Assembly: GCA_016699595.1 (NCBI GenBank)
Contig: CP064982.1
Span: forward strand, 276,563-340,562
DNA: 64,000 nucleotides
Direction of reading: 5' to 3'
DNA from: a bacterium
GTDB taxonomy: Bacteria > Patescibacteriota > Dojkabacteria > GCA-016699595
How positions within the stretch are numbered: the stretch's first letter is position 1; each line of letters begins with the position of its first letter. Both the position numbers and the translations under genes were made by a program. Below the pieces are notes generated by a model. That model saw only the letters and a list, made by a program, of their open reading frames with translations, was not told where the DNA came from and searched no databases. This document shows positions 1 through 64,000 of this stretch, piece after piece.

Positions 1-1537
1 CCTTTGTGCTGTTTGGTATTTCTTTGTTGTCGATTTTTTCAATAAGGACAGATTCATGAAACTCAGTTGTATTCTCTTTGGCCTGTGCGAAATTTTCAGA
101 AAAAACTTCATTTGCATCTAGAGCTTCGACAGGTTGAGGAAAATCACTATCTTCATTATTTACCTTACGCTCTAAGTTATTAGCCAATACCTGATAAACT
201 GAATCTGTTTTTTCGTAAGCCAAACGATTTTCTGCTAATCCTAAATCAGGTTGAGTATTAGGAGAATCTTTATTTATTAAAATCCGAGGACTAGTCGTCT
301 TTGATTTATTGGGATATAGGATTTGAAACGCAGACTTGTTTGTTTGTAGAGGCAAACTGTCCCTGTCACTAATCATAGTTTTTGTTTCAAATTTACCATT
401 GACATTTCTTTCAACATCTATAAACTCGTTATCAAAGTTATTATCAAAAATACTTGTGTCTTTTTCTACAACAGGAGCATCTTGAAATTCAGTATCAAAA
501 TCAATTAGATTTTCTAAATCGTTTTCATCATCATTATTTAAACTACTTGATAAGGAAAGGTTCTCAGTTGATTGATTTGCCAAGTGTGATAAATTGTAGT
601 CTGGGTCCAATCCACCTAAATCTTCAAGAACCAAACCATAAAGTTTTCCAGATTCATAAACCCATTTAAGTTTAAATAACTTTGTAATTTCATCATTAAT
701 AAAGTCAACTTTTTCTGCTATCTTGTTGATAAACTTATCATCCAATTTTTGTTTATCTTGCCAATTTTTTGAAATAGGGATTTTCTTTATTTTTTCCTCG
801 CTATTTACCAAAATTTCCATTTCCTCTTGTTTCGAAAGAAACTTTTCCGTTACTTTTTTTTCATCTGTATCCCATATGTATTGATCTGGGATCAGTTCCT
901 TTCTATCTAACAAGGTAGACAGTCCGTATGTTGCTTCTATAGTGTATCTATCTTTAAGGTTATTTATTAATTCGAAGTTATATGCATAACCTGAAACTTC
1001 AGGTTGAACAGATTTTGTGACAAGAAAGTCGTAGTTAGTTTCAAAGAAATTTACTGCATTTTTGAACTTGAAGTATAATGCTTCTGGATCAAAATCTTGC
1101 AAGATAGACTTCGTAAGTTCTACAATAATATTGTCTGTTCCTTTGACATTATCAGCCTTCACTGTAATTTTTTGTAAATTTGTTACCTGGTTTATACTGA
1201 CTGCAGCGTCTAAAAAGCCGGAAACATCAGAGTAAGCTTTATTTAATTGTTCAAAAAAGTTGTCGTCAAAGGTATAATTAGAAATCCTTTTGACACATTC
1301 TGTCGCAAATCCTTGCAAATCTTTTGGTTGTAGCTTCGCTACATCAAACCTTTTCACAGATTCTATCCAAAATCCTTCCAAGTCGGTTTTTTGAAAAATA
1401 TGTTTAACTATTTCTTTACTTATTATGAAGCTTCCCAAAATATTAAACTCTGCTAATGCAAGAATTTCATATGACCTTGAAAGTTTGGGAAAATTCTCTT
1501 TAAATTGTGAATCTTGTATAGTATAGATATAGTTCAC
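1..1537 (-). CDS. Hypothetical acidic protein, 3' end outside the window. Open minus-strand frame from a GTG at 1537 (or an in-frame TTG near 1441) down to position 1. Product unknown.
   Basis: Reverse-complement translation of 1201-1537 is open and protein-like (…IQDSQFKENFPKLSRSYEILALAEFNILGSFIISKEIVKHIFQKTDLEGFWIESVKRFDVAKLQPKDLQGFATECVKRISNYTFDDNFFEQLNKAYSDVSGFLDAA…). An in-frame TAA lies just upstream at 1550-1552. No ORF was tabulated because no stop lies inside the window. Confidence 0.5.
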   Translation of the reverse strand, partial: MNYIYTIQDSQFKENFPKLSRSYEILALAEFNILGSFIISKEIVKHIFQKTDLEGFWIESVKRFDVAKLQPKDLQGFATECVKRISNYTFDDNFFEQLNKAYSDVSGFLDAAVSINQVTNLQKITVKADNVKGTDNIIVELTKSILQDFDPEALYFKFKNAVNFFETNYDFLVTKSVQPEVSGYAYNFELINNLKDRYTIEATYGLSTLLDRKELIPDQYIWDTDEKKVTEKFLSKQEEMEILVNSEEKIKKIPISKNWQDKQKLDDKFINKIAEKVDFINDEITKLFKLKWVYESGKLYGLVLEDLGGLDPDYNLSHLANQSTENLSLSSSLNNDDENDLENLIDFDTEFQDAPVVEKDTSIFDNNFDNEFIDVERNVNGKFETKTMISDRDSLPLQTNKSAFQILYPNKSKTTSPRILINKDSPNTQPDLGLAENRLAYEKTDSVYQVLANNLERKVNNEDSDFPQPVEALDANEVFSENFAQAKENTTEFHESVLIEKIDNKEIPNSTK

Positions 1538-1596
1538 TTTATTGCTTGATTAAGTTAATTTATAAACTTGAATTTCATTTATGTATGAGTTAAGAA

Positions 1597-2241
1597 TTAG
1601 TTACAATCACAATGACAATCATTTGTGTGATTATGGCATAAACTAAATCCAAAGATCTCATCAATTCTTTGCCAATCTAAATTCTCAATAAATTTCTCAA
1701 GATAACTTGCTCTATCAGGACCATAATCTTTGTAATATGCGTGTTCAAATACATCACAACACATTACTAATTCAGAATCCCATATTGCTCCATTATTATG
1801 AAAATCGACGGAAACATTCATCAACTTTTGAGTAAAATTATCAAATAATAATATTGCCCAACCCAAAGATGATTTTCCAGTTGCAATAAAGTCTTCCTTC
1901 CATAAATCATAACTTCCAAAGTCATCAACAATTTTGGAGTAAATTGCAAAGTCCTCGTAATTCACTTCCGTAAAATCCTCTTTGTTTCCAAAAACCTCCC
2001 AATAATTTTCATGAAGTATAATTCCAGAATGATTGAAACTAAGTCTTCTTTTGAGTTCTCCAAACTCAGAATAATTTGCATTTGATGCTGATTTGTCCGA
2101 TTTCTCAAGTTGCTCTACTATGTCATTGAATTTAGTGACATAACCTGCTTGATGCTTGTCATGATGCCACAAAACTACTTGCTCGCTTATAACATTGGAA
2201 TAGGATTTGGGTAATTTAGGTAACGGTGTTAGATTTAACAT
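1597..2241 (-). CDS. Fe/Mn-family superoxide dismutase with an unusual Cys/His-rich C-terminal tail (…CHNHTNDCHCDCN).
   Basis: Conserved SOD motifs: 'LWHHDKHQAGYV' (metal-binding His pair) and 'DVFEHAYY' (equivalent to DVWEHAYY). Fe versus Mn type cannot be decided by eye. Confidence 0.9.
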   Translation of the reverse strand: MLNLTPLPKLPKSYSNVISEQVVLWHHDKHQAGYVTKFNDIVEQLEKSDKSASNANYSEFGELKRRLSFNHSGIILHENYWEVFGNKEDFTEVNYEDFAIYSKIVDDFGSYDLWKEDFIATGKSSLGWAILLFDNFTQKLMNVSVDFHNNGAIWDSELVMCCDVFEHAYYKDYGPDRASYLEKFIENLDWQRIDEIFGFSLCHNHTNDCHCDCN

Positions 2242-2308
2242 ATTTATTTATATCAAGATAGCTAATAATTTTCAATAATTATAACACAAGTCTTTGATAT
2301 AATTTCCC

Positions 2309-4267
2309 GTGCTTTTATTTGATGAATTGAAAAAAACATTGTTGAAGCTAGAGTTTACAAAAGTGGAGAATGTATCAGATTATGCTGAATTTGAAGTAAA
2401 GGGTGATATTATAAAATTTTGGCCAAAGTTAACGGAACTTCCGTATGTAGTTTCATTTTTTGATCAAGAACTTGAATTTTGCAAAGTTATAGATGTCAAC
2501 GATGAATCTGATGACATACTTAAGCAAAAGTATCTTGAACTCCAACAAAGTAAATCTGCATTTGAACAGTTTACGAAATTGCATTCAAAAGATGCAATCT
2601 CTGCAGCGATCAATAAATTTGAGAACTGGATTGATTTTATAGTTTATTTACAACTACAAGTTGAACCTGGAGACTACTTGGTTCATGAAGATAATGGCGT
2701 GGCTGAGTATATAGGAATTACAATGAAGAGAAGTGAATTTTACTTTGAATTGAAGTATGCAGCTGAGGATAAGTTATTTGTTCATTATTCTCAAATACAT
2801 AGACTCACAAGATATTTTGGACCAGAAGGTATAAAACCTAAAGTCACGAAATTATCTGGTGGTGAGTGGAAAAGAATATTGAAAAAAGTCAAGGAAGATA
2901 CTGCGAAGTTTGCGAAGGAGCTTGTCCTTCAAGATGCACTGAGAAGCCTAACTGATGCACCAAACATTTTGACTACAACAGAATTATATACAGAGTTTTG
3001 TGACGATTTCCCATATTCTTTAACTTATGATCAGGAAAAGTCTATTCAAGACATTGAAGAAGATTTACATTCACAAAAATCTATGAATAGACTTTTAGTT
3101 GGAGATGTTGGTTTTGGGAAAACGGAAGTAGCTATGAGAGCTGCTTTTCAAGTTGTTGAATCAGGTTTTCAAATTGCAATGCTTTGTCCAACAACAATTT
3201 TAGCTGCTCAACACTACAAACTATTTTATGATCGCTTCAAAAAGTTTGGCATAAAAGTATCGATGATTTCTTCATTTCATTCTGTTAAAGAAAATTTTGA
3301 TAATATTCAAAACCTCGGAAATGGCAAAGTTGAAATAGTAATTGGCACTCACAGGCTTTTGTCAAATGATGTAAAGTTCAAAAATTTAGGATTATTGATT
3401 GTAGATGAAGAGCAAAAGTTTGGAGTTAGACAAAAAGAAAAACTAAAGTCACTAAGGTTTGGAGTTCATATTTTGTCTATGAGTGCAACTCCAATTCCTA
3501 GAACACTATCCCTAGCTTTGTCAAAGATACAAGATATTTCAATTATCTCAACACCTCCTTTAGGTAGAAAGGATATAAAGACACTTTTGTATGAACTTGA
3601 TTGGAATATCGTGAAATATGCAATAGAATTCGAATTGAAAAGAAAAGGACAACTATACTTTGTTCATAATGATATCAAAACTATATTTACGATCAAACAT
3701 AAGTTAGAAAAATTAGTACCCAAATTAAGAATAGCAGTAGCTTTTTCGGAAAACAATGTATTGCACGAGAAAGTCAATTTGAATTTAGAACAAACTATGG
3801 AAGATTTCTATAATTATAAATATGATATTTTACTTTGTTCTACTATAATTGAAAATGGGATAGATATGCCAAATGTAAATACTATCATTATCAACAATGC
3901 TCAAAACTTTGGGCTGTCTCAGCTACATCAGCTTAGAGGAAGAGTCGGAAGATCGGAAAGTCAAGCATATTGCTATCTCTTTTATAAACAAAAGCCTGAC
4001 TATAGGCAAGTTATAAAATTTCCAACGACCAAGCACCGTAAATTTAAATTTAAAAAAGATGAGGAGAATTATACAAAGCGATTAGAAGTATTAGTTGGGT
4101 CATCTTCTCTCAACTCAGGATTTATAATTGCAAGTAGAGATCTAGAGATTAGAGGGGCAGGAAATATTTTGGGTAAAGAACAATCAGGTAATATCAATTT
4201 AATTGGTTATGGAATGTATTTGAAGCTTTTAGAAGAGGAAATAGCAAAAATGAATTCTAACAAATGA
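2309..4267 (+). CDS. mfd: Transcription-repair coupling factor Mfd, short form (652 aa). Has the RNAP-interaction domain and the translocase core but lacks the N-terminal UvrB-homology module and the C-terminal D7 domain.
   Basis: 'GDVGFGKTEVAMRAAF' (motif I, essentially identical to E. coli Mfd), 'LLIVDEEQKFGV' (motif II), 'SATPIPRTL', the TRG region 'TIIENGIDMPNVNTIIINNAQNFGLSQLHQLRGRVGRS', and an RID-like 'GDYLVHEDNGVAEYIGI'. Divergent from the SOD gene, so the N-terminal truncation is not a window artefact. Confidence 0.85.
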   Translation: MLLFDELKKTLLKLEFTKVENVSDYAEFEVKGDIIKFWPKLTELPYVVSFFDQELEFCKVIDVNDESDDILKQKYLELQQSKSAFEQFTKLHSKDAISAAINKFENWIDFIVYLQLQVEPGDYLVHEDNGVAEYIGITMKRSEFYFELKYAAEDKLFVHYSQIHRLTRYFGPEGIKPKVTKLSGGEWKRILKKVKEDTAKFAKELVLQDALRSLTDAPNILTTTELYTEFCDDFPYSLTYDQEKSIQDIEEDLHSQKSMNRLLVGDVGFGKTEVAMRAAFQVVESGFQIAMLCPTTILAAQHYKLFYDRFKKFGIKVSMISSFHSVKENFDNIQNLGNGKVEIVIGTHRLLSNDVKFKNLGLLIVDEEQKFGVRQKEKLKSLRFGVHILSMSATPIPRTLSLALSKIQDISIISTPPLGRKDIKTLLYELDWNIVKYAIEFELKRKGQLYFVHNDIKTIFTIKHKLEKLVPKLRIAVAFSENNVLHEKVNLNLEQTMEDFYNYKYDILLCSTIIENGIDMPNVNTIIINNAQNFGLSQLHQLRGRVGRSESQAYCYLFYKQKPDYRQVIKFPTTKHRKFKFKKDEENYTKRLEVLVGSSSLNSGFIIASRDLEIRGAGNILGKEQSGNINLIGYGMYLKLLEEEIAKMNSNK

Positions 4268-4275
4268 TATAAAAG

Positions 4276-4665
4276 CTATTTTTTGATAAGTTTTCTAAGC
4301 CATTTTTGCATTTTTGGCTCATTATCTATTTCTTGATTATATTTCTCGAGTTCTGTGTGTAGATCAATGTATTTTATCTCTTGTGGAAATTCAACTATAT
4401 AAATTCTTGCTTCAGGATCAATTATATTGTATTTCTCAAGTACTTCAGACTGTTTCTTTTCAACCTTTGTTGCTAGTAGCAACTCGTTTTTTAGTTGAGT
4501 ATTTTTTTCTAATAATTTTGACAAATTGTTTCTTTCAGTTTGCAAAATATCGTATCTTGCAAGTCCATTTCTTATAGTGTGCAAAGTTAGATTCAGACTA
4601 TAAACAATCACTACAATTGCGAAAATAAGTACCAATATGCTTTTTATTGAGATGTTCTTATTCAA
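4276..4665 (-). CDS. FtsB/DivIC-like septum formation initiator: an N-terminal TM helix followed by a coiled coil.
   Basis: 129 aa with one N-terminal hydrophobic helix (ILVLIFAIVVIVYSL) followed by heptad-like Leu/Glu/Lys-rich sequence. The call rests on architecture only. Confidence 0.45.
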   Translation of the reverse strand: MNKNISIKSILVLIFAIVVIVYSLNLTLHTIRNGLARYDILQTERNNLSKLLEKNTQLKNELLLATKVEKKQSEVLEKYNIIDPEARIYIVEFPQEIKYIDLHTELEKYNQEIDNEPKMQKWLRKLIKK

Positions 4666-4685
4666 CTTTTAGAAAAAAATTAAAA

Positions 4686-5489
4686 CTACTCCACAGATAT
4701 TAACTTCATAATATTTTTAAGCATCTCTTCGTTTTTATATTTAATCACAATACTTCCACCTTCGGAAAATCTATTTGCCTTGATTTTACAAGTTACATTT
4801 GTTCGTTTGGATAATTGCTTTGCATATTTATTCGTTAATTCTATACCTTTAGCATTTAAAGAAACTTTACTCTTCTTATTTTGATTGATAGTTTTAACCA
4901 AGCTTTCAACCTGCCTGACTGTTAAATTTTTGGATTTAACAGTAGCAAAAGCAAGCATTCGGCTACTTTTATCTTTTATGCCGACTAAAGCTCGAGCATG
5001 TCCCTCCGATACTTGTTTTTTTAAAACAGCCATTTTGATCTCGTCTTGCAAGTCCAATAATCTAATTTTGTTTCTTATCGACGAATCAGATAAGCTAACT
5101 CTAAGCCCTAAATTGTATACATCAATGTCTCGCCCTTGAACCAATATTTTTAGTAATTCTGCTTCTTCAAATATATTTAAATCAAGTTCTTGAAGATTTT
5201 GCACAATCGCCAATTCAAGTAAATTATAATTTTCAATAGATATATCTATAGCGTCTAAAATAGAAAAACCAGCTATTTGTGCAATTTTGTATCTTTTTGC
5301 AGAAGCAATAAGTTCATACTTTTGATTAGCTATTGATTTGACTAAAAAAGGAACAGTACTATCCTTCTTTTTGATATCATAAGCATCATTTTCTAGCTCC
5401 AAGGTTGAATATTTAGGAATCTGGCCTAATTCATTTATCACAATGTCAGTTATGTTCAATTTTTGAATATATGAATCTGTATTCATCAA
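4686..5489 (-). CDS. ParB/Spo0J-like DNA-binding protein. No parA is adjacent.
   Basis: ParB N-terminal box 'ASAKRYKIAQIAGF' (compare GERRxRAAxxAG) and an HTH 'LSEGHARAL' typical of ParB/Spo0J/Noc. Confidence 0.7.
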   Translation of the reverse strand: MMNTDSYIQKLNITDIVINELGQIPKYSTLELENDAYDIKKKDSTVPFLVKSIANQKYELIASAKRYKIAQIAGFSILDAIDISIENYNLLELAIVQNLQELDLNIFEEAELLKILVQGRDIDVYNLGLRVSLSDSSIRNKIRLLDLQDEIKMAVLKKQVSEGHARALVGIKDKSSRMLAFATVKSKNLTVRQVESLVKTINQNKKSKVSLNAKGIELTNKYAKQLSKRTNVTCKIKANRFSEGGSIVIKYKNEEMLKNIMKLISVE

Positions 5490-5507
5490 CTACTTTAATA
5501 CTTTTAT

Positions 5508-5762
5508 CTATGCTATTATTAGAAGAATTAGGAAGATTACAAGCAAGACAATTACAATACTTTTCAAAAAAATCAGTAAAGTACCAGTTTTTGTTTTTAG
5601 AGATTTGTGTACAAGATATAATTGTCTTAATGAATTTAATGCAAGAAAAATATAAAACAATGATATCAATGTAACTACTACTTTTATCGCAAGAATGATT
5701 ATTTGTTCACTGTTTATGCTCATAATGTTGGTGATCTTTTTGTACTGCATCTTTGAGATCAA
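5508..5762 (-). CDS. Possible small hydrophobic protein (84 aa). Doubtful.
   Basis: ORF in an AT-rich intergenic region that overlaps the 3' end of the upstream gene by 56 nt. Extremely hydrophobic low-complexity sequence, which may be an AT-richness artefact. Confidence 0.2.
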   Translation of the reverse strand: MISKMQYKKITNIMSINSEQIIILAIKVVVTLISLFYIFLALNSLRQLYLVHKSLKTKTGTLLIFLKSIVIVLLVIFLILLIIA

Positions 5763-6327
5763 GTATTTTATCTCTCAAATATGAAGGATTAGCAATTCTC
5801 TCCATAAGAAAAAAAGATTTTTCGGATGCAGTTTGTATTCGCAAATTTCCGTAATTAAAAAGATTTGACAAAAATCCACTTTGAGTCTGAGAAACATCTT
5901 CAATATTTAGTAAGCCTGCTTCAGCTATTCGGAAAGTACCTCCAGGTGTAAAGTCATAATCAACTATTCTTTCATTTGTCACAATGTATAAATTGTAAAA
6001 CCATCTAATCCAATGCGTCACAATGTTGTCCAATATAAGTGAAAAGCCAAGAATTATAATTATTATAATATAAGGAATTGGAACCACACCTAAATAAGGA
6101 ATTTTCAACTTAGTTAAAATAAATACAATTATAGCTAGAAACATTAATTCCAAAATAGAACCAATTATCCACCCGAGATTCGTTACAAATGCTGCTCTGG
6201 ACAAGATATAAACTTGTTCATCCCTATTTTGAGATTCGAAATCGACTTTTGGGTTTTCGCAAGTAGATAAAGAATTCTTTCTCTTCGGAAAAATTCTTTT
6301 TACTTCTTCGATAGTTTCGTTGCTCAT
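5707..6327 (-). CDS. Membrane protein with a putative bacterial PH (bPH_2/YdbS-like) domain.
   Basis: Two TM helices followed by '…IVTNERIVDYDF…' and a ~100-aa soluble domain. The pattern resembles YdbS/YdbT-type bPH proteins. Weak recognition. Confidence 0.4.
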   Translation of the reverse strand: MSNETIEEVKRIFPKRKNSLSTCENPKVDFESQNRDEQVYILSRAAFVTNLGWIIGSILELMFLAIIVFILTKLKIPYLGVVPIPYIIIIIILGFSLILDNIVTHWIRWFYNLYIVTNERIVDYDFTPGGTFRIAEAGLLNIEDVSQTQSGFLSNLFNYGNLRIQTASEKSFFLMERIANPSYLRDKILDLKDAVQKDHQHYEHKQ

Positions 6328-6337
6328 AAATTTAAAA

Positions 6338-6754
6338 TTATACTTTCAATATATAATTCTGCAGTAAATAATCTTTCACTTCCTTAGGCAAGATATTTAT
6401 TTTGAAAATTTGCATCAATGGATACCATGTCGGTATATATTTGTTTTTTTTACTTTGCCTATCGTATTCAACCGAATCCTTTCGTAATTCTGGGGTACCT
6501 TCAATGTAATTGCAAAGATATATTCTGCTTATTCTTTGTGCTGCCTTTGAATTTAACTGAAACAAAAATTCAACAATCTCTACGGTGCAATTTGTTTCTT
6601 CTTTTACTTCTCTAGTAAGTGTTTCTTCAAAAGTCTCACCTTCTTCTACTGTACCTCCGGGTAAAACATAAAAAATTTTTTTGTACAAAACTCTTTTGAC
6701 AAGTAAAATTGCATTATCTTTGATTATTATTCCTCTACAACTGGTTTTAGACAT
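6338..6754 (-). CDS. NUDIX hydrolase.
   Basis: Nudix box 'GGTVEEGETFEETLTREVKEETNCTV' (GX5EX7REUXEEXGU). Confidence 0.8.
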   Translation of the reverse strand: MSKTSCRGIIIKDNAILLVKRVLYKKIFYVLPGGTVEEGETFEETLTREVKEETNCTVEIVEFLFQLNSKAAQRISRIYLCNYIEGTPELRKDSVEYDRQSKKNKYIPTWYPLMQIFKINILPKEVKDYLLQNYILKV

Positions 6755-6778
6755 TAGAAGATTATATCAAGTTCTACA

Positions 6779-8494
6779 TCAATTTTGTACTTCAACCAAT
6801 CTAAATTCCGTAGAATATAAATAAGATCTTTGACTTTCAGGATAATTTTCAAATATATAATCATTTATTTCACTTTTGAACCTCCAACCTGCTACATATT
6901 TTTTAGATTTATCGCCAATCAACCCAACTGCCCATACCCTGTTTGATCCACCAGTAAAAATTTCTATTTGTTGTAAATTTCCAATGTCAATATTGCCTAA
7001 AGTTTGAAAAATTTCTCCAATTTTTGCTTTTGTAAAGGCAATTGTGTTCCAGCTAAAATTGTAAGTTTGATTTCTATATGCAAAGGCTGAGTCATTTACT
7101 GATCTCAAATAAGGATAAGGTGTACCAACAAGTCCTTCTTTTGTTGTGGCTACTGAAGCCCTGGTGAAAACAAGCTCATTGTTCTCACTTTGTCCTTGAT
7201 GACTTGCAGAATATACAGCAGTAACTAGACCTCCATTATATTTAATAACTTCTTTACTAGTTTCCTCTACTGCCCAAGCCTTTGCATTACCTCCAACATA
7301 GACTTGAAAGTCTGGACCATTTGATACTGTTGCACCAGAGCCTACTTTTTGTAAATGTGCAATCACATAAGTCCTAGCTGCAATTACTTGAGCTTTTATA
7401 GTTTCTTTAGGCCAGCAATTCCAAGAACCATTTGCTTGATTGGCATCACATGCTGTACTTGGAACCTCCCCAATTCCTGCAAGATAAGTTTCAACATCCA
7501 TTGTCCCATATCCAGGAACGGTAACTTCAAAATTTGCATTATATTTTTCAATGCTAATTCCAGTATAGTATTTTTGTAATATTTGATGTGCTGTAAAGCC
7601 TTCGATTCCAGCCCCATAAGCTCCCCATTGTGACATACCTACTCCATGACCATCATACAAATCACGACCCCTACCACTAAAATAAATTTCACCGTTCACA
7701 AAAGTCTGTACGTCTATAGGTATTGGTGCTGGTTGAGATAATTTCTCAGCCTCTTCTTTCTGAATCCTTTTTTGTTCTTCGGTAATATTTAAAATGTCTT
7801 TGTTCAAAGAGTTTATTTGAGATATCACCTGATATCTAGTTTGACTTTGTAGGTTTAATTGTGCTTTTATATTCGCTAGCTTTACAGAGATTTCATCTCT
7901 TTTTTTATTTAGATCAACTATAGTACTCATCAACTTAGATTTAATCTCTTCAGATGAGGAAACTAAGCTTTTGATCTTGTCAATCTCAATACTTGCTTGA
8001 TTTACATAGTTAATATCAGTATATATAAGATTTTTTGTGTATTGTGAATTTGGGCTTACTTTCAAATCAAAGTATAGGGATTCTTTGGCAGTTATTTTTG
8101 ATAGTTTATAAATTTTATTTATCTTGAAATTAACTTGATTCAATTTATCTCTAATTTCATTCTCCTTATAAATTATTTCTTGATTTAAGGCATCAATTTC
8201 ACTTATCTTTGCATTAACTAAACTCTGAAATTCATTTACTTGTTTATCAATTGCGTTTAGTTCACCTTGAGTTATATTTGTAGAAGTACTTATAGTATTG
8301 ATAGCGTTGGTCAATTCATCCAAACTTGTTGATAAACTATTGAGTTCACTTTGCTTTTCGATCAATTTTGTATCTAGGTCATTTACACTTTGTGCCATTA
8401 GACTGATGGAAAAGGCAAAAAAAAGCAAAAGGATCGAAAAGTTCAGAAAAAAATATTTATACAATGTTTTGTGTAATGGGTAGTGATTTGTCAC
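6779..8494 (-). CDS. SpoIID/LytB-domain cell-wall protein with an N-terminal signal/TM segment and a long coiled coil.
   Basis: 'DLYDGHGVGMSQWGAYGAG' matches the SpoIID/LytB signature GHGVGMSQ(Y/W)GA. The N-terminal 300 aa are coiled-coil-like. The first 38 nt overlap the upstream ATPase gene. Confidence 0.75.
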   Translation of the reverse strand: MTNHYPLHKTLYKYFFLNFSILLLFFAFSISLMAQSVNDLDTKLIEKQSELNSLSTSLDELTNAINTISTSTNITQGELNAIDKQVNEFQSLVNAKISEIDALNQEIIYKENEIRDKLNQVNFKINKIYKLSKITAKESLYFDLKVSPNSQYTKNLIYTDINYVNQASIEIDKIKSLVSSSEEIKSKLMSTIVDLNKKRDEISVKLANIKAQLNLQSQTRYQVISQINSLNKDILNITEEQKRIQKEEAEKLSQPAPIPIDVQTFVNGEIYFSGRGRDLYDGHGVGMSQWGAYGAGIEGFTAHQILQKYYTGISIEKYNANFEVTVPGYGTMDVETYLAGIGEVPSTACDANQANGSWNCWPKETIKAQVIAARTYVIAHLQKVGSGATVSNGPDFQVYVGGNAKAWAVEETSKEVIKYNGGLVTAVYSASHQGQSENNELVFTRASVATTKEGLVGTPYPYLRSVNDSAFAYRNQTYNFSWNTIAFTKAKIGEIFQTLGNIDIGNLQQIEIFTGGSNRVWAVGLIGDKSKKYVAGWRFKSEINDYIFENYPESQRSYLYSTEFRLVEVQN

Positions 8495-10595
8495 AAGTAA
8501 AGATCAAGACTTGGTTTGATTCAGAGATTTCCTTCAATATATTTAAAGATTCTCGCTTCCTAGTATCATCAAATGTAATAAATGGGTCGTCCATAATGAT
8601 AGGAGATTGCTTTTCATTTGTCAACATTTTAAAGTAAGCAATCTTCAATAGCATAAAAATTTGACCAATTGCACCTACTGACAAAACATCTGTAGTAAGC
8701 CAATCTTGCTTAATAATTGAAAATACTTGTAAATTGAATTCATCATCTAACCTAGATTCAGTATATTGGTTGTTTGTAATTCTAGGTAAGTACTTATCAA
8801 TTTCAAGCTTCAATAAAGTAGATAAAGTTTTGGAAGTATTCTTCTTAGCTTTGTCAAGGTAAAATCTGACAAGTTCCAAACTGCGAAGTTTTTCTCTATA
8901 CTTCTCATAAATTTCCTTGCTGTATAACAATTCTTCTTCAAGCAAATTTATCTTTTCTTGGTTTATCTCACTATCATTGATACGAGTTTTCGCAATAACT
9001 TTTTGTTCTTCTAGTTTTGCCTTTTCATCATATAAATTATCAAGTTCAGTATCAATTTCAACTCTTCTTTCAGAACTAAATTCATAATCTCGATACTTTT
9101 CAACTTCACTAATTTCAATTTCTCTTTTTTTCAACAGAAGGTTATCAAGTTCAGATTTCTTTTCGACTAGATAGCTTTCGACATTTTGAACTAAATTCTC
9201 AGAACTAGAGGCTTGTATTTTGTTATTAAGGAAATTTGATATTTGATAGATATTTTCTTCTTTTGACTCTATTTGTATTTTCCTCTCATAAAATTCATTT
9301 TCTGAAGAAATACCCATCTCCCTAAATAAATCTTTTAAGTTAACTTCTTGTTGTTTCAGGTTGTTTTTTTTGTCGGAAATTTTATCTTCTAGATCATATA
9401 GGCTTCCTTTATCAAGTTTAGGTGTCCTTTTATTTAGAAATTGATAAGTTAGTAAAATCAGGATAGAGATAATGCTTCCAATTAACAATGGCCACCATTT
9501 CAAAATAATTAAAAATATACTTACTATAATTGTAAATGAATATCCCGTTAAAAGTATAAGTTTATTTTCTTTCTGCTTAAATCTACTACTTTCTTCGAAA
9601 TAAGTTTTTTTACTATTCAACTTAGATTCTAAGTCGGTGATGTCATTTTTAGTAATCTCAATTTTCTCTTTGATGCTGGCAATCTCTAGTTCATTTCTTT
9701 TGAAAGTATCAATATCAAAATCAATCGATTTTAAATCTCGTTCAAGTTCAGCAAATTGTTGTTTCAACAGACTAACCTCAGATATTTCCTTTTGAATTAC
9801 TTTCACGAGATTCTCATTTTCAAATAGCTTTTGTTTACCAGCCTCAAGAATACTATTGTTTTCTAGTGATTTAGCTAAGACTTCAATTCTTTCTTTAACT
9901 TTATCAAGTCTCAAACTACTTTCATCCTTGATTTTTATACTTTCTATATACTTTTGAAATTGAGACTTTGATATATCTATATCTGAATCAAGTTTTGCAA
10001 TTTTTTCTTCTAATTGCCTGATAGGTCCAGGATTATTGGAAGCACGGCTAACTCCTCTTGTCAAATCATTTATTTCATTTGAAATATTCAAGATAACTTT
10101 ATTGATATCACCTTCATCTTTGTTTCCAGAGGCAATTTTACTCAAGGCATCATTGATTTTGGCTACATCATCTAAGTTTGACATTTCATGTCCATTCAAA
10201 ATTCCGACAGCACGATATATAAAATCATTTTGTATTCCCAAAAAGGTATCTATCTTCTTTTTAATTTGATCTGCTGAACTTTCTTCAATATTGTCAGTCA
10301 AATTTGTCAATTTACTTGCTTTTTGATTATAATCACGACTAAGTTTATACTTTTTTTCTTCATACTCAAATTCCAATTCCACAATTGGTTTCATCTCGTT
10401 TTTCCAATGCTTAACTTTTTCAAAAAAGACTTTCGAGTTTGTTGATGCATCAACGAAGAGTGCAGAAAGTATTCCTGCAATTATAGTCGATTTCCCTTTC
10501 TCGTTTTCACCGTAAATAATCTCAAGCGAATTAAACTTGACTGTAAAATTAGCAAACCTTTTGAAGTTTTGAAGATGCAAACTAGTAAATTTCAT
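8457..10595 (-). CDS. SbcC/Rad50-like SMC-type ATPase with a central TM hairpin (YhaN/SbcE-like).
   Basis: N-terminal Walker A 'GENEKGKST', long coiled coils, and a C-terminal signature/D-loop region '…MDDPFITFDDTRKRE…'. Two predicted TM helices sit mid-protein (LILLTGYSFTIIVSIFLIIL / WWPLLIGSIISILILL). Confidence 0.75.
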   Translation of the reverse strand: MKFTSLHLQNFKRFANFTVKFNSLEIIYGENEKGKSTIIAGILSALFVDASTNSKVFFEKVKHWKNEMKPIVELEFEYEEKKYKLSRDYNQKASKLTNLTDNIEESSADQIKKKIDTFLGIQNDFIYRAVGILNGHEMSNLDDVAKINDALSKIASGNKDEGDINKVILNISNEINDLTRGVSRASNNPGPIRQLEEKIAKLDSDIDISKSQFQKYIESIKIKDESSLRLDKVKERIEVLAKSLENNSILEAGKQKLFENENLVKVIQKEISEVSLLKQQFAELERDLKSIDFDIDTFKRNELEIASIKEKIEITKNDITDLESKLNSKKTYFEESSRFKQKENKLILLTGYSFTIIVSIFLIILKWWPLLIGSIISILILLTYQFLNKRTPKLDKGSLYDLEDKISDKKNNLKQQEVNLKDLFREMGISSENEFYERKIQIESKEENIYQISNFLNNKIQASSSENLVQNVESYLVEKKSELDNLLLKKREIEISEVEKYRDYEFSSERRVEIDTELDNLYDEKAKLEEQKVIAKTRINDSEINQEKINLLEEELLYSKEIYEKYREKLRSLELVRFYLDKAKKNTSKTLSTLLKLEIDKYLPRITNNQYTESRLDDEFNLQVFSIIKQDWLTTDVLSVGAIGQIFMLLKIAYFKMLTNEKQSPIIMDDPFITFDDTRKRESLNILKEISESNQVLIFTCDKSLPITQNIV

Positions 10596-10604
10596 TTTTG
10601 TAAC

Positions 10605-11732
10605 TTAATTTCCTTTCAATAACTTGATACCTAAATTCAAAGCTCTTGCTAGATCCATGTTGTCAGGATTATTTTCAATATCTTGTTGAAGTAGCTTGAT
10701 AAATTCTGAAGATATAGTTCCTTCTTCAAATAAATGTTCAAAATCAAAGTTCATAGAAGTATATGGCTCCTCTTTCACAGTATACTTGATGACATAAAAT
10801 TCATTTCTGATTTGCTCGATAACTTCCTCTAAATTAATCCCATTTTTACTTACCCCTACAAAACTAATTGTAATTACATTGCTCTTTTCTTTGTTTGTAT
10901 AGGTTTTGATTTTTGCAGAAACTTTTTCTGCAGTATCAAAGATATCAAGATCAAGTTTTAGAGAAATAAATTCTCTTGAATTGATTGGTACAATCTTTAC
11001 TTTTACAATTTTTTTGTAATCACTATTTTCAAATTCAATCAATAAAACATTCCCACTTCCTTTTTCAGAGTAATTTATAAAATCAGGAGAGCCAGAATAG
11101 TACGCCTTCACATTTGTGCCTATATCCAAAGTAGAATGCCAATCTCCCAAAGCTATATAGTCTGCTTTTGTTTTTTCAATCTCATCTTTAGAAATTGGAA
11201 AGTTGTCAGAAATTCCAAATAAATTTAACGAACCGTGAGCTATAACTATATGAAAGTTTGGATCATTTTCAATGGCATTCTTATTTATTTCAGAAACAAT
11301 TGGTGCAAGTGGGGAAACTTTTGATTTTTTGCTCTTTATTACGCTGGGGTAAATCCATACCTTACTTTCAGCAAAAAATTTTGGAGTATTATCTTTGAAA
11401 ACAAAAATGTTTTTGTCACTTTTCCAAACTTCATTTGTCCAAACAGAAGATTCTTCAAGCAAATCATGGTTCCCTGGTATGATGAGTGACTTTATTTCGT
11501 TATCACTTAGTCTATATAGTTGGTCGCGAAAAAAATTTATACTTATATCGGAAGGATACGAAGTGTCAAAAATATCTCCAGCAAATATTATAAAGCTCAC
11601 AGCTTCATTTATTGCTAAATCTACAATTCTTTCTAAACTACTTTTGATCGAATTTCTGTGTTTTGATGAGCCTTCTCCCATCCAAGCAAATTTTGCTCCA
11701 ATATGAATGTCGGAAGTGTGTATGATTTTCAA
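10605..11732 (-). CDS. Mre11/SbcD-like metallophosphoesterase nuclease (YhaO/SbcF-like), partner of the adjacent ATPase.
   Basis: Calcineurin-like phosphoesterase motifs 'IIHTSDIHIG', 'FIIFAGDIFD', 'IIPGNHD', 'HGS'. Sits immediately upstream of the SbcC-like gene with a 9-nt gap. Confidence 0.8.
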   Translation of the reverse strand: MKIIHTSDIHIGAKFAWMGEGSSKHRNSIKSSLERIVDLAINEAVSFIIFAGDIFDTSYPSDISINFFRDQLYRLSDNEIKSLIIPGNHDLLEESSVWTNEVWKSDKNIFVFKDNTPKFFAESKVWIYPSVIKSKKSKVSPLAPIVSEINKNAIENDPNFHIVIAHGSLNLFGISDNFPISKDEIEKTKADYIALGDWHSTLDIGTNVKAYYSGSPDFINYSEKGSGNVLLIEFENSDYKKIVKVKIVPINSREFISLKLDLDIFDTAEKVSAKIKTYTNKEKSNVITISFVGVSKNGINLEEVIEQIRNEFYVIKYTVKEEPYTSMNFDFEHLFEEGTISSEFIKLLQQDIENNPDNMDLARALNLGIKLLKGN

Positions 11733-11743
11733 TATATAGTTAT

Positions 11744-14263
11744 TTAAATATAACTTGGTATTTCAAACTTCACTTTGTATAGTTTATTTGTATCTAGTAT
11801 ATACAAATAGTCATCAATAAATGTGATACTAATTATATTGCCAAATTCAGTTCCCTTATCGTTAAACTTCAAAGAATACAAATATTCAAGTTTATTTTGA
11901 TCCAACTCATTATCTTTGCCCATCAATACAACTCTTTTATTTTTATTATCTATAAATATTATTCTGCTATCATCTAAAACAAATTTGCCAAAAGTGTCAA
12001 TGGGTAAAACCATATTGGTCGGCATATTTATAGTTACTTCCTTGCCTCCAAAATACTTTTTGACTCCTTGTGAGGTTAGCACCCAAACATTACCGTCAAT
12101 TTGTAAATCCAATCCCTGCTTAAAAATTTCTTGTTCGTCCCTAACTTCCAGTTTTCCGTATGCATTTACAGTTTTCAAAGATCTTCTTATTTGTCCAGTT
12201 GACCTTGATAATGTATAAAGGTATTCGTTACTTCCTACATCATAACTTTTCATTGAAGTTATATCTCCTACTACTTCATAAGAAAGTGAATCAATTTTTT
12301 CAATTGTCAAAGATGCAGATAGTCTGTACATTCCTAATGATGTATAAATTAGCAAATTATTATCTAAATCCTTACTAACTAATAATATGTCATTTAGTTT
12401 TGGCTCCAAAATTTGTTTGAATCCTATGTTTGCAAGATTACTTTGGTACAAATACCCTTTAGAATCAGCTACAAATATATTTCCATTTACTACTTCCAAG
12501 CCAATTGGAGATATGTTTTGGAAATTTGATTTTAAATCTTGCAATACATAGGAAGAATTGATAATTGAATTTTTTTCGATTTTATTCTTTGTCTGTGATA
12601 TCAAAGATTTCAAATTTGATAATTGAGTATTTATCTCGTTTCTTTTAACTGAATCAGTCAATGTGTTTTTTGTAGTAGCATTTTCGACATTTTTTAAAGC
12701 TTGAGTTAGTAAATCATTTGATCTACTTGCATTAAGAGATGCTTGAGAATTAGCATTTTTTTGATAATCTTGTGCAAGTTTAATTAAATTTGCTATATCG
12801 TTATATAAATCCTGTTGCTGTTTCTTCTCCTTATTGCTTTGAATAATTAAATTAGTTACGAAAATAACTAAAATTATCAAAATAACAATTGCAAGTAACT
12901 TTTGTTTGGATATATTTTTAATTAAAAATCCTCGTTTGTTCAATTCATCAGTATCGTTGGCTCCTAGATCATGGTTAGGTTTCTTAAATTTATTTTTGAA
13001 TCTATAAGAAACATCATTAGAGACTATATGTTTTTTTTCACCTGGATTTAAGTTTTTAATTTTGTCAGACATTTGTGTTTTTATATTTTTAAACATAAGC
13101 TGTAAAGATTGCGACATCGAAATGACAAGTTTATTTAAATGAGTGAATTGCTTTTTCAATTCTTCACTTTGATTCACGTCTGAATGTAAATTTTCCATTG
13201 TGGGAAATTTCTTACCCTTAGAAATATTTGATATATCAAAATTTTTCATCTCCCTAATTATTCTATTATTTTTTGAAGATTCTCTGTTTTTATAATTAAT
13301 TGAAAATATTTCTTCTGCAAACTCTGGTGTAACTTTTCTATCCGCATTTGGAAAATTCTTTGCGATATATTCATTACTGTGATTTTTGAAGAACAATCCC
13401 TTTTCAACATTCTTTTCTTTCTTCATTTCCTTTGAGGTATCTAAATTTGTTGCAAAGCCTTCTTTAGTGTTAAATTTCAATAAATCACTGTCACTATCGG
13501 AAATAGGACTATTTGCTGCAAATATAAAACCTGAAGATGAATCAGTGCCCAAATGATCACTTTTATGATTGATTGTAGGATTTACATTTACACGAGGAGG
13601 TATCAATTTTGGTTTTGTTGCAAACTTTAGTGCAAAAATTCCTAAGCCAACTTCATTTTTCAGTGGAGTCATATACAAACTTTCAAAATTCATTGTGCGT
13701 AAACAATTATCAAACTTAACACCAAGAATCTTCTGCTTAGTTTCATTTTCATAAGTTATTATTGTATCAGTAGGAGTAAGAATAACGGAAAAAGTCTTGA
13801 TCTCGGAATTTAGATTATCCTTGAAATATGAGTTCATATGAAAAATTGTTCCCTCTCTTTCAATATCTGTATATATCTCACCGATTTTTGCAAAATAAGC
13901 AATATTATCCTTTATCGAAATAAGTATACAATTTAAATCAATTTTTTGATCAAGCTCAACCTTATTTGTCTTAACTAACTTCAATAATTCACTTTTCAAA
14001 TTCATCAAAGTAATTTCAAGTGATTCATAAACTTTTCTGCCATCATTATCATAAAAATCTTTCAATATGAAATTTTTTAAAATATCTGCACTCTTGCTAG
14101 AATCAAAAAAATTCTCACATGAAATATTTATCAAACCAAATAATCTGCCCTTTGCAGGACTTTCTATGTAATTTTCTGCGTGACTAAAGACCAAACTACA
14201 TGCATCTTTCTCGTTCGTCTTAGAAATAAATGATGAAATTTTGATTGGATCATATAAGTTCAT
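11744..14263 (-). CDS. Large membrane protein: an N-terminal PP2C-like (apparently degenerate) domain, one TM helix, then an extracytoplasmic coiled coil plus a beta-propeller-like C-terminal domain.
   Basis: N-terminal region aligns by eye to PP2C motifs but with the metal-binding Asp residues replaced ('LFGLINISCE' in place of LFxVxDGxGG, and 'AKIGEIY' in place of ANVGDSR). TM helix 'LLAIVILIILVIFVTNLII'. C-terminal repeats such as 'NGNIFVADSKGYLYQ'. The architecture resembles PstP-type phosphatases. Domain calls are inference. Confidence 0.45.
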   Translation of the reverse strand: MNLYDPIKISSFISKTNEKDACSLVFSHAENYIESPAKGRLFGLINISCENFFDSSKSADILKNFILKDFYDNDGRKVYESLEITLMNLKSELLKLVKTNKVELDQKIDLNCILISIKDNIAYFAKIGEIYTDIEREGTIFHMNSYFKDNLNSEIKTFSVILTPTDTIITYENETKQKILGVKFDNCLRTMNFESLYMTPLKNEVGLGIFALKFATKPKLIPPRVNVNPTINHKSDHLGTDSSSGFIFAANSPISDSDSDLLKFNTKEGFATNLDTSKEMKKEKNVEKGLFFKNHSNEYIAKNFPNADRKVTPEFAEEIFSINYKNRESSKNNRIIREMKNFDISNISKGKKFPTMENLHSDVNQSEELKKQFTHLNKLVISMSQSLQLMFKNIKTQMSDKIKNLNPGEKKHIVSNDVSYRFKNKFKKPNHDLGANDTDELNKRGFLIKNISKQKLLAIVILIILVIFVTNLIIQSNKEKKQQQDLYNDIANLIKLAQDYQKNANSQASLNASRSNDLLTQALKNVENATTKNTLTDSVKRNEINTQLSNLKSLISQTKNKIEKNSIINSSYVLQDLKSNFQNISPIGLEVVNGNIFVADSKGYLYQSNLANIGFKQILEPKLNDILLVSKDLDNNLLIYTSLGMYRLSASLTIEKIDSLSYEVVGDITSMKSYDVGSNEYLYTLSRSTGQIRRSLKTVNAYGKLEVRDEQEIFKQGLDLQIDGNVWVLTSQGVKKYFGGKEVTINMPTNMVLPIDTFGKFVLDDSRIIFIDNKNKRVVLMGKDNELDQNKLEYLYSLKFNDKGTEFGNIISITFIDDYLYILDTNKLYKVKFEIPSYI

Positions 14264-14270
14264 TTACTAA

Positions 14271-14606
14271 TTAGAAATTTAGTTTCTTGCCATAGTGAAT
14301 AATAACCTCAATAATGATTTCTAGTAATGCTACAAAAATGACGTAATCTATCCAAAAATTATTTACTAAAAATGTTTTGGGAAACCTAGTTGAGTCTATA
14401 TTAGGATTAAAATAAATAGTTACAGGAAATTTCTCGGTTTCTACCTCGCCATTACCATATTTGGAATAATCTTGTTCCAATATATGCAAAGGAAATCCAA
14501 ACTCAAAACTTTTGGTCTGATAAACATTAGAAATCCAAAAACTTCCTAAAGTAGTTGCAGATACTATAAATAAAGCTATAAGTAATATTATTGAATGTCG
14601 ATACAT
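14271..14606 (-). CDS. Small membrane protein, hypothetical.
   Basis: 111-aa ORF with an N-terminal TM helix, tightly packed between lepB and the 839-aa gene. Confidence 0.4.
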   Translation of the reverse strand: MYRHSIILLIALFIVSATTLGSFWISNVYQTKSFEFGFPLHILEQDYSKYGNGEVETEKFPVTIYFNPNIDSTRFPKTFLVNNFWIDYVIFVALLEIIIEVIIHYGKKLNF

Positions 14607-14639
14607 ATATTAAATATTAAAAAATTGATAACTGAAACT

Positions 14640-15335
14640 TTACTTAAATGGATTGTTCAGAATTCCCAATTTGTCTAAAGGAAAAATCCTAAAGAATACT
14701 TTTCCTTTCAATGATTTTCTTAATACAAAACCAATGTCTGAATACCTTGAATCTCTACTATTTCCTCGATTATCTCCCATAACAAAATAAGAATTGGGAG
14801 GTACAGTTGATTCCTTACCTTCTATCAATGTTGAAGTATTCGGTAAGTATGTTTTGTCTTTGTTGTTTACTGTTTTTGAACTAACTCCAATAATTTCATT
14901 TCGAAAAGTACCATCAGCTAGATAATTTTCAATCACTTTATCTCCATTTACATACAACAATCCATCTTGAATCATCACTTTATCTCCTGGAAGAGCAACT
15001 ATTCTTTTAATTAAATCCTCTTCTTGAGTAGTACTTGACAAGTGAAAGGTGATAATGTCGCCGCGTTCGTAGTCGCCAAATACTTTGTATAAAGGTGAAT
15101 TTGCTCCACCAAATATTTGGACCAGCTTATTTGTAAGAAGTATATCGTGATCTTGAAGTGTTTCTCGCATAGATTCTCCCTTTACTTCGTTTGGAGTTAT
15201 TATAAATAAATATAATATAACAACAATAGCCAAAGCTATAACAATTGTTTGAAGAAAGTTTATAAATCCAGAACCTGCTACTGGTACATCAAGAGGATCA
15301 GTTAAAAATGGATTTTTTGTTTCAAATAGTGACAT
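14640..15335 (-). CDS. lepB: Signal peptidase I.
   Basis: N-terminal TM, catalytic Ser box 'GESMRETL' and 'GDNRGNSRDSR' (SPase I box E). Confidence 0.9.
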   Translation of the reverse strand: MSLFETKNPFLTDPLDVPVAGSGFINFLQTIVIALAIVVILYLFIITPNEVKGESMRETLQDHDILLTNKLVQIFGGANSPLYKVFGDYERGDIITFHLSSTTQEEDLIKRIVALPGDKVMIQDGLLYVNGDKVIENYLADGTFRNEIIGVSSKTVNNKDKTYLPNTSTLIEGKESTVPPNSYFVMGDNRGNSRDSRYSDIGFVLRKSLKGKVFFRIFPLDKLGILNNPFK

Positions 15336-15344
15336 AAATATAAT

Positions 15345-15962
15345 TTATTGAATAATTTTACCTTCAGTTAGTTCTGAAAACTTGCTCTGTTTTATGTTTT
15401 CATCAAAAACCTTTATTTCAATGTATCTCCCCAGCAAATTACTGATATCTTCAATATCTGAACTATAAGGAGATTCTTTATCATCAATCATTCGCATTTT
15501 TTTGTAATCAAGTAGTAAAATTAACCTTGATGGCATAGACAAATTCGTATCAATATTAAGTAGCACAAAATCATACTTTTTTGTAAACCAAAATGAGTCT
15601 AATTCACTCCATTTGTAAAATTTACCTGATACTTTCAAACCTTTTGTAGTAATTTCATGTGCAACACTTTCTGGAGGTACTGTTGCCATAATAAATATCA
15701 AAAAAATTAATGATATTGCAAGTATTATCAAAATAATTTCACCCATAAACGCTAGAAATAAAATTATAAAGAGAAAAATCATACTAACTTTCAAAAACCA
15801 ATCTTTGGTCCTTGCTACAAAAACACGCTCCGGAGCATCCCATTTATAAAGTGTTTTTATAAGTTCATTTGAGCTTTTATTTCCCAATTGCAATTCCAGA
15901 TCTGCAATCTTTTTTTCTAGCTCAACAACCTTGTCAGAGTTATCTGAAGATAGTAATCCCAT
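15345..15962 (-). CDS. Hypothetical membrane protein with an N-terminal coiled coil and two TM helices. Possibly bPH-like.
   Basis: ORF structure only. No motif recognised. Confidence 0.4.
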   Translation of the reverse strand: MGLLSSDNSDKVVELEKKIADLELQLGNKSSNELIKTLYKWDAPERVFVARTKDWFLKVSMIFLFIILFLAFMGEIILIILAISLIFLIFIMATVPPESVAHEITTKGLKVSGKFYKWSELDSFWFTKKYDFVLLNIDTNLSMPSRLILLLDYKKMRMIDDKESPYSSDIEDISNLLGRYIEIKVFDENIKQSKFSELTEGKIIQ

Positions 15963-16033
15963 ACAGAAAGAATACTAATTTTGGAAGACAAAATCAAGTA
16001 ATAAATGATTTTTATAGATCTATAGAATGAACA

Positions 16034-17056
16034 TTATCTAGAAAAGTACTCTTCTAGGCTAATTTGCAAGATTGCAGCTACTGGAATAGCCAAAACAGCA
16101 CCTGCAGCACCGAGTAATGTTGTTCCCGATAGAACAGCAAACAATGTTACAAGTGGATTTAATCCTACAGTTTTATGCATAAGTTTTGGTACTATAAAGT
16201 TGCCTTGAATTTGTTGCCATATCAACACTGCAACAAGATAAATGATTACCAAAATTGGTTCTTCGCCAGTTGCTAAAGCCAAAACTGATGCTAAAGGAAT
16301 TTGCAAAGCGGTTCCAAAATTTGGAATAAGTTCAAATAATCCGGCTATTATTCCCATAGGAATTGCAAACTCAAAGCCTAGTACTGTAAACAATAATGTT
16401 GTAACAATAGCTGAAGTTAGGCAGATAATTAGTTGACTTCTAAACCACATACCTACCTTTGTTACGATCTTGAAAAATATTAGCTGAAATCTTTGTGTAT
16501 CTTTAATGCCAAGCTTATTCAATATTTTTAAAACATCTCTTTGATCAATATTTAAAGAAAGCATAAATCCTGACATTACTAAAACAATAAAAGAATTGAA
16601 TAAAAACTGCATAGAGCTACTAAATATGTTACCTAGATTTGAAATAATGGATACAACTGAGTCAGTATTCGTACTAGACATTATTTCTTTGATGATTTCA
16701 TCGGTATTCAGTTGTTGACCAAATTGAGGAAAAGTTCCACTTATCCAAGCAATAATCCTTTCAATTATGGTCGGAAGATTTTGATAAAACACATTAAACT
16801 GTTCAAACAGTGGGATTGAGACTAATGTAACTAACAATACTAATATTATAAAAGTCAAAATAAATACTGTTATTATAGAAAAAGTTTTGGAAAAATCTTT
16901 TGATCTAAGAAAATTGACTATTGGAAGAAATGCACTATATAAAATAAACGCAAAAAATAGTAAGACAAAAACAGTTTTCAATTCCATTGCAATTGAAAAC
17001 AAGCTAATCACAATCAGAATCATTAGTATTGTTTTGGGTTTAATCTCTATTACCAT
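16034..17056 (-). CDS. AI-2E family transporter (PerM/YhhT/TqsA-like, UPF0118).
   Basis: Eight-TM pattern and a C-terminal '…GLNPLVTLFAVLSGTTLLGAAGAVLAIPVAAIL' typical of AI-2E/UPF0118 permeases. Confidence 0.8.
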   Translation of the reverse strand: MVIEIKPKTILMILIVISLFSIAMELKTVFVLLFFAFILYSAFLPIVNFLRSKDFSKTFSIITVFILTFIILVLLVTLVSIPLFEQFNVFYQNLPTIIERIIAWISGTFPQFGQQLNTDEIIKEIMSSTNTDSVVSIISNLGNIFSSSMQFLFNSFIVLVMSGFMLSLNIDQRDVLKILNKLGIKDTQRFQLIFFKIVTKVGMWFRSQLIICLTSAIVTTLLFTVLGFEFAIPMGIIAGLFELIPNFGTALQIPLASVLALATGEEPILVIIYLVAVLIWQQIQGNFIVPKLMHKTVGLNPLVTLFAVLSGTTLLGAAGAVLAIPVAAILQISLEEYFSR

Positions 17057-17076
17057 ATTTTTAATTGTATTACATT

Positions 17077-17811
17077 TTATATAATTCTCGCAGTTATTAC
17101 AATCCTTTGTTTATCAGATCCAATAGGTGTACAAGTGACCAACTTTATAGATTGGAAGCCTTCATTTTTGACAGCTGACCAATCAGTTTTCTCTACTATT
17201 CTTGTATCAATGACCTGATATTTGTATATTTGACCCTTCCAGCTAATTTCAATGCTTTCTCCTACATGAACTTTGTCTAAATTATAAAATGTTTCTGTTT
17301 TTGGAGGCATATGATAATACCTATGACCATATATAACAGTAGTACCAATTACTTCAGGTGTAAACCCATTTGGATAAACCCAGAAGCCCTTTGTCATTGC
17401 AGCTTCACCCTCATTCATCGATCCTTCAACAAGTCCACCTTTTATCTTCGGATTACTTATCATCAAAGAATTTGATTGAAGATTGGATACTTCTTGAATT
17501 AGTTTAGTTTGTTCATCATTTGGAATACTATCATCAAAAGTAATTTCACTTGCATTTACATTCTCCAGAAATGGAGAACTATCTTTGAAGTTAGCAATGT
17601 TTATTGTACCTGGGAGTTCAATTTGATTTTCCAATATCAAAGGATTTGCAAGTATATTCCCAGATAAAGTTTGATAGTTATAAATCACATATGTCATCAG
17701 AAACACAGATGAAAGTAAACTTATTACCTGCATCTGCATTCTGAAAACTTTTCTTATTCTTGCTTTTCTTCTTTGATAATTAATACCTTTTAGTAAATTC
17801 ATATCAAACAA
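17077..17811 (-). CDS. Sortase-family transpeptidase.
   Basis: N-terminal membrane anchor, a catalytic His in 'VIYGHRYY', and the active-site Cys in 'IKLVTCTP' (TLxTC motif). Confidence 0.8.
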   Translation of the reverse strand: MFDMNLLKGINYQRRKARIRKVFRMQMQVISLLSSVFLMTYVIYNYQTLSGNILANPLILENQIELPGTINIANFKDSSPFLENVNASEITFDDSIPNDEQTKLIQEVSNLQSNSLMISNPKIKGGLVEGSMNEGEAAMTKGFWVYPNGFTPEVIGTTVIYGHRYYHMPPKTETFYNLDKVHVGESIEISWKGQIYKYQVIDTRIVEKTDWSAVKNEGFQSIKLVTCTPIGSDKQRIVITARII

Positions 17812-17815
17812 TTTA

Positions 17816-20800
17816 TCAAGAGTATTTCTTCAAATTTGGCCACGCTACACCAAAAGCGACAATTATTGAGCTCAAAATTATTGCTATCAATATTGATTCA
17901 GGAATATTTTGTAAATTTAGTACACCTGAAGTTTTTGGCATTTCTTTTGGTGTTTCAGTAGTTCCCAAAACTTCTGGCTGTTTAATTTTGACAAATGCTT
18001 GAGCGATAGCTTCATTATTTGGACCAATTACTTTGGCATTATTTATAACATTCTCTGAAGACTTCAATGCATTTGTATAAACTGTGAATATTAGATATTG
18101 ACCATTTGTCAAACTACCTACTTGTTCTATGACATTCGTATTGCCAAAAGTGTAAATGTTCGCATTGGTTTCATTTATATTTACTACAAGAGGTGCAGTT
18201 TCAAATAAGACAGTTCCATTTGCATCTCTTTTTTGGACAAATACTGAACTAAAGCTTAGATATTGCTTATCAAAGCTATCAGTAAATCTCAAAGAGTTTA
18301 TTGGTTCACAATTTCCTGAACATAGATTTTTCGTAATAATTTCCCATTGAACCTTTTGTCCGATTTCGACTAAAGCTCCAGTTTTGTTAGTTTTTGTCAA
18401 ATTTATATATGGAGTATCTTTTGTAACAATAACTACATTCATACAAAGAGAGTTTGTAGTATCTGCAAATGTTCCAGTAATCGGACTTTGTATTCCCTCT
18501 ACTTGTCCTGATGCTTGTCCACCAAAGTTACAAGCTAAACCAGCAGGCGCAGATTCCTTTACTTTGAATACAACTATAATATTCTTTGTACCTAAGGGTT
18601 CTATATTACCTATATTATTGATTACGAAAGTTCCAATATTGGTTGATGTATTATTTGAATCATAACCAGGATTTGTACTTTCTAATGATAATCTTGTTGA
18701 ATCATAATTATCAACAATTCTTACATTTTGCACTAAAACTGTACCTAAGTTTCTTACACTAATATTGTATGTAATTGAGTTTGGATTATTTTGCAATACT
18801 GTCTTACTTATTGCAATATTAGTACTAACTACATCGATATTCCACCCGTCACAATTATCGTAGTTATCATAGTTATTGACTGTATTGATAGGGTTGGAAA
18901 CTACATCACAATTAATGTCTGTAGTATCAATTTCTCCACCTCCTGAGACACTAGCTACGTTTGAAATATTACCAATAAATCCTGTGTTTATGTTTGCAAC
19001 AACTGTAATTATGGAATTTTGATTCACTCCTAATGCTTGACTTCTTGTACATGTAATATCATTACCTACATTACTACAATTCCAGTTAGTTCCACTAGCA
19101 CTAACGAAAGTCAGTGTAGAAGGAAGATTTTCTGTAACTACTATTGGACTATTTGTTGCAACCTGACCTACATTCAGAACCTTAAGTTGGTAACTTACTT
19201 GTCCGCCTGTGGTGACATTTGTATCTGAAGTCTTTTGTATTATCAAATTTGGGTACTGAGCAACTGGAGTACTAGTAGTTGAGCTAGTTGCTGGTGTACT
19301 TGTTGGTGTTGAGCTTGAGACTGGGTTACTGCAACTAGCAGAACAATTTGCACTTGTTCCACCATTTGTTCCACTGCATGTCCATGAAACAGTTCCATTG
19401 GAGAACGTAGGATTTGCAGGATTTGCTGTCCCCTGTGCACATAGTGGTGTGAGAGTTCTGCTACATGATCCACTAGTTCCATTTGCACTTCCACATACTC
19501 CATTGACTGGAGTTGGTGGTTTCAAACAACTAGCAGAACAATTTGCACTTGTTCCACCATTTGTTCCACTGCATGTCCATGAAACAGTTCCTCCATTTTG
19601 TGGGTATGAAATTGTTTCACTACCAGCATTACCTGGGTTACATAGATCTCCTGTAGGTATACTAGTGCCACATGTCCCTGTTCCTCCATTTGCACTTCCA
19701 CATACTGCATTTATTGGAGTTTGCGTAATTGTCAGCGTCCAACCGTCACAATTATCTTGATTATTATCATTATTACTGTCATTATCACCTTCTAGGTCTG
19801 CATCGCATGCCCAGTCAGTAGTATCACCATCTGTTGTATCGGTTGAATCTATAATTCTTGCATGGTCAACAATAGTATGGTTTACTGGTGCATTATCATT
19901 GATCTTCACATATACCTTTACAACTGTATCCCATACATTTATTGAAGGTACATATTGTTTTGTCGTTGTACATACTACTCTATGATTTGGATTGTTGGGT
20001 GGATTTGGATCGTACTTTGTACATGTCCATCCAGTTCCTGCTACTAGTGATTGGTATGTATAGTATTCTCCTTGGACGGGTGCTTCTAGAACTGTAATTG
20101 TTCCATTTGTAGAAGCATTACCTATATTTGATATTTTCACTGTGTATTCAATTGTATCACCTGCTTTTGCTGAGCTTGCATTACCTTGCTTTTGTATTAT
20201 CAAGTTTGGCTTTGTAACAACTTGTGTACATGATTTGCCTGTTGTACACATAGCAGATACTGTCATTCCATCGGACGGTCTTGCTAGATTACAAGATACA
20301 CCTGAGTTGGTAACGTATCCACTAGGTTTATATTCGGTAACATCAATTATTCCCCAGTCTAGTTGAACAGATCCACATCTATCATATGGAGCTGTAGAGT
20401 TCATTGGATAATTTCTCCCGACTGTAATATTTTTTGTTTCTCCTGCTTGTAGTGTGATCTTTTGAACTGATTTATCGTTTTGGCCTGGATTTTGATCGCA
20501 TGAGAAGTATTGATTATCTTGATCATCCCAGTGACTACCGTATTGTGACATACAAGAGTATGTCATTGATTCATTTTGTGGCAGTTTACCGTATCTAACA
20601 TCTATTGTATAGCCAGTTGTATTTCTCAAAGACAAAGTTTGAGTTAGGGAATCATTACTGTTGTTTCTTGTTCCACATCTATATGCATCTTCTTTACTAT
20701 ATATCCCTCCAGATTGTGGGTCTCCGTAAAAACTACAGCCAGAATTACAATTATCTGATACTGATTCTATCTTCACTCCACATGTAATATTACTAGCAGG

Positions 20801-20962
20801 TGTAGGTATCTCTACTGCCCTCCCACTAAATGCTGAAGGTCGATCGGTAAATTTGTTTTGTATCTTTAAAACAGAAAGTCCTATGATAAATAGTGACAAA
20901 AAAATAACCGCAAAGATAAAAACAAAGCTTTTTGTTTTTAGTATTTTTTGAAAATTTCCCAT
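17816..20962 (-). CDS. Large Cys-rich cell-surface protein (1048 aa) with DUF11-type repeat domains, two tandem 65-aa Cys-rich modules, and a C-terminal sorting-signal-like anchor.
   Basis: Signal anchor at the N-terminus. DUF11-like segments ('NLIIQKQGNASSAKAGDTIEYTVKISNIGNAST', 'NLIIQKTSDTNVTTGGQVSYQLKVLNVGQ'). Duplicated module '…NGGTVSWTCSGTNGGTSANCSASC'. C-terminus reads '…EMPKTSGVLNLQNIPESILIAIILSSIIVAFGVAWPNLKKYS' (motif, hydrophobic helix, basic tail). Immediately upstream of the sortase gene. Confidence 0.7.
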   Translation of the reverse strand: MGNFQKILKTKSFVFIFAVIFLSLFIIGLSVLKIQNKFTDRPSAFSGRAVEIPTPASNITCGVKIESVSDNCNSGCSFYGDPQSGGIYSKEDAYRCGTRNNSNDSLTQTLSLRNTTGYTIDVRYGKLPQNESMTYSCMSQYGSHWDDQDNQYFSCDQNPGQNDKSVQKITLQAGETKNITVGRNYPMNSTAPYDRCGSVQLDWGIIDVTEYKPSGYVTNSGVSCNLARPSDGMTVSAMCTTGKSCTQVVTKPNLIIQKQGNASSAKAGDTIEYTVKISNIGNASTNGTITVLEAPVQGEYYTYQSLVAGTGWTCTKYDPNPPNNPNHRVVCTTTKQYVPSINVWDTVVKVYVKINDNAPVNHTIVDHARIIDSTDTTDGDTTDWACDADLEGDNDSNNDNNQDNCDGWTLTITQTPINAVCGSANGGTGTCGTSIPTGDLCNPGNAGSETISYPQNGGTVSWTCSGTNGGTSANCSASCLKPPTPVNGVCGSANGTSGSCSRTLTPLCAQGTANPANPTFSNGTVSWTCSGTNGGTSANCSASCSNPVSSSTPTSTPATSSTTSTPVAQYPNLIIQKTSDTNVTTGGQVSYQLKVLNVGQVATNSPIVVTENLPSTLTFVSASGTNWNCSNVGNDITCTRSQALGVNQNSIITVVANINTGFIGNISNVASVSGGGEIDTTDINCDVVSNPINTVNNYDNYDNCDGWNIDVVSTNIAISKTVLQNNPNSITYNISVRNLGTVLVQNVRIVDNYDSTRLSLESTNPGYDSNNTSTNIGTFVINNIGNIEPLGTKNIIVVFKVKESAPAGLACNFGGQASGQVEGIQSPITGTFADTTNSLCMNVVIVTKDTPYINLTKTNKTGALVEIGQKVQWEIITKNLCSGNCEPINSLRFTDSFDKQYLSFSSVFVQKRDANGTVLFETAPLVVNINETNANIYTFGNTNVIEQVGSLTNGQYLIFTVYTNALKSSENVINNAKVIGPNNEAIAQAFVKIKQPEVLGTTETPKEMPKTSGVLNLQNIPESILIAIILSSIIVAFGVAWPNLKKYS
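19333..19591. repeat. Perfect 64-bp direct repeat (copies at 19333-19396 and 19528-19591) spaced 195 bp apart and in frame, inside the surface-protein gene.
   Basis: Identical string 'aactagcagaacaatttgcacttgttccaccatttgttccactgcatgtccatgaaacagttcc' at both positions. Corresponds to the duplicated '…TVSWTCSGTNGGTSANCSASC' protein module. Locally GC-richer than the surroundings. Confidence 0.85.
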
Positions 20963-21167
20963 TTTGAAAATTTATTAAAATAAGTAAATAAAAAAGAATC
21001 TGATACATAGATGTGTATTACCAACAAAGTATATTAACTGAAATAAATCTCAATTAATAATAGCGAATGTTAAACATCAAATGGGAGCAGTAAGACTTTT
21101 GTCTTTATCAAATTATAACAGGAATTTGAAAAAATGCAATCAAAAAGAAATGAAAGTGATATTGAAA

Positions 21168-21428
21168 CTAAGAAACAATATCCACAATAATCCTTTTAGG
21201 ATTTTTAGGCATTCTTCTAAAGGATATTTTACCTTCTTTCTTAGCAACTAAGGTAAAGTCTTTTGCGAGTAAGATATCAATACCCGGATGAAATCGAGTA
21301 CCTTTCTGTCGGACAATGATATTTCCAGGTTGTGCCATTTCACCATGAGTCTTTTTGACTCCTAATCTTTTTCCAGCAGGATTTTTGTGTTGTCGAATTC
21401 CGCCACCAGCGGCTTTTTTATGTGCCAT
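21168..21428 (-). CDS. rpmA: 50S ribosomal protein L27.
   Basis: 'MAHKKAAGGGIRQHKNPAGKRLGVKK…' is the canonical L27 N-terminus. Located downstream of rplU. Confidence 0.95.
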   Translation of the reverse strand: MAHKKAAGGGIRQHKNPAGKRLGVKKTHGEMAQPGNIIVRQKGTRFHPGIDILLAKDFTLVAKKEGKISFRRMPKNPKRIIVDIVS

Positions 21429-21443
21429 AAATTTTCTATTAGT

Positions 21444-21899
21444 TTAGCTTACCTTTAGTAAAGTCTTATGCTGCCTCTTACCTCTTGTCCTTCGATACCT
21501 TGATTTTGCCTTAAAAACTCTTGTAGTTACTTTCTCCCCTAGATAATCTTCAATTTTTTCGAATTTAATTTTTGATTCAGCTGAATTATCTGTACTAACT
21601 TTGCCTGCGCTCACATACAAAAGAACTTCTATATCATTTTCTAAGTCAAGGTCATTTATTTTGTCGACTGAAAGTTCAAGTCCACGCCAAACGATTTCTT
21701 GGCTCCCGTTTATATTTACAACCCAAAACGTTTCTGGTATTTGGCTTCCAATAATGTTTCTATCTGTAGTCTTGTGGTTTTGCATATTAACCGTTCTATC
21801 TACTACTTCAATGTCATTTATCTCATTATTCTTTTTGGTTATAGCTTGAGTTGGTTTTGCTGAAGTTTTTTTTTGTTTGACAATTTTGTTATCTGACAT
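21444..21899 (-). CDS. rplU: 50S ribosomal protein L21 with an N-terminal extension of about 45 aa.
   Basis: C-terminal 'TRVFKAKSRYRRTRGKRQHKTLLKV' matches the L21 tail (…FKKKRRKNYRRKKGHRQ…). Conserved rplU-rpmA gene order. Confidence 0.8.
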   Translation of the reverse strand: MSDNKIVKQKKTSAKPTQAITKKNNEINDIEVVDRTVNMQNHKTTDRNIIGSQIPETFWVVNINGSQEIVWRGLELSVDKINDLDLENDIEVLLYVSAGKVSTDNSAESKIKFEKIEDYLGEKVTTRVFKAKSRYRRTRGKRQHKTLLKVS

Positions 21900-22022
21900 T
21901 ATTTCTAACTTAAATTATAATTTGATATTCAAGGAATCATTTTATCACCAATACAAATTATATCAAGCCTTTTTTGTAAATTGGCAAATGTATTAATTAT
22001 ATCAACAATTATCTAGTCAAAA

Positions 22023-25000
22023 TTAAATGACATTTATGCTAATTGGTGAAGATGATAAAGTTCCTACGCTCGTAACATAGTTAACCAAAAAAATATAGTT
22101 TCCAGTTGATGTTGGAGTATAATTTATTTGAAATAACTTGTTTCCGATATCGGTCATACTAGCATATTGTATACCATTTACAAGTAAAATGACATTTGTA
22201 TAATCAGTTGAACCAGCATACTTAGCAGTAATTGCAAATGGAGTATTTACAGCTTTTGAACTTCCTGAAGCAGGAGAAGTTATCGTTAAAATTCCGTTTA
22301 AAGTTTGAGTTGGATTCACTATACTAATAGAAACTTCATTCATAGCAACACTACCTCCAACATCTGTAGCCTCTATTTTCAGCAAGTGTAATCCTGATGC
22401 AAAACTATTATTTATGTTTATATTGGTAACTAGCGAGTTTCCACTTGAAGTGGATATCAAACTATTATCTAGATATGCTTTCATACTAATGACATCACCT
22501 AATGCTCCGGTAGCACTCGCGTTCACAATCAACATTTCTCCAATATTTATTGACTGACTTTGTTGTGGAGAAGCTATAGTAATTATTGGCTTGAGATTCA
22601 AAGAAACATAATCAGTATCGCAATTTGTCAATTTTGCAGATGGAGATTGCTTTAACAACTTATCTATCTGGTCTTGCATTTCTGCTTTAGGCATTTTTAT
22701 ATAAACATTCAAATCTTCTTTTGCAAAATTGTATTGTATGTCAATATCTCTCGCCTTCATCTTTTGTGACTGATCGTTCAATTTCGCTTGTGCATCTGAA
22801 TAAGACGCAGGTTTATCTGTGCAGACCTGTATCTTAGTTATACTATCATCTACTGCTGGTAATTTATCAGCTAGAAACATAGATTTACTTGTCTTATCAC
22901 AGGTTGAACTAGCGGGGAGACCAGAGTAATTACAAACAGTAACTTCTGTAATTCCACTTGGTTTTTCCCAATCATCATTCTTTTTATATGTATCAGGATA
23001 ATTCGCAACAAGCTGTTTCATAAAATCATTATAAATAGGTAGTGATAGAGTCGCACCGTCTGATCGCAAATTTACAGCACTGTTATCGTTGTTACCTGAC
23101 CATACTCCAACACTAATGTGTTTTGAATATCCAACATACCAATTATCCAAACTATCATTAGTTGTGCCTGTCTTCCCAGATCTTATATATCCATTCAATT
23201 CTGGTATCCAAAACCTACTATAATACTTTGCAGGACCAGACTCTTTTATGACATCATTCATAAGATATGCAGCTCTAGAGTCAATGACCTGTTTTGCCAA
23301 CTTTTCTGGCTCGTACTTCCATAAAATATTTCCATTTTTATCTTCAATTCTAAGTATGCTTTGAACTGGATGAGAAATTCCTAAATTTCCTAAAGTGGCA
23401 TATGCATTTATATGTTCGATAGGTAAAATGTCATTTGCACCTAATATGGTAGTTGGAACTATTTCACCAACATCTTTGAAAGTAGTATAACCAAGCTTAT
23501 TGAACATATTAAATACTAATTCGTTCCCCATTATTTGCTGGGCAATAAAAGCTGGCCTGTTGTATGAAGCCCTAAGCTGATCTCTCAAAAAGTTTTTTGT
23601 AGATCCAGCTGAATACCCAACACCACCACCAAATGCATTTTGTGGTGTATAGTTACCTACTTTATAAGGAACATCAGGTATAAATGCCGAAGGATATAAA
23701 CTTCCGTTTTCAAATCCAGCAACTTCAGATATAGGTTTCATACTTGAACCTGGCTGTTGTAAAGAATTCATAATGTTCACCTGTCCGTCGAACTTACTAA
23801 TTCCTGTGTTTGCATTTTTGCCTTCACTCTCTAGGTTATAACCTTTTGATCCTACCATAGCCAGTACTTCACCAGTTCTTGAATCAATAGCTCCTAAAGA
23901 ACTATTATAAGCTCCATAATTTTTTTTGTTTGATTCTGCGCCATCGAAAACTGCCTTTTGTGCGATATTTTGGATATCTAGATCTATAGTCGTGAAAATA
24001 TTGTACCCTCGTTCATTTAGCATACTCATGGTCAGAGGTTTATCATCTATAAAAATAGCATTCTCATCAATTAATTGACCAATTGCATAATCTACAAAGT
24101 GAGGAGCATTTTTTTCTACAGTTGGAGTTACAAATGCAAGTTCTTCAGTTCTTGCAGATTGTATGTCTTGAATTGGGATGTTGATTCCATGGTCTTTCAA
24201 TAATTCTTGTTCTTGTTCAAATTCATTTAGGACAAATAGTTGCCTGCACTTGTAAGGGTTTGTTTCTATAACTGTTGATCCATCAAATGCAACGGTAACT
24301 TTGCCATTTTCATCTCTACTATATTGTCCTTCAGACAAACCTATTCCTGTACTATCTCCTTGCTTTTCTCTACAAACTATTTGTTTCGAATTGTATGGCG
24401 AATAAATCGTCCAATTCTGAGGGAGTCCTGCCAGAAATGTACTTTCTCCAAGTGTCAACTGATCGAGCTCCTTGTTAAAGTAATATCTAGCAGCAGTTTT
24501 CACTCCATAAGATGTTGGCGAAAAGTCCACTTCATTTAGGTAAAATGTAAGTATAGTGTCTTTTGAGTATAGTTGATTCAATCTCAACGCAAGAATCATT
24601 TCTTTAATTTTCCTTGTCTTTGTGTCGTAAGGATAATCTTTGAAGACAGTATTTTTAAGTATTTGTTGAGTTATAGTTGAACCTCCACAATTTCCCTTGC
24701 GTAAATATGTCACATAAAAACATCTTGCAGTAGCTACGATATCAACTCCAGGATCTTCATAATATCTTTTGTTTTCCGCCAAAAGGAAAGACCATTTGAC
24801 CCTATCAGGAACCTCGGAAATATCTTGCAACAAATCTCTATCAACATCACCAATTTGTTTGTAAAGAAACTTACCATTGCGATCATAAAATATAGAAGGT
24901 TCAGTTTGTCCTCTTTCAAACGGCTTGGTAGGATCAGGCAAATCTTCAGTGAACTTTGCTACCAAAGCTATACCACCAACAAATCCAATAATTGTAAATA

Positions 25001-25208
25001 TAAATCCTCCCCAAAGAAATACAAGTAAAACACTTTTCAACTTCTTTTTAAGTGCAGTTTTCTTTCTTGTTTTTGAGTAAGTATTTAGTGATGCCAATCC
25101 TTGTGGAGTGGTACTTTTTCTTTTTTTCCTTGATCCAATGGTTTTCTTTGTCTGATTCATGGAAGTAAATATTTTGAAAAAATAGAGAATTATATATATA
25201 TTGCCCAA
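22023..25208 (-). CDS. Class A penicillin-binding protein (GT51 transglycosylase plus transpeptidase) with a C-terminal extension of about 300 aa. The true start is probably the internal Met (MNQTKK…) near 25160.
   Basis: GT51 motif 'GGSTITQQILKN', transpeptidase motifs 'SSMKP' (SxxK) and 'SGKTGTT' (KTG), and a TM helix 'LLVFLWGGFIFTIIGFVGGIALVA'. Confidence 0.9.
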   Translation of the reverse strand: MGNIYIILYFFKIFTSMNQTKKTIGSRKKRKSTTPQGLASLNTYSKTRKKTALKKKLKSVLLVFLWGGFIFTIIGFVGGIALVAKFTEDLPDPTKPFERGQTEPSIFYDRNGKFLYKQIGDVDRDLLQDISEVPDRVKWSFLLAENKRYYEDPGVDIVATARCFYVTYLRKGNCGGSTITQQILKNTVFKDYPYDTKTRKIKEMILALRLNQLYSKDTILTFYLNEVDFSPTSYGVKTAARYYFNKELDQLTLGESTFLAGLPQNWTIYSPYNSKQIVCREKQGDSTGIGLSEGQYSRDENGKVTVAFDGSTVIETNPYKCRQLFVLNEFEQEQELLKDHGINIPIQDIQSARTEELAFVTPTVEKNAPHFVDYAIGQLIDENAIFIDDKPLTMSMLNERGYNIFTTIDLDIQNIAQKAVFDGAESNKKNYGAYNSSLGAIDSRTGEVLAMVGSKGYNLESEGKNANTGISKFDGQVNIMNSLQQPGSSMKPISEVAGFENGSLYPSAFIPDVPYKVGNYTPQNAFGGGVGYSAGSTKNFLRDQLRASYNRPAFIAQQIMGNELVFNMFNKLGYTTFKDVGEIVPTTILGANDILPIEHINAYATLGNLGISHPVQSILRIEDKNGNILWKYEPEKLAKQVIDSRAAYLMNDVIKESGPAKYYSRFWIPELNGYIRSGKTGTTNDSLDNWYVGYSKHISVGVWSGNNDNSAVNLRSDGATLSLPIYNDFMKQLVANYPDTYKKNDDWEKPSGITEVTVCNYSGLPASSTCDKTSKSMFLADKLPAVDDSITKIQVCTDKPASYSDAQAKLNDQSQKMKARDIDIQYNFAKEDLNVYIKMPKAEMQDQIDKLLKQSPSAKLTNCDTDYVSLNLKPIITIASPQQSQSINIGEMLIVNASATGALGDVISMKAYLDNSLISTSSGNSLVTNININNSFASGLHLLKIEATDVGGSVAMNEVSISIVNPTQTLNGILTITSPASGSSKAVNTPFAITAKYAGSTDYTNVILLVNGIQYASMTDIGNKLFQINYTPTSTGNYIFLVNYVTSVGTLSSSPISINVI

Positions 25209-25384
25209 AAGACAAATGCAATAGCACCTGTGAACAAAAATGATACTGTGTATAGTATAAATTTCTTCATATTGTCAGAAATTTTAGCAAAAACCTAAGA
25301 CTTTTGAAAGAGATATAAATTTCATTTTTCAAACTTACAAAAACTATGGCATATATTTTCGGAGTTTGCTAATATTGAAAAAAA

Positions 25385-26326
25385 ATGGACTTAGTCAATA
25401 AGGTTGAAAACCAGAGATTTGATAATTTTGATAATAATGATGCAATATCTTTTGTAGATATTATAAATGCACTAGGTTCTCACTTCAATCATACTACAGC
25501 AGATAATAATTCAACTAGTATTCAAAGAGATAGCAGGACTGGACAAACTAAACTCGGTATAGCAACTGAAGCGACAGCAAAAGAAGTTTTGCAAATGCTA
25601 AAGCAAGAGGCAAATACTGATATCTCAGATTTTGGTAGAAGACTCAAAGATGTAGGAATACTTTTAGCTAGAGAAGATATTGTTCAAAAATCAAATATTG
25701 CTTTAGAATTCGCAAATCAAGTATACCGATTAGGTTGTAGTATAAGGAATGAAGATGTAAGAGAAATATCTGATTTATCTAAGCAAAATTTATCAAACGA
25801 ATCTCAAACATATAAAAATGAACTTTTTTTATGGGCTATAGGAAGAGATGATCCAGATAGTAAGTATGCAAGAAATCTTCATGGTTGGAAAAGAGTTCAT
25901 CCTATAGAAAAACCATATGTTGGAGATAAAATCACGAAAGAACAAAGGGAACTGAAAGCTAGAAGAAGTGAAGCAACATTAAAACATAAAAGTCTATTAC
26001 TCAAATACTTTGTAGAAAATATAGAATCAAGAAACGGTGAATTATCAAAAGAAACAAAAGTAGGACTTGAAAAGACATTTTTATCAGCTGCTAAACAAGC
26101 TACCATAAATATACTTACGAAAAATGCATGGCAAAATTGGGAAAAGAATCTGAGAGTTCCACCTGCAGAAAGAAAACAATATCTTGATAATGATATACGA
26201 CAAATCTTCGAAATAATACCAGGCTTTAAAGACGAAAGTTTAAGAATAGTCGAGGCAGTGAATGAACTAAAAAATTCTGAAAGATGGCACAATTTATCAG
26301 ATATAGAAAAAGTCAGAGACATTTAG
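25385..26326 (+). CDS. Hypothetical cytoplasmic protein (313 aa). No recognisable domain.
   Basis: Clean ATG-initiated ORF on the opposite strand from the flanking core genes. No TM or signal peptide. Charged, helical-looking sequence. Confidence 0.5.
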   Translation: MDLVNKVENQRFDNFDNNDAISFVDIINALGSHFNHTTADNNSTSIQRDSRTGQTKLGIATEATAKEVLQMLKQEANTDISDFGRRLKDVGILLAREDIVQKSNIALEFANQVYRLGCSIRNEDVREISDLSKQNLSNESQTYKNELFLWAIGRDDPDSKYARNLHGWKRVHPIEKPYVGDKITKEQRELKARRSEATLKHKSLLLKYFVENIESRNGELSKETKVGLEKTFLSAAKQATINILTKNAWQNWEKNLRVPPAERKQYLDNDIRQIFEIIPGFKDESLRIVEAVNELKNSERWHNLSDIEKVRDI

Positions 26327-26428
26327 GATGTATGCCAAACTTATGCTCCTGCCAAAACTTATAGCCCTGCCACGGCTCTTGAAAGTAGAGAATTTGAGTG
26401 TCAGCTTCAGTCATTTCTGGCAGGGAAC

Positions 26429-27274
26429 TTGATCAAAAAATATATTCCAAATGTCAAAGTAGCAACTTGGTATGAGCATCGTCATATAAAACTTGCACTA
26501 AATGTACAAGACGAAAACTATATGTTTGATGCAAATATAAGTAAAGAGAAACACGAAAGTAATCGTAATATTTCAGTTATGAATCATGATATATTTTACG
26601 CAACGTATGCTATCGGTATTACTCCAGAAATAGATGGAGTTTTGAAAAAGTATTTTGAAACAGGTATAGATCAGTTTATGCCTACTGAAAAAGCTGGATA
26701 TATCTCTGTTGGTGATTTTGATAAGACTATAGTAGGAGGTATTATTTTAAATCTTGTGGGTGGTGAATTTATTTCAGACAAAAAGATGCAGATTGCACTT
26801 TTGAGATTAGTAATTGAAATAAATCCAAATTATGCTGAAGGATATAATAATTTAGGAACTAAACTAACTGGAGAAGAGGCAATAAGTATGTTCAGAAAAG
26901 CAATTGAAATTAATCCAAATTTTGCTACAGCGTATTATAACTTAGGTCTTCGATTAACTGGGGCAGAAGCTATATGGATGCTCAGAAAAGCAATTGAGAT
27001 AAATCCAAACTATGTTAATGCATATTATAATTTGGCCAATAAAATTAGATATAATAAAACATTACAAACTCGAGAAAACTTACAATTAGCTTTAAGAAGT
27101 ATAAACAAATACTTTGAACTTGCACAAAACGATTTGGGACAAGTTAAAACAAACTTTTTTACTGAATATGCACCAGAATACAAGCATTTCTTTGAACGAA
27201 AGATTGCTCAGATTGAGCGACGAGATAGAATGAAAACATTATTTAAGAAAATTCTTCGCTACTTCCAAATCTAG
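26429..27274 (+). CDS. TPR-like repeat protein with three near-identical 30-aa repeats. TTG start as tabulated.
   Basis: Protein repeats 'RKAIEINPNYAEGYNNLGTKLTGEEAISMF' / 'RKAIEINPNFATAYYNLGLRLTGAEAIWML' / 'RKAIEINPNYVNAYYNLANK'. Confidence 0.55.
   Translation: MIKKYIPNVKVATWYEHRHIKLALNVQDENYMFDANISKEKHESNRNISVMNHDIFYATYAIGITPEIDGVLKKYFETGIDQFMPTEKAGYISVGDFDKTIVGGIILNLVGGEFISDKKMQIALLRLVIEINPNYAEGYNNLGTKLTGEEAISMFRKAIEINPNFATAYYNLGLRLTGAEAIWMLRKAIEINPNYVNAYYNLANKIRYNKTLQTRENLQLALRSINKYFELAQNDLGQVKTNFFTEYAPEYKHFFERKIAQIERRDRMKTLFKKILRYFQI
26812..27040. repeat. Tandem 90-bp DNA repeat (about 2.5 units) encoding the TPR-like repeats.
   Basis: 'aattgaaat(a/t)aatccaaat…' recurs at 26812, 26902 and 26992 with roughly 80% identity. 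Confidence 0.8.
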
Positions 27275-29782
27275 TTTTTCTAAATCAACATCTTTCGGTA
27301 CTTTGAAGTTTTTTGTTCCAAATTTGAGATAAGGTCCATACTTACCATCCATCAAAATTACTTTTTTTTTACCTATCATGCCAAGATCTTTTCCTTTTGG
27401 AGTAGATTTAGTTCTAGTTGATCTAGATTTAGTCTTAGAGTTTTTAATTAACTCAATTGCTTGCTCTTCAGTTATATCAAACAAGTTAAACTCTTCTGGA
27501 ATTGAAGTATATTTTGCATTCCAAAGTAAGTATGGTCCAAACTTCCCAAACCCAGCACGAATTTCTAAACTATCAAGTTTCCCAACAAGTCTAGGTAACT
27601 CAATAATCTTCAAAGCAAGTTCTGGAGTTATATCTTTTGTACCTTTTGGAATTGAATAGTTTTTGTCTCCGACTTTCAAATATGCTCCAAATCTTCCTGA
27701 TTTCAAAAATATATCCTCACCTTCACTATTTTTTGCAATTGGTTCATCTGATCTAGCCTTCGTTTGAAGTAATTCTTCAACTTTCTCGTCTGTCAGATCA
27801 GCTGGCAAAACTTCATTTGGAATAGTTGATTTTTCAGTAACTTCATCAAAATTTATTTTTTCACTATCTAGCTTTGGATCAACTTTATTTACAAAAGCAC
27901 CGAACTTCCCTACTCTAACTTTGTATTTTTGAGATAAGTTTGGCAAATTCACAATACTAGCTAGTCTTGGATTTATTTCTTTCTCTTCTCTTTTTGTAAT
28001 TTCCTCTAAACCTTGTTCGCCCAAATAAAACTTTTTCAAATAATCCAACCAATCTACATTTCCAGTTTCAATTTCGTCTAATGTATCTTCCATTGCAGAT
28101 GTAAACTTTAGATCAACTAAATTTCCAAAATGCTTTTGAAGTAAATTATCAACTGCAAATGCTGTGTAAGTTGGGACAAGTTGATTTCCAAGCCTTGATA
28201 TATAACCTCGAGATTGGATAGTTGAAATAATACTTGCATAAGTTGAAGGTCTACCAATTCCTTCTTCTTCAAGTTTTTTCACTAAACTTGCATCATTGTA
28301 TCTTGCTGGTGGTTTAGTTTCGTGAATGTTTGAAACCAAATCTTTTAAATCTAATTTATTTCCAACTTGAAGTTCTGGTAATGTTTGATTTTCTTCTGAT
28401 TCTGAATCATCTAAATTTCCTTCCTTATAGGAAGGTGTCACATTTCGTGACGGAAGGTTATATAGTTTCAAAAATCCATCAAACTTAATGATCGATCCTG
28501 TTGAATGAAATATATAACTTTGATCGTTAGAACTAATATCTACCGAAGTTTGATCAATAATAGCTTCTTTCATCTGAGATCCAAGAGTTCTCTTCCAAAT
28601 TAGATCATAAAGTTTCGCTAATTCTCCTTCCAAACCAAGTTCCTGAGCTGAACTAAATTTGTTTCCAGCTGGCCTTATCGCTTCATGGGCTTCTTGTGCG
28701 TTTTTTGAGCGAGATTTATATTTTCTGAAATAACCTGCCCAATAATTTGCTCCAAATTCTTTCTCAATTTTATTTTTTATTCCAAATAATGCTTGATCTG
28801 ACAAATTAACCGAATCAGTTCTCATATAAGTTATATACCCAAGCTCATATAGTTTTTGAGCAACTTGCATAGTTTGTTTTGAACTAAATCCAAGTTTCCT
28901 ATTTGCATCAATTTGCAAACTTGAAGTAATGTATGGAGCGGCAGGATTTCTTTTGACTTCAGACTTTTCAACATTTGTAACTACAAAATCTTGTGCTTTA
29001 ATCTTGTTTATGATTTCATCTTTACTATTTTCAGTAATTATAACTAATTCTTTATTTAATAATTTTCCATCTTCACCAAAGTCTTTGCTTGTTGCAACTT
29101 TTTGCGAATTTATCTCAACTAATTTTGAATCAAAATTTTGTTTTTCAAATTCAAAAGTTCCAGTTATTGAATCAAATGAGGCAACTTTGAAATTCATTCT
29201 TTCAAGTTCACGAGCAACTACAATTTTTACTGCAACTGATTGAACTCTTCCAGCTGAAAGACCAAAAGCAATTTTTTTCCAGAGTAATGGTGAGATAGTA
29301 TAGCCAACGAGTCTATCCAAAATTCTTCTAGTTTCTTGAGCTTGAACTACATTCATATCAATTGTTCTAGGATTTTTGAGAGCTTCTTCGATTGCTGAAT
29401 TTGTAATTTCGTGAAAAACTATCCTTTTTGATTTTTGAGGTAAGGCCAAAACTTCTTGCAAGTGCCAACTAATTGCTTCTCCTTCACGATCTTCGTCAGT
29501 TGCCAAAATTACATCGTTAGAACTCAAGATCAAGTCCTTCAATTCTTTTATAACTTTTTTTTTATCACTCGGAACTACATAAAGCGGTTCAAAGTTATTT
29601 TCAACATTTATGCCAAGTCTTGCCCATTTTTCTTTTTTGAATTTTGCTGGGATATCTGCAGCTGATTCTGGAAGATCACGGATATGTCCAAAAGATGCTC
29701 GAACTGTGAAATTGTTTCCAAGAAACTTGGATATTGTCTTTGCTTTTGTAGGTGATTCAACGATAATCAGTGTTTGACTCAT
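27239..29782 (-). CDS. topA: DNA topoisomerase I.
   Basis: Toprim N-terminus 'LIIVESPTKAKTISKFLG', the topo IA core, and repeated C-terminal 'GKFGPY/GRFGAY/GKYGPY' modules. Confidence 0.95.
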   Translation of the reverse strand: MSQTLIIVESPTKAKTISKFLGNNFTVRASFGHIRDLPESAADIPAKFKKEKWARLGINVENNFEPLYVVPSDKKKVIKELKDLILSSNDVILATDEDREGEAISWHLQEVLALPQKSKRIVFHEITNSAIEEALKNPRTIDMNVVQAQETRRILDRLVGYTISPLLWKKIAFGLSAGRVQSVAVKIVVARELERMNFKVASFDSITGTFEFEKQNFDSKLVEINSQKVATSKDFGEDGKLLNKELVIITENSKDEIINKIKAQDFVVTNVEKSEVKRNPAAPYITSSLQIDANRKLGFSSKQTMQVAQKLYELGYITYMRTDSVNLSDQALFGIKNKIEKEFGANYWAGYFRKYKSRSKNAQEAHEAIRPAGNKFSSAQELGLEGELAKLYDLIWKRTLGSQMKEAIIDQTSVDISSNDQSYIFHSTGSIIKFDGFLKLYNLPSRNVTPSYKEGNLDDSESEENQTLPELQVGNKLDLKDLVSNIHETKPPARYNDASLVKKLEEEGIGRPSTYASIISTIQSRGYISRLGNQLVPTYTAFAVDNLLQKHFGNLVDLKFTSAMEDTLDEIETGNVDWLDYLKKFYLGEQGLEEITKREEKEINPRLASIVNLPNLSQKYKVRVGKFGAFVNKVDPKLDSEKINFDEVTEKSTIPNEVLPADLTDEKVEELLQTKARSDEPIAKNSEGEDIFLKSGRFGAYLKVGDKNYSIPKGTKDITPELALKIIELPRLVGKLDSLEIRAGFGKFGPYLLWNAKYTSIPEEFNLFDITEEQAIELIKNSKTKSRSTRTKSTPKGKDLGMIGKKKVILMDGKYGPYLKFGTKNFKVPKDVDLEKLDLEVAKNFLK

Positions 29783-29903
29783 GAAAAGATGATAGCAAGA
29801 GTTTAGGGAAGTTGTAAAATAAAATTGAAAATACTACCTATATCTAACTTTGATACCATGTTTAAATCAAATGTATTTTGTAGCCTATCTGAATTACTTA
29901 CAA

Positions 29904-30368
29904 CTACTTTAAGTATTCCAACCTTTCTTTATCTTTTGCCTTGATTTTTCTTAGTTTTAATATTGCTTTTTCTATGTCTTTCACAACTACTAAACCTTTT
30001 TCTCTCAAACTATCTTCATATTGTGGTCCTATAGCATTTAACACATGATTGATGCCAAATGATCCCATAGTACTAAGAATAGTAGAGTAATACTCAGCAA
30101 GGAGTTTCAAATCCTGAAAGCTAGGTTCAATTAACTTTTTGTCAAAAATTATACAATCAATCAAAAATCTGTCAGACAAACCGAGCGGAAGTTTCATCTT
30201 TGTATATCTTTCAACCAATGTCAATAAATCTCGACTTTTGACTCTTTCTAAACTTTTCTTTTCCCACTCCCAGGGCATGCGATCTGCAGCAATGTTCTCA
30301 ACTTCCTCATCACTCCAATAACCGGCTAATATATCATCCATCAAAGTTTCTTCTATGTATTTGGGCAA
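29904..30368 (-). CDS. Hypothetical protein (154 aa).
   Basis: ORF only. No motif recognised. Confidence 0.4.
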   Translation of the reverse strand: MPKYIEETLMDDILAGYWSDEEVENIAADRMPWEWEKKSLERVKSRDLLTLVERYTKMKLPLGLSDRFLIDCIIFDKKLIEPSFQDLKLLAEYYSTILSTMGSFGINHVLNAIGPQYEDSLREKGLVVVKDIEKAILKLRKIKAKDKERLEYLK

Positions 30369-30422
30369 AGTAACTTTTCTTGTTTTTTTTTATTTCATAT
30401 ATCTTATCTTCAATAGACATAA

Positions 30423-31439
30423 TTATCTTTCATTCAAATACTCCTGAGCTTCGAGCATAGCCATGCATCCATGTCCTGCAGCAAGTATAGCTTGTCTATA
30501 TTTTGGATCACTCACATCACCTGCTACAAAAACTCCATGAATATTTGTTTTAACTACATTATCTTTGCTTGGAATTATATAACCAAGATCATCTAGTTCC
30601 AAAATTCCTTTAAATATAATAGTTTGAGGTTCATGACCGATTGCAACAAAAAGCCCATCTACTTGTATTGATGCTTCCTCATAGGAAGCTGTCCCATCTG
30701 GGGACTGAAGGTTTGTTTGAATCATAATATCTGTCAATTTGTCAAACTTATGTTCTAACCTTTCGTCACCCTCAGGCGTGCCACCTTCCTTTAAGGAAGG
30801 ATTCATATTAAATCCAACAACTTGAGAATTCATCATGGTTTTAATTTTTAGATTTGCAAGAACTCTATCAATCATTATTTTGCTTGCACGAAACTCAGAT
30901 CTTCTGTGAATCAATATTACTTCACTCGCAAAGTTAGTCAAAAATAAAGCTTCTTCCATTGCCGTATCACCACCTCCAACTACTGCAACTTTTTTATTTT
31001 TATAAAAAGCACCATCGCAAGTAGCACAAGCAGAAACTCCACGACCTTTGAGTTTATCTTCATTTTCTATATTCAACCATTTTGCTTTTGAACCTGTTGC
31101 AACAATTACAGATTCAGTAAAATATTCATTTAAATCTGTATTAATCTTGAAATTTCTATCTTCCGAAAAGTCAACATTAGTTACATTTTCATATATGATT
31201 TTCGCTCCAAACCTTTCAGCTTGAGCAATCATTTTTTGCATCAATTCAGGACCCAAAATCCCATCTGGAAAACCTGGAAAGTTTTCTACATCAGTAGTTT
31301 GCATTAGTTGTCCTCCAGGCTCAATTCCAGCAAGAACAATTGGTTCTAAGTTAGCACGAGCTGCATAAATTGCAGCAGTTAAACCTGCTGGACCTGAACC
31401 AATGATAATAAGTTTATGTTTTTGAATTTCATTTTGCAT
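30423..31439 (-). CDS. trxB: Thioredoxin-disulfide reductase.
   Basis: FAD site 'IIGSGPAGLTAAIYAARA', redox-active 'CATCDG', NADPH site 'VVGGGDTAMEEALFL', and 'GVFVAGDV'. Confidence 0.9.
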   Translation of the reverse strand: MQNEIQKHKLIIIGSGPAGLTAAIYAARANLEPIVLAGIEPGGQLMQTTDVENFPGFPDGILGPELMQKMIAQAERFGAKIIYENVTNVDFSEDRNFKINTDLNEYFTESVIVATGSKAKWLNIENEDKLKGRGVSACATCDGAFYKNKKVAVVGGGDTAMEEALFLTNFASEVILIHRRSEFRASKIMIDRVLANLKIKTMMNSQVVGFNMNPSLKEGGTPEGDERLEHKFDKLTDIMIQTNLQSPDGTASYEEASIQVDGLFVAIGHEPQTIIFKGILELDDLGYIIPSKDNVVKTNIHGVFVAGDVSDPKYRQAILAAGHGCMAMLEAQEYLNER

Positions 31440-31683
31440 ATTGTATTTTAATACATTTTATTCCCACTTGGCAAAATAACTTGTACTTCGTCGCCGATTT
31501 TTATATTTCCTCTTAACCAAACCATGCCTATTAAACCTCTTATATCTTTTGTTGCTTTCATATTATCCTATGTGGCTTATAGCTTCCATTTAAAACTGAT
31601 CTGATACCTATTATTGGTGTTATAAATCCAATAATTATTGAAAGAATTAGAAAAATTTGTTTTATGTCCATGTTAAAAAGTTA

Positions 31684-32202
31684 TTAATTATTTTCAGTTT
31701 CTATCAGTTCTATCAACTTATCTGCGTTTTCTGTCATCATTCCAGCTTTTTGCATAGTTTTCATTTCATCTATTGTTACAAAGCAAAATCCAAAACATTC
31801 AGTTGGATGAAGTCTAACTTTTTCAACATCTTCTTCAATTGTGCATTTGTATGTAAAAAACCAAGCATCGTTTCCACCACTAGTTCGTAAAGCTTTTTCT
31901 AGTAATTTTAAATCTTCAAATTTTATTCTAAGCCCTACTTCTTCCAAAGCTTCTTTAACTAAAGTTTTCTCTACACTATCTCCAGCATCAATAGTCCCAG
32001 CTACTGCACAAACTTGCCATAAATTTGGATAAATTCTTTTTGATTTGTGTCTTTTAGTAATTAAGAAGTAATTATCTTTAGTTTTTATGACTAATGATGC
32101 AACTCCTCTGATAAATCCTGAATTTGGTGTTTCAACTATATATCTTTCTTCTGAACCTATAATATTTCCTGATTTATCGAATATTGAAATTTTATTTGAC
32201 AT
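31684..32202 (-). CDS. NUDIX hydrolase (second copy in the window).
   Basis: Nudix box 'AGTIDAGDSVEKTLVKEALEEVGL'. Confidence 0.7.
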   Translation of the reverse strand: MSNKISIFDKSGNIIGSEERYIVETPNSGFIRGVASLVIKTKDNYFLITKRHKSKRIYPNLWQVCAVAGTIDAGDSVEKTLVKEALEEVGLRIKFEDLKLLEKALRTSGGNDAWFFTYKCTIEEDVEKVRLHPTECFGFCFVTIDEMKTMQKAGMMTENADKLIELIETENN

Positions 32203-32270
32203 AAGTTGATTATAACTAAAAAGGGACTCAAAATTGAATCCCCTTTTTTCTTTATTTTATAATAATTAAA

Positions 32271-33419
32271 TTATTGCTTTTTACAAACTCCCATTAAGCC
32301 ACCACCAATATCTACACTATTGCTTGTATCACATTTCAATCCTGTTGCACAATCAAATTGATTCACTCCGTCGAAACCACAACTTTGATCTAACTCTACA
32401 TTTTCAATAATATTAATATTTACAGTTATACTTGAACTTTGGGAAAAGTTTGTTGAATTACTACTATTATTAACTTCAGAACTTGAGCTAGATCTAGTCT
32501 CTGCTTGATCACTTGTTCCTACAAGTTGATAATTCATAGTTATATCAAACATTGTGCTAAATTCTGAAATATCTAACTTTTGCCAATCTATAAATTTTTC
32601 AACTTTGTATTCATATTTTTGACCAGTTTCATTTGCATAAAAGTATCTGGTTTCTAAAACTTTGTAATCACTTTTATTGAAAACATAAATTCGGCCATAA
32701 GCATTTTGGATACTTGCTCCGACTGTAATTTCAGCTCTATCATTTGTTTCTGAAGTAACTTTTGTGTCTGATTTTTCACCATTTAGGAGTGACTTTAAAT
32801 ATTCTACCCCATTAGGCTCTGAGTTTAGATAATTCAAGTAATTTTTTCCATTTTCGTTTTTAAGCCAAATTGTGCCGTTCGAATATATCAAACTTGTTCC
32901 TCCAACAACCTTCTTTTGGAAATATTGATTATCTGAATTTGTATGTTCAAAAATCTCAAATGTTAGACCTCCAACATTATTTAATTCTAAATCTAAACTA
33001 GGAACTTTGGTAGAATAATTATTTATTACATAAGAATAATCTTTCCCGGGTAAAACATTGTATTTTCTAACATAAATAAAGTTTTCCAAAGTTTCATCTA
33101 TCATTGCACTAACTTTACTGATAGCAAAAGGTTCGGCCTTATTTGAAATTAAATAAGAATTTACTCCTAAAAATATCGCAAAAATTGCAACTGCAGCAAC
33201 TGTACCAGCTAAGAATTTTTGATAAAAAGACATAAATTTCGTAATCTTGGTAGGGATATTTTTCATTCCACTACCAACAACTTGTGATTTTGTCGAAACA
33301 GCAAGTTTATTCATGACTTCAGACTTGAGTTTATTCCGAAATTCTTCTCTAGCTTCCGGAAAACTAGATTGAAACATTTCGTTTAACTTTGAGTTTTGTT
33401 TATTGAAGTCATCTTGCAT
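32271..33419 (-). CDS. Putative anti-sigma factor or membrane protein cotranscribed with the ECF sigma gene. Single TM helix and a C-terminal Cys-rich tail.
   Basis: Lies 28 nt downstream of the sigma gene. ~70-aa cytoplasmic N-terminus, TM helix 'FLAGTVAAVAIFAIFLGV', then an extracytoplasmic domain ending '…CGFDGVNQFDCATGLKCDTSNSVDIGGGLMGVCKKQ'. Function inferred from context. Confidence 0.4.
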   Translation of the reverse strand: MQDDFNKQNSKLNEMFQSSFPEAREEFRNKLKSEVMNKLAVSTKSQVVGSGMKNIPTKITKFMSFYQKFLAGTVAAVAIFAIFLGVNSYLISNKAEPFAISKVSAMIDETLENFIYVRKYNVLPGKDYSYVINNYSTKVPSLDLELNNVGGLTFEIFEHTNSDNQYFQKKVVGGTSLIYSNGTIWLKNENGKNYLNYLNSEPNGVEYLKSLLNGEKSDTKVTSETNDRAEITVGASIQNAYGRIYVFNKSDYKVLETRYFYANETGQKYEYKVEKFIDWQKLDISEFSTMFDITMNYQLVGTSDQAETRSSSSSEVNNSSNSTNFSQSSSITVNINIIENVELDQSCGFDGVNQFDCATGLKCDTSNSVDIGGGLMGVCKKQ

Positions 33420-33446
33420 GTTTCTTAATTACAAATACGAAAAAGA

Positions 33447-34004
33447 TTATAAATTACTGCCGAAAAATCGCCGAATTTGTTTCAAACCTCTAGCTATATG
33501 TGCTGAAACAGTTTTCTCTGAAATTGATAATAAAGTCGAAATTTCCTTGTTTGTCAGTTCTTCAAGGTATCTGAGTCTTATACATTCATTTTGAGATGGA
33601 GGTAGTTGTGAAAGATAAATCAATATACTTTTTTTAAATTGAGCTAATTCTATATTGTTGAATACGGTTTCCTCCAAATTTTCATCAGAACTTAAGTATT
33701 CTTCTTTTTCTTCTGAATACAAATCTTGAAATTGGATTTTATTTGCTTTGTAATAGTCAAAAAGTGTATTTCTAGAAATTGCAAACAACCAAACTACAAA
33801 TGAATTTTCATGACTTGGTTCAAAATGTGATAAATTTTCTACAACTTTAAGCCAAGTAGTTGAAGTTAAATCTTCTGAAGTTGAGACATTTCCAAGTCTT
33901 GAGAGAAAAAATCTATAAATGCGGTCAAAATACTTGTCATAAATTAAGCCAAAATATTCAGGATTGGTTTTTGACAACTTGACTAGTTCAAGATCTTGGT
34001 TCAT
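33447..34004 (-). CDS. ECF-type RNA polymerase sigma-70 family factor.
   Basis: Region 2 ('…[18 protein letters not shown]…') and region 4 HTH ('[45 protein letters not shown]'). Confidence 0.8.
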
Positions 34005-34234
34005 TTTACTGGATCATACCCACCTTTAGCGAATGGATTGCACCTGAAAATTCTCAAAAATCCCATCCAACTTCCTTTTAAACTTCCATACTTTGCAATT
34101 GCTTGTTTTGTATATTCTGAGCAACTGGGTTCATATATGCAAACTCTAAATTTATCAGGTCTAGCCCAAAAGCTATGATCAAAAGAAAAGGTTTTTTGAT
34201 AAATGTTGATGAGACTGATCAGGAAGTTTTTCAC
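34001..34234 (-). CDS. yidD: Membrane protein insertion efficiency factor YidD.
   Basis: '[13 protein letters not shown]' (the CxxxPSCSxY motif). 77 aa. Overlaps the sigma gene start by 4 nt. Confidence 0.85.
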
Positions 34235-34244
34235 TTTAATATCT

Positions 34245-35642
34245 TTAATCTTTAATTAATTTTCTAACTACTTCTTGGTCACTGTATGGATATTCTGTAG
34301 TTCCAAAACAAAGTGATTGCTCGTGACCTTTTCCACAGATAACAATTATATCTTGGGGATTTGCAATTTCCATCGCTTTTGCAATTCCTAGTTCTCTACT
34401 TTTGACTTCTGGTTCATCAAATCTAAATACCTCAGGTTTAAATGCTTCCTCAACTTTTCTAATTCCAATTTCAATCTGATTATTGATCTCTTCTAAATCT
34501 TCCGTTCTAGGATCCTCAGGAACAAGGATTATTGTATCAGCAAGTTTTGCTGCAACTTCTCCCATTATAGGTCTTTTTGATGTGTCTCGTAAACCTGCAC
34601 AACCAAAAATAACAATTAATTTACTGTCTTTACTCTTTAAGTTATTTACAGCAGTTAAAGCATTTTCCAACGCATTTGGGGTATGTGCGAAATCAACTAT
34701 AATCATTGGTAAATCGCTATGTTTCCAACTTTCTAAATAGGACTTATTTGTCATAACTTCCATTCTTCCAGGAAGTGAAGTGAAAGTTGACAGAGCAGTA
34801 GCAATATTGTCTAAATTAATTTTCAAATTTTCACAAACTGAAATTGCTGCAAGTGCATTGTAAACATTATAGTTTCCGAGCATTGGAACTTGAAATAGTT
34901 TATCTAAAATACCATCTTTGTGATTCATTGAAAATAAATCTATGTTTAATTTTTCATCAAATTCTGCCGAATACCAAGTTTCGTTATCTTTTCTATATAA
35001 ATTAAATTGAATTCCTTCTAAGTTAGTTTGAACATTTTTGGCTTTATTTATACCTTTGTCAATTCCATAACTAACTAAATCCATCTTTCTACTTAATCTA
35101 ATCATTTGAAGAATTCGTTTTTGAATAAACTCATAACTTCTATCATCAGCATTGGCAACTACAACTCCATTACCTTTCAAATTATCAATCAATTTCAATT
35201 TTGCCTCTAAATAATTTTCATAATTTTCATGATAATCAAAATGATCTTGAGTTATATTTGTATAAACAGCATAATCAAATTTTATTCCCCAATATCTAAA
35301 TTGATCAAGTGCGTGAGAAGTTGTCTCAAGAACTACATATTCAATTTTTTTATCAACCATCATTTTCAGATACTTCTGTATATCTTTAGGATTAGGTGAA
35401 GTTACATGAAAACCAGTATCAAGATCATCATCTCCAATTTTTGCAGAAATTGTAGAAACCATCCCAGATTTAAAATTATTATGTTTCAAAATGTGGTAAA
35501 TCATATTTGAAGTCGTAGTTTTTCCGTCAGTTCCAGTTACTCCTATTATTTTCAGCTTTTTGCTTGGAAATCTATAAATGATATTCCAAAAAATTGCTTG
35601 TGGTAAGTGTAAAAAATAGTTTTTGATAGTTTGTAGTTTCAT
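34245..35642 (-). CDS. murE: Mur ligase family, MurE-like (UDP-MurNAc-tripeptide synthetase).
   Basis: ATP-binding '[16 protein letters not shown]' and '[13 protein letters not shown]' (MurE motif DYAHTPDAL). The third amino-acid specificity cannot be determined. Confidence 0.7.
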
Positions 35643-35683
35643 TTGTTCTATAAATTAAAAAGACTTTCTAGATGAATTAATAT

Positions 35684-37249
35684 CTACTTTTTCCCAATTC
35701 CAATCATACCAAATAAATTTCTGGTAATTTCTCTTGCAATTGTATTTTTGACATTTCGCCCAACTTGCTTACTTAGTGGATTATCAAAAACATCTCCAAA
35801 CTGGTCCAAAAATGTCTCCTTGCTTTTAGGCTTTTTTTCAGTTTCGAATCTAGCCTCCTCTTGTCTCGCCATTTTTTCTTCAATTCTCTTCACGATAATT
35901 TCTTCAGCTGATTCAGGATCTAGTTTTAGATCATACTTTTTGACCAATATTGAGCTATTTATAATGTCTAGTTTTTCACCTTGAGTTATCACATCCATTC
36001 TACTTTCTGGGGGACAAATTAAAGCATGAGTTGTTGGGGTTGGAATGCCATTTTTGTCCAATGAAGTTACCAAAGCTTCTCCTATTCCAAGGTTTGTCAA
36101 AACATCTTCGACATCATATTCTTTCGTAATTGGAAAATTATCTGCAATAAGTTTGATATCTTTTCTATCTTTTGGAGTAAAGGCTCGAAGTGCGTGCTGA
36201 ATTTTCAAAGATAATTGAGCCAAAATGCTTTCTGGTATATCCGTTGGATGTTGAGTGATAAAAACAATCCCAACCCCTTTTGATCTAATAAGTTTGATAA
36301 CCGTTTCTAGTTGTGACTTTAGTTCATTGGTTGCATTATCAAAAATCAAATGTGCTTCATCTATAAAGATTATAAGTTTTGGTTTCTCCAGATCACCAAC
36401 CTCAGGATAGGTTCCATAAATTTCTGCAAGTAGTGAAAGCATAAAAGTAGAAAATAGCATTGGTTTATCTTGTATTTTATCAACATTGAATATATTGACT
36501 TTATTATTCAACAAATCACTTACTTGAAAACTTGGTTCTCCAAAAAAATCAGCTGCACCTTGTTGTTCAAGTTGGATAATTTGTCTCATAATTATATTCA
36601 TCGTTGCAGGTGAAATTTGCCCGTAAATTTTTTGTATTTCTATCTTTCCATCTTGAGTAAGGTATGTCAGTACTTTTTTTATATCCTCTAAATCAATTAG
36701 CAAAAGTCCATTATCATCACAATACTTGAAAATCATTGACATAACGCTTGTTTGAGTATCGTTTAAATTCAATATTTTAGAAAAAAGTACAGGCCCAAAT
36801 TCTGAAACTGTTGATCGTAGTTTGACACCCAAGTCGTTGGAGATGTTTAAGAATTCTACTGGAAATGATTTACTATTCCAAAGGAGTCTCATTTTATCTA
36901 TTCTTTCTTGTACTTTTGAATTTAGTTCTCCCATTTGTGAAAGTCCTGATAAATCACCCTTCATATCCATCGCAAGAACAGATACTCCAGAACTAACGAG
37001 TTGCTCGCAAAGTAATTGCAAGGACTTCGTTTTTCCAGTGCCTGTTGCACCAGAAATTAGTCCATGTCTATTTAAATTTTTTAGTAATATTTTTACTTTC
37101 TGATCTGTCAAAAGTTCCCCATTCAATATTTTTTCACCTAAAAAAATTGAATTTGTCTCAGCTTCATTTAAATCAGCAGGCACATTTTGACCTACAAAAC
37201 TTGAATTTGTTTGATTTGCTTCCGAAAATGGATTTTGATATGTTGACAT
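35684..37249 (-). CDS. HerA/FtsK-superfamily ATPase of the DUF853 (YjgR-like) family.
   Basis: Walker A 'GATGTGKTKSLQ' and Walker B 'LIIFIDEAHLIF'. Overall length and C-terminal region resemble E. coli YjgR. Confidence 0.7.
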   Translation of the reverse strand: MSTYQNPFSEANQTNSSFVGQNVPADLNEAETNSIFLGEKILNGELLTDQKVKILLKNLNRHGLISGATGTGKTKSLQLLCEQLVSSGVSVLAMDMKGDLSGLSQMGELNSKVQERIDKMRLLWNSKSFPVEFLNISNDLGVKLRSTVSEFGPVLFSKILNLNDTQTSVMSMIFKYCDDNGLLLIDLEDIKKVLTYLTQDGKIEIQKIYGQISPATMNIIMRQIIQLEQQGAADFFGEPSFQVSDLLNNKVNIFNVDKIQDKPMLFSTFMLSLLAEIYGTYPEVGDLEKPKLIIFIDEAHLIFDNATNELKSQLETVIKLIRSKGVGIVFITQHPTDIPESILAQLSLKIQHALRAFTPKDRKDIKLIADNFPITKEYDVEDVLTNLGIGEALVTSLDKNGIPTPTTHALICPPESRMDVITQGEKLDIINSSILVKKYDLKLDPESAEEIIVKRIEEKMARQEEARFETEKKPKSKETFLDQFGDVFDNPLSKQVGRNVKNTIAREITRNLFGMIGIGKK

Positions 37250-37425
37250 AGCTTCGATTGTTATAACTCATAAATAATTAATACTACTTGTTTCACCGTT
37301 TACAACTAGAATTATGAATTTTTGCAAAATACTCTAAAACTACTTGCATTATCTAACTAAATTTGTAAAAATTCAAGAAAGTAAATTTTATTTTGACTCC
37401 ATAATGTATGGAGTGACAAGCAAAT

Positions 37426-37800
37426 ATGCCCCAACAATTAGCAAATTTCCCAACACCAGAAGAGTATGCAGATATGTACCAAAACTGGAAAAGGGACAAT
37501 TTCTCTGATAAAAATGTTCCATCAACTGCAAGTAATAGATCTAAGCAATCAACTTCAGATTATTTGAGTTTGATAATTACACTTTTGACCCTTACGGTTT
37601 TGACAGCTATGTTATTTGTTTTTTCAGTTTATGTGAAGGATGAAAGAGCTAAACAAGAAGCTTTGAATAGATTGATGATAACATATCAAGATTCTATGAA
37701 ATCAGAAAAATCAGCGAGTATGTCTTCTACATCAACCAAAAGTGTAAGTACAAACTCTACATCAAGTTTCACTTCAACAACTAGTTCAGTAGCAAGGTGA
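37426..37800 (+). CDS. Small membrane protein with a Ser/Thr-rich C-terminus, hypothetical.
   Basis: One TM helix (LSLIITLLTLTVLTAMLFVFSV), then a low-complexity S/T tail. Confidence 0.4.
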   Translation: MPQQLANFPTPEEYADMYQNWKRDNFSDKNVPSTASNRSKQSTSDYLSLIITLLTLTVLTAMLFVFSVYVKDERAKQEALNRLMITYQDSMKSEKSASMSSTSTKSVSTNSTSSFTSTTSSVAR

Positions 37801-37893
37801 AAAAGATCTTTACAGAAATGATTTAGATGTTATAATTATTATAGGCATAGTTTGAGTTGCATGTCTATATATTTTTGCAACTGAAAAAAGTTA

Positions 37894-38406
37894 ATGTTAA
37901 AACAATTACAAGAGGTTTTAATTCAAAAGGAAAAGCAACTTTCTGATGGGCCTATTCATTCTAGTATGAGGGTCTTAACTGAATTATTTATTGTGGCAAT
38001 TAATACCACACAAGAAAACCTTAAAAATATTGTTGATACCCAATCTACTGATATCCAACCTACTATTTCACTTCCAAATTCTATATTCGATGAATTACTT
38101 AAGGCCCTGTATTATGAAATTTATAACCGAAATTTAATACATCAATATGAAGAACTATACACTGAAACAAACCTAGGGAAAGTATTAATTCAACAATTTG
38201 ATCCTTATGGAATCAATTACGACAGAGATCCGAGACATATGCACAGAAATGTGCTTATTGGTTTTGCTAGAAAAGTTGCAAATTCTGAGAAGTCATTATA
38301 TGTCGATAAGGAACTTATAGATCAGTTACAAACCTTACTAAATACGGTGGTTTCTAATATTACTTCTTACACTGGAGGTGCTAGAGGGATATTGGGTGGC
38401 AACTAA
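37894..38406 (+). CDS. Hypothetical protein (170 aa).
   Basis: ORF only. Confidence 0.4.
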   Translation: MLKQLQEVLIQKEKQLSDGPIHSSMRVLTELFIVAINTTQENLKNIVDTQSTDIQPTISLPNSIFDELLKALYYEIYNRNLIHQYEELYTETNLGKVLIQQFDPYGINYDRDPRHMHRNVLIGFARKVANSEKSLYVDKELIDQLQTLLNTVVSNITSYTGGARGILGGN

Positions 38407-38468
38407 TTTCTTCGTTTTGATTTAAAGTCTATAGGTTTCTATGGACTTTTGTTTTCATTTATTATTTA

Positions 38469-40685
38469 ATGACAAGCATGCTTGATCTACGATTACTAAA
38501 TGAAAAACAAAAAGATGCTGTAGAAAGTTTGACGGGTCCGGTTTTAGTTTTAGCGGGAGCTGGTTCTGGAAAAACAAAAGCTTTGACATATAGAATTGCA
38601 AATATTTTGGAACAGAATTTAGCTACAGAACAAGAAATTTTGGCAGTTACATTCACAAATAAAGCTGCTACCGAGATGAAGGAAAGAGTCATGAAACTTT
38701 TGATAAATTCAAGCACTTCATTTCAACACTCAGAAGAACACAACAGCACAAAAGCCATTACTTTCATGGGAACTTTTCATTCGATTTGTGTGAAAATATT
38801 GAGAACTGATGGAAAGAAAATCGGAACATTGCCAAACTTTGTCATTTATGATGAAGATGATGCAGTAGATGCAATCAAGTCAACTTACGAAAAACTTGGG
38901 CTAAATATCAAAGAACTTAACCCTAAAGCTGTAAAAGCTACAATTAGTTCTGCTAAAAACGAACTAATTGACACTGTTCAATTTCAAAATTTGGCTCAAG
39001 GATATTATCAAAATAATGTTGCGAAAGTATATATAGAATATCAAAAAGTCTTGAAAGAATCAAGCGCGCTGGATTTTGATGATCTGATAATGAAAGTTAT
39101 CAATTTGTTTGAAGGTTCAGATGAAACTTTGCAAAAGTACCAAAGTAAATTTAAATATATCTTAGTTGATGAGTATCAAGATACAAATCACGCTCAATAC
39201 AAACTTGTGAAATTACTTGCAGAGAAGTACAAAAATATTTGCGTTGTTGGTGATGAAGATCAATCAATTTATAAATTTCGAGGTTCAGATATCAGGAATA
39301 TTCTTAATTTTGAAAGAGACTTTCCTGGTTGCAAGATTATCAAGCTTGAACAAAATTATAGATCAACTGAAGTTATTTTGAACTCTGCAAATTCAATTAT
39401 CAAAAAAAACTCTCAAAGGCTAGAGAAAAGTATGTGGACTCAAGTTTCTGGAGGTGAACTTATAACTCAACATCAAGCTGAAGATGAAAAGGCGGAATCA
39501 AAGTATATTGCAGACAAAATTGAAGAAATTATTGATAATAAAGCTGACCAAAGTATTGTTTTAAGTATTGGCGTGCTTTATAGATCAAACGCTCAATCTA
39601 GAAACATTGAAGAAGCTTTGATCCAAAAAGGGATTCCTTATCGACTTGTTGGGGGAATAAGGTTTTATGAAAGAAAGGAAATAAAAGATGTTATTGCTTA
39701 TTTGCGAGTTTTGATCAATCCAAAAGACACATTATCTTTGATGCGCATAATAAATACTCCTCGTCGTGAAGTTGGGAAGAAAGTGTTGAGTGAGCTTGAA
39801 ACTTTGTCAAGAGAGCATAATCTTAGTATTGGAGAGCTTTTGCTTGATGAATATAGTAATATTCAAGTTGAATCCCATGCTATAGGTTCGGTAATAAAGT
39901 TATTTAGAAATTTGAAAAGCAAGCTAAATGAAATTGATTTGCCTAATTTTATAGATTACTTGATAACTGAAACAGGTTACAAAAGTTTTTTGGATGACGG
40001 AACAGAAGAAGGAAAAGCCAGGTTAGAAAATATTTTTGAACTAAAGTCAGCTTGTGAAAAGTTTGTAAACAATGAAATTAATTTTGAAGAAAATCTTTCT
40101 AAGTTTTTGGAACAAATTGCACTTTTGGAAAGTGATGAAATGGCAAAGGAGAAGGAAAATAGATTGAATTATTTAGAAGAGAAGTTTAAGGTCAAAGTGA
40201 ATTTGATGACCATACATGCATCAAAGGGACTAGAGTTTGATTTTGTTTTTTTGCCAGGATTTGAAGAGAATTTATTTCCACATTCAAGAAGTTTGCTTGA
40301 AGTAGAAGAACTCGAAGAAGAACGCAGACTTGCGTATGTTGCTGTAACAAGAGCTAGATCAAAGCTTTTTATACTTCATGCATATACCAGAAGATACTTT
40401 GGAGCCAAACAAACAAACCCACTGAGTCGTTTTGCTGAAGATATACCAGAAGTTTACAAAGAAGTTGAAGAGTTTGATGGAGCTTATAACAATTTTAGTT
40501 ACTCAAAAAGTAGTAAATTTGATTTTGATGATTTTGAATTTGAAAGTGAATCTAAATTTGAAAAAACTTATCCGAGCTTAGGTGAAGAATTGAAAAACAG
40601 AAAGAAAAGTTACTCTTCAAAGTATAATAATTATACAGCTGGCAAAAAATATGAGGACATGGACAATATAGTTACTGATTGGTAG
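38469..40685 (+). CDS. pcrA: UvrD/PcrA-family ATP-dependent DNA helicase.
   Basis: 'LVLAGAGSGKTKALTYRIA' (motif I), 'ILVDEYQDTNHAQY' (motif II), and 'VAVTRARSKLFIL' (motif VI). Confidence 0.9.
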   Translation: MTSMLDLRLLNEKQKDAVESLTGPVLVLAGAGSGKTKALTYRIANILEQNLATEQEILAVTFTNKAATEMKERVMKLLINSSTSFQHSEEHNSTKAITFMGTFHSICVKILRTDGKKIGTLPNFVIYDEDDAVDAIKSTYEKLGLNIKELNPKAVKATISSAKNELIDTVQFQNLAQGYYQNNVAKVYIEYQKVLKESSALDFDDLIMKVINLFEGSDETLQKYQSKFKYILVDEYQDTNHAQYKLVKLLAEKYKNICVVGDEDQSIYKFRGSDIRNILNFERDFPGCKIIKLEQNYRSTEVILNSANSIIKKNSQRLEKSMWTQVSGGELITQHQAEDEKAESKYIADKIEEIIDNKADQSIVLSIGVLYRSNAQSRNIEEALIQKGIPYRLVGGIRFYERKEIKDVIAYLRVLINPKDTLSLMRIINTPRREVGKKVLSELETLSREHNLSIGELLLDEYSNIQVESHAIGSVIKLFRNLKSKLNEIDLPNFIDYLITETGYKSFLDDGTEEGKARLENIFELKSACEKFVNNEINFEENLSKFLEQIALLESDEMAKEKENRLNYLEEKFKVKVNLMTIHASKGLEFDFVFLPGFEENLFPHSRSLLEVEELEEERRLAYVAVTRARSKLFILHAYTRRYFGAKQTNPLSRFAEDIPEVYKEVEEFDGAYNNFSYSKSSKFDFDDFEFESESKFEKTYPSLGEELKNRKKSYSSKYNNYTAGKKYEDMDNIVTDW

Positions 40686-41970
40686 ACAATATCTCGTCAA
40701 CAATTTTTTCTGCAGCATCTTCTTTTGCGTACAAACTTGTTTTGGAAATTGTATCTTCAAAACCAACATTATTCAGATTTTTTCCCAATCTTTTATATTC
40801 CAAAACATCATATATTCTATTATTTAAGATTTCTGGCGTTAAGTCTTTCTGATAAATCACTTTGGCAAGTCCAAGCTCTTCCAAAAACTCAGCTTGTCGT
40901 TCCTGTTCATTTCCTGAAGTTCCGGGAATTGGTATCAAAATGCAATGTTTGTTCATAAACATATATTCAAAGCTAGAATTCGCTCCACTTCTTGAAATGA
41001 CGAGATCTGCTAATGAAAGTACTTCAGCTAAATCATATTCATTGATAAATTCTCTAGGTAAGTAAAATTGAGATAGTTGATCAGGTAGATTTACTTTCAG
41101 TGCAATAGCCTTTTCATAATCCTGCGTCAAGCTACTTGATCCAGTTTGATGGATAATTGTGAAATCATTCAAAATAACTGGCAATAGTTTGAAAATATTC
41201 TCGTTTATAATGTGCGAACCTTGATTACCTCCCAATATCAGTATAATCTTCGTTTCATTGGAATTTTTTGTTGCATCAAATCTAAAATTATAATGATTCA
41301 AAAGCAAATCAGCTATAGGCTTTTCGCTAAACTTATGCCAATTATAATTGACTACACCACCATTTTCCTGAATCTCCTCTCTTTTCAAGACGAAAGCTTG
41401 TCTTATAGGATTACCAGTAAATACTAGTTTTTTTTCTGCAAAAAATCTTTTTGAGCTCTTCCAACTAATAAATACCTTATGAGCAAAAAAAGATATTATC
41501 CTATTTGATAATCCAGGTTTAATGACTTGCTCATGAGTATAAATTGTGATTTTTTGGAATTTTCCAGCAATAACAATTGGCAATGCTAGATAGCCTCCAA
41601 ACGATAAAATAACTTTCGGACTTTCTTCTTTTACAATTTTTCTTGCTTGAAAAAATCCTTTTGGGATGGATAACAGTGATTTCAGAGCTGGGCGAAATGA
41701 GCCTTTGAAACTTCTGAAAACTTTTCCACTTTGAAGCTCAATGAAAGGGATACTTTTTGAACTAACAATCCTATACTCAGCAGAAAGATTCTGATCTCCA
41801 GTTTGTGAATACTTATGTCCAACCCAACAAATATTTCTGTATCCCCTACTTTGTAATTCATCTATCACTGCAAATGCTGGTGTCATATGCCCTCCAGTTA
41901 TCATTATTTTGTCTGTTTTGTCTAGTTTAAATTTATTCATACTTTTGTGAAAACAAGATTCCAAGTCCAA
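40672..41970 (-). CDS. murG: MurG-like GT28 glycosyltransferase (UDP-GlcNAc:lipid I transferase), longer than typical MurG.
   Basis: N-terminal 'ITGGHMTPAFAVIDEL' (compare GGTGGHVFPALAVA) and a C-terminal UDP-binding region '…GANSSFEYMF…IPIPGTSGNEQERQAEFLEELGLA'. Overlaps ftsW by 38 nt, as in dcw clusters. Confidence 0.75.
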   Translation of the reverse strand: MDLESCFHKSMNKFKLDKTDKIMITGGHMTPAFAVIDELQSRGYRNICWVGHKYSQTGDQNLSAEYRIVSSKSIPFIELQSGKVFRSFKGSFRPALKSLLSIPKGFFQARKIVKEESPKVILSFGGYLALPIVIAGKFQKITIYTHEQVIKPGLSNRIISFFAHKVFISWKSSKRFFAEKKLVFTGNPIRQAFVLKREEIQENGGVVNYNWHKFSEKPIADLLLNHYNFRFDATKNSNETKIILILGGNQGSHIINENIFKLLPVILNDFTIIHQTGSSSLTQDYEKAIALKVNLPDQLSQFYLPREFINEYDLAEVLSLADLVISRSGANSSFEYMFMNKHCILIPIPGTSGNEQERQAEFLEELGLAKVIYQKDLTPEILNNRIYDVLEYKRLGKNLNNVGFEDTISKTSLYAKEDAAEKIVDEILSTNQ

Positions 41971-43312
41971 TCATTAGTGCCAAAAGTGAACTCCCTCCGT
42001 AACTTATAAATGGTAAGGTAAGACCTTTGAAAGGTATCAGTGATACATTGGCAGCAATATTTATAAATGACTGAAAGCCAAACCAGGATATTATACCAAT
42101 TACTAGAAGTCTGTGTTGTAGAAGTTTATGCTCATTAGAAAAATTTATACCCTTCAATACAATGAACAAAATAAACAAAACTAATGCTAAAGAACCAACA
42201 AAACCCAATTCTTCTGCAATCACTGCAAAAATAGTATCTGTATAACTAGTTTGATCTACTAGGTATGCATATTTTTGCTTTGATTCGCCTAAACCAAGCC
42301 CTGAAATTCCACCAGAACCTATAGCTATAAGAACTTGTTGAATTTGATAACCAGAACTTAGTGCCAACTCTTTTGACAATCTTCCCGTGGTTAAAACTTC
42401 AGTATATACTTCAAATCTACCTACTCTATAGCTTTCAAAACTAATCATTGCTACTACAGAAATTGCACCCAAAGTCAAAATCAAGAAACTCGAAAAAAAG
42501 TTTAGCTTTGAATTTGCGGAAAAAACAAAAAGTACTAAAGCAATAAATCCAATTACTATAATGCTACCTAAATCCTTTTGAAATACTATAGGTACTAAAG
42601 TAATGGTTATAAGAATACAAAATGGCAAAAATTTTTTCAAAAGAAAACTTTTGGTATATTCTATGAAATCATTGTTTTTAATCTCTTTCTCAACTTTTGG
42701 CAACCAAAATGCTAGATACAATATCAAAATAGGTTTGACTATCTCAGAAAACTGAATGGTAAATCCGCCAATACTTATCCATCGCCTCGCTCCATTCACT
42801 ACTACACCGATTGATGGAACTAATGTCAAAAATAGACCTAGTAGAGAAAGACCTAAGAGAAGTAAACTAAATTTGCTCAAAACTTCACTTCTAAATCTGG
42901 ATATAAGTAATGTCAAAAAGCTTCCAATACCCAAAAAAAGCAAATGGCGAAAGAGTACTGCAAATTGATTATAGTAAGGAGCTCTAGAAGATACAACAGC
43001 AGAAGCATCAAATACAAAAAGCACTCCGAAAACAATGAGTCCAATAAATCCAAATAACAAGCCTTTATCTATGCTTACAAGTACACCTTTTTTGATTAGT
43101 TCCCTGACTTCAACATTTTCTTTACATTTCCTCTTATCGTTCTGTGTTTTTGATTGGGCGTTTTGATGATAAGTCTGTTTCGCTTTGATGTTTCTCTTAT
43201 CAGGTGATAGATTGTTTTTCACTTTCTTCACTTCAGAAGCTTTATATTTATTACCTAACTCCTTACTCCCCCAATATGATATATTACTTTTTGAAACATT
43301 ATTATTCAACAC
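41933..43312 (-). CDS. ftsW: SEDS-family peptidoglycan polymerase FtsW/RodA with a Lys-rich N-terminal extension of about 90 aa.
   Basis: Ten-TM pattern and the SEDS signature '…VDQTSYTDTIFAVIAEELGFVGS…'. Confidence 0.85.
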   Translation of the reverse strand: MLNNNVSKSNISYWGSKELGNKYKASEVKKVKNNLSPDKRNIKAKQTYHQNAQSKTQNDKRKCKENVEVRELIKKGVLVSIDKGLLFGFIGLIVFGVLFVFDASAVVSSRAPYYNQFAVLFRHLLFLGIGSFLTLLISRFRSEVLSKFSLLLLGLSLLGLFLTLVPSIGVVVNGARRWISIGGFTIQFSEIVKPILILYLAFWLPKVEKEIKNNDFIEYTKSFLLKKFLPFCILITITLVPIVFQKDLGSIIVIGFIALVLFVFSANSKLNFFSSFLILTLGAISVVAMISFESYRVGRFEVYTEVLTTGRLSKELALSSGYQIQQVLIAIGSGGISGLGLGESKQKYAYLVDQTSYTDTIFAVIAEELGFVGSLALVLFILFIVLKGINFSNEHKLLQHRLLVIGIISWFGFQSFINIAANVSLIPFKGLTLPFISYGGSSLLALMIGLGILFSQKYE

Positions 43313-43417
43313 TAAATTAATTTTAATAGTTACAACTATTTATTTCAAGAATATATAGAACTTGACGCTTTTGAATATAATTTGAAAGTGTTATAATTTT
43401 TATATATTTGAAAATGC

Positions 43418-43705
43418 ATGAAAATCTCACAAAGTACCAAGATAACATATATTTCGGAAAACTTTCCACATATCGCAAAATATCTAGAAGTTGAGTGGGG
43501 ATTTCATTGTATGAATTGTATAATGGCTGGATTTGATACTTTAGAGTCAGCTGCTTTGATTCATGATATTCAAGAAGAAGATCTTGTAATTTTGCTAAAG
43601 GTTATAAATGATATGGTAGAAGTTAATGATGGTGAGCTTAAAGATTATGAGAATGAACAAAAACGAGTTTCGCGCAAATTATCACAAACTAAAACTAATG
43701 AATAA
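43418..43705 (+). CDS. DUF1858-domain protein (ScdA-N-like redox disulfide domain).
   Basis: '…WGFHCMNCIMAGFDTLESAALIHDIQEEDLVILLKVIN' fits the DUF1858 pattern G(F/M)HCxGC…E(T)LExAAxxHGI…L…LN. Confidence 0.55.
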   Translation: MKISQSTKITYISENFPHIAKYLEVEWGFHCMNCIMAGFDTLESAALIHDIQEEDLVILLKVINDMVEVNDGELKDYENEQKRVSRKLSQTKTNE

Positions 43706-43804
43706 ATTTTTTGATATACTAAAAATAATATTGAAGATAGTATTGATTTTATCGATAATCATGATAACTGTGGTAGCAATGTTCAATTTGATCCCGAACT
43801 TATC

Positions 43805-44206
43805 TTAAATCTGGCTGTCAAGTATCAGATTTACAAGCCTATCAGCAAGTTTATTTTCTTCTCTTGGTATATGAGAAATCTTATAACCTTCAAACTTTTC
43901 TAATAGTTTTTTGACTTTAGTAAATAATTCTTTCATCTTTTCATCCTTGACTTGATACTTACCTAGCAATTGCTGAACTATAAGTTCGCTGTCCATCTGA
44001 ATTTCTATTTGAGCAAGCTTTTTCCTTGAACAGTATTCAAGACCCAGTAGTAAGCCGTTGTATTCGGCAACATTATTTGTTGCGTTTTGCATATACTTAG
44101 CATCACAATATATGACTTCAGATTCTTTATAAATTACACATGAATATGCAGCTGGTCCAGGATTTCCTCTAGAGCCACCATCAGTTTTGAGCAAGTAGAT
44201 TGACAT
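43805..44206 (-). CDS. rnhA: Ribonuclease HI-like.
   Basis: 'LKTDGGSRGNPGPAAYS' and downstream 'NNVAEYNGLLLGLE' (catalytic D-E-D region) fit the RNase H fold. Confidence 0.75.
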   Translation of the reverse strand: MSIYLLKTDGGSRGNPGPAAYSCVIYKESEVIYCDAKYMQNATNNVAEYNGLLLGLEYCSRKKLAQIEIQMDSELIVQQLLGKYQVKDEKMKELFTKVKKLLEKFEGYKISHIPREENKLADRLVNLILDSQI

Positions 44207-44324
44207 AGTGTTATTTTACATTATAAACATACATACTGAATTTAAGAATTAGAAAATCAAACTATAAGTAGTAATTATAAAGAAAACATTGAATCACAAT
44301 TCCAAAATTTCGTTTGATTAAATA

Positions 44325-46265
44325 TCAATTTCTCAATGCAGCTAAAAATGCTTCTTTGGGAACTTCTACTGATCCAAAAGTTTTTAACCTTTCTTTTCCT
44401 TTTTTCTGAGCTTGAAGAAGTTTTTTCTTTCTTTCTACATGACCTCCACTCATACCAGCCAAAACATCTTTTCTATATTGCGGTATAGTTTCACGAGCTA
44501 CTATCTTCATCCCTATCGCAGCTTGAATCGGGATCGGAAATTGTTGTCTAGGTATAAGATCCTTCAATTTTTCAACCAATCTTCTTCCTCTTGCATCTGC
44601 AGAAGTCCTATGAGACAAAAATGACAAAGGTTCTGAAGCTTCATGATTTACCAAAATATCTACTTTCACAATATCAGAAACTCTGAATTCAAAAAAATTG
44701 TAATCCATCGAAGCATATCCTTGAGATACGGATTTCAATCTATCAAAAAAATCTGTAATGATTTCATTACTAGGAACTTCATACTTGACTTGAACATACT
44801 TTTTTGAACCTGTTGTAGAAAGATATTCAGTTGATTTATATTCAGCTCTCTTTTCCGAACATAGTTGCATAATAGGTCCTATGTATTCCTCTGGAGTAAT
44901 TATTTCCAATTTAGAATAAGGTTCCAGTACTTGATCAATATATGCAATGTCAGGAAACTTTGTAACTGATTTCAAGATATAGTAACCATTATCGTCAAAA
45001 TCATCTGTAGTGCCCAATCCTTTTAGCATTTGGACTGACTTTTGAATTACATTTTCTATATTTTCATCATAATTTATATTTTTCAATTTTATCTTATATT
45101 CAACACTTGGAACAGTTGTAATCAAATTTAGGTTAAATTCACGCTCCAATCTTTCTTGAGTTATCTCCATATGAAGCAAACCTAAATAACCACAAAGAAA
45201 ACCTGATCCAAGTGCAGGAGAAGTTATTTTTTGATAATTTAGTGCTGCATCATTCATAGCAAGCTTCTCCAAACTTTCAGAAAAAGTCAAAAACTCATCT
45301 GCATCAACTGGGAACAAAGATGCAAAAACCATTGACTTTGCAGGTTGATATCCAGGTAATTTTAATTTTGATTCTTCTGTTGAATTTTGAGTAGCAAGTG
45401 ACTTATTTGTATCTGCATAACTATATGATGTGACAGTATCTCCAGTATGGATTTTCTTCAAATCTTTCAAACCGGTTGCTATATATCCAACTTCACCATT
45501 TCTCAATTCACTTGATGCAAAAAAACTCGGAGTTATATAGCCAATTTCAATTGGTGTAACTTCAGTATCAGTTCCAAGAAATTTGACCTTGTCATTTTTT
45601 TGAATTTTTCCTGAAAATATCCTAACTAAAGCAATTGCACCTTTGTGTTCATGAAAAAAAGAGTCAAAAACCAAAGCACGAAAAACTTCATTATTTCGAT
45701 TACTTTCAATTACATTTTTCTTGCTCGGACTTGGGATTCTTTCTATAATTTGATCCAAAATTTCAGTTACACCAGCTCCCGTTTTTCCTGAACAACACAA
45801 AATTTCATCTCGAGAAAATCCTAAAGTATGAACTATCTCATCTTTTGTTTCTTCAACTTGAGCTGATGGAAGATCAATTTTATTTATAACAGGAATTATT
45901 TTCAAATCTTGCTCCATAGCAGCATAAAAGACTGACAAAGTTTGAGCTTGTATTCCTTGAGTTGCATCAACTAAAAGTAAACATCCTTCACAAGCAGCAA
46001 GTGAGCGACTTACCTCATAGCTAAAGTCAACATGACCCGGAGTATCTATCAGGTTCAAAACATGATTTTTATAATTCATTCTTGCACTTTGAAGTTTGAT
46101 AGTGATTCCGCGCTCTTGTTCAAGTTCCAAAGTATCCAAAACTCGCTCTTTATCTTTCATTTCGCGTTCAGTAACTGAACCTGTTATCTCAAGAATTCTG
46201 TCAGCTAAAGTTGATTTTCCGTGATCAATATGTGCAATTATGCAAAAATTTCGAATTTGGTCCAT
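44325..46265 (-). CDS. lepA: Elongation factor 4 (LepA).
   Basis: 'IRNFCIIAHIDHGKSTLADRILE', 'DTPGHVDF', and the LepA-specific C-terminal domain. Confidence 0.95.
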   Translation of the reverse strand: MDQIRNFCIIAHIDHGKSTLADRILEITGSVTEREMKDKERVLDTLELEQERGITIKLQSARMNYKNHVLNLIDTPGHVDFSYEVSRSLAACEGCLLLVDATQGIQAQTLSVFYAAMEQDLKIIPVINKIDLPSAQVEETKDEIVHTLGFSRDEILCCSGKTGAGVTEILDQIIERIPSPSKKNVIESNRNNEVFRALVFDSFFHEHKGAIALVRIFSGKIQKNDKVKFLGTDTEVTPIEIGYITPSFFASSELRNGEVGYIATGLKDLKKIHTGDTVTSYSYADTNKSLATQNSTEESKLKLPGYQPAKSMVFASLFPVDADEFLTFSESLEKLAMNDAALNYQKITSPALGSGFLCGYLGLLHMEITQERLEREFNLNLITTVPSVEYKIKLKNINYDENIENVIQKSVQMLKGLGTTDDFDDNGYYILKSVTKFPDIAYIDQVLEPYSKLEIITPEEYIGPIMQLCSEKRAEYKSTEYLSTTGSKKYVQVKYEVPSNEIITDFFDRLKSVSQGYASMDYNFFEFRVSDIVKVDILVNHEASEPLSFLSHRTSADARGRRLVEKLKDLIPRQQFPIPIQAAIGMKIVARETIPQYRKDVLAGMSGGHVERKKKLLQAQKKGKERLKTFGSVEVPKEAFLAALRN

Positions 46266-46346
46266 AGTTAAATTGTTTAATATTTTACAAGATTATAGCA
46301 AAATTATTTTATTTTAATTTTGTACCATTGATTATATAATATAAAT

Positions 46347-47030
46347 ATGTCGCAACATCGTTTTTTCGTACAAAATCTAAATAATAAACCTATCTTAAAT
46401 AAAAAAGAAATTGAACATGCAAGAAAAGTTTTGAGAATGAATATCGGCGATAATTTTATTGCTTTTGATGGCTTTGGGAATGTTTGGACTTGCGAGTTTG
46501 AGAATGATTTTAATCTCAAAGTTATCCAACATCAATTTATTGAAAAAGATAGACATATTTCAAGACTGATAATTAGTTTATTTAAATTTGATAGACTTGA
46601 ATGGGCAATTGAAAAATGTACTGAACTTGGAATTGATGAAATAATATTTACCAAAACAAAGTTTTCTCAAATTGATTTAAATTTAGCTGAAAAAAAACTT
46701 GCCAGATGGAAAGAAATAACAATTTCTGCAAGTAAACAGTGTGAAAGAATTTACATCCCAGAACTTAAGGTGATGAAACCAGAACAAGTTTTGAAACTAA
46801 ATGGAAGAAAGTTTATTGGAGTTACAGAGTTCGAAGTGAAAAAAAACTTTAACTCTTTCCCTTGGAAAAATTCTTGTGAAATTTCATTATTTATAGGTCC
46901 TGAAGGTGGATTTGAGAAGCAAGAACTAGAAGAAGTTATTAGCGCAGGTTTTGAACCTGTAAAAATATCTAACAGTATTTTAAGATCAGAAACTGCATGT
47001 ATGGTGGGCAGTTTCTTGATCTCGGAGTAA
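46347..47030 (+). CDS. rsmE: 16S rRNA (uracil1498-N3)-methyltransferase RsmE.
   Basis: N-terminal 'HRFFV', a PUA-like region, and C-terminal 'IGPEGGFEKQELEE…ILRSETA'. Confidence 0.8.
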   Translation: MSQHRFFVQNLNNKPILNKKEIEHARKVLRMNIGDNFIAFDGFGNVWTCEFENDFNLKVIQHQFIEKDRHISRLIISLFKFDRLEWAIEKCTELGIDEIIFTKTKFSQIDLNLAEKKLARWKEITISASKQCERIYIPELKVMKPEQVLKLNGRKFIGVTEFEVKKNFNSFPWKNSCEISLFIGPEGGFEKQELEEVISAGFEPVKISNSILRSETACMVGSFLISE

Positions 47031-47052
47031 TAGTATTTTTAATAGGATAGAA

Positions 47053-48465
47053 TTAAAGATAGGGTTGTATCTCTTCCACACTCACTCTTTCCTGCTTCAT
47101 ACTATCACGATATCTTACGGTTACCGTTCCATCTTTCAAAGTATCATAATCAATAGTTATACAAACTGGAGTTCCAATTTCGTCTTGCCTTCTATATCTT
47201 TTGCCAATTGAGCCTGACTCATCATACTCAACTATTCCTTGATAAGTATTGTACAAAATTTCCTTGCATTTTTTATATACTTCTTTAGCTTTCAAGCTTA
47301 ACTCTTCTTTTTTCATCAAAGGTAAAACTGCAACTTTGACAGGTGCAAGTCTTTTGTCTAACTTTAGCACTAATCTAGTTTCTCCATTTTCCAAATTTTC
47401 CTCAGTATATGCACTATCCAAAAACATCAGAAATTGTCTAGCAACTCCAGTTGAAGTTTCCATGATATGCGGAACAAATCTTTCTTCAGTTATTTGATCA
47501 AAATAATCCAGTTTCACTCCAGAAAACTTGGAATGTTGCGACAAATCCCAATCTCCTCTTGCATGAATTCCTTCAATTTCTTTGAAACTATCTTTCATAC
47601 ATTTAAATTTGTACTCAATATCATAAGCATCACTTGCATAATGTGCTAGTTTTTCATGTTTGTACCAATGCAGTCTATCTTCAGCAATCCCATATTCTTT
47701 AAACCAATTCCATCTAACTTGTTTCCAGTCTTCATATAATTCTTTAGTATCTTTTGGATTATGAAAATATTGCATTTCCATTTGTTCAAATTCACGAGTT
47801 CGAAATATAAACTGCCTTGCGACTATTTCATTTCGAAATGCTTTTCCAATTTGTGCAATTCCAAATGGTAATTTCATAGATTGTGAAGTCAAAACATTTT
47901 TGTACTCAAGATAAATTCCACCACAAGTTTCAGGTCTCATATAAACCACATTTTCTTCTGATAATGTATCAGTTGGCGAGCCTAAGTTTGTTTTGACCAT
48001 CAAACTAAATACTTTCGCTTCAGTAAAATCTTTGTTTCCGCAATTTGCACATTTCAACTTTCCTTCTGATTTTAATTTATCTAATTCAGCGTTGATAAAT
48101 TCTAAAGGTTGTTTGTCTGCAGAAACTCCAAATTCTTCAAGTATATGATCAGCTCGATATCTAGCTTTGCAAGTTTTACAGTCAATTTGAGGATCATTAA
48201 ATCCATCTACATGCCCTGAAGCTTTCCAAGTTATAGGATGCATGAAAATTCCAGAATCAAGTGCAACAATATCTTCTCTATCTTGGATCATGCTTTTCAT
48301 CCAAGCATTTTTGATATTATTGGCAAATAAATATCCATAATGACCATAATCATAAACAGCAGCAAAACCTCCATAAATTTCAGAACTTGGAAAGACAAAT
48401 GCATTTTGTTTGCAAAATGATGCAATGGATTCTAGATTAAGTTGTTTGTTATTATTTATAGTCAT
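47053..48465 (-). CDS. glyQS: Glycine--tRNA ligase (dimeric GlyQS type). True start is most likely the ATG at 48465 (MTINNNKQ…). The tabulated TTG at 48492 lies inside the leader terminator stem.
   Basis: 'FVFPSSEIYGGFAAVYDYGHYG' and overall class II GlyRS architecture. The ATG at 48463-48465 follows the terminator and T-run of the T-box leader. Confidence 0.9.
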   Translation of the reverse strand: MTINNNKQLNLESIASFCKQNAFVFPSSEIYGGFAAVYDYGHYGYLFANNIKNAWMKSMIQDREDIVALDSGIFMHPITWKASGHVDGFNDPQIDCKTCKARYRADHILEEFGVSADKQPLEFINAELDKLKSEGKLKCANCGNKDFTEAKVFSLMVKTNLGSPTDTLSEENVVYMRPETCGGIYLEYKNVLTSQSMKLPFGIAQIGKAFRNEIVARQFIFRTREFEQMEMQYFHNPKDTKELYEDWKQVRWNWFKEYGIAEDRLHWYKHEKLAHYASDAYDIEYKFKCMKDSFKEIEGIHARGDWDLSQHSKFSGVKLDYFDQITEERFVPHIMETSTGVARQFLMFLDSAYTEENLENGETRLVLKLDKRLAPVKVAVLPLMKKEELSLKAKEVYKKCKEILYNTYQGIVEYDESGSIGKRYRRQDEIGTPVCITIDYDTLKDGTVTVRYRDSMKQERVSVEEIQPYL

Positions 48466-48640
48466 ATTTATAGTATAAAAAAACCTCAACAAGCAACGCT
48501 GTTGCCTGTTGAGGACGAAATAAAATATTTACTCGTGGTTCCACCTCAATTACTTCTTATATTATTGAATTGTTGAAACTCAATTTGCCAAATTGAGGTA
48601 GTTATGAAAGCAACTTATTTGCTAGCAAATTTTGTATAAA
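48466..48640 (-). promoter_or_regulatory. T-box riboswitch leader of glyQS: stem I region with a candidate GGC-A specifier, the T-box sequence, and an antiterminator/terminator pair.
   Basis: Minus-strand 'AAUUGAGGUGGAACCACG' (plus 48534-48551) matches the T-box consensus AAUUAGGGUGGNACCGCG. It can pair with the 5' arm of the terminator (CCUCAA) to form an antiterminator whose UGGA bulge would read the UCCA end of tRNA-Gly. 'UUUGGCAAA' lies upstream in the leader. Confidence 0.7.
48477..48514 (-). terminator. Intrinsic terminator of the glyQS T-box leader.
   Basis: Near-perfect hairpin 'cctcaacagGcaacagcgttgcTtgttgagg' followed on the minus strand by a U7 tract (plus 48477-48483 'aaaaaaa'). 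Confidence 0.7.
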
Positions 48641-48878
48641 CTACTGTAAACAAAACTGCACCTAAAACAGCTATCAATAAATTCAATACATTAAACGAAG
48701 TGCTGAATGATAAGTTGAGTTCTTTTGTAGTCAAAAAGGTGTATAAAGTATTTCCTACAACTGAACCTACTATACCTAATAATGAGGTCATCCAAAAGCT
48801 ATCAGATTTTCCCATTAGTTTGTTTGCTAGAAAGCCAACTAAAGCTCCAAACAATATTGCCAAAATTAAATTTAACAT
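48615..48878 (-). CDS. GlsB/YeaQ/YmgE-family membrane protein (transglycosylase-associated / stress-response family).
   Basis: 'MLNLILAILFGALVGFLANKLMGK…GIVGSVVGNTLYTFL' is the typical GxxxG-rich three-TM pattern of this family. Confidence 0.75.
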   Translation of the reverse strand: MLNLILAILFGALVGFLANKLMGKSDSFWMTSLLGIVGSVVGNTLYTFLTTKELNLSFSTSFNVLNLLIAVLGAVLFTVVYTKFASK

Positions 48879-48958
48879 TTTTTTATGACATAAACTACAT
48901 AATTGTACTTATGATTTTATAATTACAACTTAGTAGCTATAAATTTTAAATAAAAGAC

Positions 48959-50611
48959 TTAACGCCATATTATAGCGAAGTCTTCGTCATTATATCTCTT
49001 TATATTCGTACCTTCAACTAATTTTATTTCAAAAACACCACTTTTTTCTAAAACTTTCTTAGTTTCACTTTTCTCACCATTAGTAAAATCATAGAAATAA
49101 GGATGTCTTGTATCATCAGTATTATCTAAAGATTCTGTACCTATTCGCATATATTGCTCATCGACTATCGAATTCCAAGCGAAAGTTTGATTCAGTCCTA
49201 CAATTGTGGGAACTTTCACTATATTTAGGCTTGCAGAAGTATTTTTCAATATAACTTCACTTAAGTTCAAAGGCAAATTTACTTCGTAGCCTGTGAAATA
49301 TTCAAATACAGTTGCATTTTCCTTGTAAATAGCTGGATTTTGAAATATTGTTTGAAGTTTCTTTTGCAAATTATTGTAGTTTTTTATTTTGAAATCGCTA
49401 GTCCCTTCAACTGGAGTAATATTTTCAGGCATAAATGTAGGATCAAGTACAATAGAAACCATCCCATTGTATTTGTCTTTCAAGCGAAGTCCAGCTAACA
49501 GATCATTTGCATCATAACTAGATATTTTTATATTGTTCTGCAAAGAAGTTACTATATCAGACAACTTTTGCGGATTCAGGAGTATGGAACTAGATAGAAT
49601 CTTTGACCGAATGGCATCAATAACTTGCTGCTGTCTTCGAGACCGATCCCAATCAGTAGTATATTCGCGAGATCTTGCATATACCAAGGCTTCTTCTCCA
49701 TTCATACTATGGTTGCCTGCCCTTAAACTCCATTCGCAATAATAACCATCTGCAAGTAAAACATTTTTGCAATTATTTTTCTTATATTCTGCAGATAATT
49801 CAGTTGGTGGATAGACATTTTTGATATCCTTCTCTACAGTAATGTCAATACCTCCAATTGCATCAATCAATTCCTTAAATCCATCCAAAGTAATGAATGC
49901 ACTGTAATGTATCGGTAAACCAGTAATTTTAGTAACTTCTTGACTAACACCATTGATACCCATTTCGTAATCCTTTTTTATCCAACCCGAATTATAGTAA
50001 ACTTGATTTATTTTCGATGTCTCTTTGTTACCATAAACATTTGTATAAGTAACCTGTGTATCTCGAGGTATAGAAATAAGGTTCAAGTAGTTAGTATCAT
50101 GATCGTAACTAGCTACTATGATAGTATCCGTTAAACCACCTGAAGAATCGCCCTGATTTGCACCTCGACTGTCAACTCCCAACAAAAGTATGTTTGTTTT
50201 GCCATTTGTCCTTGGTAATTCCCTAGCATTACAAAAGATACCAGAACAAGTCGGTTTATCAAGCTCAACAATTTGGCAATTACCTTCAGCGCAATCATTA
50301 AAAACCTTATGAATTTGCGAATAAGCAGCATTTATAGATCCGAATGGATTTTTCAGATACAAAAACATAGATAATGCCAAAATTAAAAAAAACAAAATCA
50401 ATAAAAGTAATAATTTATTTAGCTTTGATGACTTTTGATTCTTATCGTTATCCAACCTTATCCTTTTGGCAGATAAACTTTCAACTTTATTCCCGCTCTT
50501 TTTAGCCGCTAAATTTGAGTTATGATCCCCAAATATAGTTGAATTTGAACTATCTGTAAACTTTTTGTTTGAGGAATCGTTTCTGTAATTTCCGAGATTA
50601 ACTTGTTTCAT
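48959..50611 (-). CDS. LytR-CpsA-Psr (LCP) family cell-wall polymer transferase with extended N- and C-terminal regions.
   Basis: 'ILLLGVDSRG…TDTIIVASYDHDTNYLNLISIPRDT' is the LCP core motif. TM helix 'LLLLILFFLILALSMFLYL'. Confidence 0.85.
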   Translation of the reverse strand: MKQVNLGNYRNDSSNKKFTDSSNSTIFGDHNSNLAAKKSGNKVESLSAKRIRLDNDKNQKSSKLNKLLLLLILFFLILALSMFLYLKNPFGSINAAYSQIHKVFNDCAEGNCQIVELDKPTCSGIFCNARELPRTNGKTNILLLGVDSRGANQGDSSGGLTDTIIVASYDHDTNYLNLISIPRDTQVTYTNVYGNKETSKINQVYYNSGWIKKDYEMGINGVSQEVTKITGLPIHYSAFITLDGFKELIDAIGGIDITVEKDIKNVYPPTELSAEYKKNNCKNVLLADGYYCEWSLRAGNHSMNGEEALVYARSREYTTDWDRSRRQQQVIDAIRSKILSSSILLNPQKLSDIVTSLQNNIKISSYDANDLLAGLRLKDKYNGMVSIVLDPTFMPENITPVEGTSDFKIKNYNNLQKKLQTIFQNPAIYKENATVFEYFTGYEVNLPLNLSEVILKNTSASLNIVKVPTIVGLNQTFAWNSIVDEQYMRIGTESLDNTDDTRHPYFYDFTNGEKSETKKVLEKSGVFEIKLVEGTNIKRYNDEDFAIIWR

Positions 50612-52110
50612 ATATATCTTTCTTTCACAATTTGAATTAATTTATCTTTTTCATTTAAACTAACATCATCCATCACAAGCTCTAAGAGTTTGTTTAAAAC
50701 TTCACCAATTTTTTTACCACTAAAGCCCAGTTCTAGCAAATCATTGCCAGTTATTTCTAAATCAGTTACTTTGAAAGCATTATCTTGCTCCAAAACCTTA
50801 GAAATTCTATATTGCAATCTTTCAATCTCAGTTGGATCCCAAGCTGATTTTGGATTTGAAGTTGCATCAGCAATTCTAAGTCTAAATATATCTTCAATAT
50901 TTTCAATTCCAACTTTCCTAATAAATCTTCGAATTGCACCATCACTCCAACCTTGAGAAAATTTGTCGGAACGAATCAATTTTAACTTATCTTCCTTTTG
51001 AGATAAAGTTAAATCAAAACTTTCTATCTTATTTTCAACAAACTTCACATCAAATTCATTGTAAGGATAATAAAACATATGTTCTTGGACTAATTTTACA
51101 TTCCTCTCAACTTCATCTTTAGGTAAATGAAGTCTAGTTAATATTTCTTTTGTCATCTGAGCACCAACTTGATCATGTCCAAAAAAATGTCCATCATGAG
51201 TATCGCATCTTGGTTTTCCTATATCATGAAATAAAGCTGCAATTTTGACTTTATCTTCAGCTACATCAAGAGTTGCTAAACTATGATCAAAAACATCATG
51301 AACATGAAAAGCAATTTGAGTTACATTTATACCTTCAAGTAATTCCGGGATAAATATTTTCAAAATACCAGTATCTTTCAAAAGTCGAATTCCAATTGAA
51401 GGCTTTGGTGATTTATAAATAATTTTCAAAAACTCATCTCGAAATCTTTCGATTGAAATCTTCTCAGTTACATGTAGTGTTTTCGAAATTGCAACATAAG
51501 TTTCAGGTTCAATCTTTAAACCTAAAGTTGATGCAAAACGAATTGCACGAATTGATCTCAAACCATCTTCAGAAAATCTTTCTATTGGATTTCCAACAGC
51601 TTTTATAATTTTATTTTTTAAATCACTTTGTCCACCAAATAAATCTATTATTTCAACTTGCGCTTTATCCAATTTTCCATCTAAATAATCTTGAACAACT
51701 GGTTTCATATCAATACACATCGAATTGATAGTGAAATCTCTTCTTGCTAAATCTTCTTCTAAACGAATTCCGAATTCAACTTTAGCAGGCCATCGACCTG
51801 AAGCATAATCTTCTTCCTTTCTATAAGTCGTGATTTCGACTGTATGATTTTCACCAAATTTATCTTGAACAATAGCAGCAATTGTTCCAAATCTTTCATT
51901 TATTTGGACTGATTTTGGAAATGATTCAAGTTTTTGAATTTCAGTTGGAAGTGCATTTGTAGTAAAGTCTATATCATATTGAGTTATTCCAAGTAAATTG
52001 TCACGAACACTACCTCCAACTAAGTAACAATCAAATCCCTCGTTAATCAAAATTCTTGCGACCTTCAAAGCATAAGTTGGTATTTTTGTTGCATCAAATT
52101 TTTGGTTCAT
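50608..52110 (-). CDS. cca: CCA-adding tRNA nucleotidyltransferase (polymerase-beta head plus HD domain).
   Basis: 'FDCYLVGGSVRDNLLGITQYDIDFTT' and the HD motif 'LFHDIGK'. A 4-nt overlap with the downstream LCP gene suggests an operon. Confidence 0.85.
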   Translation of the reverse strand: MNQKFDATKIPTYALKVARILINEGFDCYLVGGSVRDNLLGITQYDIDFTTNALPTEIQKLESFPKSVQINERFGTIAAIVQDKFGENHTVEITTYRKEEDYASGRWPAKVEFGIRLEEDLARRDFTINSMCIDMKPVVQDYLDGKLDKAQVEIIDLFGGQSDLKNKIIKAVGNPIERFSEDGLRSIRAIRFASTLGLKIEPETYVAISKTLHVTEKISIERFRDEFLKIIYKSPKPSIGIRLLKDTGILKIFIPELLEGINVTQIAFHVHDVFDHSLATLDVAEDKVKIAALFHDIGKPRCDTHDGHFFGHDQVGAQMTKEILTRLHLPKDEVERNVKLVQEHMFYYPYNEFDVKFVENKIESFDLTLSQKEDKLKLIRSDKFSQGWSDGAIRRFIRKVGIENIEDIFRLRIADATSNPKSAWDPTEIERLQYRISKVLEQDNAFKVTDLEITGNDLLELGFSGKKIGEVLNKLLELVMDDVSLNEKDKLIQIVKERYI

Positions 52111-52220
52111 ATATTAGTATAATGTGACTAGTACGCAAGTGTATTTTAACAAAAATTCAATAGATAATTTACAATATTACTGTATAATTCCAAATTATTA
52201 TCTACTTAAACTATATTTAA

Positions 52221-53978
52221 ATGAACTTTTTTCGTTATTATAAAACCTATAGGTTATTCGCTCAAAAAAATAAATCTATTTACTACTTTTCATTTGTAAT
52301 GGTTTTTCTTTTTTCAGCTGTACTAAATTTATCAACTTTTACTGTTGGACAACTAATCAATGAGTTTAAGCTCGGAGATATAAATTTGTTTCGCAATATT
52401 GGATTAATTGCATTGACTTTAGTTTTACCTAGCATTTTTGAACCCATACTTTTTACCTTAAGAAATAAATTATATGTCAATGTATATACAGATGTTTTAA
52501 AAAATGTATACTCCAAAACTTTGTTACAAGATTACGACTACCATACAAAGAGATCTTCAGGCAAATTAATAAATATTATTTTGAAATCAGATACAATAGT
52601 CGACATTTATTTATATTCGTTTGAATTGATCTTATTTATGGGTATTATTGAAACTTTAGTAATTATTACTTTTATCGCAATTGTGTCGCCTAAGCTTATT
52701 ATACCTATAATTATTACACAATGTATTTTGATTTATCCTGAAGTATATTCAATTACAAGAAGTGTACGATTAAGGAGATCAGCCAAAAATGACGAACATG
52801 AGGTAGCTATTTATGTGTCTGACATTTTAAACAGCTACGAAAATGTGAGATCGTTTAGAAAAGAGAATTTTGAAATTAATCGTTTCTTTGAAATTGCAAA
52901 TAGACTAAATAAGTCAGTCTATTCATATATGCAAGGATTTAGGTTGATGGATGTGGTTATGGCAATCAATCAAATTTTGACCGTTTTGCTTACTGCATCA
53001 GTAGCTATTAAGCTTTATACTTTAGGAGAAATTACATTTGCAAATTTAATAGTTGTTATTTCTTTTTTACTTACTCTCAAAAATAAGGTTTCCAGTGTTC
53101 TATTGGCAATCCGTAATACCTTCAAAGATATAAGTCGCTTAGAAGATACCATTGACTTGCTAAATTTACCAGAATCTGTAGTAAAAATTGGAAACCAAAC
53201 TATCGATTTAGAAAAACCTATTGATATAAAGTTTGAAAATATTTCTTTTGAATATAATTCAAATAAGCCTATTATCAATAATTTAAGTCTAGAGATAAAA
53301 CATAAAGAAGATATTGCTTTTGTAGGACCATCTGGTGGAGGTAAAACAACATTAGTCAAATTGCTACTACGATACTACCTAGTTGATAGTGGAAGAATTT
53401 TGATAAATGATATAGACATAAAGGATCTGAAAGAGGAAACTCTACAAATGATATTTGCTGTTGTACCTCAAGATCCTGTTATGTTTAATCAGTCACTACT
53501 TTACAATATTGGTTATGGACTAGATGTTGACCCAACTCAACTAGAAAATCATATGGCTAGCATTGTCGAAGTTTGTAAGAAGGCTCAAATTTATGATTTT
53601 ATCATGTCACTTCCTGAAGGTTTTGATACGAAAGTAGGAGAGCGTGGAATCAAGCTATCTGGAGGTCAAAGACAAAGAGTAGCGATTGCAAGAACATTAC
53701 TCAAAGATCCAAAAGTAATAATATTTGATGAAGCAACATCTATGCTTGATTCCGAAAGCGAGCATGCAATCCAATTAGCAATCTCCGAAATAGCAAGAGA
53801 AAAAACAATGATTTTCATAGCCCATAGACTTTCAACGATTAGACATTGCGACAAAATATTTGTAATAGATAGTGGAGAATTGATAGAGAGTGGAACACAT
53901 AAAGAATTACTTGCTGGAAATGGGATCTATAATAAGATATGGAATATACAAAGTGGAGGGTTTATCAATTTCAAGTAA
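52221..53978 (+). CDS. ABC transporter, fused permease/ATPase exporter (MsbA/multidrug-type).
   Basis: Six-TM N-terminal domain, Walker A 'GPSGGGKTT', signature 'LSGGQRQRVAIAR', Walker B 'IIFDEATS'. Confidence 0.85.
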   Translation: MNFFRYYKTYRLFAQKNKSIYYFSFVMVFLFSAVLNLSTFTVGQLINEFKLGDINLFRNIGLIALTLVLPSIFEPILFTLRNKLYVNVYTDVLKNVYSKTLLQDYDYHTKRSSGKLINIILKSDTIVDIYLYSFELILFMGIIETLVIITFIAIVSPKLIIPIIITQCILIYPEVYSITRSVRLRRSAKNDEHEVAIYVSDILNSYENVRSFRKENFEINRFFEIANRLNKSVYSYMQGFRLMDVVMAINQILTVLLTASVAIKLYTLGEITFANLIVVISFLLTLKNKVSSVLLAIRNTFKDISRLEDTIDLLNLPESVVKIGNQTIDLEKPIDIKFENISFEYNSNKPIINNLSLEIKHKEDIAFVGPSGGGKTTLVKLLLRYYLVDSGRILINDIDIKDLKEETLQMIFAVVPQDPVMFNQSLLYNIGYGLDVDPTQLENHMASIVEVCKKAQIYDFIMSLPEGFDTKVGERGIKLSGGQRQRVAIARTLLKDPKVIIFDEATSMLDSESEHAIQLAISEIAREKTMIFIAHRLSTIRHCDKIFVIDSGELIESGTHKELLAGNGIYNKIWNIQSGGFINFK

Positions 53979-54106
53979 CGAACAATAATTTATAATTTTT
54001 ATTTTTTCCTCTTTTTAGACCATATTTATTGCATTATAATTACCTTTATTTGTAATGTTGTCATTCACATAGATAGATAATCTTCCCAATTAAGTACTAG
54101 GTACAG

Positions 54107-55120
54107 TCAAAATTTTATCATCATTACCTCTTTCATCATATCCAAAGTTTCTGAAGCTCTATTTTTTGCTACTTTAGTTCCTTCCATAGTCAAATTTAAC
54201 AATTGATCAACTTTAGATTCAGCTTCATTTCTTTTCTCTCGAATTGGAGTTAAATATTCGTTCATTGCTTGAAATAATTTTTCTTTTACCTCAACATCGC
54301 CAACTTGACCTTTTGTATATCTATCTTTCAAATCTTGAACTTCATCTAAGTTTGAATTAAACAAATCATGATAAGTAAATGCTACATTCCCTTCAATATG
54401 ACCTATATCAGTTGCTCGAACTCTAGTTGGATCAGTATAAACTGAAAAGACTTTCTTGCGAAGTTCTTCTTCAGAGTCTGACAAATAAATTGCGTTATTT
54501 AGTGATTTCCCCATCTTTTCATTTCCATCAATCCCCGGAACATTTCTTTCAACTCCAAGCAAAGCTTCTGGAAGATTGAAAATGTTAGAATTGTAAGTTG
54601 CATCAAACTTTTGAGCAATATCTCGAGTTTCTTCAATCATTGGAAGTTGATCTTTTCCAACTGGAACCAAATCTGCTCGAACTGAAAGTATATCTGCGAC
54701 TTGATGAATTGGATAAAAGAAAAATCCAAGTGGGGTTGATTTTTCAAAACCTTCTTTTGTTTTCATTTCTTGTTTAACGGTTGGATTTTGTGCTACTTGT
54801 TGAACTGAAACAAAATTTGAAAAGTAAACAAACATTTCATGAATTTGCGGAACTTCTGACTGGATAACTATATGAGATTTTTCAAAGTCTATACCAACTG
54901 CATAATAATCTTTAAGTAGCTCAACAATGCTATTTTTTACTTTTTGTGGATTATCAAAGTTATCTGAAAGTGCTTGAACATTTGCAATCAGGATAAATTG
55001 ATTATACTCTTCTTGTAGTCTAACTCTATTTTGAAGCGAACCAAGTAAGTGCCCAATGTGAAGTTTTCCAGTTGATCTATCTCCAGTTAATATTGTTTTT
55101 TTTGAATTTGTGTTTGACAT
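54107..55120 (-). CDS. trpS: Tryptophan--tRNA ligase.
   Basis: HIGH motif 'TGDRSTGKLHIGHLLG', KMSKS motif 'KMGKSLNNA', and overall class Ic TrpRS length and pattern. Confidence 0.85.
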   Translation of the reverse strand: MSNTNSKKTILTGDRSTGKLHIGHLLGSLQNRVRLQEEYNQFILIANVQALSDNFDNPQKVKNSIVELLKDYYAVGIDFEKSHIVIQSEVPQIHEMFVYFSNFVSVQQVAQNPTVKQEMKTKEGFEKSTPLGFFFYPIHQVADILSVRADLVPVGKDQLPMIEETRDIAQKFDATYNSNIFNLPEALLGVERNVPGIDGNEKMGKSLNNAIYLSDSEEELRKKVFSVYTDPTRVRATDIGHIEGNVAFTYHDLFNSNLDEVQDLKDRYTKGQVGDVEVKEKLFQAMNEYLTPIREKRNEAESKVDQLLNLTMEGTKVAKNRASETLDMMKEVMMIKF

Positions 55121-55150
55121 GATTATATTTCAGGATATTTTATAAAATTT

Positions 55151-55179
55151 AATACAAAATAACAAAAAATCCCGCACTT
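55151..55179 (-). terminator. Intrinsic terminator-like hairpin about 30 nt upstream of the trpS start, in its 5' leader. Candidate attenuator.
   Basis: Minus-strand 'AAAUCCCGC-caagu-GCGGGAUUU' (9-bp perfect stem) followed by 'UUUUUUG'. An upstream 'ACUUGGCG' could pair alternatively with 'CGCCAAGU' in the 5' arm. Confidence 0.5.
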
Positions 55180-55355
55180 GGCGGGATTTACATTTGACAA
55201 TATATGTAAAAGTCAACGCCAAGTAGGAATAATTTGATTATGCCATGAATTTTGTTTTCTTGATTGAAATAACATTGCTTTATAATATTACAGATTATAG
55301 CATCTACTTTGATTTAGTAGAATGATTTTCCGTTCAATGTTATAATTTGCGATTC

Positions 55356-55428
55356 GCGAAAGTAATTCAGTTGGTAGAATGCTTCCTTCCCAAGGAAGAT
55401 GTCGCGGGTTCGAATCCCGTCTTTCGCT
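55356..55428 (+). tRNA. tRNA-Gly (anticodon CCC), 73 nt, CCA not encoded.
   Basis: Cloverleaf by eye: acceptor GCGAAAG/CTTTCGC with discriminator U, D-arm ATTC-AGTTGGTA-GAAT, anticodon arm CTTCC-TTCCCAA-GGAAG (anticodon CCC), T-arm GCGGG-TTCGAAT-CCCGT. Confidence 0.85.
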
Positions 55429-55477
55429 GTTTTCTTTTCTTATTGCCTAATCTTTAACTATCATATACAATAAATAT

Positions 55478-56794
55478 ATGGCAACTAAATATATTGTTAC
55501 AGGTGGATATAAACTAAATGGAGAAATCTCAGTACAATATTCAAAAAATATTGCTATGAAACTACTTATGAATCCTCTCTTAGTTGAGGGGGAATATTTA
55601 ATAAAAAATATTCCCCGAATTACATCAACCTTTAATTTAATTAAAATACTAGAATTTTTTGGATGTGTCTGTTCTTGGAAAAGTAATCATGATGTATTTG
55701 TAGACAGTAGGAATTTGAATCCAAATGCTGTTATGTCTGATGAAACATTTTCTCATACAAGTAGTGCAATACTTGCAGTTCAAATATTAGTTGGACGGTT
55801 TGGTAAATGTGTGTTCGAAAAGAAAGATTTAGAAAATATTGGAGGAGATAGAATTGGATCAAGACAATTCCAAATTACAATTGATGCTGTTAAAAATTAT
55901 GGAATATCTGTTGATATAAAGAATGAAACGATTATTTTTACTAGAATAAATCAAGAAGGCTTTGAACAAATAATTCCCGATGAGTCATATGGAATTTCTG
56001 TTGGAGCATTATATTCAGCATTATTTAAAGAGAGCAATTCTCGTATAACTGGAATAACTAAGCAACCTGATTTCAAGATAATTCTACAGAATTTAAAACA
56101 AATGGGAGTTAAATATACTTTAGAAGAAAATGAATTAATAGTCGAGCCATTTAAACCAGATACAGCTAAATTTGAACTAGTGAATATTTCTGATTGGCAT
56201 GATTTTGCAACATTAGTCTTTATGGGAATAATTACAGAATCGTCTCTTAGGATAAATAATTTTAATTTTGAATATATGGCAGGTGATGTTATGGTAGATT
56301 ACTTAACAAGACTGGGAGTAGCATTCACATGTCAAGGGACCAGTTTCCTTTTGCATAAAAACAAGTTACAATCACTCCGCCCAATTGATATTATTGCGTC
56401 TGTGACACCCTCATTTATGACTGAATGGCAAGTTCTTATATCTGCTTTATTAACACAAATAAATGGTTATTCACATATTGCTGAACTTTGGTTTACAGAT
56501 AGAATGAGCCACTGGAATGAGCTAAAAAAAATGGGTGCTAATTTTACTTATTTGCCTAATAGACAAAGTAGACAAAATAAACCTTTCGTAGTAAGAGTGT
56601 TAGGAAGATCTAAATTAGTTGGTACAACAGTTACTGCTGAAAATCTCAGATCTGGTGCAGTACTTATAATGGCAGCACTAGTTGCAGAAGGCAAAACAGA
56701 CATTTTAGGAGTTGAACATATTGAAAGAGGATATGATAATCTTGTGCAAAGATTAAATAATATTGGGGCACATATTGAAGTTAGGACTATATAA
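55478..56794 (+). CDS. murA: UDP-N-acetylglucosamine 1-carboxyvinyltransferase MurA, with Asp at the fosfomycin-targeted active-site position.
   Basis: N-terminus 'YIVTGGYKLNGEISVQYSKNIAMKLLMNPLLVEGEYLIKNIPRI' follows the MurA pattern (I.GG..L.GEV.ISGAKNAALPI…). The active-site loop 'GGDRIGSR' aligns with E. coli 'GGCAIGAR' and M. tuberculosis 'GGDAIGSR'. Confidence 0.85.
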   Translation: MATKYIVTGGYKLNGEISVQYSKNIAMKLLMNPLLVEGEYLIKNIPRITSTFNLIKILEFFGCVCSWKSNHDVFVDSRNLNPNAVMSDETFSHTSSAILAVQILVGRFGKCVFEKKDLENIGGDRIGSRQFQITIDAVKNYGISVDIKNETIIFTRINQEGFEQIIPDESYGISVGALYSALFKESNSRITGITKQPDFKIILQNLKQMGVKYTLEENELIVEPFKPDTAKFELVNISDWHDFATLVFMGIITESSLRINNFNFEYMAGDVMVDYLTRLGVAFTCQGTSFLLHKNKLQSLRPIDIIASVTPSFMTEWQVLISALLTQINGYSHIAELWFTDRMSHWNELKKMGANFTYLPNRQSRQNKPFVVRVLGRSKLVGTTVTAENLRSGAVLIMAALVAEGKTDILGVEHIERGYDNLVQRLNNIGAHIEVRTI

Positions 56795-56840
56795 ATAGTT
56801 AAGTTTTAGGGGATATCTAAATTCTCCATTTTTTATTGCA

Positions 56841-56862
56841 GTTTGAATCCCGTCTTTCGCTG
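56841..56862 (+). repeat. 22-nt direct repeat of the tRNA-Gly 3' end (1 mismatch) just downstream of murA. Looks like an att-site-style duplication.
   Basis: 'gtttgaatcccgtctttcgctg' (56841-56862) against the tRNA 3' end 'gttcgaatcccgtctttcgctg' (55408-55429), same orientation, bracketing murA. Confidence 0.6.
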
Positions 56863-56887
56863 AAAATTATAATGTAAAAAAATAAAC

Positions 56888-57268
56888 ATGAAAGAATATG
56901 TATTAGCCTCTCCTCAGAAGAGATTGAATTATACTTTATACAAACAACCAATTTTCATTTTTTTACTATTGCTAAATTTACTTTTGTTTTTACTTATGTT
57001 GTACTTGGTTTTTTCTAAATACAACTCGATTCCAAACATTACTCCGTTTTTTTATAATTACGCTACAAATAATTACGAGTTATTTGATAAAAAGTTTTTA
57101 TTCTTACTTCCCACCTTGAGTTTTTTTTACTTGATAGTACAAAATCTAATGAATTTTAAGCTTCCTGAAGAAAGACATTTTTTTATCAATTTTATTTCAG
57201 GTGTTTTTAGCGTAACAAACATCTTTTTTATACTTTTTTTGACTTATACTATTTCAACTTCTGTTTAA
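56888..57268 (+). CDS. Small polytopic membrane protein, hypothetical.
   Basis: 126-aa ORF with three hydrophobic helices. AT-rich, so spurious origin is possible. Confidence 0.35.
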   Translation: MKEYVLASPQKRLNYTLYKQPIFIFLLLLNLLLFLLMLYLVFSKYNSIPNITPFFYNYATNNYELFDKKFLFLLPTLSFFYLIVQNLMNFKLPEERHFFINFISGVFSVTNIFFILFLTYTISTSV

Positions 57269-57401
57269 ATTCAAATTACATTTAAAGCATATTTTTGACA
57301 TCAATCAAACACAAATAAATATTTTTTTAGTATTCATCACAGGAAGCATTATTACTTTTTTATGCACTCTCCCCATTACAAAGCTAGCGAAAAAAGTAGG
57401 T

Positions 57402-58379
57402 TTGATTGACCTACCAGCCGAACTAAGAAAGCTTACAGATTCAACAAAAGCTAGAAGAATCCACAAAACATTAACTATAAGATCAGGTGGGATTTCTATT
57501 ACTGTAGCATTTTTATTGCTTTATTTGCTCTTTTTCAACGATATATCAACTATTAGCACAAATACTTACTTCACAATTTTAATTGGGTTAATTATTTTAA
57601 CCGTTTTAGGAATACTAGATGATAAGTTTGAAATAAAGGGGAAATATCAATTGATAGTACAATTATTTGTCGTCTCCATAGTAGTGCTAGGTGGCGTTCA
57701 AATTTCAGAAATTGACAAAGGTTTGCCAGGAATTGTCATATTACCTGATTATATTGCAAAATTTGTTTCTGTAGCATGGATTATGATTTTGATAAACGCT
57801 ATTAATTGGGTAGATGGAATAGATGGATTGTCAACTGGGATTGTAAGTATTGCAGCATTTATTATTTCTATTTTGAACTTACAACAAGGAAATGTAGATG
57901 TTGCCATTTTGAGTATGATGCTTTCAGGAGCTACATCAGGATATATTCCTTGGAATTTTCCTCCAAACAAAGGTACATTTGTCGGAGGAACTGCAATAAA
58001 CTTTGGTTACTTACTCGGTGTGATATCGATACTTGGATCTACCAAATCTGCTAGTTCAATGTTAATTTTACTTTTGCCTATTCTTGATATGATTTGGGTT
58101 ATAATCAATAGGATCAACAAGCATGAAATACTAAACCCTATCAAACTCTTGGGAATTTCTGACAAAACTCACTTGCATCATAGGCTTTTGGACCTTGGAT
58201 TAAGTGTAAGACAGGTAACGCTTATTGAATATATGATAATATCTATAATAGGAGCAATTTTGGTGTATACAAGTGAAGCAAGCAAAACAACTGCTTTGCT
58301 GAGTATTGGAATTATCATACTTGGCATTTTTCTTTTGATAAGTTTTACAAATAATCATAAACGAAAGAATGAAAAATAA
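57402..58379 (+). CDS. GT4-family polyprenyl-phosphate N-acetylhexosamine-1-phosphate transferase (MraY/WecA family). The reading frame stays open and conserved-looking upstream to 57285, but no canonical start codon lies in that stretch.
   Basis: 'NAINWVDGIDGLSTG', 'LGILDDKFEI' (DDxxD), and a ten-TM pattern. The upstream in-frame translation '…FLVFITGSIITFLCTLPITKLAKKVGLIDLPAELRK' resembles the usual MraY/WecA N-terminus. Confidence 0.75.
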   Translation: MIDLPAELRKLTDSTKARRIHKTLTIRSGGISITVAFLLLYLLFFNDISTISTNTYFTILIGLIILTVLGILDDKFEIKGKYQLIVQLFVVSIVVLGGVQISEIDKGLPGIVILPDYIAKFVSVAWIMILINAINWVDGIDGLSTGIVSIAAFIISILNLQQGNVDVAILSMMLSGATSGYIPWNFPPNKGTFVGGTAINFGYLLGVISILGSTKSASSMLILLLPILDMIWVIINRINKHEILNPIKLLGISDKTHLHHRLLDLGLSVRQVTLIEYMIISIIGAILVYTSEASKTTALLSIGIIILGIFLLISFTNNHKRKNEK

Positions 58380-58740
58380 AGCAAAGATAAAAACAATCAA
58401 GTTTTCAATACTTTCTAGCAGAATACTTAGTGCGATTATTTTTTTTAATGCAATTTTGACTTTTCTAGTTAACAAAGAGAAGTACTTATCTTCACTTAGT
58501 TTTGAAAATTACAATGAATTATTTTTTGTAACTGGTCAATTTATTCAAGTAGTTGTATCTATTACTGTTCTTCTTAGCTATTCATGGATTTCAGAATGGT
58601 TTTTGAAAATTGTAGAAGATGAACTTCATAGTTTCAAAGTAACTTATAGCGATAGTCCAAAGCGAAGTTCTTATACAGATAAAACAAGTCAAAATAAATT
58701 ATTTAAAAAAGGATTCAAGAAACACTCCAAAGTCAATTGA
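58369..58740 (+). CDS. Small membrane protein, hypothetical.
   Basis: 123-aa ORF with two hydrophobic helices. Overlaps the upstream gene's stop by 11 nt. Confidence 0.35.
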   Translation: MKNKAKIKTIKFSILSSRILSAIIFFNAILTFLVNKEKYLSSLSFENYNELFFVTGQFIQVVVSITVLLSYSWISEWFLKIVEDELHSFKVTYSDSPKRSSYTDKTSQNKLFKKGFKKHSKVN

Positions 58741-58841
58741 AAGCAACCTACCTAAATTTTTATTTGTAATAATTGAACTTGACAAGTTTATTATACTATT
58801 TGAAATTAGCACAATTATTTTTTACCTAAATTCTAATACAA

Positions 58842-59567
58842 ATGGCATTAGCACTATTTTCAATAACAACTATTAGCTTTACTTCGTTTCTTATACTTAT
58901 AATCCTATCAAGGAAAAAGTTATTTGCCAGAAACCTAAATCTGATATTGGCACTAGCATCTGGAGCATTACTTGGAGAAGTATTTTTACATATTATTCCA
59001 GAATTCAGCAGTTTATCATCTGAGATATTTTCAACTATTATTCTTTTATCTGTTTTTTCAAACTACTTTGTAGAAATTATTTTGAATGTAAGACATTGCC
59101 ATAATTTAGAACATCATCATGAAGCAGAAACAACAAAGAGTTCATTGCGTTTCCGTTTGATAATTTCTGATATTGTTCACAATCTTTTGGATGGATTTAC
59201 TTTATTTGCAAGTTTCATAATATCAACTGAACTCGGTATTGCTACAACATTAGCAATATTACTTCATGAGATACCAAAAGAAATTAGCTCTTTTGCTATG
59301 CTTATTGAAGCAGGCTTTACAAAAACTAAAGCAATAAAGATAAACCTACTAACAGCTATTGCTGGTATAGTAGGGGTAGTTGTTTCTAACTATGCAAACT
59401 TGTCAGATTATTCAGAGTATTTGCTAGCATTTGTAGCAGGTAATTTTCTTTATATTGCTATGACAGATATACTTCCTGAGTTACATTTGACCGAGTCAAA
59501 AAAATCAGGCTTACTGAAGCTTCTTGCTTTTAGTGTTGGAGTAGCAATCATGTGGCTTATGAAGTGA
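58842..59567 (+). CDS. zupT: ZIP-family divalent metal (zinc) transporter, ZupT-like.
   Basis: 'HNLLDGFTLFASF' and 'LHEIPKEISSFAML' (the HEIPQE…FA motif of the ZIP family), with a roughly eight-TM pattern. Confidence 0.8.
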   Translation: MALALFSITTISFTSFLILIILSRKKLFARNLNLILALASGALLGEVFLHIIPEFSSLSSEIFSTIILLSVFSNYFVEIILNVRHCHNLEHHHEAETTKSSLRFRLIISDIVHNLLDGFTLFASFIISTELGIATTLAILLHEIPKEISSFAMLIEAGFTKTKAIKINLLTAIAGIVGVVVSNYANLSDYSEYLLAFVAGNFLYIAMTDILPELHLTESKKSGLLKLLAFSVGVAIMWLMK

Positions 59568-59644
59568 TAGTTTTAAGTTGCTAAAGCATAGGGAAGTAAT
59601 TTACATTATTTTCAAATCATTTGTATTTTTGATAGAATAAAAAT

Positions 59645-60709
59645 ATGAACATACAAAAGAATGTAAACTTACAACCTTATCTTACTTTACAAACAATCGC
59701 ATATGCTGACTATTTTTCTACATTTCAAAACATCAGCGAACTTATTGAACTTCTAAATTTTGCAAAATCACAGGATTTGCAGGTTTTCTTTCTTGGTGAA
59801 GGTGCCAATACATTTTGTAAATCAAACTTTCAAGGTATTGTTTTGAAAAACGACACAAAAGGAGTGAGCATTATTCGTGAAACAAATGAATACATATACT
59901 TCCAAGTTGCATCTGGTGAGAACTGGCATGACTTTGTGATGCATACAGTTAGTAAAAATCTTTTTGGATTGGAAAACTTAGCTTTTATTCCCGGAAGTAT
60001 TGGTGCTTCGCCAATTCAAAACATAAATGCATATGGATTTCAAATGAGTGATATATGTACAGATGTTCAAGTGCTAGACCTTGAAACATTTGAAGAATCA
60101 ACATTAGAAAATGAAGATTGTAAATTTAAATATAGAAGTAGTATTTTCAAAAATGAAGCAAGAAATAAGTACTTTATTGCTTCTGTAACTTTCAAACTTT
60201 CAAAGATAAATCATATAAATATTGATTATGGCAATACATATGGTTCAGTCAAGCAGGTATTGCTTGAAGCTGGAAAAGACTTATCTAAATTGACATCTCT
60301 AGATATTGCAGAATCAATAATTCGATTGAGAACAAAAAAACTACCTGATTTGAATCTCACTCCTAATGCCGGCTCTATATTTGTAAATGTCTTTTGTGAT
60401 AAAAACGAGAAGGAACGAATAGAGACTATAGAAGCCAAGCTTAGAGAAGAAAATCCTTCACTATCTAAGTGTGAATTTTATACTGAAAATGATAATTTAT
60501 ATAAAATTCCAGCGGGTTGGTTGGTTGAAGCTGCTGGATACAAAGGGAAATGGTTTGGCAATGTAGGTGTATCAGAAAAACATGCATTGATTTTAGTTAC
60601 GAATGGCAAGGCCACTGGTCTCGAACTTTATGATTTAGTAGAAAAGATTCAGAATAGCGTTTACGAAATGTTTGGAATCAGACTGGAGGCAGAACAAAAT
60701 ATTATTTAA
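59645..60709 (+). CDS. murB: UDP-N-acetylenolpyruvoylglucosamine reductase MurB.
   Basis: FAD-binding N-terminal region '…FFLGEGANTF…' and C-terminal 'AGWLVEAAGYKGKWFGNVGVSEKHALILVTNGKATG' (compare MurB A.WLIE.AG.KG…G.A.VS.KHAN.IVN.G.AT). Confidence 0.85.
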   Translation: MNIQKNVNLQPYLTLQTIAYADYFSTFQNISELIELLNFAKSQDLQVFFLGEGANTFCKSNFQGIVLKNDTKGVSIIRETNEYIYFQVASGENWHDFVMHTVSKNLFGLENLAFIPGSIGASPIQNINAYGFQMSDICTDVQVLDLETFEESTLENEDCKFKYRSSIFKNEARNKYFIASVTFKLSKINHINIDYGNTYGSVKQVLLEAGKDLSKLTSLDIAESIIRLRTKKLPDLNLTPNAGSIFVNVFCDKNEKERIETIEAKLREENPSLSKCEFYTENDNLYKIPAGWLVEAAGYKGKWFGNVGVSEKHALILVTNGKATGLELYDLVEKIQNSVYEMFGIRLEAEQNII

Positions 60710-60743
60710 ACTTGATCAATTCGCAGTAATTTAGAAGTAAAAT

Positions 60744-60977
60744 TCAAACTACTAGTGCGAAAAATAATGCATAACCAAGAATTAGCAAGACAAGAAATAC
60801 CAAACTTAATCCCAAACCATATTGCCTAAAGTTTTTTACACCAGTTTGATCAGAATAATCTTTGTGCATGACTTTATCAAGTAATAGTGATAATGCTACA
60901 ATTGTAAAGATAAGGGTAGCAACATAAAAAATTATTCTACCTAGATTGACGAGAGACATTTGTATTTCATTGGGCAT
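60744..60977 (-). CDS. Small two-TM membrane protein, hypothetical.
   Basis: 77-aa ORF made of two hydrophobic helices. Confidence 0.35.
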   Translation of the reverse strand: MPNEIQMSLVNLGRIIFYVATLIFTIVALSLLLDKVMHKDYSDQTGVKNFRQYGLGLSLVFLVLLILGYALFFALVV

Positions 60978-61028
60978 ATTGTATGATATAAAACACGAGA
61001 TATTATTTCAATTGAAATTCCTAAATTC

Positions 61029-62120
61029 ATGAAGTTTTACAAAAAAATCTTAAAACCAATTTTATTTAAATTTCATCCAGATTATGTTCACATTGTTATT
61101 GTGAAATTAGGCAAAATTTTAGGACACTGGGCTCTTGGAAGGATGATTTTAAGAAAGTTTTTTTTCTATGAAAATAAACGATTAACTCAAAATATTTTTG
61201 GGTATGAATTCAAAAATCCGATTGGTATAGGTGGTGGGTTTGATAAAAATGCTGATTTGATAAAAACTTTGCCTGCATGCGGATTTGGCTTTGTAGAAAT
61301 TGGATCAGTAACTGCTAGAGCTTATAAAGGTAATAAAAGACCATGGAGCGTCAGATTGCCAGAAGACCAAAGTTTAATAGTAAATTATGGTTTAAAGAAT
61401 ATCGGCGCAGATAAAATTGCGCAAAAAATTAGAAATAACGGAAGATCAGTTCCACTTATCATCAATATAGCGAAAACCAATGATATTACAATCAAAGGAA
61501 ACTACTCAATAGCAGATTATGTATACAGTTTTCAAAAGTTACAAGAAAAAGCAGATATCATAAATTTAAACATTAGCTGTCCTAATACTGGTGATGGAGT
61601 TTTGTTTTGTGAATCTCCTGAGTTATTAGATAAATTGTTTCTTGCATTATCTAAAATAGAAATCAGCAAACCAATATTACTAAAGTTAAAACCAGATATT
61701 GATGATAATACTTTATACAAAATTTGTGATTTGGCTGAAAAGTATTTATTTATCAAAGGTTTCATCATATCAAACCTTACAGTTCATCGAGAAAATCTGA
61801 TACATACAAGCCTAGGTTCAATTGAAAAATTTCGAGGTGGAATTTCAGGTACTCCAGTAAAGGATCTGTCAAATGATATGATAAGCAAAGTATACAAATA
61901 TACAAATGGAAAGTTTATAATTATTGGACTTGGTGGAGTATTTAATGCGAAAGATGCTTATGAGAAAATATCTTTAGGTGCAAATCTTGTTGAAATTGTA
62001 ACTGGGCTTATTTACGAAGGACCATCTGTTGTGAAATCTATAAATAAAGGCTTGATTGAACTACTGGAAGTAGATGGATTTACAAACATAGCAGATGCTA
62101 TTGGGTGCAAAAATAAATAA
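61029..62120 (+). CDS. pyrD: Dihydroorotate dehydrogenase, class 2 (quinone-dependent, membrane-associated).
   Basis: 'NPIGIGGGFDKNAD', 'GFGFVEIGSVT', 'NISCPNT', 'IGLGGV' and the N-terminal extension typical of class 2 DHODH. Confidence 0.9.
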   Translation: MKFYKKILKPILFKFHPDYVHIVIVKLGKILGHWALGRMILRKFFFYENKRLTQNIFGYEFKNPIGIGGGFDKNADLIKTLPACGFGFVEIGSVTARAYKGNKRPWSVRLPEDQSLIVNYGLKNIGADKIAQKIRNNGRSVPLIINIAKTNDITIKGNYSIADYVYSFQKLQEKADIINLNISCPNTGDGVLFCESPELLDKLFLALSKIEISKPILLKLKPDIDDNTLYKICDLAEKYLFIKGFIISNLTVHRENLIHTSLGSIEKFRGGISGTPVKDLSNDMISKVYKYTNGKFIIIGLGGVFNAKDAYEKISLGANLVEIVTGLIYEGPSVVKSINKGLIELLEVDGFTNIADAIGCKNK

Positions 62121-62162
62121 TACTTCATAGCAAATTCATTTCTTCAGATTATGATTTGATTT

Positions 62163-62927
62163 ATGAAACAAACCTCTATACTCAAGAACTTAAAAGCCCT
62201 ATATATAATACTATTTTTAATTATAACTTTGTTTATACTTACATTATTTGCCTTTTATAATATAGTGAGTAGGATCAGATTAGCAAACACTGGAAATGAA
62301 AATGAATCTTTAACCTTTGCAGAAGATTTATCTCAAATCGATCCGTCTGATTTAATTGACCAAACCCAAGACTTAGAAGTAGATACTACTCTTACATTAT
62401 CTAAGGAAGAAGTTGAAGACTTGCAATTGATGAGAGAAGAGGAAAAATTGGCACATGATGTATATCTGAGTTTGTATGAAAGATGGAATATACAGATTTT
62501 TCGTAACATTTCAGAAAGTGAGCAAAAACATACAGATTCAGTAGCTAGATTATTGTCAAAGTATAATCTCTTCGATCCAGCCTCAGATATTGCGGGTAAA
62601 TTTGTAAATCAAAACATTCAAAACTTATATACTGAACTAGTAAATAGGGCTGCAGTTTCAGCTAATGAGGCTTTGACTGTTGGTGCAATAATAGAAGATC
62701 TGGACATATCTGATCTTGAGAAAACAATAGGTAGAACAACAAATTCAGATATATCGTTAGTATACAATAACTTACAAAAAGGGTCAAGAAATCATTTGAG
62801 ATCCTTTGCATCTGCATTAAGTAGAAATGGTATAAACTATCAACCAAATTATATCTCAAATGAATTGTATTTAAATATAATTAGCACAGCACAAGAAAAA
62901 GGTAATATGACAAAGTATCGAAAATAA
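62163..62927 (+). CDS. DUF2202 (ferritin-like superfamily) protein with an N-terminal TM helix.
   Basis: 'LQLMREEEKLAHDVYLSLYERW' and the downstream helical pattern match the DUF2202 ferritin-like signature. Confidence 0.55.
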   Translation: MKQTSILKNLKALYIILFLIITLFILTLFAFYNIVSRIRLANTGNENESLTFAEDLSQIDPSDLIDQTQDLEVDTTLTLSKEEVEDLQLMREEEKLAHDVYLSLYERWNIQIFRNISESEQKHTDSVARLLSKYNLFDPASDIAGKFVNQNIQNLYTELVNRAAVSANEALTVGAIIEDLDISDLEKTIGRTTNSDISLVYNNLQKGSRNHLRSFASALSRNGINYQPNYISNELYLNIISTAQEKGNMTKYRK

Positions 62928-62951
62928 AATTTTTTTAGAATATATTTCATT

Positions 62952-63584
62952 ATGCTCAGAGTTTTACCCTACACACATCAACTTAAAGTACTTTATACTT
63001 TGATTCGTAATAAAGACACAAATAATAAAGACTTTGTCTTTTACTCAGACAGAATTATTAGATTGCTTGTTGAAGAGGGATTGAACTTGCTACCTGTGGT
63101 TGACAGAAAAATTGTAACTCCTACAGGGAGAATGTTTGAAGGATATGACTTTGCAGGTAAAGTATGTGCTGTTTCAATAGTAAGAGCTGGTGAATCTATG
63201 GAAAAAGCGATTCGAGAAGTGTGTCAAAGTATCACAATTGGAAAAGTACTTATACAACGCAATGAAGAGAATGCACAACCCGTGCTTTACTATTCAAAAC
63301 TTCCAAAAGATGTATCAGAACGACATGTGTTTTTACTTGATCCTATGCTTGCAACTGGAGGATCAGCCATAACAGCTATTAATTTGCTAAAAGATAATGG
63401 TGTTGACGAATCAAAAATAATATTTTTAAACTTAATTTCCTGTCCAGAAGGTTTGAAGAAAGTTGGAGATCAATTTCCAAACTTAGAAATTGTAACTGGC
63501 TTTGTGGATCAGGAACTAAATGCAAAATCATACATATTACCGGGACTTGGAGATTTCGGTGATAGATACTTTGGTACTGAATAG
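62952..63584 (+). CDS. upp: Uracil phosphoribosyltransferase.
   Basis: 'YSDRIIRLLVEEGL' and the PRPP-binding motif 'FLLDPMLATGGSA'. Confidence 0.9.
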   Translation: MLRVLPYTHQLKVLYTLIRNKDTNNKDFVFYSDRIIRLLVEEGLNLLPVVDRKIVTPTGRMFEGYDFAGKVCAVSIVRAGESMEKAIREVCQSITIGKVLIQRNEENAQPVLYYSKLPKDVSERHVFLLDPMLATGGSAITAINLLKDNGVDESKIIFLNLISCPEGLKKVGDQFPNLEIVTGFVDQELNAKSYILPGLGDFGDRYFGTE

Positions 63585-63604
63585 ATAAATTGATAAGTAA
63601 CGCA

Positions 63605-63640
63605 GTAAAAAAGGGGAGATTATTTCCTCCCCTTACTTTC
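63605..63640. terminator. Bidirectional intrinsic terminator between upp and the convergent surface-protein paralog.
   Basis: Hairpin 'aaggggag-attatttc-ctcccctt' flanked by an A-run (5') and T-rich sequence (3'). Confidence 0.6.
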
Positions 63641-63658
63641 ACTATATTTAATTTACTC

Positions 63659-64000
63659 TTAATTATTTTTCTCTACTATTTCTTCAAATGTTAGTGTTCT
63701 TGTAGCTCTATTTCTCAAAATATAAAGACTTGATCCTAGCATAACGAACATTCCTACAAGTCCTAAATATTTTATAAAGTTAGTAGTTGCTGTATTTGGA
63801 AGTGTTGTACTACCTGTAGTAGTTGTAGTAGATCTATTTACAGCGCTGCTTATCACATTTTCCTTAACACACGAGGCAGAACAAGCAACACTGTTTGATC
63901 CACCATTTAATCCATTACATGTCCATATAACACTACCTCCATTTTGTGGCAAAACTATATTTGAGCTACTAGGATTTCCAGTTGCACATAAAGTACCTGA
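63659..64000 (-). CDS. C-terminal part of a second Cys-rich surface protein, paralogous to 17816-20962, with an LPNTA-type sorting signal. The 5' end lies outside the window.
   Basis: '…QNGGSVIWTCNGLNGGSNSVACSASC' matches the duplicated module of the large surface protein. The C-terminus reads '…TTLPNTATTNFIKYLGLVGMFVMLGSSLYILRNRATR…' (LPXTA-like motif, hydrophobic helix, Arg-rich tail). Confidence 0.6.
   Translation of the reverse strand, partial: SGTLCATGNPSSSNIVLPQNGGSVIWTCNGLNGGSNSVACSASCVKENVISSAVNRSTTTTTGSTTLPNTATTNFIKYLGLVGMFVMLGSSLYILRNRATRTLTFEEIVEKNN

Follow-up and report, generated by a model that had tools for sequence, protein, structure and literature searches.

The genes at 17077-20962 of the window, by which we mean the whole 64,000-nt stretch of DNA that was analysed, are best read from their sequence as a two-gene unit that provides a small-genome, walled bacterium with a fibrillar surface protein and the sortase that anchors it, a reading to which we assign a probability of about 0.75. 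The larger gene (17816-20962, on the minus strand like all the features described here) encodes a predicted sortase substrate of 1048 aa, an exact match to NCBI QQR93816.1, 'hypothetical protein IPJ91_01505'. The sortase gene (17077-17811; QQR93815.1) encodes 244 aa from a TTG start, the start used in NCBI being the ATG at 17802, which gives 241 aa. The open reading frames of the initial annotation proved exact, and the sortase gene does lie directly downstream of the gene for the 1048-aa protein, beginning 4-13 nt after it with no terminator-like site between the two; they probably form one transcript. The gene order L21, L27, CLIPPER protein, sortase and AI-2E transporter recurs at an orthologous locus whose sortase is 41% identical. 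The window also contains genes for a class A PBP, MurG, FtsW, a Mur ligase, MurA, MurB, an LCP-family protein and signal peptidase I, and the host is a small-genome, probably symbiotic bacterium with a peptidoglycan wall. It is probably a Patescibacterium (CPR), to which a 762-kb contig, 31% GC and the gene content point indirectly. Domain identities, catalytic residues, gene adjacency, signal conservation and these wall-synthesis genes are observed directly, and our reading builds on them; cleavage, wall linkage and adhesion are predicted.

The call of a sortase in the initial annotation is upheld by matches above the cut-offs of both PF04203 (Sortase; 63.7 bits against 26.6, E 1.8e-17) and TIGR01076 (57.2 bits against 39.35), and by a conserved His-Cys-Arg triad. 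The triad alignment places the catalytic residues at His163 (17323-17325), Cys227 (17131-17133) and Arg236 (17104-17106). G162-H163-R164, LVT-C227-TP and R236 are invariant in a three-sequence alignment of the window protein with two homologs, and they also align with PDB sortases. By hydropathy the enzyme has an N-terminal membrane helix at about aa 25-47 and no C-terminal helix. A word-indexed homolog search returned three relatives of the sortase and seven proteins with the Cys module described below; the same search with the C-terminal alignment gave no match and missed the genome's own proteins too.

The assignment of this enzyme to a sortase class is more difficult. The closest PDB sequences are of classes C and D, the best being the class C sortase 8t28, and the top class-specific HMM score is also for class C. 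That score, however, is only 52.2 bits against a cut-off of 160 (NF033745), with relatives reaching at most 90.7 bits; the enzyme has no DP[FWY] lid and ends 8 residues past Arg236 without a second hydrophobic segment, and class C was rejected. The 'LPXTA-type' (class D) assignment made in the initial annotation is supported by no class-specific model, NF033746 giving 44.4 bits against 165 and the SrtD model NF058671, which is LPxTATN-specific, 47.6 against 140; six relatives fail as well. Class D sortases (LPXTA; Bacillus, Clostridium) and the SrtD pair NF058671/NF058670 do resemble the present system in several respects: orthologous substrates here carry LPxTAG, the LPNTATTN of a second, incomplete surface-protein gene at the end of the window resembles the LPxTATN of the SrtD pair, and the window sortase likewise lacks a lid and is anchored once, at its N-terminus. 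The difference is that enzyme and signal fall below all of these cut-offs, the window-end fragment scoring 12.9 bits (E 0.1) against 32 with NF058670, the LPxTATN signal model. Class D enzymes that have been characterised function in sporulation (PMC8225981). Class E sortases (LAXTG, Actinobacteria; housekeeping) share the single N-terminal membrane anchor, but the substrates here have Pro rather than Ala at position 2 ([LM]PxT, not LAxT) and NF033747 gives 28.4 bits against 160. Class F was rejected at 25.8 bits against 166 (NF033748), with the relatives far under the cut-off as well. Because the sortase fails the cut-offs of classes C, D, E and F and passes generic models only, the 'class E' label that it carries in NCBI is unsupported. 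It lies outside every curated class, and homology therefore cannot give its specificity.

The C-terminal sorting signal of the large protein (17819-17941) opens with MPKTSG (17924-17941). Ten residues of spacer, among them a conserved Pro, separate this motif from a helix (aa 1024-1041; 17840-17893), after which the tail PNLKKYS, with its KK, completes the protein; the C-terminus reads ...TETPKE-MPKTSG(1008-1013)-VLNLQNIPES-ILIAIILSSIIVAFGVAW-PNLKKYS. The motif, hydrophobic helix and short basic tail noted initially are thus present as MPKTSG, the helix and KKYS. Departures from LPXTG are the Met at position 1, the Ser at position 5 and the 10-aa spacer. BLASTP sets EMPKTSG against SLPDTAG of the syntenic ortholog, and in a four-way alignment of MPKTSG, LPDTAG, LPNTD and LPWTAG the P and T are invariant and the spacer Pro is conserved, the position of the signal being kept in orthologs at 23-35% identity. 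Other relatives of the sortase are either preceded by LPNTD-ending proteins, with Asp at position 5 of the motif in L083, or fused in frame to LPWTAG/LPHTAG proteins. In L085 a single 889-aa ORF joins CLIPPER domains to LPWTAG, a helix and ARKYK and continues through a second helix to a sortase domain, and in L086, too, LPHTAGG and the sortase that follows share one reading frame. Since the motif aligns across the ortholog and the sortase-linked or sortase-fused relatives, the signal is conserved and is more than a membrane helix. The earlier proposal that the upstream protein is a sortase substrate with a non-canonical signal has accordingly withstood comparison with its homologs, through the invariant P and T and the two in-frame fusions.

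It is unlikely, in our judgement, that the helix is a membrane anchor only, with the protein tail-anchored, MPKTSG unprocessed and the sortase acting on other proteins. The absence of any match to PF00746 or TIGR01167 at E <= 10 in the C-terminal 202 aa of the large protein is consistent with such an arrangement, as are the Met and Ser where Leu and Gly/Ala are usual. Two other paralogs in the genome point the same way, since their 18-21-aa tails past the helix share a conserved C-terminal end, F-x-E-x-V-E-[KR]-x-N, which is odd for a discarded segment, and one of the two has LPNSA, without the Thr. Against this, distant orthologs keep both the P and the T at this position without exception, the sortase directly follows its substrate or is fused to it in the window and in L001, L083, L085 and L086, and a motif of the form [LM]P.T[AGS] is very improbable by chance (about 0.0013 for any 40 residues of this proteome).

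Two further explanations concern what the sortase does with its substrate. We regard as quite improbable a minimal sortase-assembled pilus, in which a class C-like enzyme would link copies of the large protein head-to-tail via a lysine with no attachment of monomers to the wall, despite the class C enzyme being both the top class-specific HMM and the best PDB sequence match and despite a weak, sub-threshold RrgB_K2N isopeptide-domain match (RrgB_K2N_iso_D2, E 9e-4) in the last stalk domain. Every class C score is far under 160, the enzyme ends just past the catalytic Arg without a C-terminal membrane helix, and inspection shows neither a DP[FWY] lid motif in the enzyme nor a YPK pilin motif in the substrate. 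Moreover, a single candidate subunit gene adjoins the sortase and its product is long and multidomain, whereas shaft pilins are typically shorter than such proteins. The second explanation, in which the protein is passed not to peptidoglycan but to a lipid, a surface-layer component or a secondary wall polymer, following the pattern of exosortases and archaeosortases in other lineages, would suit a sortase clade outside all curated classes, an envelope chemistry that is poorly known in CPR and an atypically long, Pro-containing spacer. It appears very unlikely given that the enzyme is a true sortase-fold protein (PF04203) and no exosortase, that peptidoglycan-synthesis genes and an LCP-family protein are in the same window, and that the acceptor of every characterised sortase is a peptidoglycan precursor or a pilin lysine (PMC8225981).

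The domain architecture of the large protein is that of a stalk held between two terminal hydrophobic segments, the only ones seen in its hydropathy profile. Residues 1-33 (20864-20962) form an N-terminal export signal or signal-anchor with a K-rich n-region ahead of a hydrophobic core of 20 aa (hydropathy windows 6-18 at or above 1.7), a length at which the segment may be an uncleaved anchor. The N-terminal region that follows (aa 34-250; 20213-20863; 10 Cys) has only a sub-threshold Fn3-like match (E 0.005), does not align with the N-terminal region of the ortholog and is possibly the distal or ligand-binding part. Four CLIPPER-type, isopeptide-type stalk domains are recognised, two above Pfam cut-offs and two weaker. 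The DUF11 call in the initial annotation is borne out by PF01345 (DUF11/CLIPPER; 45.8 bits against 24.6, E 8.9e-12), and PF24346 (DUF7507/CLIPPER_2) also exceeds its cut-off (38.4 bits against 27, E 1.3e-9). Stalk domain 1, CLIPPER-type and CnaA-like, spans aa 251-415 (19718-20212), with DUF7507 and TIGR01451 matches at aa 252-298. The sole PDB sequence match of the stalk domain is 9IFR (E 1e-4), a CLIPPER structure, and K258 aligns with the presumed isopeptide lysine of 9IFR, a mapping that assumes the crystallised chain to be offset by two residues (PMC12617251). CLIPPER domains are isopeptide-bonded stalk domains in fibrillar adhesins, and the Lys-Asn isopeptide bond is absent from some DUF11 domains (PMC12617251). 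Beyond two Cys modules comes a Ser/Thr/Pro-rich linker, read from the translation (aa 545-568; 19259-19330), then CLIPPER/DUF11 stalk domain 2 (aa 569-714; 18821-19258), matched best by Pfam DUF11 over aa 573-681, and two more Ig-like stalk domains (aa 715-845 and 846-1000; 17963-18820) that are conserved with the ortholog, the former region including a sub-threshold DUF7619 match at aa 723-777. Residues 704-1037 align with the ortholog (L001:4349-7948) at 31% identity (E 4e-33). The description 'giant Cys-rich' is an overstatement, the protein having 34 Cys in 1048 aa, or 3.2%.

The Cys module is 55-60 aa long and occurs twice in the large protein, as copy 1 (aa 416-479; 19526-19717) and copy 2 (aa 485-544; 19331-19510), each with 6 Cys. 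A module profile run over the window gives 53.5 bits for copy 1, 58.2 bits for copy 2 and 27.7 bits for a cut copy at the window end, and finds nothing else; the module had been said to be shared by both proteins, and the profile search establishes this as real. It had also been said to correspond to no named domain, which agrees with the lack of a match in Pfam-A, NCBIfam and PDB sequences. 'Distinctive', however, is not the right word for a very widespread uncurated repeat carried by at least 5177 protein clusters from many phyla, often in long tandem arrays. The idea that the module is always paired with sortase signals was rejected, a signal being found in 0 of the top 150 module proteins and in 0/86 module ORFs elsewhere. 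A perfect 65-nt DNA repeat links the two copies (19332-19396 = 19527-19591). The GC content climbs to 0.41-0.44 over the modules, a rise that is probably explained by their Gly/Cys/Ala/Ser/Thr content and that we do not take as evidence of gene transfer.

In the mechanism that we propose, the 1048-aa protein would be exported via its N-terminal signal and retained in the membrane by the C-terminal helix and KK tail. The membrane-bound sortase would then cut after Thr1011 (MPKT/SG), using Cys227, His163 and Arg236, and pass the protein to a peptidoglycan precursor, with covalent linkage to the wall as the predicted outcome. The mature protein would be a stalk of four CLIPPER/CnaA-like Ig domains, possibly with internal isopeptide cross-links and with two small, putatively disulfide-stabilised beta modules between stalk domains 1 and 2, and the unrelated Cys-containing N-terminal region at its distal end could bind a partner cell or surface. 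A role as an adhesin in host attachment is suggested by this domain architecture. The layout of export signal, distal non-repeat region, Ig stalk of CLIPPER/CLIPPER_2/DUF7619 type, sorting signal and dedicated neighbouring sortase is the same as in those fibrillar adhesins that are anchored by a sortase and have isopeptide stalks of CnaA/CnaB or CLIPPER (DUF11) type (PMC12617251). In contrast to those systems, the host here has a 0.76-Mb, 31% GC, probably CPR genome, an uncurated module with 4-6 Cys breaks up the stalk in two places as copies 1 and 2, and the signal, MPKTSG with a 10-aa spacer, is missed by standard LPXTG models. The large protein and sortase, in their ordinary arrangement, belong to a known type of system, that of fibrillar surface proteins anchored by a sortase; their one oddity, the Cys module, is itself a very common unnamed repeat.

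Patescibacteria live attached to other microbes, and apart from type IV pili most of the molecules through which they do so have, to our knowledge, yet to be identified. The present pair, in which a substrate can be identified next to the sortase and the signal consensus is defined, provides a concrete, testable candidate for a covalently wall-anchored attachment protein in this group. In addition, the 'class E sortase' label in the database is corrected and a common extracellular repeat without a curated family (at least 5177 protein clusters) is flagged; the general understanding of sortase systems is unchanged by these results. A sortase family in CPR genomes, fam000526, has been described previously by Meheust et al. 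2019 (PMC6744442), who found it in over half of the CPR genomes and in nearly all Microgenomates; that study resembles ours in reporting a sortase in a CPR-type genome and gave presence/absence alone, whereas here the cognate substrate, signal consensus and synteny are defined. The Pam pilus of CPR (bioRxiv 10.64898/2026.03.03.709456) was considered and set aside, Pam using donor-strand exchange and no sortase. More tentatively, and with doubt about the whole holding together, the sortase and its relatives could be a separate CPR-specific class, each member dedicated to one neighbouring CLIPPER-type protein with [LM]PxT[AS]G and a long Pro-containing spacer, and fused in some lineages into a self-processing polypeptide; the anchored protein would then be a host-cell attachment device and the 4-Cys module a new unnamed extracellular Ig-like family with thousands of members.

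A second surface-protein gene with the module is represented by its 3' end at 63659-64000, where the translation is open to the window edge. In this fragment a Thr-rich linker joins one module (63869-64000) to LPNTA (63788-63802), after which come a helix (63716-63769), RNRATR and a tail of 12 aa. The sequence reads ...NGGSVIWTCNGLNGGSNSVACSASC...TTLPNTATTN-FIKYLGLVGMFVMLGSSLYIL-RNRATR-TLTFEEIVEKNN*, so that the LPNTA, hydrophobic helix and RNRATR of the initial annotation are all found, in the same three-part layout as in the large protein. The fragment falls just under the cut-offs of PF00746 Gram_pos_anchor (19.9 bits against 20) and TIGR01167 (15.5 against 15.9). The term 'paralog' holds for the module and, by homology to the C-terminus of a third gene, IPJ91_03210, for the C-terminal signal; it extends to these two parts only, because the rest of the gene falls outside the window. 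A third paralog elsewhere in the genome has 577 residues identical with the large protein.

The genes for the 1048-aa surface protein (17816-20962, minus strand; NCBI QQR93816.1, annotated as 'hypothetical protein') and for the 244-aa sortase directly downstream of it (17077-17811, minus strand; QQR93815.1, 'class E sortase') appear to encode a dedicated sortase and its wall-anchored CLIPPER-stalk surface protein, a known kind of system. The initial annotation, which read the pair as a sortase with a surface-protein substrate, is largely borne out by the sortase models, a conserved sorting signal, synteny and gene fusions; cleavage, wall linkage and adhesion of the large protein are inferred. 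The two genes lie on one 761,814-bp NCBI contig of a MAG, in a window of 31% GC, and are separated by 4 nt with a TTG start or by 13 nt with the ATG start used by NCBI, and no terminator-like site was found between them. The enzyme scored 63.7 bits against Pfam Sortase (cut-off 26.6) and 57.2 bits against TIGR01076 (cut-off 39.35), and its His163, Cys227 (within LVTCTP) and Arg236 are invariant across a three-sequence sortase alignment. Hydropathy analysis gave a single N-terminal hydrophobic segment, and the C-terminus lies eight residues past the catalytic Arg.

Every class-specific model that matched the window sortase scored far below its cut-off: class C at 52.2 bits (cut-off 160), the LPxTATN-specific SrtD model at 47.6 (140), class D at 44.4 (165), class E at 28.4 (160) and class F at 25.8 (166); the class A and class B models gave no match, and six relatives of the sortase behaved in the same way, missing the cut-offs. 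Its best sequence matches in the PDB are class C and D enzymes (E 1e-10 to 1e-6). Class C sortases have a C-terminal helix that the window sortase lacks, and by inspection the DP[FWY] lid motif is absent from it. Among the sortase class motifs LPXTA, LPXTG and LAXTG, the last of which belongs to class E (PMC8225981), the substrate motif [LM]PxT[AS]G is nearest to the first two and unlike that of class E. With this low class E score and substrates that lack LAXTG, the class E assignment of QQR93815.1 is unsupported, and the enzyme belongs to none of the curated classes tested.

The large protein is hydrophobic only at its N- and C-terminal ends. Its N-terminal 217-aa region, with 10 Cys, had no significant family match; next come a domain of the CLIPPER_2/DUF7507 type (aa 251-415) and a Cys module of about 60 aa that is present twice (aa 416-479 and aa 485-544). 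A Ser/Thr/Pro linker leads to a DUF11/CLIPPER domain (aa 569-714), and behind it lie two further Ig-like domains, recognized through sub-threshold matches to DUF7619 and an RrgB isopeptide domain. DUF11 was lately renamed CLIPPER and is a CnaA-like stalk domain of fibrillar adhesins with an internal isopeptide bond (PMC12617251). The only PDB sequence matched by the large protein is the CLIPPER crystal structure 9IFR, and K258 aligns with the presumed isopeptide lysine of that structure, given an assumed two-residue chain offset. The protein contains 34 Cys (3.2%), so its earlier description as a giant Cys-rich protein was too strong.

In the tail of the large protein, MPKTSG is joined by a 10-residue spacer to an 18-residue helix, and the chain closes with PNLKKYS. 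This C-terminus was not detected by the standard sorting-signal models of Pfam and NCBIfam, and conservation in relatives was therefore used as the test. The closest sortase homolog (41% identity) is found in four contigs of identical gene order, namely L21, L27, a 1199-aa CLIPPER protein, the sortase and an AI-2E transporter. The 1199-aa protein is 31% identical to the last 330 residues of the large protein (E 4e-33), and BLASTP aligned its SLPDTAG to EMPKTSG. Five additional loci came from scanning metagenomes with the sortase alignment. At locus L083 the protein upstream of the sortase has LPNTD near its C-terminus and, beyond a spacer, a helix followed by KAKKNN. A single 889-aa ORF at L085:3802-6468 fuses surface protein to sortase, with SdrD_B/SpaA-like and DUF11/DUF7507 domains followed by ELPWTAG; beyond a spacer, two helices flank ARKYK, and the sortase domain comes last. 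At L086:1-504 KELPHTAGG continues in frame into sortase; both membrane helices are kept in the L085 fusion and are apparently missing from that of L086. When four sequences are aligned, the motif's P and T do not vary, and a Pro in the spacer is conserved as well. The alternative, that the C-terminal helix is a plain membrane anchor with no motif conserved across homologs, is therefore unlikely, since the signal is kept in relatives, including the fusions, and the chance of the motif in a 40-residue stretch is about 0.0013. The fusions independently support the pairing of sortase and substrate in the Rosetta-stone manner. With a sortase and its own target motif in one polypeptide, self-processing could follow; along with a distinct sortase class in CPR and a domain family that lacks a name, this is a candidate reading. 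At locus L005, a 1375-aa protein with SpaA-like repeats (3858-7985) precedes P0003, a more distant sortase relative, and carries at its end LVNTGE followed by a helix and KRSL, with Val at the usual Pro position.

Two further genes of the same genome resemble the large protein. The fragment at the window end (63659-64000, minus strand) opens with most of one module, whose upstream part lies beyond the edge. A Thr-rich linker leads from the module to LPNTATTN, and a helix, RNRATR and 12 more residues complete the protein. The fragment scored 19.9 against Pfam Gram_pos_anchor (cut-off 20). The other gene, IPJ91_03210 (QQR93432.1, P0162; 727 aa), was found by cluster look-up and as annotated lacks an N-terminal signal. 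Its residues 1-577 are 100% identical to aa 138-714 of the large protein (window 18821-20551), and beyond them another module is joined by a Ser-rich linker to LPNSA, after which there are a helix and a long tail similar to the one in the window-end fragment. The 577-residue identity points to a probable recent segmental duplication or gene conversion, and an assembly artefact is a possible source of the same identity. The genome therefore has several related modular surface proteins, a small family whose members have probably exchanged large segments in recent times. Two kinds of C-terminal signal occur in the family, and the second marks a putative sortase substrate, given that its tail is conserved and that LPNSA has Ser. 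Within the large-protein gene, a 65-nt perfect direct repeat (19332-19396 and 19527-19591, with a spacing of 195 nt) at the 3' ends of the two module copies indicates a recent tandem duplication or conversion between modules.

The Cys module had been described as distinctive and not recognised as a named domain. The latter holds, as Pfam and NCBIfam gave no credible match, the sole matches being far under cut-off. Distinctive it is not: in a search of 1.84 billion cluster representatives, a profile built on 11 units matched at least 5177 proteins at E <= 1e-3, 2385 of them at E <= 1e-10, with as many as 45 matched stretches per protein. Among species-representative genomes, the matches come from Acidobacteriota, several proteobacterial classes, Nitrospira, Bdellovibrionales, many CPR lineages and one Woesearchaeote. 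Eight of ten module proteins had no Pfam match at all, and in the other two the matches lay outside the repeat. Given these widespread matches and the lack of a curated family, the module can be regarded as an extracellular repeat that is common but uncurated, and it is not confined to this genome. Full units contain exactly four Cys in 1043 of 1079 cases; those of the window contain six. An AlphaFold2 model (64-sequence alignment) is beta-rich with moderate confidence (pLDDT 74), and the module is possibly a small Ig-like domain. No sortase signal was found on the 150 top module proteins or on 86 module ORFs in other genomes, and the pairing of module and sortase signal in one protein is unusual. 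The database protein P0144 begins with a type IV pilin N-terminal methylation motif (PF07963), after which come five modules, and the module is therefore used in pilin-like proteins too. Several module-rich proteins (L036:6275-10945, L036:4232-6166, L029:1-975, P0100, P0103 and P0043) share an extreme C-terminal motif, (A)LPKW(H/Q)E..P(Y/F) or LPGWIEGNP, ending at the stop codon with no hydrophobic helix after it; at least three are from Paceibacterota genomes.

Sortases are common in Patescibacteria/CPR (PMC6744442), and membership of this group is suggested by the small contig size, by the low GC and by the following gene content. The gene content of the window fits a peptidoglycan-bearing, single-membrane envelope, since it includes a class A PBP (22023-25208, minus strand), MurG (40672-41970), FtsW/RodA (41933-43339), a Mur ligase (34245-35654), MurA (55451-56794), MurB (59645-60709), an LCP-family protein (48959-50611), a SpoIID-like protein (6779-8494) and signal peptidase I (14640-15335). 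The PBP gene lies directly upstream of the L21-L27 and surface-protein genes, and its product is extended at the C-terminus by about 300 aa, which include at least one bacterial Ig-like (Big_7) domain. An 839-aa ORF without a Pfam match (11744-14263, minus strand), with one central hydrophobic segment, stands in one gene string with signal peptidase I, the AI-2E transporter and the sortase.

Follow-up and report, generated by a model that had tools for sequence, protein, structure and literature searches.

The closest described counterparts of the locus presented here are TPR proteins with the canonical 34-residue period, including the CTPR designs and the OGT superhelix; the transglutaminase-like and papain-like enzymes of clan CA (Transglut_core, PNGase); and the ordinary pseudogenes and split genes that result from nonsense mutations. 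Among 30 generic TPR matches, 24 had a recurring motif at a spacing of 34 residues or multiples of it, the exceptions being a single spacing of 35 and a few that were longer and irregular. As for the thiol enzymes, they have an invariant Cys, His and Asp (or Asn) in this order, with an upstream Gln that serves the oxyanion hole, in an alpha+beta fold where the Cys at the N-terminus of a helix faces the His and Asp of neighbouring strands; yeast PNGase has Cys191, His218 and Asp235. A literature search on in-frame stop codons or pseudogenes in Patescibacteria gave nothing.

The locus lies in a 64-kb stretch of DNA, hereafter the window, from the metagenome-assembled genome of a small, AT-rich, uncultured bacterium (31% GC). 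The original prediction placed two plus-strand ORFs between PBP1A and topA, and the ORF coordinates along with the Pfam identification of both flanks agree with this (Table 1). It also took the ORFs for a two-gene cassette. On this point our results differ, as both ORFs are in the same frame, a single TAG stands at the codon of an invariant Trp, and the homologues are fused. We therefore favour, with a probability of roughly 0.7, a single gene of a very rare TPR family which was inserted in this lineage and recently cut by a TGG-to-TAG change.

Table 1. Features of the locus, in positions of the window
Feature	Position	Strand	Basis and remarks
PBP1A	22023..25208	-	Pfam Transgly, Transpeptidase and Big_7
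Divergent spacer PBP1A / inserted gene	25209..25384		
Promoter-like site TTCAAA-18-TATATT	25328-25357	+	Consensus match only
One ancestral reading frame, 629 sense codons and terminal TAG	25385..27274	+	One internal stop in translation; full-length collinearity with homologues
ORF, 313 aa	25385..26326	+	ATG start; ORF list; QQR93820.1, hypothetical protein at NCBI
N-terminal region, codons 1-313	25385..26323	+	60.5% identical to P0153 residues 4-313
In-frame amber TAG in place of invariant Trp (W314)	26324..26326	+	DNA comparison with L093 and family alignment
Apparent intergenic spacer, conserved coding, codons 315-348	26327..26428	+	Q318 at 26336-26338 and C339 at 26399-26401, both invariant
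ORF, 281 aa	26429..27274	+	TTG start; ORF list; QQR93821.1, TPR protein at NCBI
Downstream ORF as codons 349-629	26429..27274	+	Invariant H367 at 26483-26485 and D382 at 26528-26530
TPR-like 30-aa unit 1	26813-26902	+	Pfam, TRF, repeat search, AF2
TPR-like 30-aa unit 2	26903-26992	+	Pfam, TRF, repeat search, AF2
TPR-like 30-aa unit 3	26993-27082	+	Degenerate; Pfam, TRF, repeat search, AF2
Convergent 36-bp overlap, 3' end of inserted gene / 3' end of topA	27239..27274		
topA	27239..29782	-	Pfam Toprim and Topoisom_bac

One frame across two annotated genes

The starts of the two ORFs are offset by 1044 (348 x 3), and the TAG is the sole stop between them, with no further stop in the intervening 102 nt. 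Around this codon the window reads GTC AGA GAC ATT TAG GAT where L093 reads GTA AGA GAC ATA TGG GAT, and the Trp is found in all five other full-length members of the family. The full-length relatives, of 557-667 aa, all have the two parts joined in a single protein.

The apparent spacer has the highest amino acid identity of all segments (67.6% to P0153 and 73.5% to P0164), and its pN of 0.13-0.17 compares with a pS of 0.70-0.91. The codon of the invariant C339 falls within it and is thus absent from both annotated products. Read against the homologues, the GenBank annotation divides one gene into two fragments, QQR93820.1 and QQR93821.1, and leaves as apparently intergenic a coding stretch in which the invariant Cys of the family lies. 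The TTG at which the 281-aa ORF starts is the Leu codon of the family motif LAGNL, while the ATG at 26522, preferred to the TTG by the Logan gene call for the downstream ORF, is the Met codon of NYMFD. P0153 and P0164 have the same Leu and Met residues at these positions, and by this alignment neither codon is an evolved start site.

We also considered the spacer as an RNA element or terminator and rejected this, as its fold was no better than that of shuffled sequence (z = -0.07) and its features are those of coding sequence; no terminator and no Rfam family match was detected in it. It holds an 18-bp direct repeat and an inverted repeat, CCCTGCCA...TGGCAGGG, with the motif found once in the window.

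The GC1>GC2>GC3 pattern typical of real genes is seen in both ORFs, whose codon usage equals or exceeds the window mean. GC and AT skew reverse their sign over exactly 25250-27250, which is what plus-strand coding would give. Promoter-like sites in the spacer towards PBP1A were no more numerous than in shuffled sequence. At the other end, where the inserted gene overlaps topA, the C-terminus of topA aligns end to end with its closest relative (P0034), and the inserted gene runs 17 codons past the end of P0153.

A member of a rare family inserted between topA and PBP1A

An exhaustive HMMER search of 1.84 billion representative proteins gave about 8 relatives. Over the full length the identity is 57% to P0153 (639 aa), 55% to P0164 (652 aa) and about 32-33% to P0154, P0160 and P0156; P0158 is an N-truncated member. 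A word-indexed homology search with the 313-aa ORF returned the query itself only, and hence missed a 60%-identical homologue; calling a gene an ORFan from such a search alone can mislead. The statement that no domain apart from the TPR could be assigned is true of Pfam, NCBIfam, PHROGs, PADLOC and PDB sequences; HMMER nevertheless found homologues. More specifically, the 313-aa ORF had no match in Pfam, NCBIfam, PADLOC or PDB, neither ORF matched any PADLOC defence family, and the PHROGs matches were to TPR-type families of unknown function only. A scan of viral contigs found no relatives, and a locus search with alignment A4 added one locus in metagenomes.

The family (about 560-670 aa) consists of a helical N-terminal region, a centre with conserved Q, C, H and D, and short-period TPRs at the C-terminus. 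We thereby define a new, very rare and uncharacterised family with a 470-aa non-TPR region without Pfam or PDB relative and with a shortened TPR period. Several members are damaged: L096 has its 5' end cut beside an IS1595 transposase, L095 breaks off inside the TPRs, with a DDE transposase gene 24 bp further on, and the allele P0155 is a truncated version of P0160. Disruption is a recurrent feature of the family, whose members are found truncated, IS-flanked or nonsense-bearing, and which behaves as a dispensable, mobile accessory gene.

In eight related contigs PBP1A comes immediately after topA and in the same orientation, with a gap of 84-196 bp and nothing between. These contigs represent six distinct topA proteins (L082, L083/L084, L090/L091, L092, L003 and L023), 49-59% identical to that of the window. 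As topA and PBP1A are adjacent in the relatives, the gene is a lineage-specific insert; tblastn with the full protein detected no remnant of it at these loci. Together with the extreme rarity of the family this bears out the original description of the segment as accessory, and the ORFs are not conserved core genes of known function in all relatives. Searches at the bounds of the insert gave neither direct nor inverted repeats on its flanks, nor a tRNA gene or a Pfam-detectable integrase domain, and in composition and codon usage the insert did not differ from the neighbouring genes. A 307-aa ORFan adjoining topA in L085-L087, convergent with topA, was examined as a possible relative and discarded (E > 2).

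The conserved centre and the TPR-like repeats

Q318, C339, H367 and D382 are invariant in all six full-length members, some of which are about 30% identical. The Gln stands 21 residues before the Cys, and then follows the pattern Cys-28-His-15-Asp. As the Cys-His and His-Asp spacings of 28 and 15 resemble a minimal transglutaminase-like core, the pattern suggests a putative transglutaminase-like or papain-like thiol enzyme. No thiol-enzyme family came up at E values up to 10, either in Pfam scans of four and of seven members of the family or when PDB was searched with profiles of alignments A3 and A4. The best Pfam and PDB profile matches of the non-TPR part, bacteriohemerythrin (E = 0.07) and SidK (E = 0.1), were not significant and were set aside, and a regex search of the fetched loci for transglutaminase-like core sequences gave no true examples. 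The AF2 model of the 313-aa ORF, from a single sequence, is all-helical and unreliable (pLDDT 40). In that of the 281-aa ORF only the TPR part and the C-terminal helix are resolved, and the N-terminal 100 residues have pLDDT below 50, probably because the false gene start truncates a domain; the His/Asp region is helical in this model, which was made from the truncated ORF.

The same model has pLDDT 88-98 over residues 121-230, with A helices of 10 and B helices of 14 residues in the pairs 136-145/148-161 and 166-175/178-191. The modelled pairs of antiparallel A and B helices would form a right-handed solenoid. Foldseek against PDB returned TPR proteins only, with OGT and CTPR structures aligned over 138-143 columns at an rmsd of 2.5-2.9 A, and Pfam matched TPR_11 (PF13414) with 65.6 bits (cut-off 26.8) and TPR_17 (PF13431) with 58.3 bits (cut-off 24.4). 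The window and P0153 have a repeat period of 30 aa, and P0154 and P0156 one of 31 aa; a 34-residue TPR period was not found.

The repeats had been described as near-identical 30-aa units, about 80% identical in DNA with a 90-bp period, and as a recent expansion. Of this the 90-bp period stands: TRF placed it at 26812-27030 with 2.4 copies and 77% matches, and the repeat search found 3 units. The degree of identity was overestimated, with units 1 and 2 sharing 70% of amino acids and 76% of nucleotides, and unit 3 sharing 36% and 53-58%, respectively, with the others. A recent expansion is contradicted by units of 30-31 aa at homologous positions in all family members, and the units within the window (70% aa identity) are barely more alike than those across species (60-66%). 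The window protein has 3 recognisable units and P0153 has 4.

Nature of the stop and comparison with known systems

We propose that a single G-to-A transition changed the TGG of Trp-314 into TAG, that translation would now end after 313 residues, and that the locus is most likely a pseudogene of recent origin, with a split gene as the most favourable case. The intact protein may have been a soluble thiol enzyme with a transglutaminase-like or papain-like Cys-His-Asp core, whose short TPR array would recruit a protein partner or substrate; if it is a thiol enzyme, the nonsense mutation would abolish its activity. The frame has no second lesion, and dN remains far under dS in each of the segments, without an excess 3' of the stop. 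On the window branch dN, compared with the P0153-P0164 control, was 0.30 vs 0.18 upstream of the stop, and 0.39 vs 0.24 and 0.40-0.48 vs 0.47 downstream, so that the two sides are much alike in this ratio. From the lack of a second lesion and of a downstream excess of amino acid change we conclude that the stop is recent. The 303 downstream codons that are still open are, in themselves, equally compatible with a recent mutation and with continued use by way of read-through or re-initiation.

A recent nonsense mutation presupposes that the TAG is present in the organism. Since the genome is assembled from a metagenome, the TAG might instead reflect an error in sequencing or in the consensus, or be a minority allele, with an intact TGG gene in the organism. 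The Logan assembly L001 (SRR11674035) matches the window at 100% identity along 7382 bp, the base at the stop included; as it is a separate assembly of the same sample, its agreement at all 7382 bases speaks against an error, although a consensus error common to both assemblies is conceivable. A further Logan contig with this gene has two frame breaks (P0162, P0163), so error-prone read sets of this organism may exist; the breaks may be homopolymer errors. The change at the TAG is a substitution and not a homopolymer indel, which is atypical for long-read error. On balance we find an artefact improbable. Neither do we give much credit to the GenBank annotation of two separate functional genes, a 313-aa protein and a TPR protein of 250-281 aa that would work as a pair and that arose by an evolved or tolerated fission. 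Both halves are open with host-like codon usage, possible restarts exist at the TTG, which is preceded by GGCAGGGAAC, and at ATG 26522, and N-terminal-only family ORFs occur elsewhere (P0155, 272 aa; P0157, 201 aa). The split, however, drops 35 codons (314-348) from both products, including those of the invariant W314, Q318 and C339. Moreover, the candidate start codons encode residues of family motifs rather than new features, the other five of five full-length members are fused, and the short family ORFs look like damage, P0155 being the truncated form of an intact P0160.

Least probable of all, in our opinion, is that the TAG is read through or suppressed, be it by a programmed mechanism, a suppressor tRNA or local recoding, so that the 629-aa protein is still made, perhaps at a low and regulated level. 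A 303-codon frame that is open in an AT-rich genome, free of secondary lesions and of a dN excess, would fit this. On the other hand TAG is a genuine stop in this genome, as seen in the 64-kb window, where it terminates 7 other ORFs at apparently normal gene ends, including rpmA (86 aa) and a HerA-like gene, and where no other long frame is split by an in-frame TAG. Further, the only tRNA in the window is Gly-CCC, the RNA structure around the stop is no better than in shuffled sequence, and a plain transition is the simplest account of TGG-to-TAG. Returning to the gene that was recently interrupted, we speculate that its family may be a new class of soluble thiol enzymes, with a transglutaminase-like or papain-like Cys-His-Asp core in a new scaffold of about 470 aa and targeting by unusually short TPRs of 30-31 aa. 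It would act as a mobile accessory or effector gene of small-genome, possibly host-dependent bacteria, and in the present genome the amber would be tolerated through read-through or would hold the gene off as a reversible contingency state. We regard this larger picture as unlikely, if a shade less so than the three rival readings above. If the thiol-enzyme idea is true, it makes a modest addition to the papain-like superfamily and touches no long-standing question.

With the transglutaminase-like and papain-like enzymes the window protein shares the order and spacing of Gln, Cys, His and Asp. Judged by eye, an amphipathic stretch (CQLQSFLAGNLIKKY) seems to follow the Cys as in papain-like enzymes, and the His and Asp appear to lie in alternating-hydrophobic segments (HIKLALNV, NYMFDAN). 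It is unlike these enzymes in that no HMM or profile match to any such family was obtained in Pfam or PDB at E up to 10, and we treat the likeness as a lead and not as membership. With canonical TPR proteins it has AIEINPNYAEAYYNLG-type consensus residues in common, and it resembles the CTPR designs and the OGT superhelix in its strong phmmer matches to CTPR and OGT chains, query residues 134-205 being aligned to CTPR3 residues 7-86, and in AF2 helix-turn-helix pairs at pLDDT above 90. In contrast to the canonical proteins its period is 30 aa (30-31 in the family) and not 34, the units being short by about 4 residues at the end of helix A and the turn, and 2-3 good units are followed by a 39-residue terminal helix. 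From ordinary nonsense-mutation pseudogenes and split genes the locus departs in that no further decay is visible, which indicates a recent event or leaves room for read-through. It is like them in its one TGG-to-TAG transition at a conserved codon, in having two adjacent same-frame ORFs that are annotated separately, and in being an accessory gene of variable position whose relatives elsewhere are IS-flanked or truncated.

The two ORFs and their reading frame

Both predicted ORFs between the PBP1A and topA genes were found, running against the flanking genes. The signs of GC skew and of AT skew are both reversed over exactly the two-ORF interval, both ORFs show the GC1>GC2>GC3 gradient typical of real genes, and they score 0.289 and 0.218 for synonymous-codon usage (window mean 0.214, sd 0.048). 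Both are coding, with a composition native to the host genome (GC content 31%).

Features of the window discussed in the text (Pfam, assigned by Pfam)
Feature	Position	Strand	Remarks
839-aa ORF	11744-14263	-	no Pfam match
Sortase region	16034-20962	-	sortase gene 17077-17811
Class A penicillin-binding protein (PBP1A)	22023-25208	-	Pfam
313-aa ORF	25385-26326	+	313 aa
TAG	26324-26326	+	sole stop between the two ORFs
TPR ORF	26429-27274	+	281 aa, TTG start
Topoisomerase I (topA)	27239-29782	-	Pfam
154-aa ORF	29904-30368	-	no Pfam match; directly upstream of topA
382-aa ORF	32271-33419	-	no Pfam match
Mur ligase gene	34245-35642	-	

The original prediction of two genes did not hold, as the ORF starts are 1044 nt apart and hence in the same frame, with one internal TAG, and relatives are fused across the junction. 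The 313-aa-like part continues directly into the TPR-ORF-like part in the homologous proteins P0153, P0154, P0156 and P0158 and, from later look-ups, in P0160 and P0164/P0165. P0153 reads ...IEKVRDIWDVCQTYAHAETLMPTKAIETRELECQLKTFLAGNLLKRFIP... across the junction, and straight-through translation of the window gives ...IEKVRDI*DVCQTYAPAKTYSPATALESREFECQLQSFLAGNLIKKYIP...; at the DNA level the homologue on contig L093 has ATA TGG GAT versus ATT TAG GAT in the window. The Trp at the TAG position (W314) is invariant in the 5 other full-length members. The apparent 102-nt spacer is the most conserved segment of the gene (amino acid identity 67.6% to P0153 and 73.5% to P0164; pN 0.13-0.17 vs pS 0.70-0.91). 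Its repeats and small hairpin were rejected as an RNA feature, since folding is no better than for shuffled sequence, and are merely codons. The candidate restart codons TTG 26429 and ATG 26522 were likewise discarded as evolved starts: they encode the Leu and the Met of the family motifs LAGNL and NYMFD, respectively.

Searched separately, the 313-aa ORF gave no match and the TPR ORF generic TPR matches only. In a word-indexed search of 5.8 billion proteins the former (25385-26323) retrieved itself alone, while matches to the latter were restricted to the TPR part. HMMER, run exhaustively against 1.84 billion cluster representatives, detected seven further proteins at E up to 0.001, one of them (P0159) a doubtful low-complexity repeat; the best match, P0153 (639 aa), is a full-length homologue with 60% identity across residues 2-313. 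It should be noted that word-indexed searches returning no homologue can be false negatives even for relatives of high identity. The fragments P0162 and P0163, which come from a Logan contig of 1554 bp and share a 90% cluster with the TPR ORF, leave the TAG site uncovered. Their assembly has two frame breaks, after ...GVLK and ...KTNF, at A5 and T6 homopolymer runs in the window; these breaks seem to be homopolymer errors of long reads, not biology.

Origin and age of the stop

With a probability of roughly 0.7, we suggest that the studied gene is a single lineage-specific accessory gene from an uncharacterised and rare family, and that it was recently inactivated or split when the invariant Trp codon TGG would have become TAG by a single transition. 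That the TAG is an assembly error or a minority allele seems improbable; all 7382 bases, TAG included, are the same in L001, a separate assembly of run SRR11674035. A functional fission into two genes appears just as improbable, and codons 314-348, including the invariant W314, Q318 and C339, are missing from both annotated products.

By the Nei-Gojobori method dN is far under dS (saturated) for every segment. Compared with the P0153-P0164 control pair, dN on the window branch is 0.30 vs 0.18 in the N-terminal part, 0.39 vs 0.24 in the middle and 0.40-0.48 vs 0.47 in the TPR and C-terminal part, that is, relative to the control it is not raised 3' of the stop compared with the 5' side. Measured against the divergence of these lineages, then, the lesion is young, or else it is bypassed. 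Bypass by read-through or suppression of the TAG we hold to be the least probable of the alternatives. TAG terminates seven other window ORFs, including rpmA and a HerA-like ATPase gene, and interrupts no other long frame within the window, so its genome-wide reassignment is unlikely; the one tRNA gene in the window is Gly-CCC.

Insertion at the topA-PBP1A junction

In contigs L082, L083/L084, L090/L091 and L092 from relatives, the next gene after topA, on the same strand, is a PBP1A orthologue (35-39% identity) at a distance of 84-89 bp; for L003 and L023 this distance is 193-196 bp. Two other relatives (L085-L087 and L088/L089) are rearranged. No trace of the studied family was found at any compared topA locus, so the 2.0-kb segment is an insertion, in the lineage of the window, at a conserved junction. 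The 470 residues N-terminal of the TPRs match nothing in Pfam or PDB, as single sequences or profiles. The segment was rightly predicted to be accessory and unassigned. At the insert edges there are no repeats, no tRNA gene, no integrase domain detectable with Pfam and no shift in composition. The last 12 codons of the studied gene overlap the 3' end of topA; topA is not lengthened, and the gene extends 17 codons beyond the end of P0153. The nearest topoisomerase I sequences in public data have merely 49-59% identity, hence the lineage is poorly sampled.

A similar geometry is seen in L085 (also L086 and L087), where a 307-aa ORF without Pfam match (12420-13343, minus strand) is convergent to topA (56% identical), with a 17-bp overlap at the 3' end of topA. 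Its product is unrelated to both window ORFs (E > 2). Lineage-specific genes may land repeatedly on the 3' side of topA. Immediately upstream of topA, L083/L084 and L088/L089 have a Mur ligase gene; in L082 and L090 one to three small genes come between the two. The window has five (an ECF-type sigma factor, the 382-aa unknown, a NUDIX protein, thioredoxin reductase and the 154-aa unknown), so the neighbourhood gained further inserts besides the studied one. The 154-aa ORF was without match in NCBIfam and PADLOC, and its PHROGs match was insignificant (E = 0.15). Elsewhere, the sortase gene adjoins a 1048-aa DUF11/DUF7507-repeat protein and an AI-2E family transporter, which suggests a Gram-positive-type, sortase-anchored surface protein. 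Taken with the 31% GC and a source contig of just 761,814 bp, this would fit an uncultured lineage of small genome size, possibly Patescibacteria/CPR.

The remaining family members have unrelated neighbourhoods, and the GC content of their contigs is 31-47%. The member on L093 adjoins fmt and that on L094 a citrate synthase fragment; on L096 the 5' end is cut beside an IS1595 transposase, and on L095 the gene stops within the TPRs, with a DDE transposase beginning 24 bp further on. P0155 and the intact P0160 are alleles, the former truncated. This is the behaviour of a mobile, often inactivated accessory gene. P0160 (ENA; a relative of L096) has a tandem duplication of ~37 aa at residues about 270-345 (IFPRLLSFFVHQLEWNAKRTTTDTSSSTPNHTQVGIN / IFPRLLRFFVHQLKWNAERTTTDTSSSTPNNTQVGIN); P0155 is cut off where the duplication starts, and P0158 starts at the same point, directly after an IS1595 transposase. 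It seems that this point is a breakage hot spot.

Possible function and the TPR array

No signal peptide or membrane segment was apparent by reading the sequence. Q318, C339, H367 and D382 are among the residues invariant across members ~30% identical; by eye, an amphipathic stretch follows the Cys, and hydrophobicity alternates along the short segments that hold the His and the Asp. The order and spacing Gln...Cys-28-His-15-Asp are reminiscent of the minimal transglutaminase-like core, as in PNGase with its triad Cys191, His218 and Asp235. From these residues and their spacing we propose that the intact protein might be a thiol enzyme of protease, transglutaminase, deamidase or acyltransferase type, with the short TPR array binding a protein partner or substrate. 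This identity is a lead only, and a sequence-homology test of it failed (Pfam and PDB, single sequences and profiles, no match).

The repeats had been described as near-identical, which was overstated. Tandem Repeats Finder reported a 90-bp period at 26812-27030 (2.4 copies, 77% matches), and a second analysis three units, units 2 and 3 being 73% and 62% identical to unit 1. When the units are aligned in codon register, the first two share 70% of amino acids and 76% of nucleotides, and unit 3 shares 36% and 53-58% with the others. Nor was the suggested recent expansion borne out: unit 1 has 60-66% amino acid identity to units of P0153 and P0164, the units sit in homologous alignment columns across species, and three are recognisable in the window copy vs four in P0153. 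The array is thus old and kept near consensus.

Besides the corrected annotation, the gains are a rare new family whose TPR period is odd and, possibly, a new thiol-enzyme domain. In an AF2 model the TPR part (pLDDT 88-98) has A helices of 10 and B helices of 14 residues, then a capping helix and finally a terminal helix of 39 residues; Foldseek matched OGT-type and designed TPRs only. The period is 30 aa in the window and P0153 and 31 aa in P0154 and P0156, with one P0164 unit of 35 aa. Most generic TPR proteins matched by the TPR ORF have the canonical spacing of 34 residues, and alignments to consensus TPR structures require about four additional target residues per unit.

Follow-up and report, generated by a model that had tools for sequence, protein, structure and literature searches.

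A drastically reduced T-box-type leader upstream of glyS in a bacterium of the Candidate Phyla Radiation

How much of a T-box can be missing from an mRNA leader that still reads a tRNA? This question is raised by the leader of glyS in a 64-kb stretch of bacterial DNA, referred to here as the window. T-boxes are the textbook case of a structured RNA that reads another RNA. Bacteria of the Candidate Phyla Radiation (CPR) depend on a host cell for their amino-acid supply, and to our knowledge almost nothing is known about how they regulate their genes; a literature search for T-boxes in CPR (Patescibacteria, Parcubacteria, Saccharibacteria) found no published report. The original prediction had placed a T-box-type leader on the minus strand of the window and had considered a CPR-type host conditionally. 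The relatives of the encoded GlyRS and LepA proteins are from CPR, near Dojkabacteria, so that the condition can be dropped and the host taken as one of these ultrasmall bacteria. As detailed below, the leader T-box is real, though drastically reduced, and parts that current structural work holds to be indispensable are missing from it. We consider it probable that this glyS leader, about 120 nt in length (48597-48477, minus strand), derives from a T-box and senses uncharged tRNA-Gly to control glyS by transcription attenuation, a function that we infer.

The gene itself (47053-48465, minus strand, as are all features below unless stated otherwise) encodes a single-chain (alpha2-type) glycine--tRNA ligase of 470 aa with the Pfam domains tRNA-synt_2b and HGTP_anticodon. 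Its product is identical to QQR93840.1 (470 aa, MTINNNKQ start), and GlyRS homologues align from the ATG at 48465 onward. A mis-set start had been suspected here, and indeed the true start is 48465, with the TTG at 48492 falling inside the 3' arm of a terminator; the public record QQR93840.1, however, already begins at 48465, and the TTG 'start' is an artefact of a longest-ORF table that is absent from GenBank. The intrinsic terminator (48514-48477) is as strong as anticipated. It consists of a 14-bp hairpin, CCUCAACAGGCAAC-AGC-GUUGCUUGUUGAGG (48514-48484; about -21 kcal/mol, z = -6.6), directly followed by a U7 tract (48483-48477), with the ATG 11 nt downstream. Since a promoter could not be accommodated in the 11 nt that separate U-run and ATG, glyS expression must traverse the terminator. 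No purine-rich Shine-Dalgarno sequence was found within the terminator hairpin. Across 20 kb of the region, terminator-like hairpins were not enriched (8 found, 6.8 expected), and their count therefore lends no independent support to widespread intrinsic termination in this host.

Upstream of the terminator lies a near-consensus T-box sequence, AAUUGAGGUGGAACCACG (48551-48534), which is recovered by local Rfam alignment and by a covariance model, R1, described below. Its 12-nt core, GGTGGNACCRCG, has a single occurrence in the 64 kb of the window and is absent from all of 100 dinucleotide-preserving shuffles. Together with the sequence that follows, it forms the string AAUUGAGG-UGGAACC-ACGAG...UUCGU-CCUCAA (48551-48509), in which helix A1, a 7-nt bulge and helix A2 are all found. 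The resulting antiterminator, UUGAGG[UGGAACC]ACGAG...UUCGUCCUCAA (48549-48509; -7.7 kcal/mol), is aligned locally by Rfam with correct A1 (48549-48544 with 48514-48509), bulge UGGAACC (48543-48537, with UGGA at 48543-48540) and A2 (48536-48532 with 48519-48515). The strand CCUCAA (48514-48509) is common to antiterminator and terminator, rendering the two structures mutually exclusive; upon folding, both alternatives form, and the predicted asymmetry between them (-7.7 against about -21 kcal/mol) is as expected of a T-box. The basal pair of A2 (48536 with 48515) is A-U in the window and replaces the usual G.U, which has been proposed to act in T-boxes as a steric sensor of the aminoacyl group.

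When the leader is folded as a whole, a further helix dominates its minimum-free-energy structure. The strand CUACCUCAAUU (48591-48601) can form 11 bp with 48551-48541, the 5' half of the T-box sequence including UGG, and can thereby sequester both the 5' arm of the specifier hairpin and the UGG of the bulge. We considered a conserved anti-antiterminator (48601-48591 with 48551-48541) and rejected it, as the duplex reaches -15.1 kcal/mol here compared to -1 to -7 kcal/mol in ten other leaders, making it specific to the window.

A search with the Rfam T-box model RF00230 had been suggested as a check on the leader, and at the gathering score of 93 bits it returned nothing, neither in the window nor in 20 CPR loci. 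In E-value mode, RF00230 yielded a local match of 22.2 bits that is confined to model positions 183-216, the antiterminator; related leaders scored 20-33 bits or gave no match. For comparison, the element spans about 120 nt, while the Rfam model has 219 positions. To collect relatives, genome contigs were searched and homologous proteins were traced to the contigs encoding them. Hairpin and antiterminator modules were aligned separately (alignments A2 and A5), because MAFFT misaligned the specifier hairpin when applied to whole leaders; A5, rebuilt from locus coordinates, was used for counts and for R1. This model was built from nine relatives with the window excluded, and its single significant match in the window is 48551-48507 (44.1 bits, E = 1.9e-9). 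Searching 92 glyS loci with R1 matched only ten CPR leaders, laid out as in the window.

Each of these ten leaders precedes either glyS itself or a short operon with glyS as its last gene, and a UGGA bulge and a terminator with U-run are present in 10/10. Helix A1 is 96.7% paired in the relatives, with 5/6 pairs covarying. At the base of A2, L081 shares the A-U pair of the window, L087 has G-C, and the remaining seven aligned relatives have G.U. Judged from the bases just 5' of glyS, the leader seemed not to be conserved in the closest relatives, an interpretation that we discarded when a scan of whole loci found the elements of L081 and L082 one gene further upstream. The genes that lie between leader and glyS in these two loci are not a conserved partner either; they are mutually unrelated and absent from the window. 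The distribution of the element is patchy: among about 25 species representatives from CPR, it was found in only 3, and it is absent from L083/L084, a 74%-identical relative.

The part of the leader that corresponds to Stem I is a 19-nt specifier hairpin, CUCAAU-UUGGCAA-AUUGAG (48597-48579), with a 6-bp stem. Its 7-nt terminal loop, UUGGCAA (48591-48585), resembles an anticodon loop and carries the specifier codon GGC (48589-48587), preceded by UU and followed by AA, which matches the regulated GlyRS gene. From the upstream stop codon (48617-48615) to the T-box sequence, no GG dinucleotide occurs other than that of GGC-A (48589-48586). GGC-A had been put forward as a candidate specifier, and the comparison bears this out, as GGC or GGA is found in the terminal loop of all 11 leaders, the window included, with a product of per-leader chance values of 7e-13. 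The base 5' of the Gly codon is a U in each of the 11. The expectation of a Stem I with GGC in its specifier loop thus holds for the position of GGC within the loop of the hairpin; the hairpin, however, is weak (-3.8 kcal/mol for 6 bp, -5.5 kcal/mol for 8 bp; 2.2% in a shuffle test on the window alone), and with its terminal loop it is not a canonical Stem I. Across the window, L082, L081 and L087, compensatory changes affect 6/6 hairpin pairs and 95.8% of cells are paired, a level that 0/500 shuffles reach. The loop U-GG-C/A is kept while the stem covaries.

The leader also fits tRNA-Gly at its acceptor end. The only tRNA encoded in the 64-kb window is a tRNA-Gly(CCC) (55356-55428, plus strand) with discriminator U, the anticodon loop UUCCCAA and an unencoded CCA, and its discriminator agrees with the proposed match between the UGGA bulge and a tRNA-Gly ending in UCCA. 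This tRNA is not the predicted cognate, which is tRNA-Gly(GCC), yet it illustrates which acceptor end and which loop context tRNA-Gly has in this genome. A gene for tRNA-Gly(GCC) does not lie within the 64-kb window, and a search of 32 related loci for tRNA-Gly genes, as a source of anticodon loops, found none. With a UUGCCAA anticodon loop, the specifier loop UUGGCAA would be perfectly complementary, at a duplex energy of -7.8 kcal/mol. Taken together, the original prediction of a T-box-type leader has held up: its features are where they were expected, ten CPR glyS leaders are alike, and both A1 and the specifier hairpin covary.

The point that we find most interesting was not raised by the original prediction: Stem II, Stem III and the platform of Stem I are all missing from the element. 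A long Stem I, with K-turn, internal specifier loop with S-turn and AG bulge/distal-loop platform, is absent; the upstream stop codon precedes the specifier hairpin by only 17 nt, and the Rfam alignment does not extend upstream beyond model position 183. Neither the Stem II S-turn nor the Stem IIA/B pseudoknot has Rfam-aligned positions. Between hairpin and A1 there is solely an unstructured, A/U-rich linker of 29 nt (48578-48550), in which folding revealed no hidden Stem III, K-turn or Stem II. Its minimum free energy is 0.0, both alone and with Stem I and antiterminator enforced, so that a Stem III helix is absent from the window. The canonical discriminator-domain motif is RRRxG-Stem III-AA (PMC7583486), and the purines that flank the position of Stem III are retained at the end of the linker as AGAAG-U-AA (AGAAG 48557-48553, U, AA 48551-48550). 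Stem III is present in 8/10 related leaders (L082, L085, L086, L089, L090, L004, L010, L013) and absent in L081 and L087. An A-rich linker tract, AUUCAAUAAUAnAAGAAGUAA, is conserved between the window and L081, which may merely reflect the kinship of the two. According to PMC7583486, transcriptional T-boxes generally need the long Stem I platform, a truncated Stem I without Stem II binds tRNA poorly, and Stem III is indispensable, as an antiterminator alone fails to bind tRNA. Two outcomes had been named as refuting the original prediction, no significant RF00230 match or no stable Stem I with GGC in a specifier loop, and, taken literally, the leader fails or nearly fails both tests; for this variant, they are too strict.

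The leader follows the gene for an 87-aa membrane protein (Transgly_assoc; 48615-48878), whose stop codon precedes the specifier hairpin; in the window, this gene lacks a dedicated terminator. Transcription into the leader likely comes from this side, either by co-transcription or from a promoter-like site within the gene (48734-48707). In L081, a homologue of the 87-aa gene is followed by its own terminator and then by a promoter-like site before the leader.

How could such a leader sense tRNA-Gly? Sequence and comparison show that the nascent RNA folds a small hairpin, the 7-nt loop of which, UUGGCAA, presents GGC in the fashion of an anticodon loop (Y-U-NNN-A-A). The anticodon loop of tRNA-Gly(GCC) could then kiss the specifier loop. 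tRNAs with complementary anticodons are known to form complexes, as are RNA loops in kissing interactions, and two preorganised 7-nt loops with at least three G-C-rich pairs bind each other with far higher affinity than a trinucleotide duplex. Like the partners in such complexes, Y-U-GGC-A-A is composed as an anticodon loop would be, and its 'anticodon' is complementary to that of tRNA-Gly(GCC); the difference is that one partner here is an mRNA leader hairpin, put to use in gene control. Hypothetically, the invariant U (usually UU) 5' of GGC might in addition pair with A37/A38 and extend the 3-bp codon-anticodon helix to 4-5 bp, which could compensate for the absent elbow-docking platform. 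Beyond the unstructured linker, the canonical UGGA bulge would pair with the free U73-C-C-A end. By analogy to the T-box family, uncharged tRNA would stabilise the weak antiterminator against the terminator and permit readthrough into glyS, whereas with charged tRNA, or none, the terminator would form and transcription would stop at U7, 11 nt before the ATG.

Of the explanations that dispense with tRNA sensing, a chance resemblance, i.e. an ordinary terminator beside a T-box-like string, could appeal to the missing Rfam call at the curated threshold and to the many weak hairpins that arise in AT-rich sequence. It is effectively refuted by the absence of the 12-nt core from 100 shuffles and the E-value of 1.9e-9 obtained with a window-free model, by the adjoining aminoacyl-tRNA synthetase gene, whose amino acid fits both codon and discriminator base, and by the recurrence of the arrangement, with covariation, in ten other CPR glyS leaders. 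Alternatively, the leader might be a decaying relic, a T-box descendant blind to tRNA, whose hairpin and U7 serve as a constitutive, leaky terminator for the 87-aa gene and allow a fixed, low readthrough into glyS. Such decay would account for the loss of two parts that are held to be indispensable, Stem III and the Stem I platform, for the A-U in place of the G.U sensor pair, for a strong competitor helix that can tie up the T-box sequence, and for the complete loss of the element in some close relatives (L083/L084); the upstream gene in the window, lacking its own terminator, would also fit. We nevertheless judge it unlikely. The stems have diverged with compensation, but the loop YUGG(C/A)A(A) and the bulge UGGAACC are unchanged among organisms whose GlyRS proteins are only 72-92% identical, a pattern that indicates purifying selection at precisely the two sites that would contact tRNA, neither of which a plain terminator needs. 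In L081, furthermore, the upstream gene has a terminator to itself, and the leader comes after it as a unit apart, preceded by a promoter-like site.

A sensor that reads tRNA-Gly only together with a protein or another factor, which would replace the Stem I platform and Stem III in lieu of an extended loop-loop helix, seems improbable to us. It would be in line with the poor tRNA binding of isolated short Stem I elements and isolated antiterminators, and with the protein fraction that one canonical T-box (thrS) needed in vitro (both PMC7583486), and the conserved A-rich tract AUUCAAUAAUAnAAGAAGUAA of the window and L081 could serve as a binding site. Yet no candidate protein is linked to the element, given that the intervening genes of L081 and L082 are mutually unrelated and missing in the window, and the likeness of the two linkers may only be due to closeness. 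The leader is best read as a new minimal form descended from the T-box. Going one step further, we tentatively propose that the CPR leaders are an unrecognised class of functional, protein-independent minimal T-boxes, composed of an anticodon stem-loop mimic and a bare antiterminator, in which a loop-loop helix of 4-7 bp with the anticodon loop of tRNA-Gly takes the place of the elbow contact. On the same reading, and equally tentatively, the window, L081 and L087 would decide on termination without any Stem III.

Among characterised systems, the glycine transcriptional T-boxes (glyQS of B. subtilis and Geobacillus kaustophilus, glyS of Staphylococcus aureus; RF00230) come close, as they likewise target the GlyRS gene and act by attenuation. 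Shared features are the bulge UGGAACC, with UGGA for U73-CCA, helices A1 and A2, a terminator that uses the 3' strand of A1/A2, and a GGC specifier with an A after it. Like the element described here, characterised glycyl T-boxes have neither Stem II nor the IIA/B pseudoknot (PMC11404447). In contrast to this element, however, glycine T-boxes possess a long Stem I, a K-turn, a specifier loop with S-turn (AGUA, GAA) and an elbow-docking AG bulge/distal loop. They also have a Stem III helix, where the element retains only the flanking purines AGAAG..AA, a G.U instead of the A-U pair, and GAA rather than UU before the codon.

The element keeps only two base-pairing sites, the specifier and the UGGN bulge, along with the terminator switch, and its conservation across several CPR lineages is accompanied by covariation. 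It also extends T-box regulation to the Candidate Phyla Radiation. If functional, it would define the true minimal requirements for tRNA sensing and provide a system of about 90 nt for structural and single-molecule work, as well as a compact part for synthetic biology. Should the protein-independent reading prove true, no natural riboswitch known to sense tRNA would be smaller than these leaders, which would overturn the requirement for a Stem I platform and Stem III in transcriptional T-boxes and would offer a natural picture of a primitive, or fully streamlined, T-box core. As the Rfam/TBDB pipeline (RF00230, 93 bits) is blind to such a class, T-box censuses are biased against reduced forms.

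A short Stem I, a specifier in its terminal loop and the lack of an elbow platform are traits that the CPR elements share with the translational ileS T-boxes of actinobacteria, whose Stem I is ultrashort, as far as the work of Sherwood et al. 2015 is summarised in PMC7583486 (TBDB class II). Going by this summary, the ileS elements retain Stem II, the IIA/B pseudoknot and Stem III and sequester the Shine-Dalgarno sequence, whereas the CPR elements are devoid of the Stem II apparatus; moreover, 11/11 of the latter have a terminator hairpin with U-run, and no sequestrator hairpin is seen in the glyS leader of the window. The platform is described as dispensable in translational T-boxes and essential in transcriptional ones (PMC7583486), a line that the CPR element crosses. 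The ileS type is most closely resembled by the GC-richer CPR relatives (L010, L085, L086, L090, L004), the loops of which read (A)GAUUGGC(N), and in L010 the base of the stem is aligned by Rfam to the K-turn positions of the T-box model.

On the minus strand, 149 nt separate the stop codon (TAA, 48617-48615) of the upstream 87-aa gene from the glyS ATG at 48465, and in this stretch we found every feature listed by the original prediction of a T-box riboswitch in this leader. The T-box sequence AAUUGAGGUGGAACCACG spans 48551-48534 (minus strand). Helix A1 of the antiterminator pairs UUGAGG (48549-48544) with CCUCAA (48514-48509), helix A2 pairs ACGAG (48536-48532) with UUCGU (48519-48515), and between them lies a 7-nt bulge, UGGAACC (48543-48537), followed on the same strand by a 14-bp terminator hairpin, CCUCAACAGGCAAC-AGC-GUUGCUUGUUGAGG (48514-48484), and directly 3' of it by a U7 run (48483-48477). 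The two alternatives compete for CCUCAA; the antiterminator folds at -7.7 kcal/mol, whereas the terminator reaches about -21 kcal/mol (z = -6.6 compared to shuffles). The 64 kb contain a single copy of the core GGTGGNACCRCG, and 100 dinucleotide-preserving shuffles contained none. Since the U-run lies 11 nt upstream of the glyS ATG and leaves no space for a promoter, glyS transcription must pass the terminator. The alternative start, TTG at 48492, falls inside the terminator's 3' arm and merely opens the longest ORF. The predicted relocation of the glyS start to 48465 was right, as the 470-aa GenBank protein QQR93840.1 begins there (MTINNNKQ) and the nearest GlyRS homologues align from this position; the public record, on the other hand, had never been in error.

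A first impression that the closest GlyRS relatives lack the leader was overturned by scanning whole loci: the related glyS loci L081 and L082 (92% and 82% GlyRS identity) carry the same element, one gene further upstream of glyS. Further leaders came from protein-based retrieval (L087, L085, L086, L089 and L090) and from a species set (L004, Nealsonbacteria; L010, Moraniibacteriota; and L013). A covariance model, R1, was built on nine related antiterminators, excluding that of the window (alignment A5, structure 96.7% paired, with compensatory changes in five of the six A1 pairs). Its single significant match in the window is at 48551-48507 (44.1 bits, E = 1.9e-9), and over 92 glyS loci (622 kb) it matched ten CPR leaders only, with no match in Bacteroidota, Spirochaetota or other loci. 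All eleven leaders end in a hairpin that holds the 3' strands of A2 and A1 and has a stretch of five to nine U behind it, marking them as transcription attenuators; the hairpins range from -18 to -31 kcal/mol in the nine leaders correctly folded by script, while the terminators of L004 and L010 were read by eye. The comparative sample is small, with eleven leaders, four of them in the AT-rich hairpin alignment described below, and the distribution is patchy: L083 and L084 lack the element, and of about 25 CPR species representatives only 3 carry it.

In the window leader no GG dinucleotide precedes the T-box sequence except that of the candidate specifier, GGC at 48589-48587, which sits in the loop of a hairpin, CUCAAU-UUGGCAA-AUUGAG (48597-48579, minus strand). 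This part of the prediction holds in that a Gly codon is looped in the window and its relatives, but it is presented by a terminal hairpin loop that stands in for a canonical Stem I. Equivalent hairpins occur in L082 (AAUCAU-UUGGCAA-AUGAUU), L081 (CAUAA-CUGGCAA-UUAUG) and L087 (UAACCG-UUGGAA-UGGUUA). When these three and that of the window, all chosen by eye, were aligned (alignment A2), two-sided changes were seen at all six stem pairs, with 95.8% of cells paired; none of 500 shuffles reached the observed covariation, and slid registers fell to 17-42% paired. In composition the loop, Y-U-GGC-A-A, matches an anticodon loop (Y32, U33, three bases, A37, A38). GC-richer leaders carry a short helix with the closing loop (A)GAUUGGC(N), an arrangement equivalent to the architecture called 'ultrashort Stem I'; in L010, Rfam places the base of this helix at the K-turn positions of the T-box model. 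When the 5' part is folded to minimum energy, a Gly codon comes to lie in a terminal loop in every one of the eleven leaders (GGC in nine, GGA in two). In the shuffle test the value for the window by itself is 2.2%, and the product across all eleven, some of which are related, is 7e-13. The base 5' of the codon is always U, and the next base upstream is U in 8 of 11, whereas canonical T-boxes have GAA before the codon (PMC11404447).

The original prediction had made the T-box idea depend on a significant match to the Rfam T-box model RF00230. At gathering score, this model has no match in the window; a search by E-value yields a match of 22.2 bits (threshold 93) that covers only model positions 183-216, the antiterminator. 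Taken literally, this outcome would refute the T-box idea, but the comparison of leader sequences shows the yardstick to be too strict for the window element. The related leaders score 20-33 bits or not at all, rendering the whole class invisible to the standard Rfam model. No counterpart of Stem I, Stem II, the IIA/B pseudoknot or Stem III appears in the RF00230 alignment of the window, and folding revealed neither Stem II, pseudoknot nor Stem III in the linker between specifier hairpin and A1, which consists of 29 unstructured nt (15 A, 9 U; MFE 0.0 even with the flanking helices enforced). Only the purines that normally flank Stem III are retained (AGAAG at 48557-48553, U, and AA at 48551-48550). 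Stem III is also absent from L081 and L087 but present in the other eight related leaders, and the basal A2 pair is A-U in the window and L081, G-C in L087 and G.U elsewhere. In the Moraniibacteriota T-box, helix A2 contains an insertion of about 40 nt (L010:2828-2870) reminiscent of the stem Sa insertion in staphylococcal glyS T-boxes.

Transcriptional T-boxes generally need a long Stem I with an elbow-binding motif, an ultrashort Stem I being a trait of translational ones; a truncated Stem I without Stem II hardly binds tRNA, Stem III is indispensable, with no appreciable tRNA binding by the antiterminator alone, and the G.U pair is the chief steric sensor of the aminoacyl group (PMC7583486). 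By this standard, the window element should not work, and yet both putative tRNA-contacting sites are conserved while the surrounding helices drift with compensation. The bulge UGGA, predicted to match the tRNA-Gly end, is present in all eleven leaders, that of the window included, and the sole tRNA in the window, tRNA-Gly(CCC) (55356-55428, plus strand; anticodon loop UUCCCAA, CCA not encoded), has U as its discriminator; this isoacceptor suggests that the tRNA-Gly set of the genome is not minimal. As in the T-box family, uncharged tRNA-Gly would pair with GGC and UGGA and stabilise the weak antiterminator, allowing readthrough, while the terminator would prevail with tRNA charged or absent. 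Complexes between complementary anticodons are stable, and the specifier hairpin might mimic an anticodon stem-loop and form a loop-loop complex with the tRNA that makes up for the missing parts. Its loop, UUGGCAA, is fully complementary to a UUGCCAA loop (-7.8 kcal/mol for the duplex, compared to -2.5 for the CCC loop), and pairing of the conserved U or UU with A37 and A38 could bring the helix to 4-5 or more base pairs, in place of the elbow contact.

A further helix is peculiar to the window, where CUACCUCAAUU (48601-48591) can form 11 bp with AAUUGAGGUGG (48551-48541, minus strand), at -15.1 kcal/mol, whereas the ten related leaders reach only -1 to -7. This pairing, which dominates the leader MFE, joins the 5' arm of the specifier hairpin to the T-box sequence, bulge UGG included, and would destroy the hairpin and mask the UGG. 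It may be an accident of sequence similarity between Stem I and A1; alternatively, it may be a lineage-specific anti-antiterminator, prevented by early tRNA binding.

The leader is probably either co-transcribed with the Transgly_assoc gene upstream of it (48615-48878), which lacks a terminator, or transcribed from a promoter-like site inside that gene (48734-48707). The L081 homologue of this gene ends in a terminator, and immediately 5' of the specifier hairpin in that locus there is a promoter-like TTGAAA-16-TAAAAT, read by eye. Elsewhere in the window (55167-55189, minus strand), a terminator-like hairpin with U-run, AAAUCCCGCCAAGUGCGGGAUUU, is almost identical to the L081 terminator AAAAUCCCGCUAAGUUGCGGGAUUUUU after an 85-aa gene.

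The window element surely descends from a glycyl transcriptional T-box and, by analogy, would work like one. In common with this type it has a discriminator core, a specifier and a terminator switch; it differs from canonical T-boxes in lacking the canonical Stem I, Stem III and the G.U pair, and in scoring below the Rfam threshold. The terminal-loop specifier is common to the actinobacterial ultrashort class, whose Stem II apparatus and translational output are both missing here. A literature search found no paper on T-boxes in CPR, Patescibacteria, Parcubacteria or Saccharibacteria, and TBDB, compiled with RF00230 and a class II model restricted to Actinobacteria, would miss such leaders for that reason. 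The CPR-type host already considered in the prediction is supported by two markers, from which we infer a CPR bacterium, probably near Dojkabacteria. Among GTDB species representatives, the top GlyRS matches (64-69% identity) come without exception from CPR/Patescibacteria MAGs (UBA5272, Nomura-, Uhr-, Nealson-, Kuenen- and Saccharibacteria), and nearly every organism-named match among the best 120 for LepA (44325-46265) is Candidatus Dojkabacteria (53-58% identity), the remaining named ones being labelled only 'bacterium'. The G+C content of the window is 31%.

A long near-perfect inverted repeat (L085:1655-1800), for which Rfam's sole label, a plant microRNA precursor, is spurious, lies in a spacer that separates the tRNA-guanine transglycosylase gene from the peptidase U32 gene. 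The genes between T-box leader and glyS in the two closest relatives, L081 (646-1401; 251 aa, no Pfam match) and L082 (2110-2988; 292 aa, weak guanylate-kinase/P-loop similarity) are mutually unrelated and have no homologue in the window; by their position, they would be under tRNA-Gly control. Although its contig is otherwise AT-rich, L087 has a GC-rich element of about 175 nt (1081-1255) in the interval from T-box terminator to glyS start. This element is highly structured (MFE -80.6 kcal/mol, z = -5.0), with a 12-bp closing helix, GCGACUCCCCCU/AGGGGGAGUCGU, and matched no Rfam family beyond a weak PK-repZ hit. In L090 (2480-3000, and the same region of L091), about 520 nt separate the terminator from glyS, and this spacer contains a 105-aa ORF on the opposite strand (L090 2618-2935).

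Follow-up and report, generated by a model that had tools for sequence, protein, structure and literature searches.

What process placed a fragment of a tRNA gene 1.4 kb behind its source, with a single gene resembling murA between the two, is the question raised by this locus. The 64-kb window (the whole stretch of DNA analysed here) has about 31% GC and is rich in housekeeping genes typical of a small CPR/Patescibacteria-type genome. ARAGORN called one tRNA gene within it, tRNA-Gly(CCC) at 55356..55428 on the + strand, which is intact (Rfam tRNA, 69.7 bits) and is the proposed target of an integration. Copy 1 of the repeat, the attL-like core, reads GTTCGAATCCCGTCTTTCGCTG (55408-55429, + strand), and copy 2, the attR-like core, is an intergenic tRNA 3′-end fragment that reads GTTTGAATCCCGTCTTTCGCTG (56841-56862, + strand). 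The two copies share the same orientation, are identical at 21 of 22 positions and have a longest common exact stretch of 18 nt. A first-pass annotation of this DNA had described the last 22 nt of the tRNA as recurring 1.4 kb downstream with one mismatch; the distance and the mismatch stand, but the repeat is made up of the 3′-terminal 21 nt of the tRNA (positions 53-73) and 1 nt past the discriminator. It begins with the final base of the 5′ T-stem strand, continues through the T-loop, the 3′ T-stem strand and the 3′ acceptor strand, and ends with the nucleotide that follows the discriminator. The single difference is a C to T change in copy 2 at the conserved T-loop position 56. The sequence of this tRNA-Gly 3′-end repeat, GTTYGAATCCCGTCTTTCGCTG, is referred to below as the core.

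Copy 2 is placed 46 nt past the stop codon of the murA-like gene and 25 nt ahead of the next open reading frame. The edges of the repeat were sharp, with 95% identity inside the 22 nt and no similarity outside. With up to 3 mismatches allowed, the 22-mer matched nowhere else in the 64 kb, and no other direct repeat of 13 nt or more was present between 55100 and 57300. No match was found in 100 dinucleotide-preserving shuffles, with an expectation of 0. [quoted passage not shown] The flanking repeats of tRNA-linked islands range from 15 to 221 bp with a mode of 20-25 bp; most of them take in the T-loop, the T-stem and the acceptor strand on the 3′ side, and the T-loop is where many attB sites begin (bioRxiv 10.1101/2020.11.02.365908). 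The repeat described here, at 22 bp and running from the T-loop to the 3′ end, has both the typical length and the typical sublocation.

A fragment of this kind might also be the tail of a tandemly duplicated tRNA-Gly that has since decayed and has no connection with mobile DNA. Pseudogenes of tRNAs do exist, and the TTTGAAT T-loop variant of copy 2 occurs in real tRNA-Gly genes of some Flavobacteriales (L020, L115). The 60 nt upstream of copy 2 were nevertheless unlike the 5′ part of the tRNA (local score 11 against a shuffle mean of 12), a full tRNA at this position would overlap the murA stop codon, and neither the abrupt edges of the repeat nor the sister strain described below, which has one clean site with its breakpoints at the repeat, fits such an origin. 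The remnant of a duplicated tRNA, which the first-pass annotation had offered as an alternative, was rejected on the lack of 5′ homology upstream of copy 2 together with the clean single site, and we consider it very improbable. A functional RNA at copy 2 was also considered and rejected, as the surrounding sequence (56770-56900) formed no stable RNA fold (z = +0.31) and matched no Rfam family.

The locus could be compared with that of a close relative. In addition to the strain represented by the window (strain A), a second strain (strain B) was represented by two contigs from two samples, L243 (SRR30164251) and L244 (SRR30164240). The first of these, a Logan contig of 933 nt, was found through a 96%-identical variant of the 126-aa membrane protein encoded to the right of the repeat in the window. 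Nucleotides 2-100 of L243 matched window positions 55331-55429 at 98 of 99 sites, taking in the upstream flank of the tRNA, the whole of tRNA-Gly(CCC) and the extra G, and ARAGORN called an intact tRNA-Gly(CCC) in the contig. Nucleotides 79-933 of L243 matched window positions 56841-57695 without gaps at 96.7% identity. The two alignments share the 22-mer alone, present as a single copy at nucleotides 79-100 that is identical to copy 1, and between them they skip a segment of 1,433 bp, with breakpoints exactly at the repeat. The order in L243 is tRNA-Gly(CCC), one 22-mer and AAAATTATAATG leading up to the ATG of the membrane protein gene, which in strain B is followed by a gene for a GT4 transferase; the attB junction therefore reads ...GTCGCGG-core-AAAATTATAATG. 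The segment is thus an insertion or deletion whose ends coincide exactly with the repeat, as expected of an attL/attR pair, and it varies between strains, having been either gained in strain A or lost in strain B. Its unique part, which is missing from strain B, measures 1,411 bp (55430..56840, + strand), or 1,433 bp with one repeat copy. The comparison with a related genome that had been proposed as a check in the first-pass annotation has accordingly yielded an empty site, at a single 22-mer, in a strain that is 96.7% identical.

The empty junction is documented by one contig, L243. This contig overlaps L244 by 516 nt at 100% identity, and L244, which begins inside the membrane protein gene, matches 4 kb of the window at 96.7% identity. 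Strain B is thus a real and closely related organism, in which an unoccupied attB joins the left and right flanks through a single repeat. Logan assemblies are built with k = 31, and a repeat of 18-22 nt does not fill such a k-mer; collapse of the repeat in a de Bruijn assembler therefore cannot create the junction. The occupied arrangement was in turn recovered twice, in the NCBI MAG and in a Logan assembly of SRR11674035 that was 100% identical to the window from 53445 to 63449, both repeat copies included, and it is therefore not peculiar to one assembly. AT-rich sequence from a metagenome assembly might in general be expected to produce fortuitous similarity or assembly artefacts. Against this stand the shuffles, none of which matched, and the recovery of the same structure in both the MAG and the Logan contig, where the 18-nt exact stretch of the repeat is shorter than the k-mer and the assembler cannot jump across it. 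We regard chance or artefact as a negligible explanation.

The segment contains a 48-nt spacer, the murA-like open reading frame (438 aa; 55478..56794, + strand), a 46-nt spacer and nothing more. There was no other open reading frame of at least 60 aa, and one of 51 aa lies antisense inside murA. The encoded protein is identical to NCBI QQR93846.1, annotated as 'hypothetical protein IPJ91_01660', and was recognised as murA-like from Pfam, NCBIfam and PDB matches. No integrase or other recombinase was found anywhere in the 64-kb window, open reading frames of no obvious function included, and no second murA was found in the same 64 kb. The first-pass annotation had taken murA to be the only gene between the copies and the segment to be devoid of an integrase, and both statements held. 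The spacers of the islet contained no significant arm-type or terminal repeats, the one shared 7-mer being expected in 37% of shuffles.

To the left of the tRNA lies trpS, encoding tryptophan-tRNA ligase (54107..55120, - strand; Pfam tRNA-synt_1b, 1.4e-56; identical to NCBI QQR93845.1, encoded on a 761,814-bp contig of the MAG), which is divergent from tRNA-Gly(CCC). The right flank (56863..58379) begins with the gene for the 126-aa membrane protein (56888-57268, + strand) and continues with one for a GT4 WecA/MraY-like transferase (57402-58379, + strand; identical to NCBI QQR93847.1), after which a ZIP transporter gene and murB follow on the + strand. A separate candidate, that a 123-aa open reading frame might be the split-off C-terminus of the GT4 protein, was rejected, as the two showed no similarity. 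The murA-like gene, 49 nt behind the tRNA, is co-oriented with the cell-envelope operon downstream (membrane protein, GT4, ZIP and murB); given this placement between the tRNA and a co-oriented operon, it is probably expressed by read-through.

Taken with the empty site, these features suggest that 55430-56862 is likely to be a minimal genomic islet devoid of an integrase, which entered the 3′ end of tRNA-Gly(CCC) through site-specific recombination of the tyrosine-integrase type. The participation of an integrase is suggested by the geometry of the repeats, which is that of the attL and attR sites of integrases. The same signature had been noticed in the first-pass annotation, and the intact tRNA, the direct 3′ fragment and the precise empty site agree with it, the integrase itself being deduced from geometry. 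In tRNA T-loop islands and prophages, such as mycobacteriophage Ms6 at tRNA-Ala, the tRNA is likewise complete at one end of the element, and its 3′ portion recurs as a direct repeat at the other; the islet repeat likewise takes in the T-loop and the 3′ strands of the T-stem and the acceptor stem, falls within the modal 20-25 bp, and has a precise empty site in a sister strain. The islet differs from these elements in that it lacks an integrase and any other element gene, shows no anomaly of composition, and is only 1.4 kb long with one gene. It also differs from Ms6 in the extent of the core, which in the phage is 26 bp long and takes in the whole 5′ T-stem strand, whereas the islet repeat includes 1 nt of that strand. 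At 1.4 kb the islet is far below the described tRNA-linked islands in size, the smallest island in a survey of Klebsiella being approximately 3.5 kb (bioRxiv 10.1101/2020.11.02.365908).

An integrase-mediated tRNA island is expected to contain an integrase gene, usually next to the tRNA, and here the murA-like gene is the only open reading frame. CIMEs are a defined class of elements in which attL and attR are kept and the integration genes have been lost (PMC5704250). The islet likewise has att-like repeats at a tRNA 3′ end and no recombination or transfer genes (PMC5704250); since it lacks an integrase and retains both att-like sites, the definition of a CIME fits, and the segment is best read as a CIME-like islet that has no integrase and is the product of site-specific recombination at tRNA-Gly. 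CIMEs were defined in Bacillota beside related ICEs able to mobilise them, whereas the islet has no known parent or helper, resides in a CPR-type host with a genome of approximately 0.76 Mb and contains one gene. A search of viral and phage collections found neither a related parent element of the ICE/IME type nor a phage or element bearing the attP.

The direction of the event was considered from the composition of the gene and its distribution. The first-pass annotation had proposed that murA was acquired horizontally and that its GC content and codon bias be compared with those of the flanks. This comparison showed a native-like gene: the GC content was 31.1% against 0.31 for the window, with a GC3 of 17%, and in synonymous codon fit to the rest of the window it ranked 35th of 47 genes, better than most. 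There was thus no deviant base composition or codon usage. The proposal of horizontal acquisition holds only to the extent that the presence of the gene at this site varies between strains, as its GC content and codon usage are genome-typical; with native-like composition, a donor would have been compositionally alike, or the gene would have moved within the lineage. No close relative of the murA-like gene was found in phage collections, where the matches were canonical murA at approximately 27% identity, and nothing was found in IMG/VR.

The order tRNA, murA and tRNA fragment could be ancestral, with strain B having lost murA by RecA- or slippage-mediated deletion between the 22-bp repeats. 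Such a deletion would yield exactly the single-copy junction of L243, would agree with the native-like codon usage, and would concern a gene that is normally essential and that lies near murB and the GT4 gene. Set against these points is the state of copy 2: although non-functional, it still matches copy 1 at 21 of 22 positions, whereas the nearest relatives of this lineage have diverged by 19-25% in coding DNA, and the event therefore seems to be recent. Strain B would furthermore have lost its only copy of this MurA subfamily, because no subfamily MurA from its samples was found in the protein collection, and the other members of the subfamily whose contexts were examined never adjoin a tRNA. 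The lack of such a protein from the samples of strain B fits either a dispensable gene or a location on unassembled DNA. We consider an ancestral arrangement with loss in strain B unlikely, though it deserves to be kept in view. The choice between gain and loss concerns direction only, and the repeat would in either case come from an integration, an older one if the segment was lost.

Relatives of the flanking genes were also surveyed. In TrpRS relatives at 61-69% identity, tRNA-Met and not tRNA-Gly adjoins trpS; the contig of the nearest outgroup (L154, from SRR28161541, with a TrpRS 88% identical) ends 44 nt before the region. The GT4 relatives L157-L162 either had no tRNA and no murA or lay on contigs that were too short, and more distant relatives had different gene orders. 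A scan of the genome collection with the 21-mer returned unrelated loci, because many bacterial tRNA-Gly genes, chiefly in Bacteroidota and Bacillota, share this sequence as a generic 3′ end. The single match from a CPR genome (L037, Dojkabacteria) lay in a tRNA-Gly(GCC) of different context. All 28 viral matches to the 21-mer were whole tRNA genes and none was an att fragment, and a lineage-specific tRNA pattern was not found in viral or JGI metagenome contigs.

The cargo of the islet is unusual. The 438-aa protein matched Pfam EPSP_synthase (PF00275) at 2.4e-38 over residues 8-426, and its best NCBIfam matches were murA models, with scores under the curated cut-offs (TIGR01072, 239.9 against 392.7; NF006873, 248.2 against 297). 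Of its PDB matches, 32 of 32 were MurA, aligned end to end. Its fold is thus that of the EPSP synthases and it resembles MurA over its whole length, with scores that stay under the curated equivalog thresholds. Its identity to canonical MurA was at most about 30%. A word-indexed search found five relatives at 35-52% identity, and an exhaustive search found approximately 25-30 representatives of the subfamily at 31-53%, all other matches being at about 30% or less. Judged on these similarities, the gene is a member of a small, very divergent MurA-like subfamily of the UDP-GlcNAc enolpyruvyl-transferase family. Four subfamily relatives with readable contigs (L001-L004) were found in unrelated contexts, one of them (L002) directly after murB, and no tRNAs or flanking repeats surrounded them.

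Residues are given in MurA numbering (K22, N23, Cys115, R120 and R397). Alignment to solved MurA structures placed an Asp at the position of Cys115, with 'ggdrigsrq' in place of 'ggcaigqrp', in agreement with the Asp variant noted in the first-pass annotation. Among six aligned members of the subfamily this position is Asp in five and Cys in one, and the equivalents of K22/N23, R120 and R397 are invariant. The subfamily also shows changes of its own, namely the loss of the MRAS Arg (to Ser), the replacement of PTDMQ by TEWQ (Asp to Glu) and extra residues inserted ahead of the Cys/Asp loop. The naturally fosfomycin-insensitive MurA of Mycobacterium tuberculosis and Chlamydia has Asp instead of Cys115. 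The murA-like protein likewise has the Asp in a GGD-x-IG-x-R loop and retains the K22, N23, R120 and R397 equivalents, but it differs from these enzymes in its identity of at most 30% to canonical MurA, its scores below the NCBIfam cut-offs and its subfamily-specific changes. The gene may encode an active MurA that would be insensitive to fosfomycin.

Under the preferred reading of a site-specifically integrated islet, a circular DNA bearing a copy of the tRNA from the T-loop to the 3′ end (attP) would have recombined with the tRNA gene (attB). Recombination would have restored a complete tRNA gene on the left (attL) and left the 22-bp tRNA end that it displaced at the right junction (attR). 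The predicted attP is ...TTTTTTATTGCA-core-TTTTCTTTTCTTATTGCC, and the left half of this putative site is without the T-stem dyad expected of a symmetric core. The integrase would either have been deleted from a once larger element or be encoded elsewhere and act in trans. The T in the T-loop of attR may be the original base of attP or a later mutation. In phage Ms6, whose 26-bp core covers the T-loop and 3′ end of tRNA-Ala, single T-loop changes strongly reduce integration (PMC1762012), and by analogy the C-to-T difference in attR might now hinder excision.

A trans-acting integrase would also be required if the mobile unit had from the start been a self-contained single-gene cassette, a circle of approximately 1.4 kb consisting of the murA-like open reading frame and a 22-bp tRNA-end site, which an integrase encoded elsewhere in the genome or on a co-resident element would capture and release. 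Several features could be read in this way: the extreme compactness, as the non-coding DNA amounts to 48 and 46 nt and is free of pseudogene remnants; the co-oriented position, with a transcribed tRNA immediately upstream and an operon downstream; the difference in presence between strains just 3.3% apart; and the native-like codon usage, as expected for exchange within a lineage. Integron cassettes offer a parallel, in which the tRNA 3′ end would take the part of attI, as the islet likewise has a single compact and probably promoterless open reading frame with a short recombination site, co-oriented behind a strong transcription unit. The islet nevertheless lacks an imperfect palindrome of the attC type, and neither IntI nor attI was found in the 64-kb window; its attachment site is instead a tRNA 3′ end. 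There was no sign of an attC-like hairpin, of an integrase acting in trans, of a circular form or of a second cassette; the exact MurA-like protein sequence was found on one contig only, and the homologues on L001-L004 stand free of repeats and tRNAs. Compactness is in addition expected from decay, as streamlined CPR genomes delete junk quickly. A self-contained cassette is in our view quite unlikely, and slightly more doubtful still is the broader proposition that the 1.4-kb unit is a functional cassette and that CPR-type bacteria swap single promoterless genes at a tRNA 3′ end with an integrase supplied in trans.

The islet at tRNA-Gly(CCC) is a small integrase-less member of an already known class, that of duplicated tRNA attachment sites, and is unusually small for it. 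It represents a recent site-specific gain or loss of one cell-wall gene between near-identical strains of an ultra-small (approximately 0.76 Mb) uncultivated bacterium, in a CPR-type group for which little has been described of mobile elements or of gene flux between strains. Its cargo is atypical for islands, being a divergent MurA-like gene annotated as hypothetical and carrying an Asp substitution that gives fosfomycin insensitivity in other bacteria. The locus raises the question of how an integrase-less element moves; if the segment did prove to be a cassette, it would represent an integron-like form of gene exchange built on a tRNA attachment site, with a strong promoter ahead. It also raises the question of whether the first step of peptidoglycan synthesis may be exchangeable, or have an alternative, in such organisms.

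The MurA-like protein encoded between the two 22-nt repeat copies (window 55478-56794, 438 aa, QQR93846.1), which the NCBI pipeline names hypothetical, belongs to a distinct subfamily of MurA-like proteins, which comprises about 25-30 representatives when clustered at 50% (the product of 55478-56794, P0001-P0005 and P0336-P0358). The changes that set this subfamily apart are conserved and fall at positions that serve ligand binding or catalysis in canonical MurA: the MRAS motif lacks its Arg, TEWQ replaces PTDMQ, and 6-7 aa are inserted ahead of the Cys/Asp loop. Position 115 is Asp or Cys, depending on the member. The representative of the 90% cluster that holds the window's protein (P0317, P0318) was found to be P0318, an unrelated-looking 53-aa peptide from a Logan contig of 1,537 nt, and for this reason the first homologue search returned no self match. 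An exhaustive search also recovered P0359, an 87-aa fragment 100% identical to the C-terminus of the MurA-like protein.

The second repeat copy (window 56841-56862) differs from the 3′ end of tRNA-Gly(CCC) by a C to T change in the T-loop, and the resulting variant, GTTTGAATCCC, is shared with intact tRNA-Gly(GCC) genes on two contigs of Flavobacteriales genomes (L020 and L115). Some real tRNAs therefore tolerate T at that T-loop position.

Immediately 3′ of this repeat copy, on the forward strand, lies an ORF for a 126-aa membrane protein (window 56888-57268) that is absent from the NCBI protein set, as QQR93846 and QQR93847 are consecutive. The ORF is intact in the sister strain, with 96% amino-acid identity. 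Small membrane ORFs also lie 5′ of the GT4 gene in the distant relatives represented by contigs L157 and L161, and no sequence similarity was detectable between these and the 126-aa ORF. The GT4 gene itself (window 57402-58379, QQR93847.1) encodes a WecA/MraY-like transferase of 325 aa, whereas its closest full-length relatives have 474-475 aa, being longer by about 36 N-terminal and about 135 C-terminal residues. At its 3′ side the gene is overlapped by a 123-aa ORF (window 58369-58740), which showed no similarity to the C-terminal extension of the longer relatives and whose counterpart in the sister strain (contig L244) is only 89 aa. The 3′ side of the GT4 gene may be decaying or rearranged.

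On the other side of the tRNA gene, a canonical terminator-like hairpin followed by a T-tract was observed on the minus strand (hairpin 55189-55167, within window 55160-55230). It lies 47 nt 5′ of the start codon of trpS (window 54107-55120), on the trpS strand, and there is no gene 5′ of it for a terminator to serve. The Rfam Trp_leader model matches weakly here: its score of 25.5 bits does not reach the gathering score of 41. In a relative whose TrpRS is 88% identical, the start of the contig (L154) keeps the 3′ half and the T-tract of the hairpin. The hairpin may be an attenuator of trpS.
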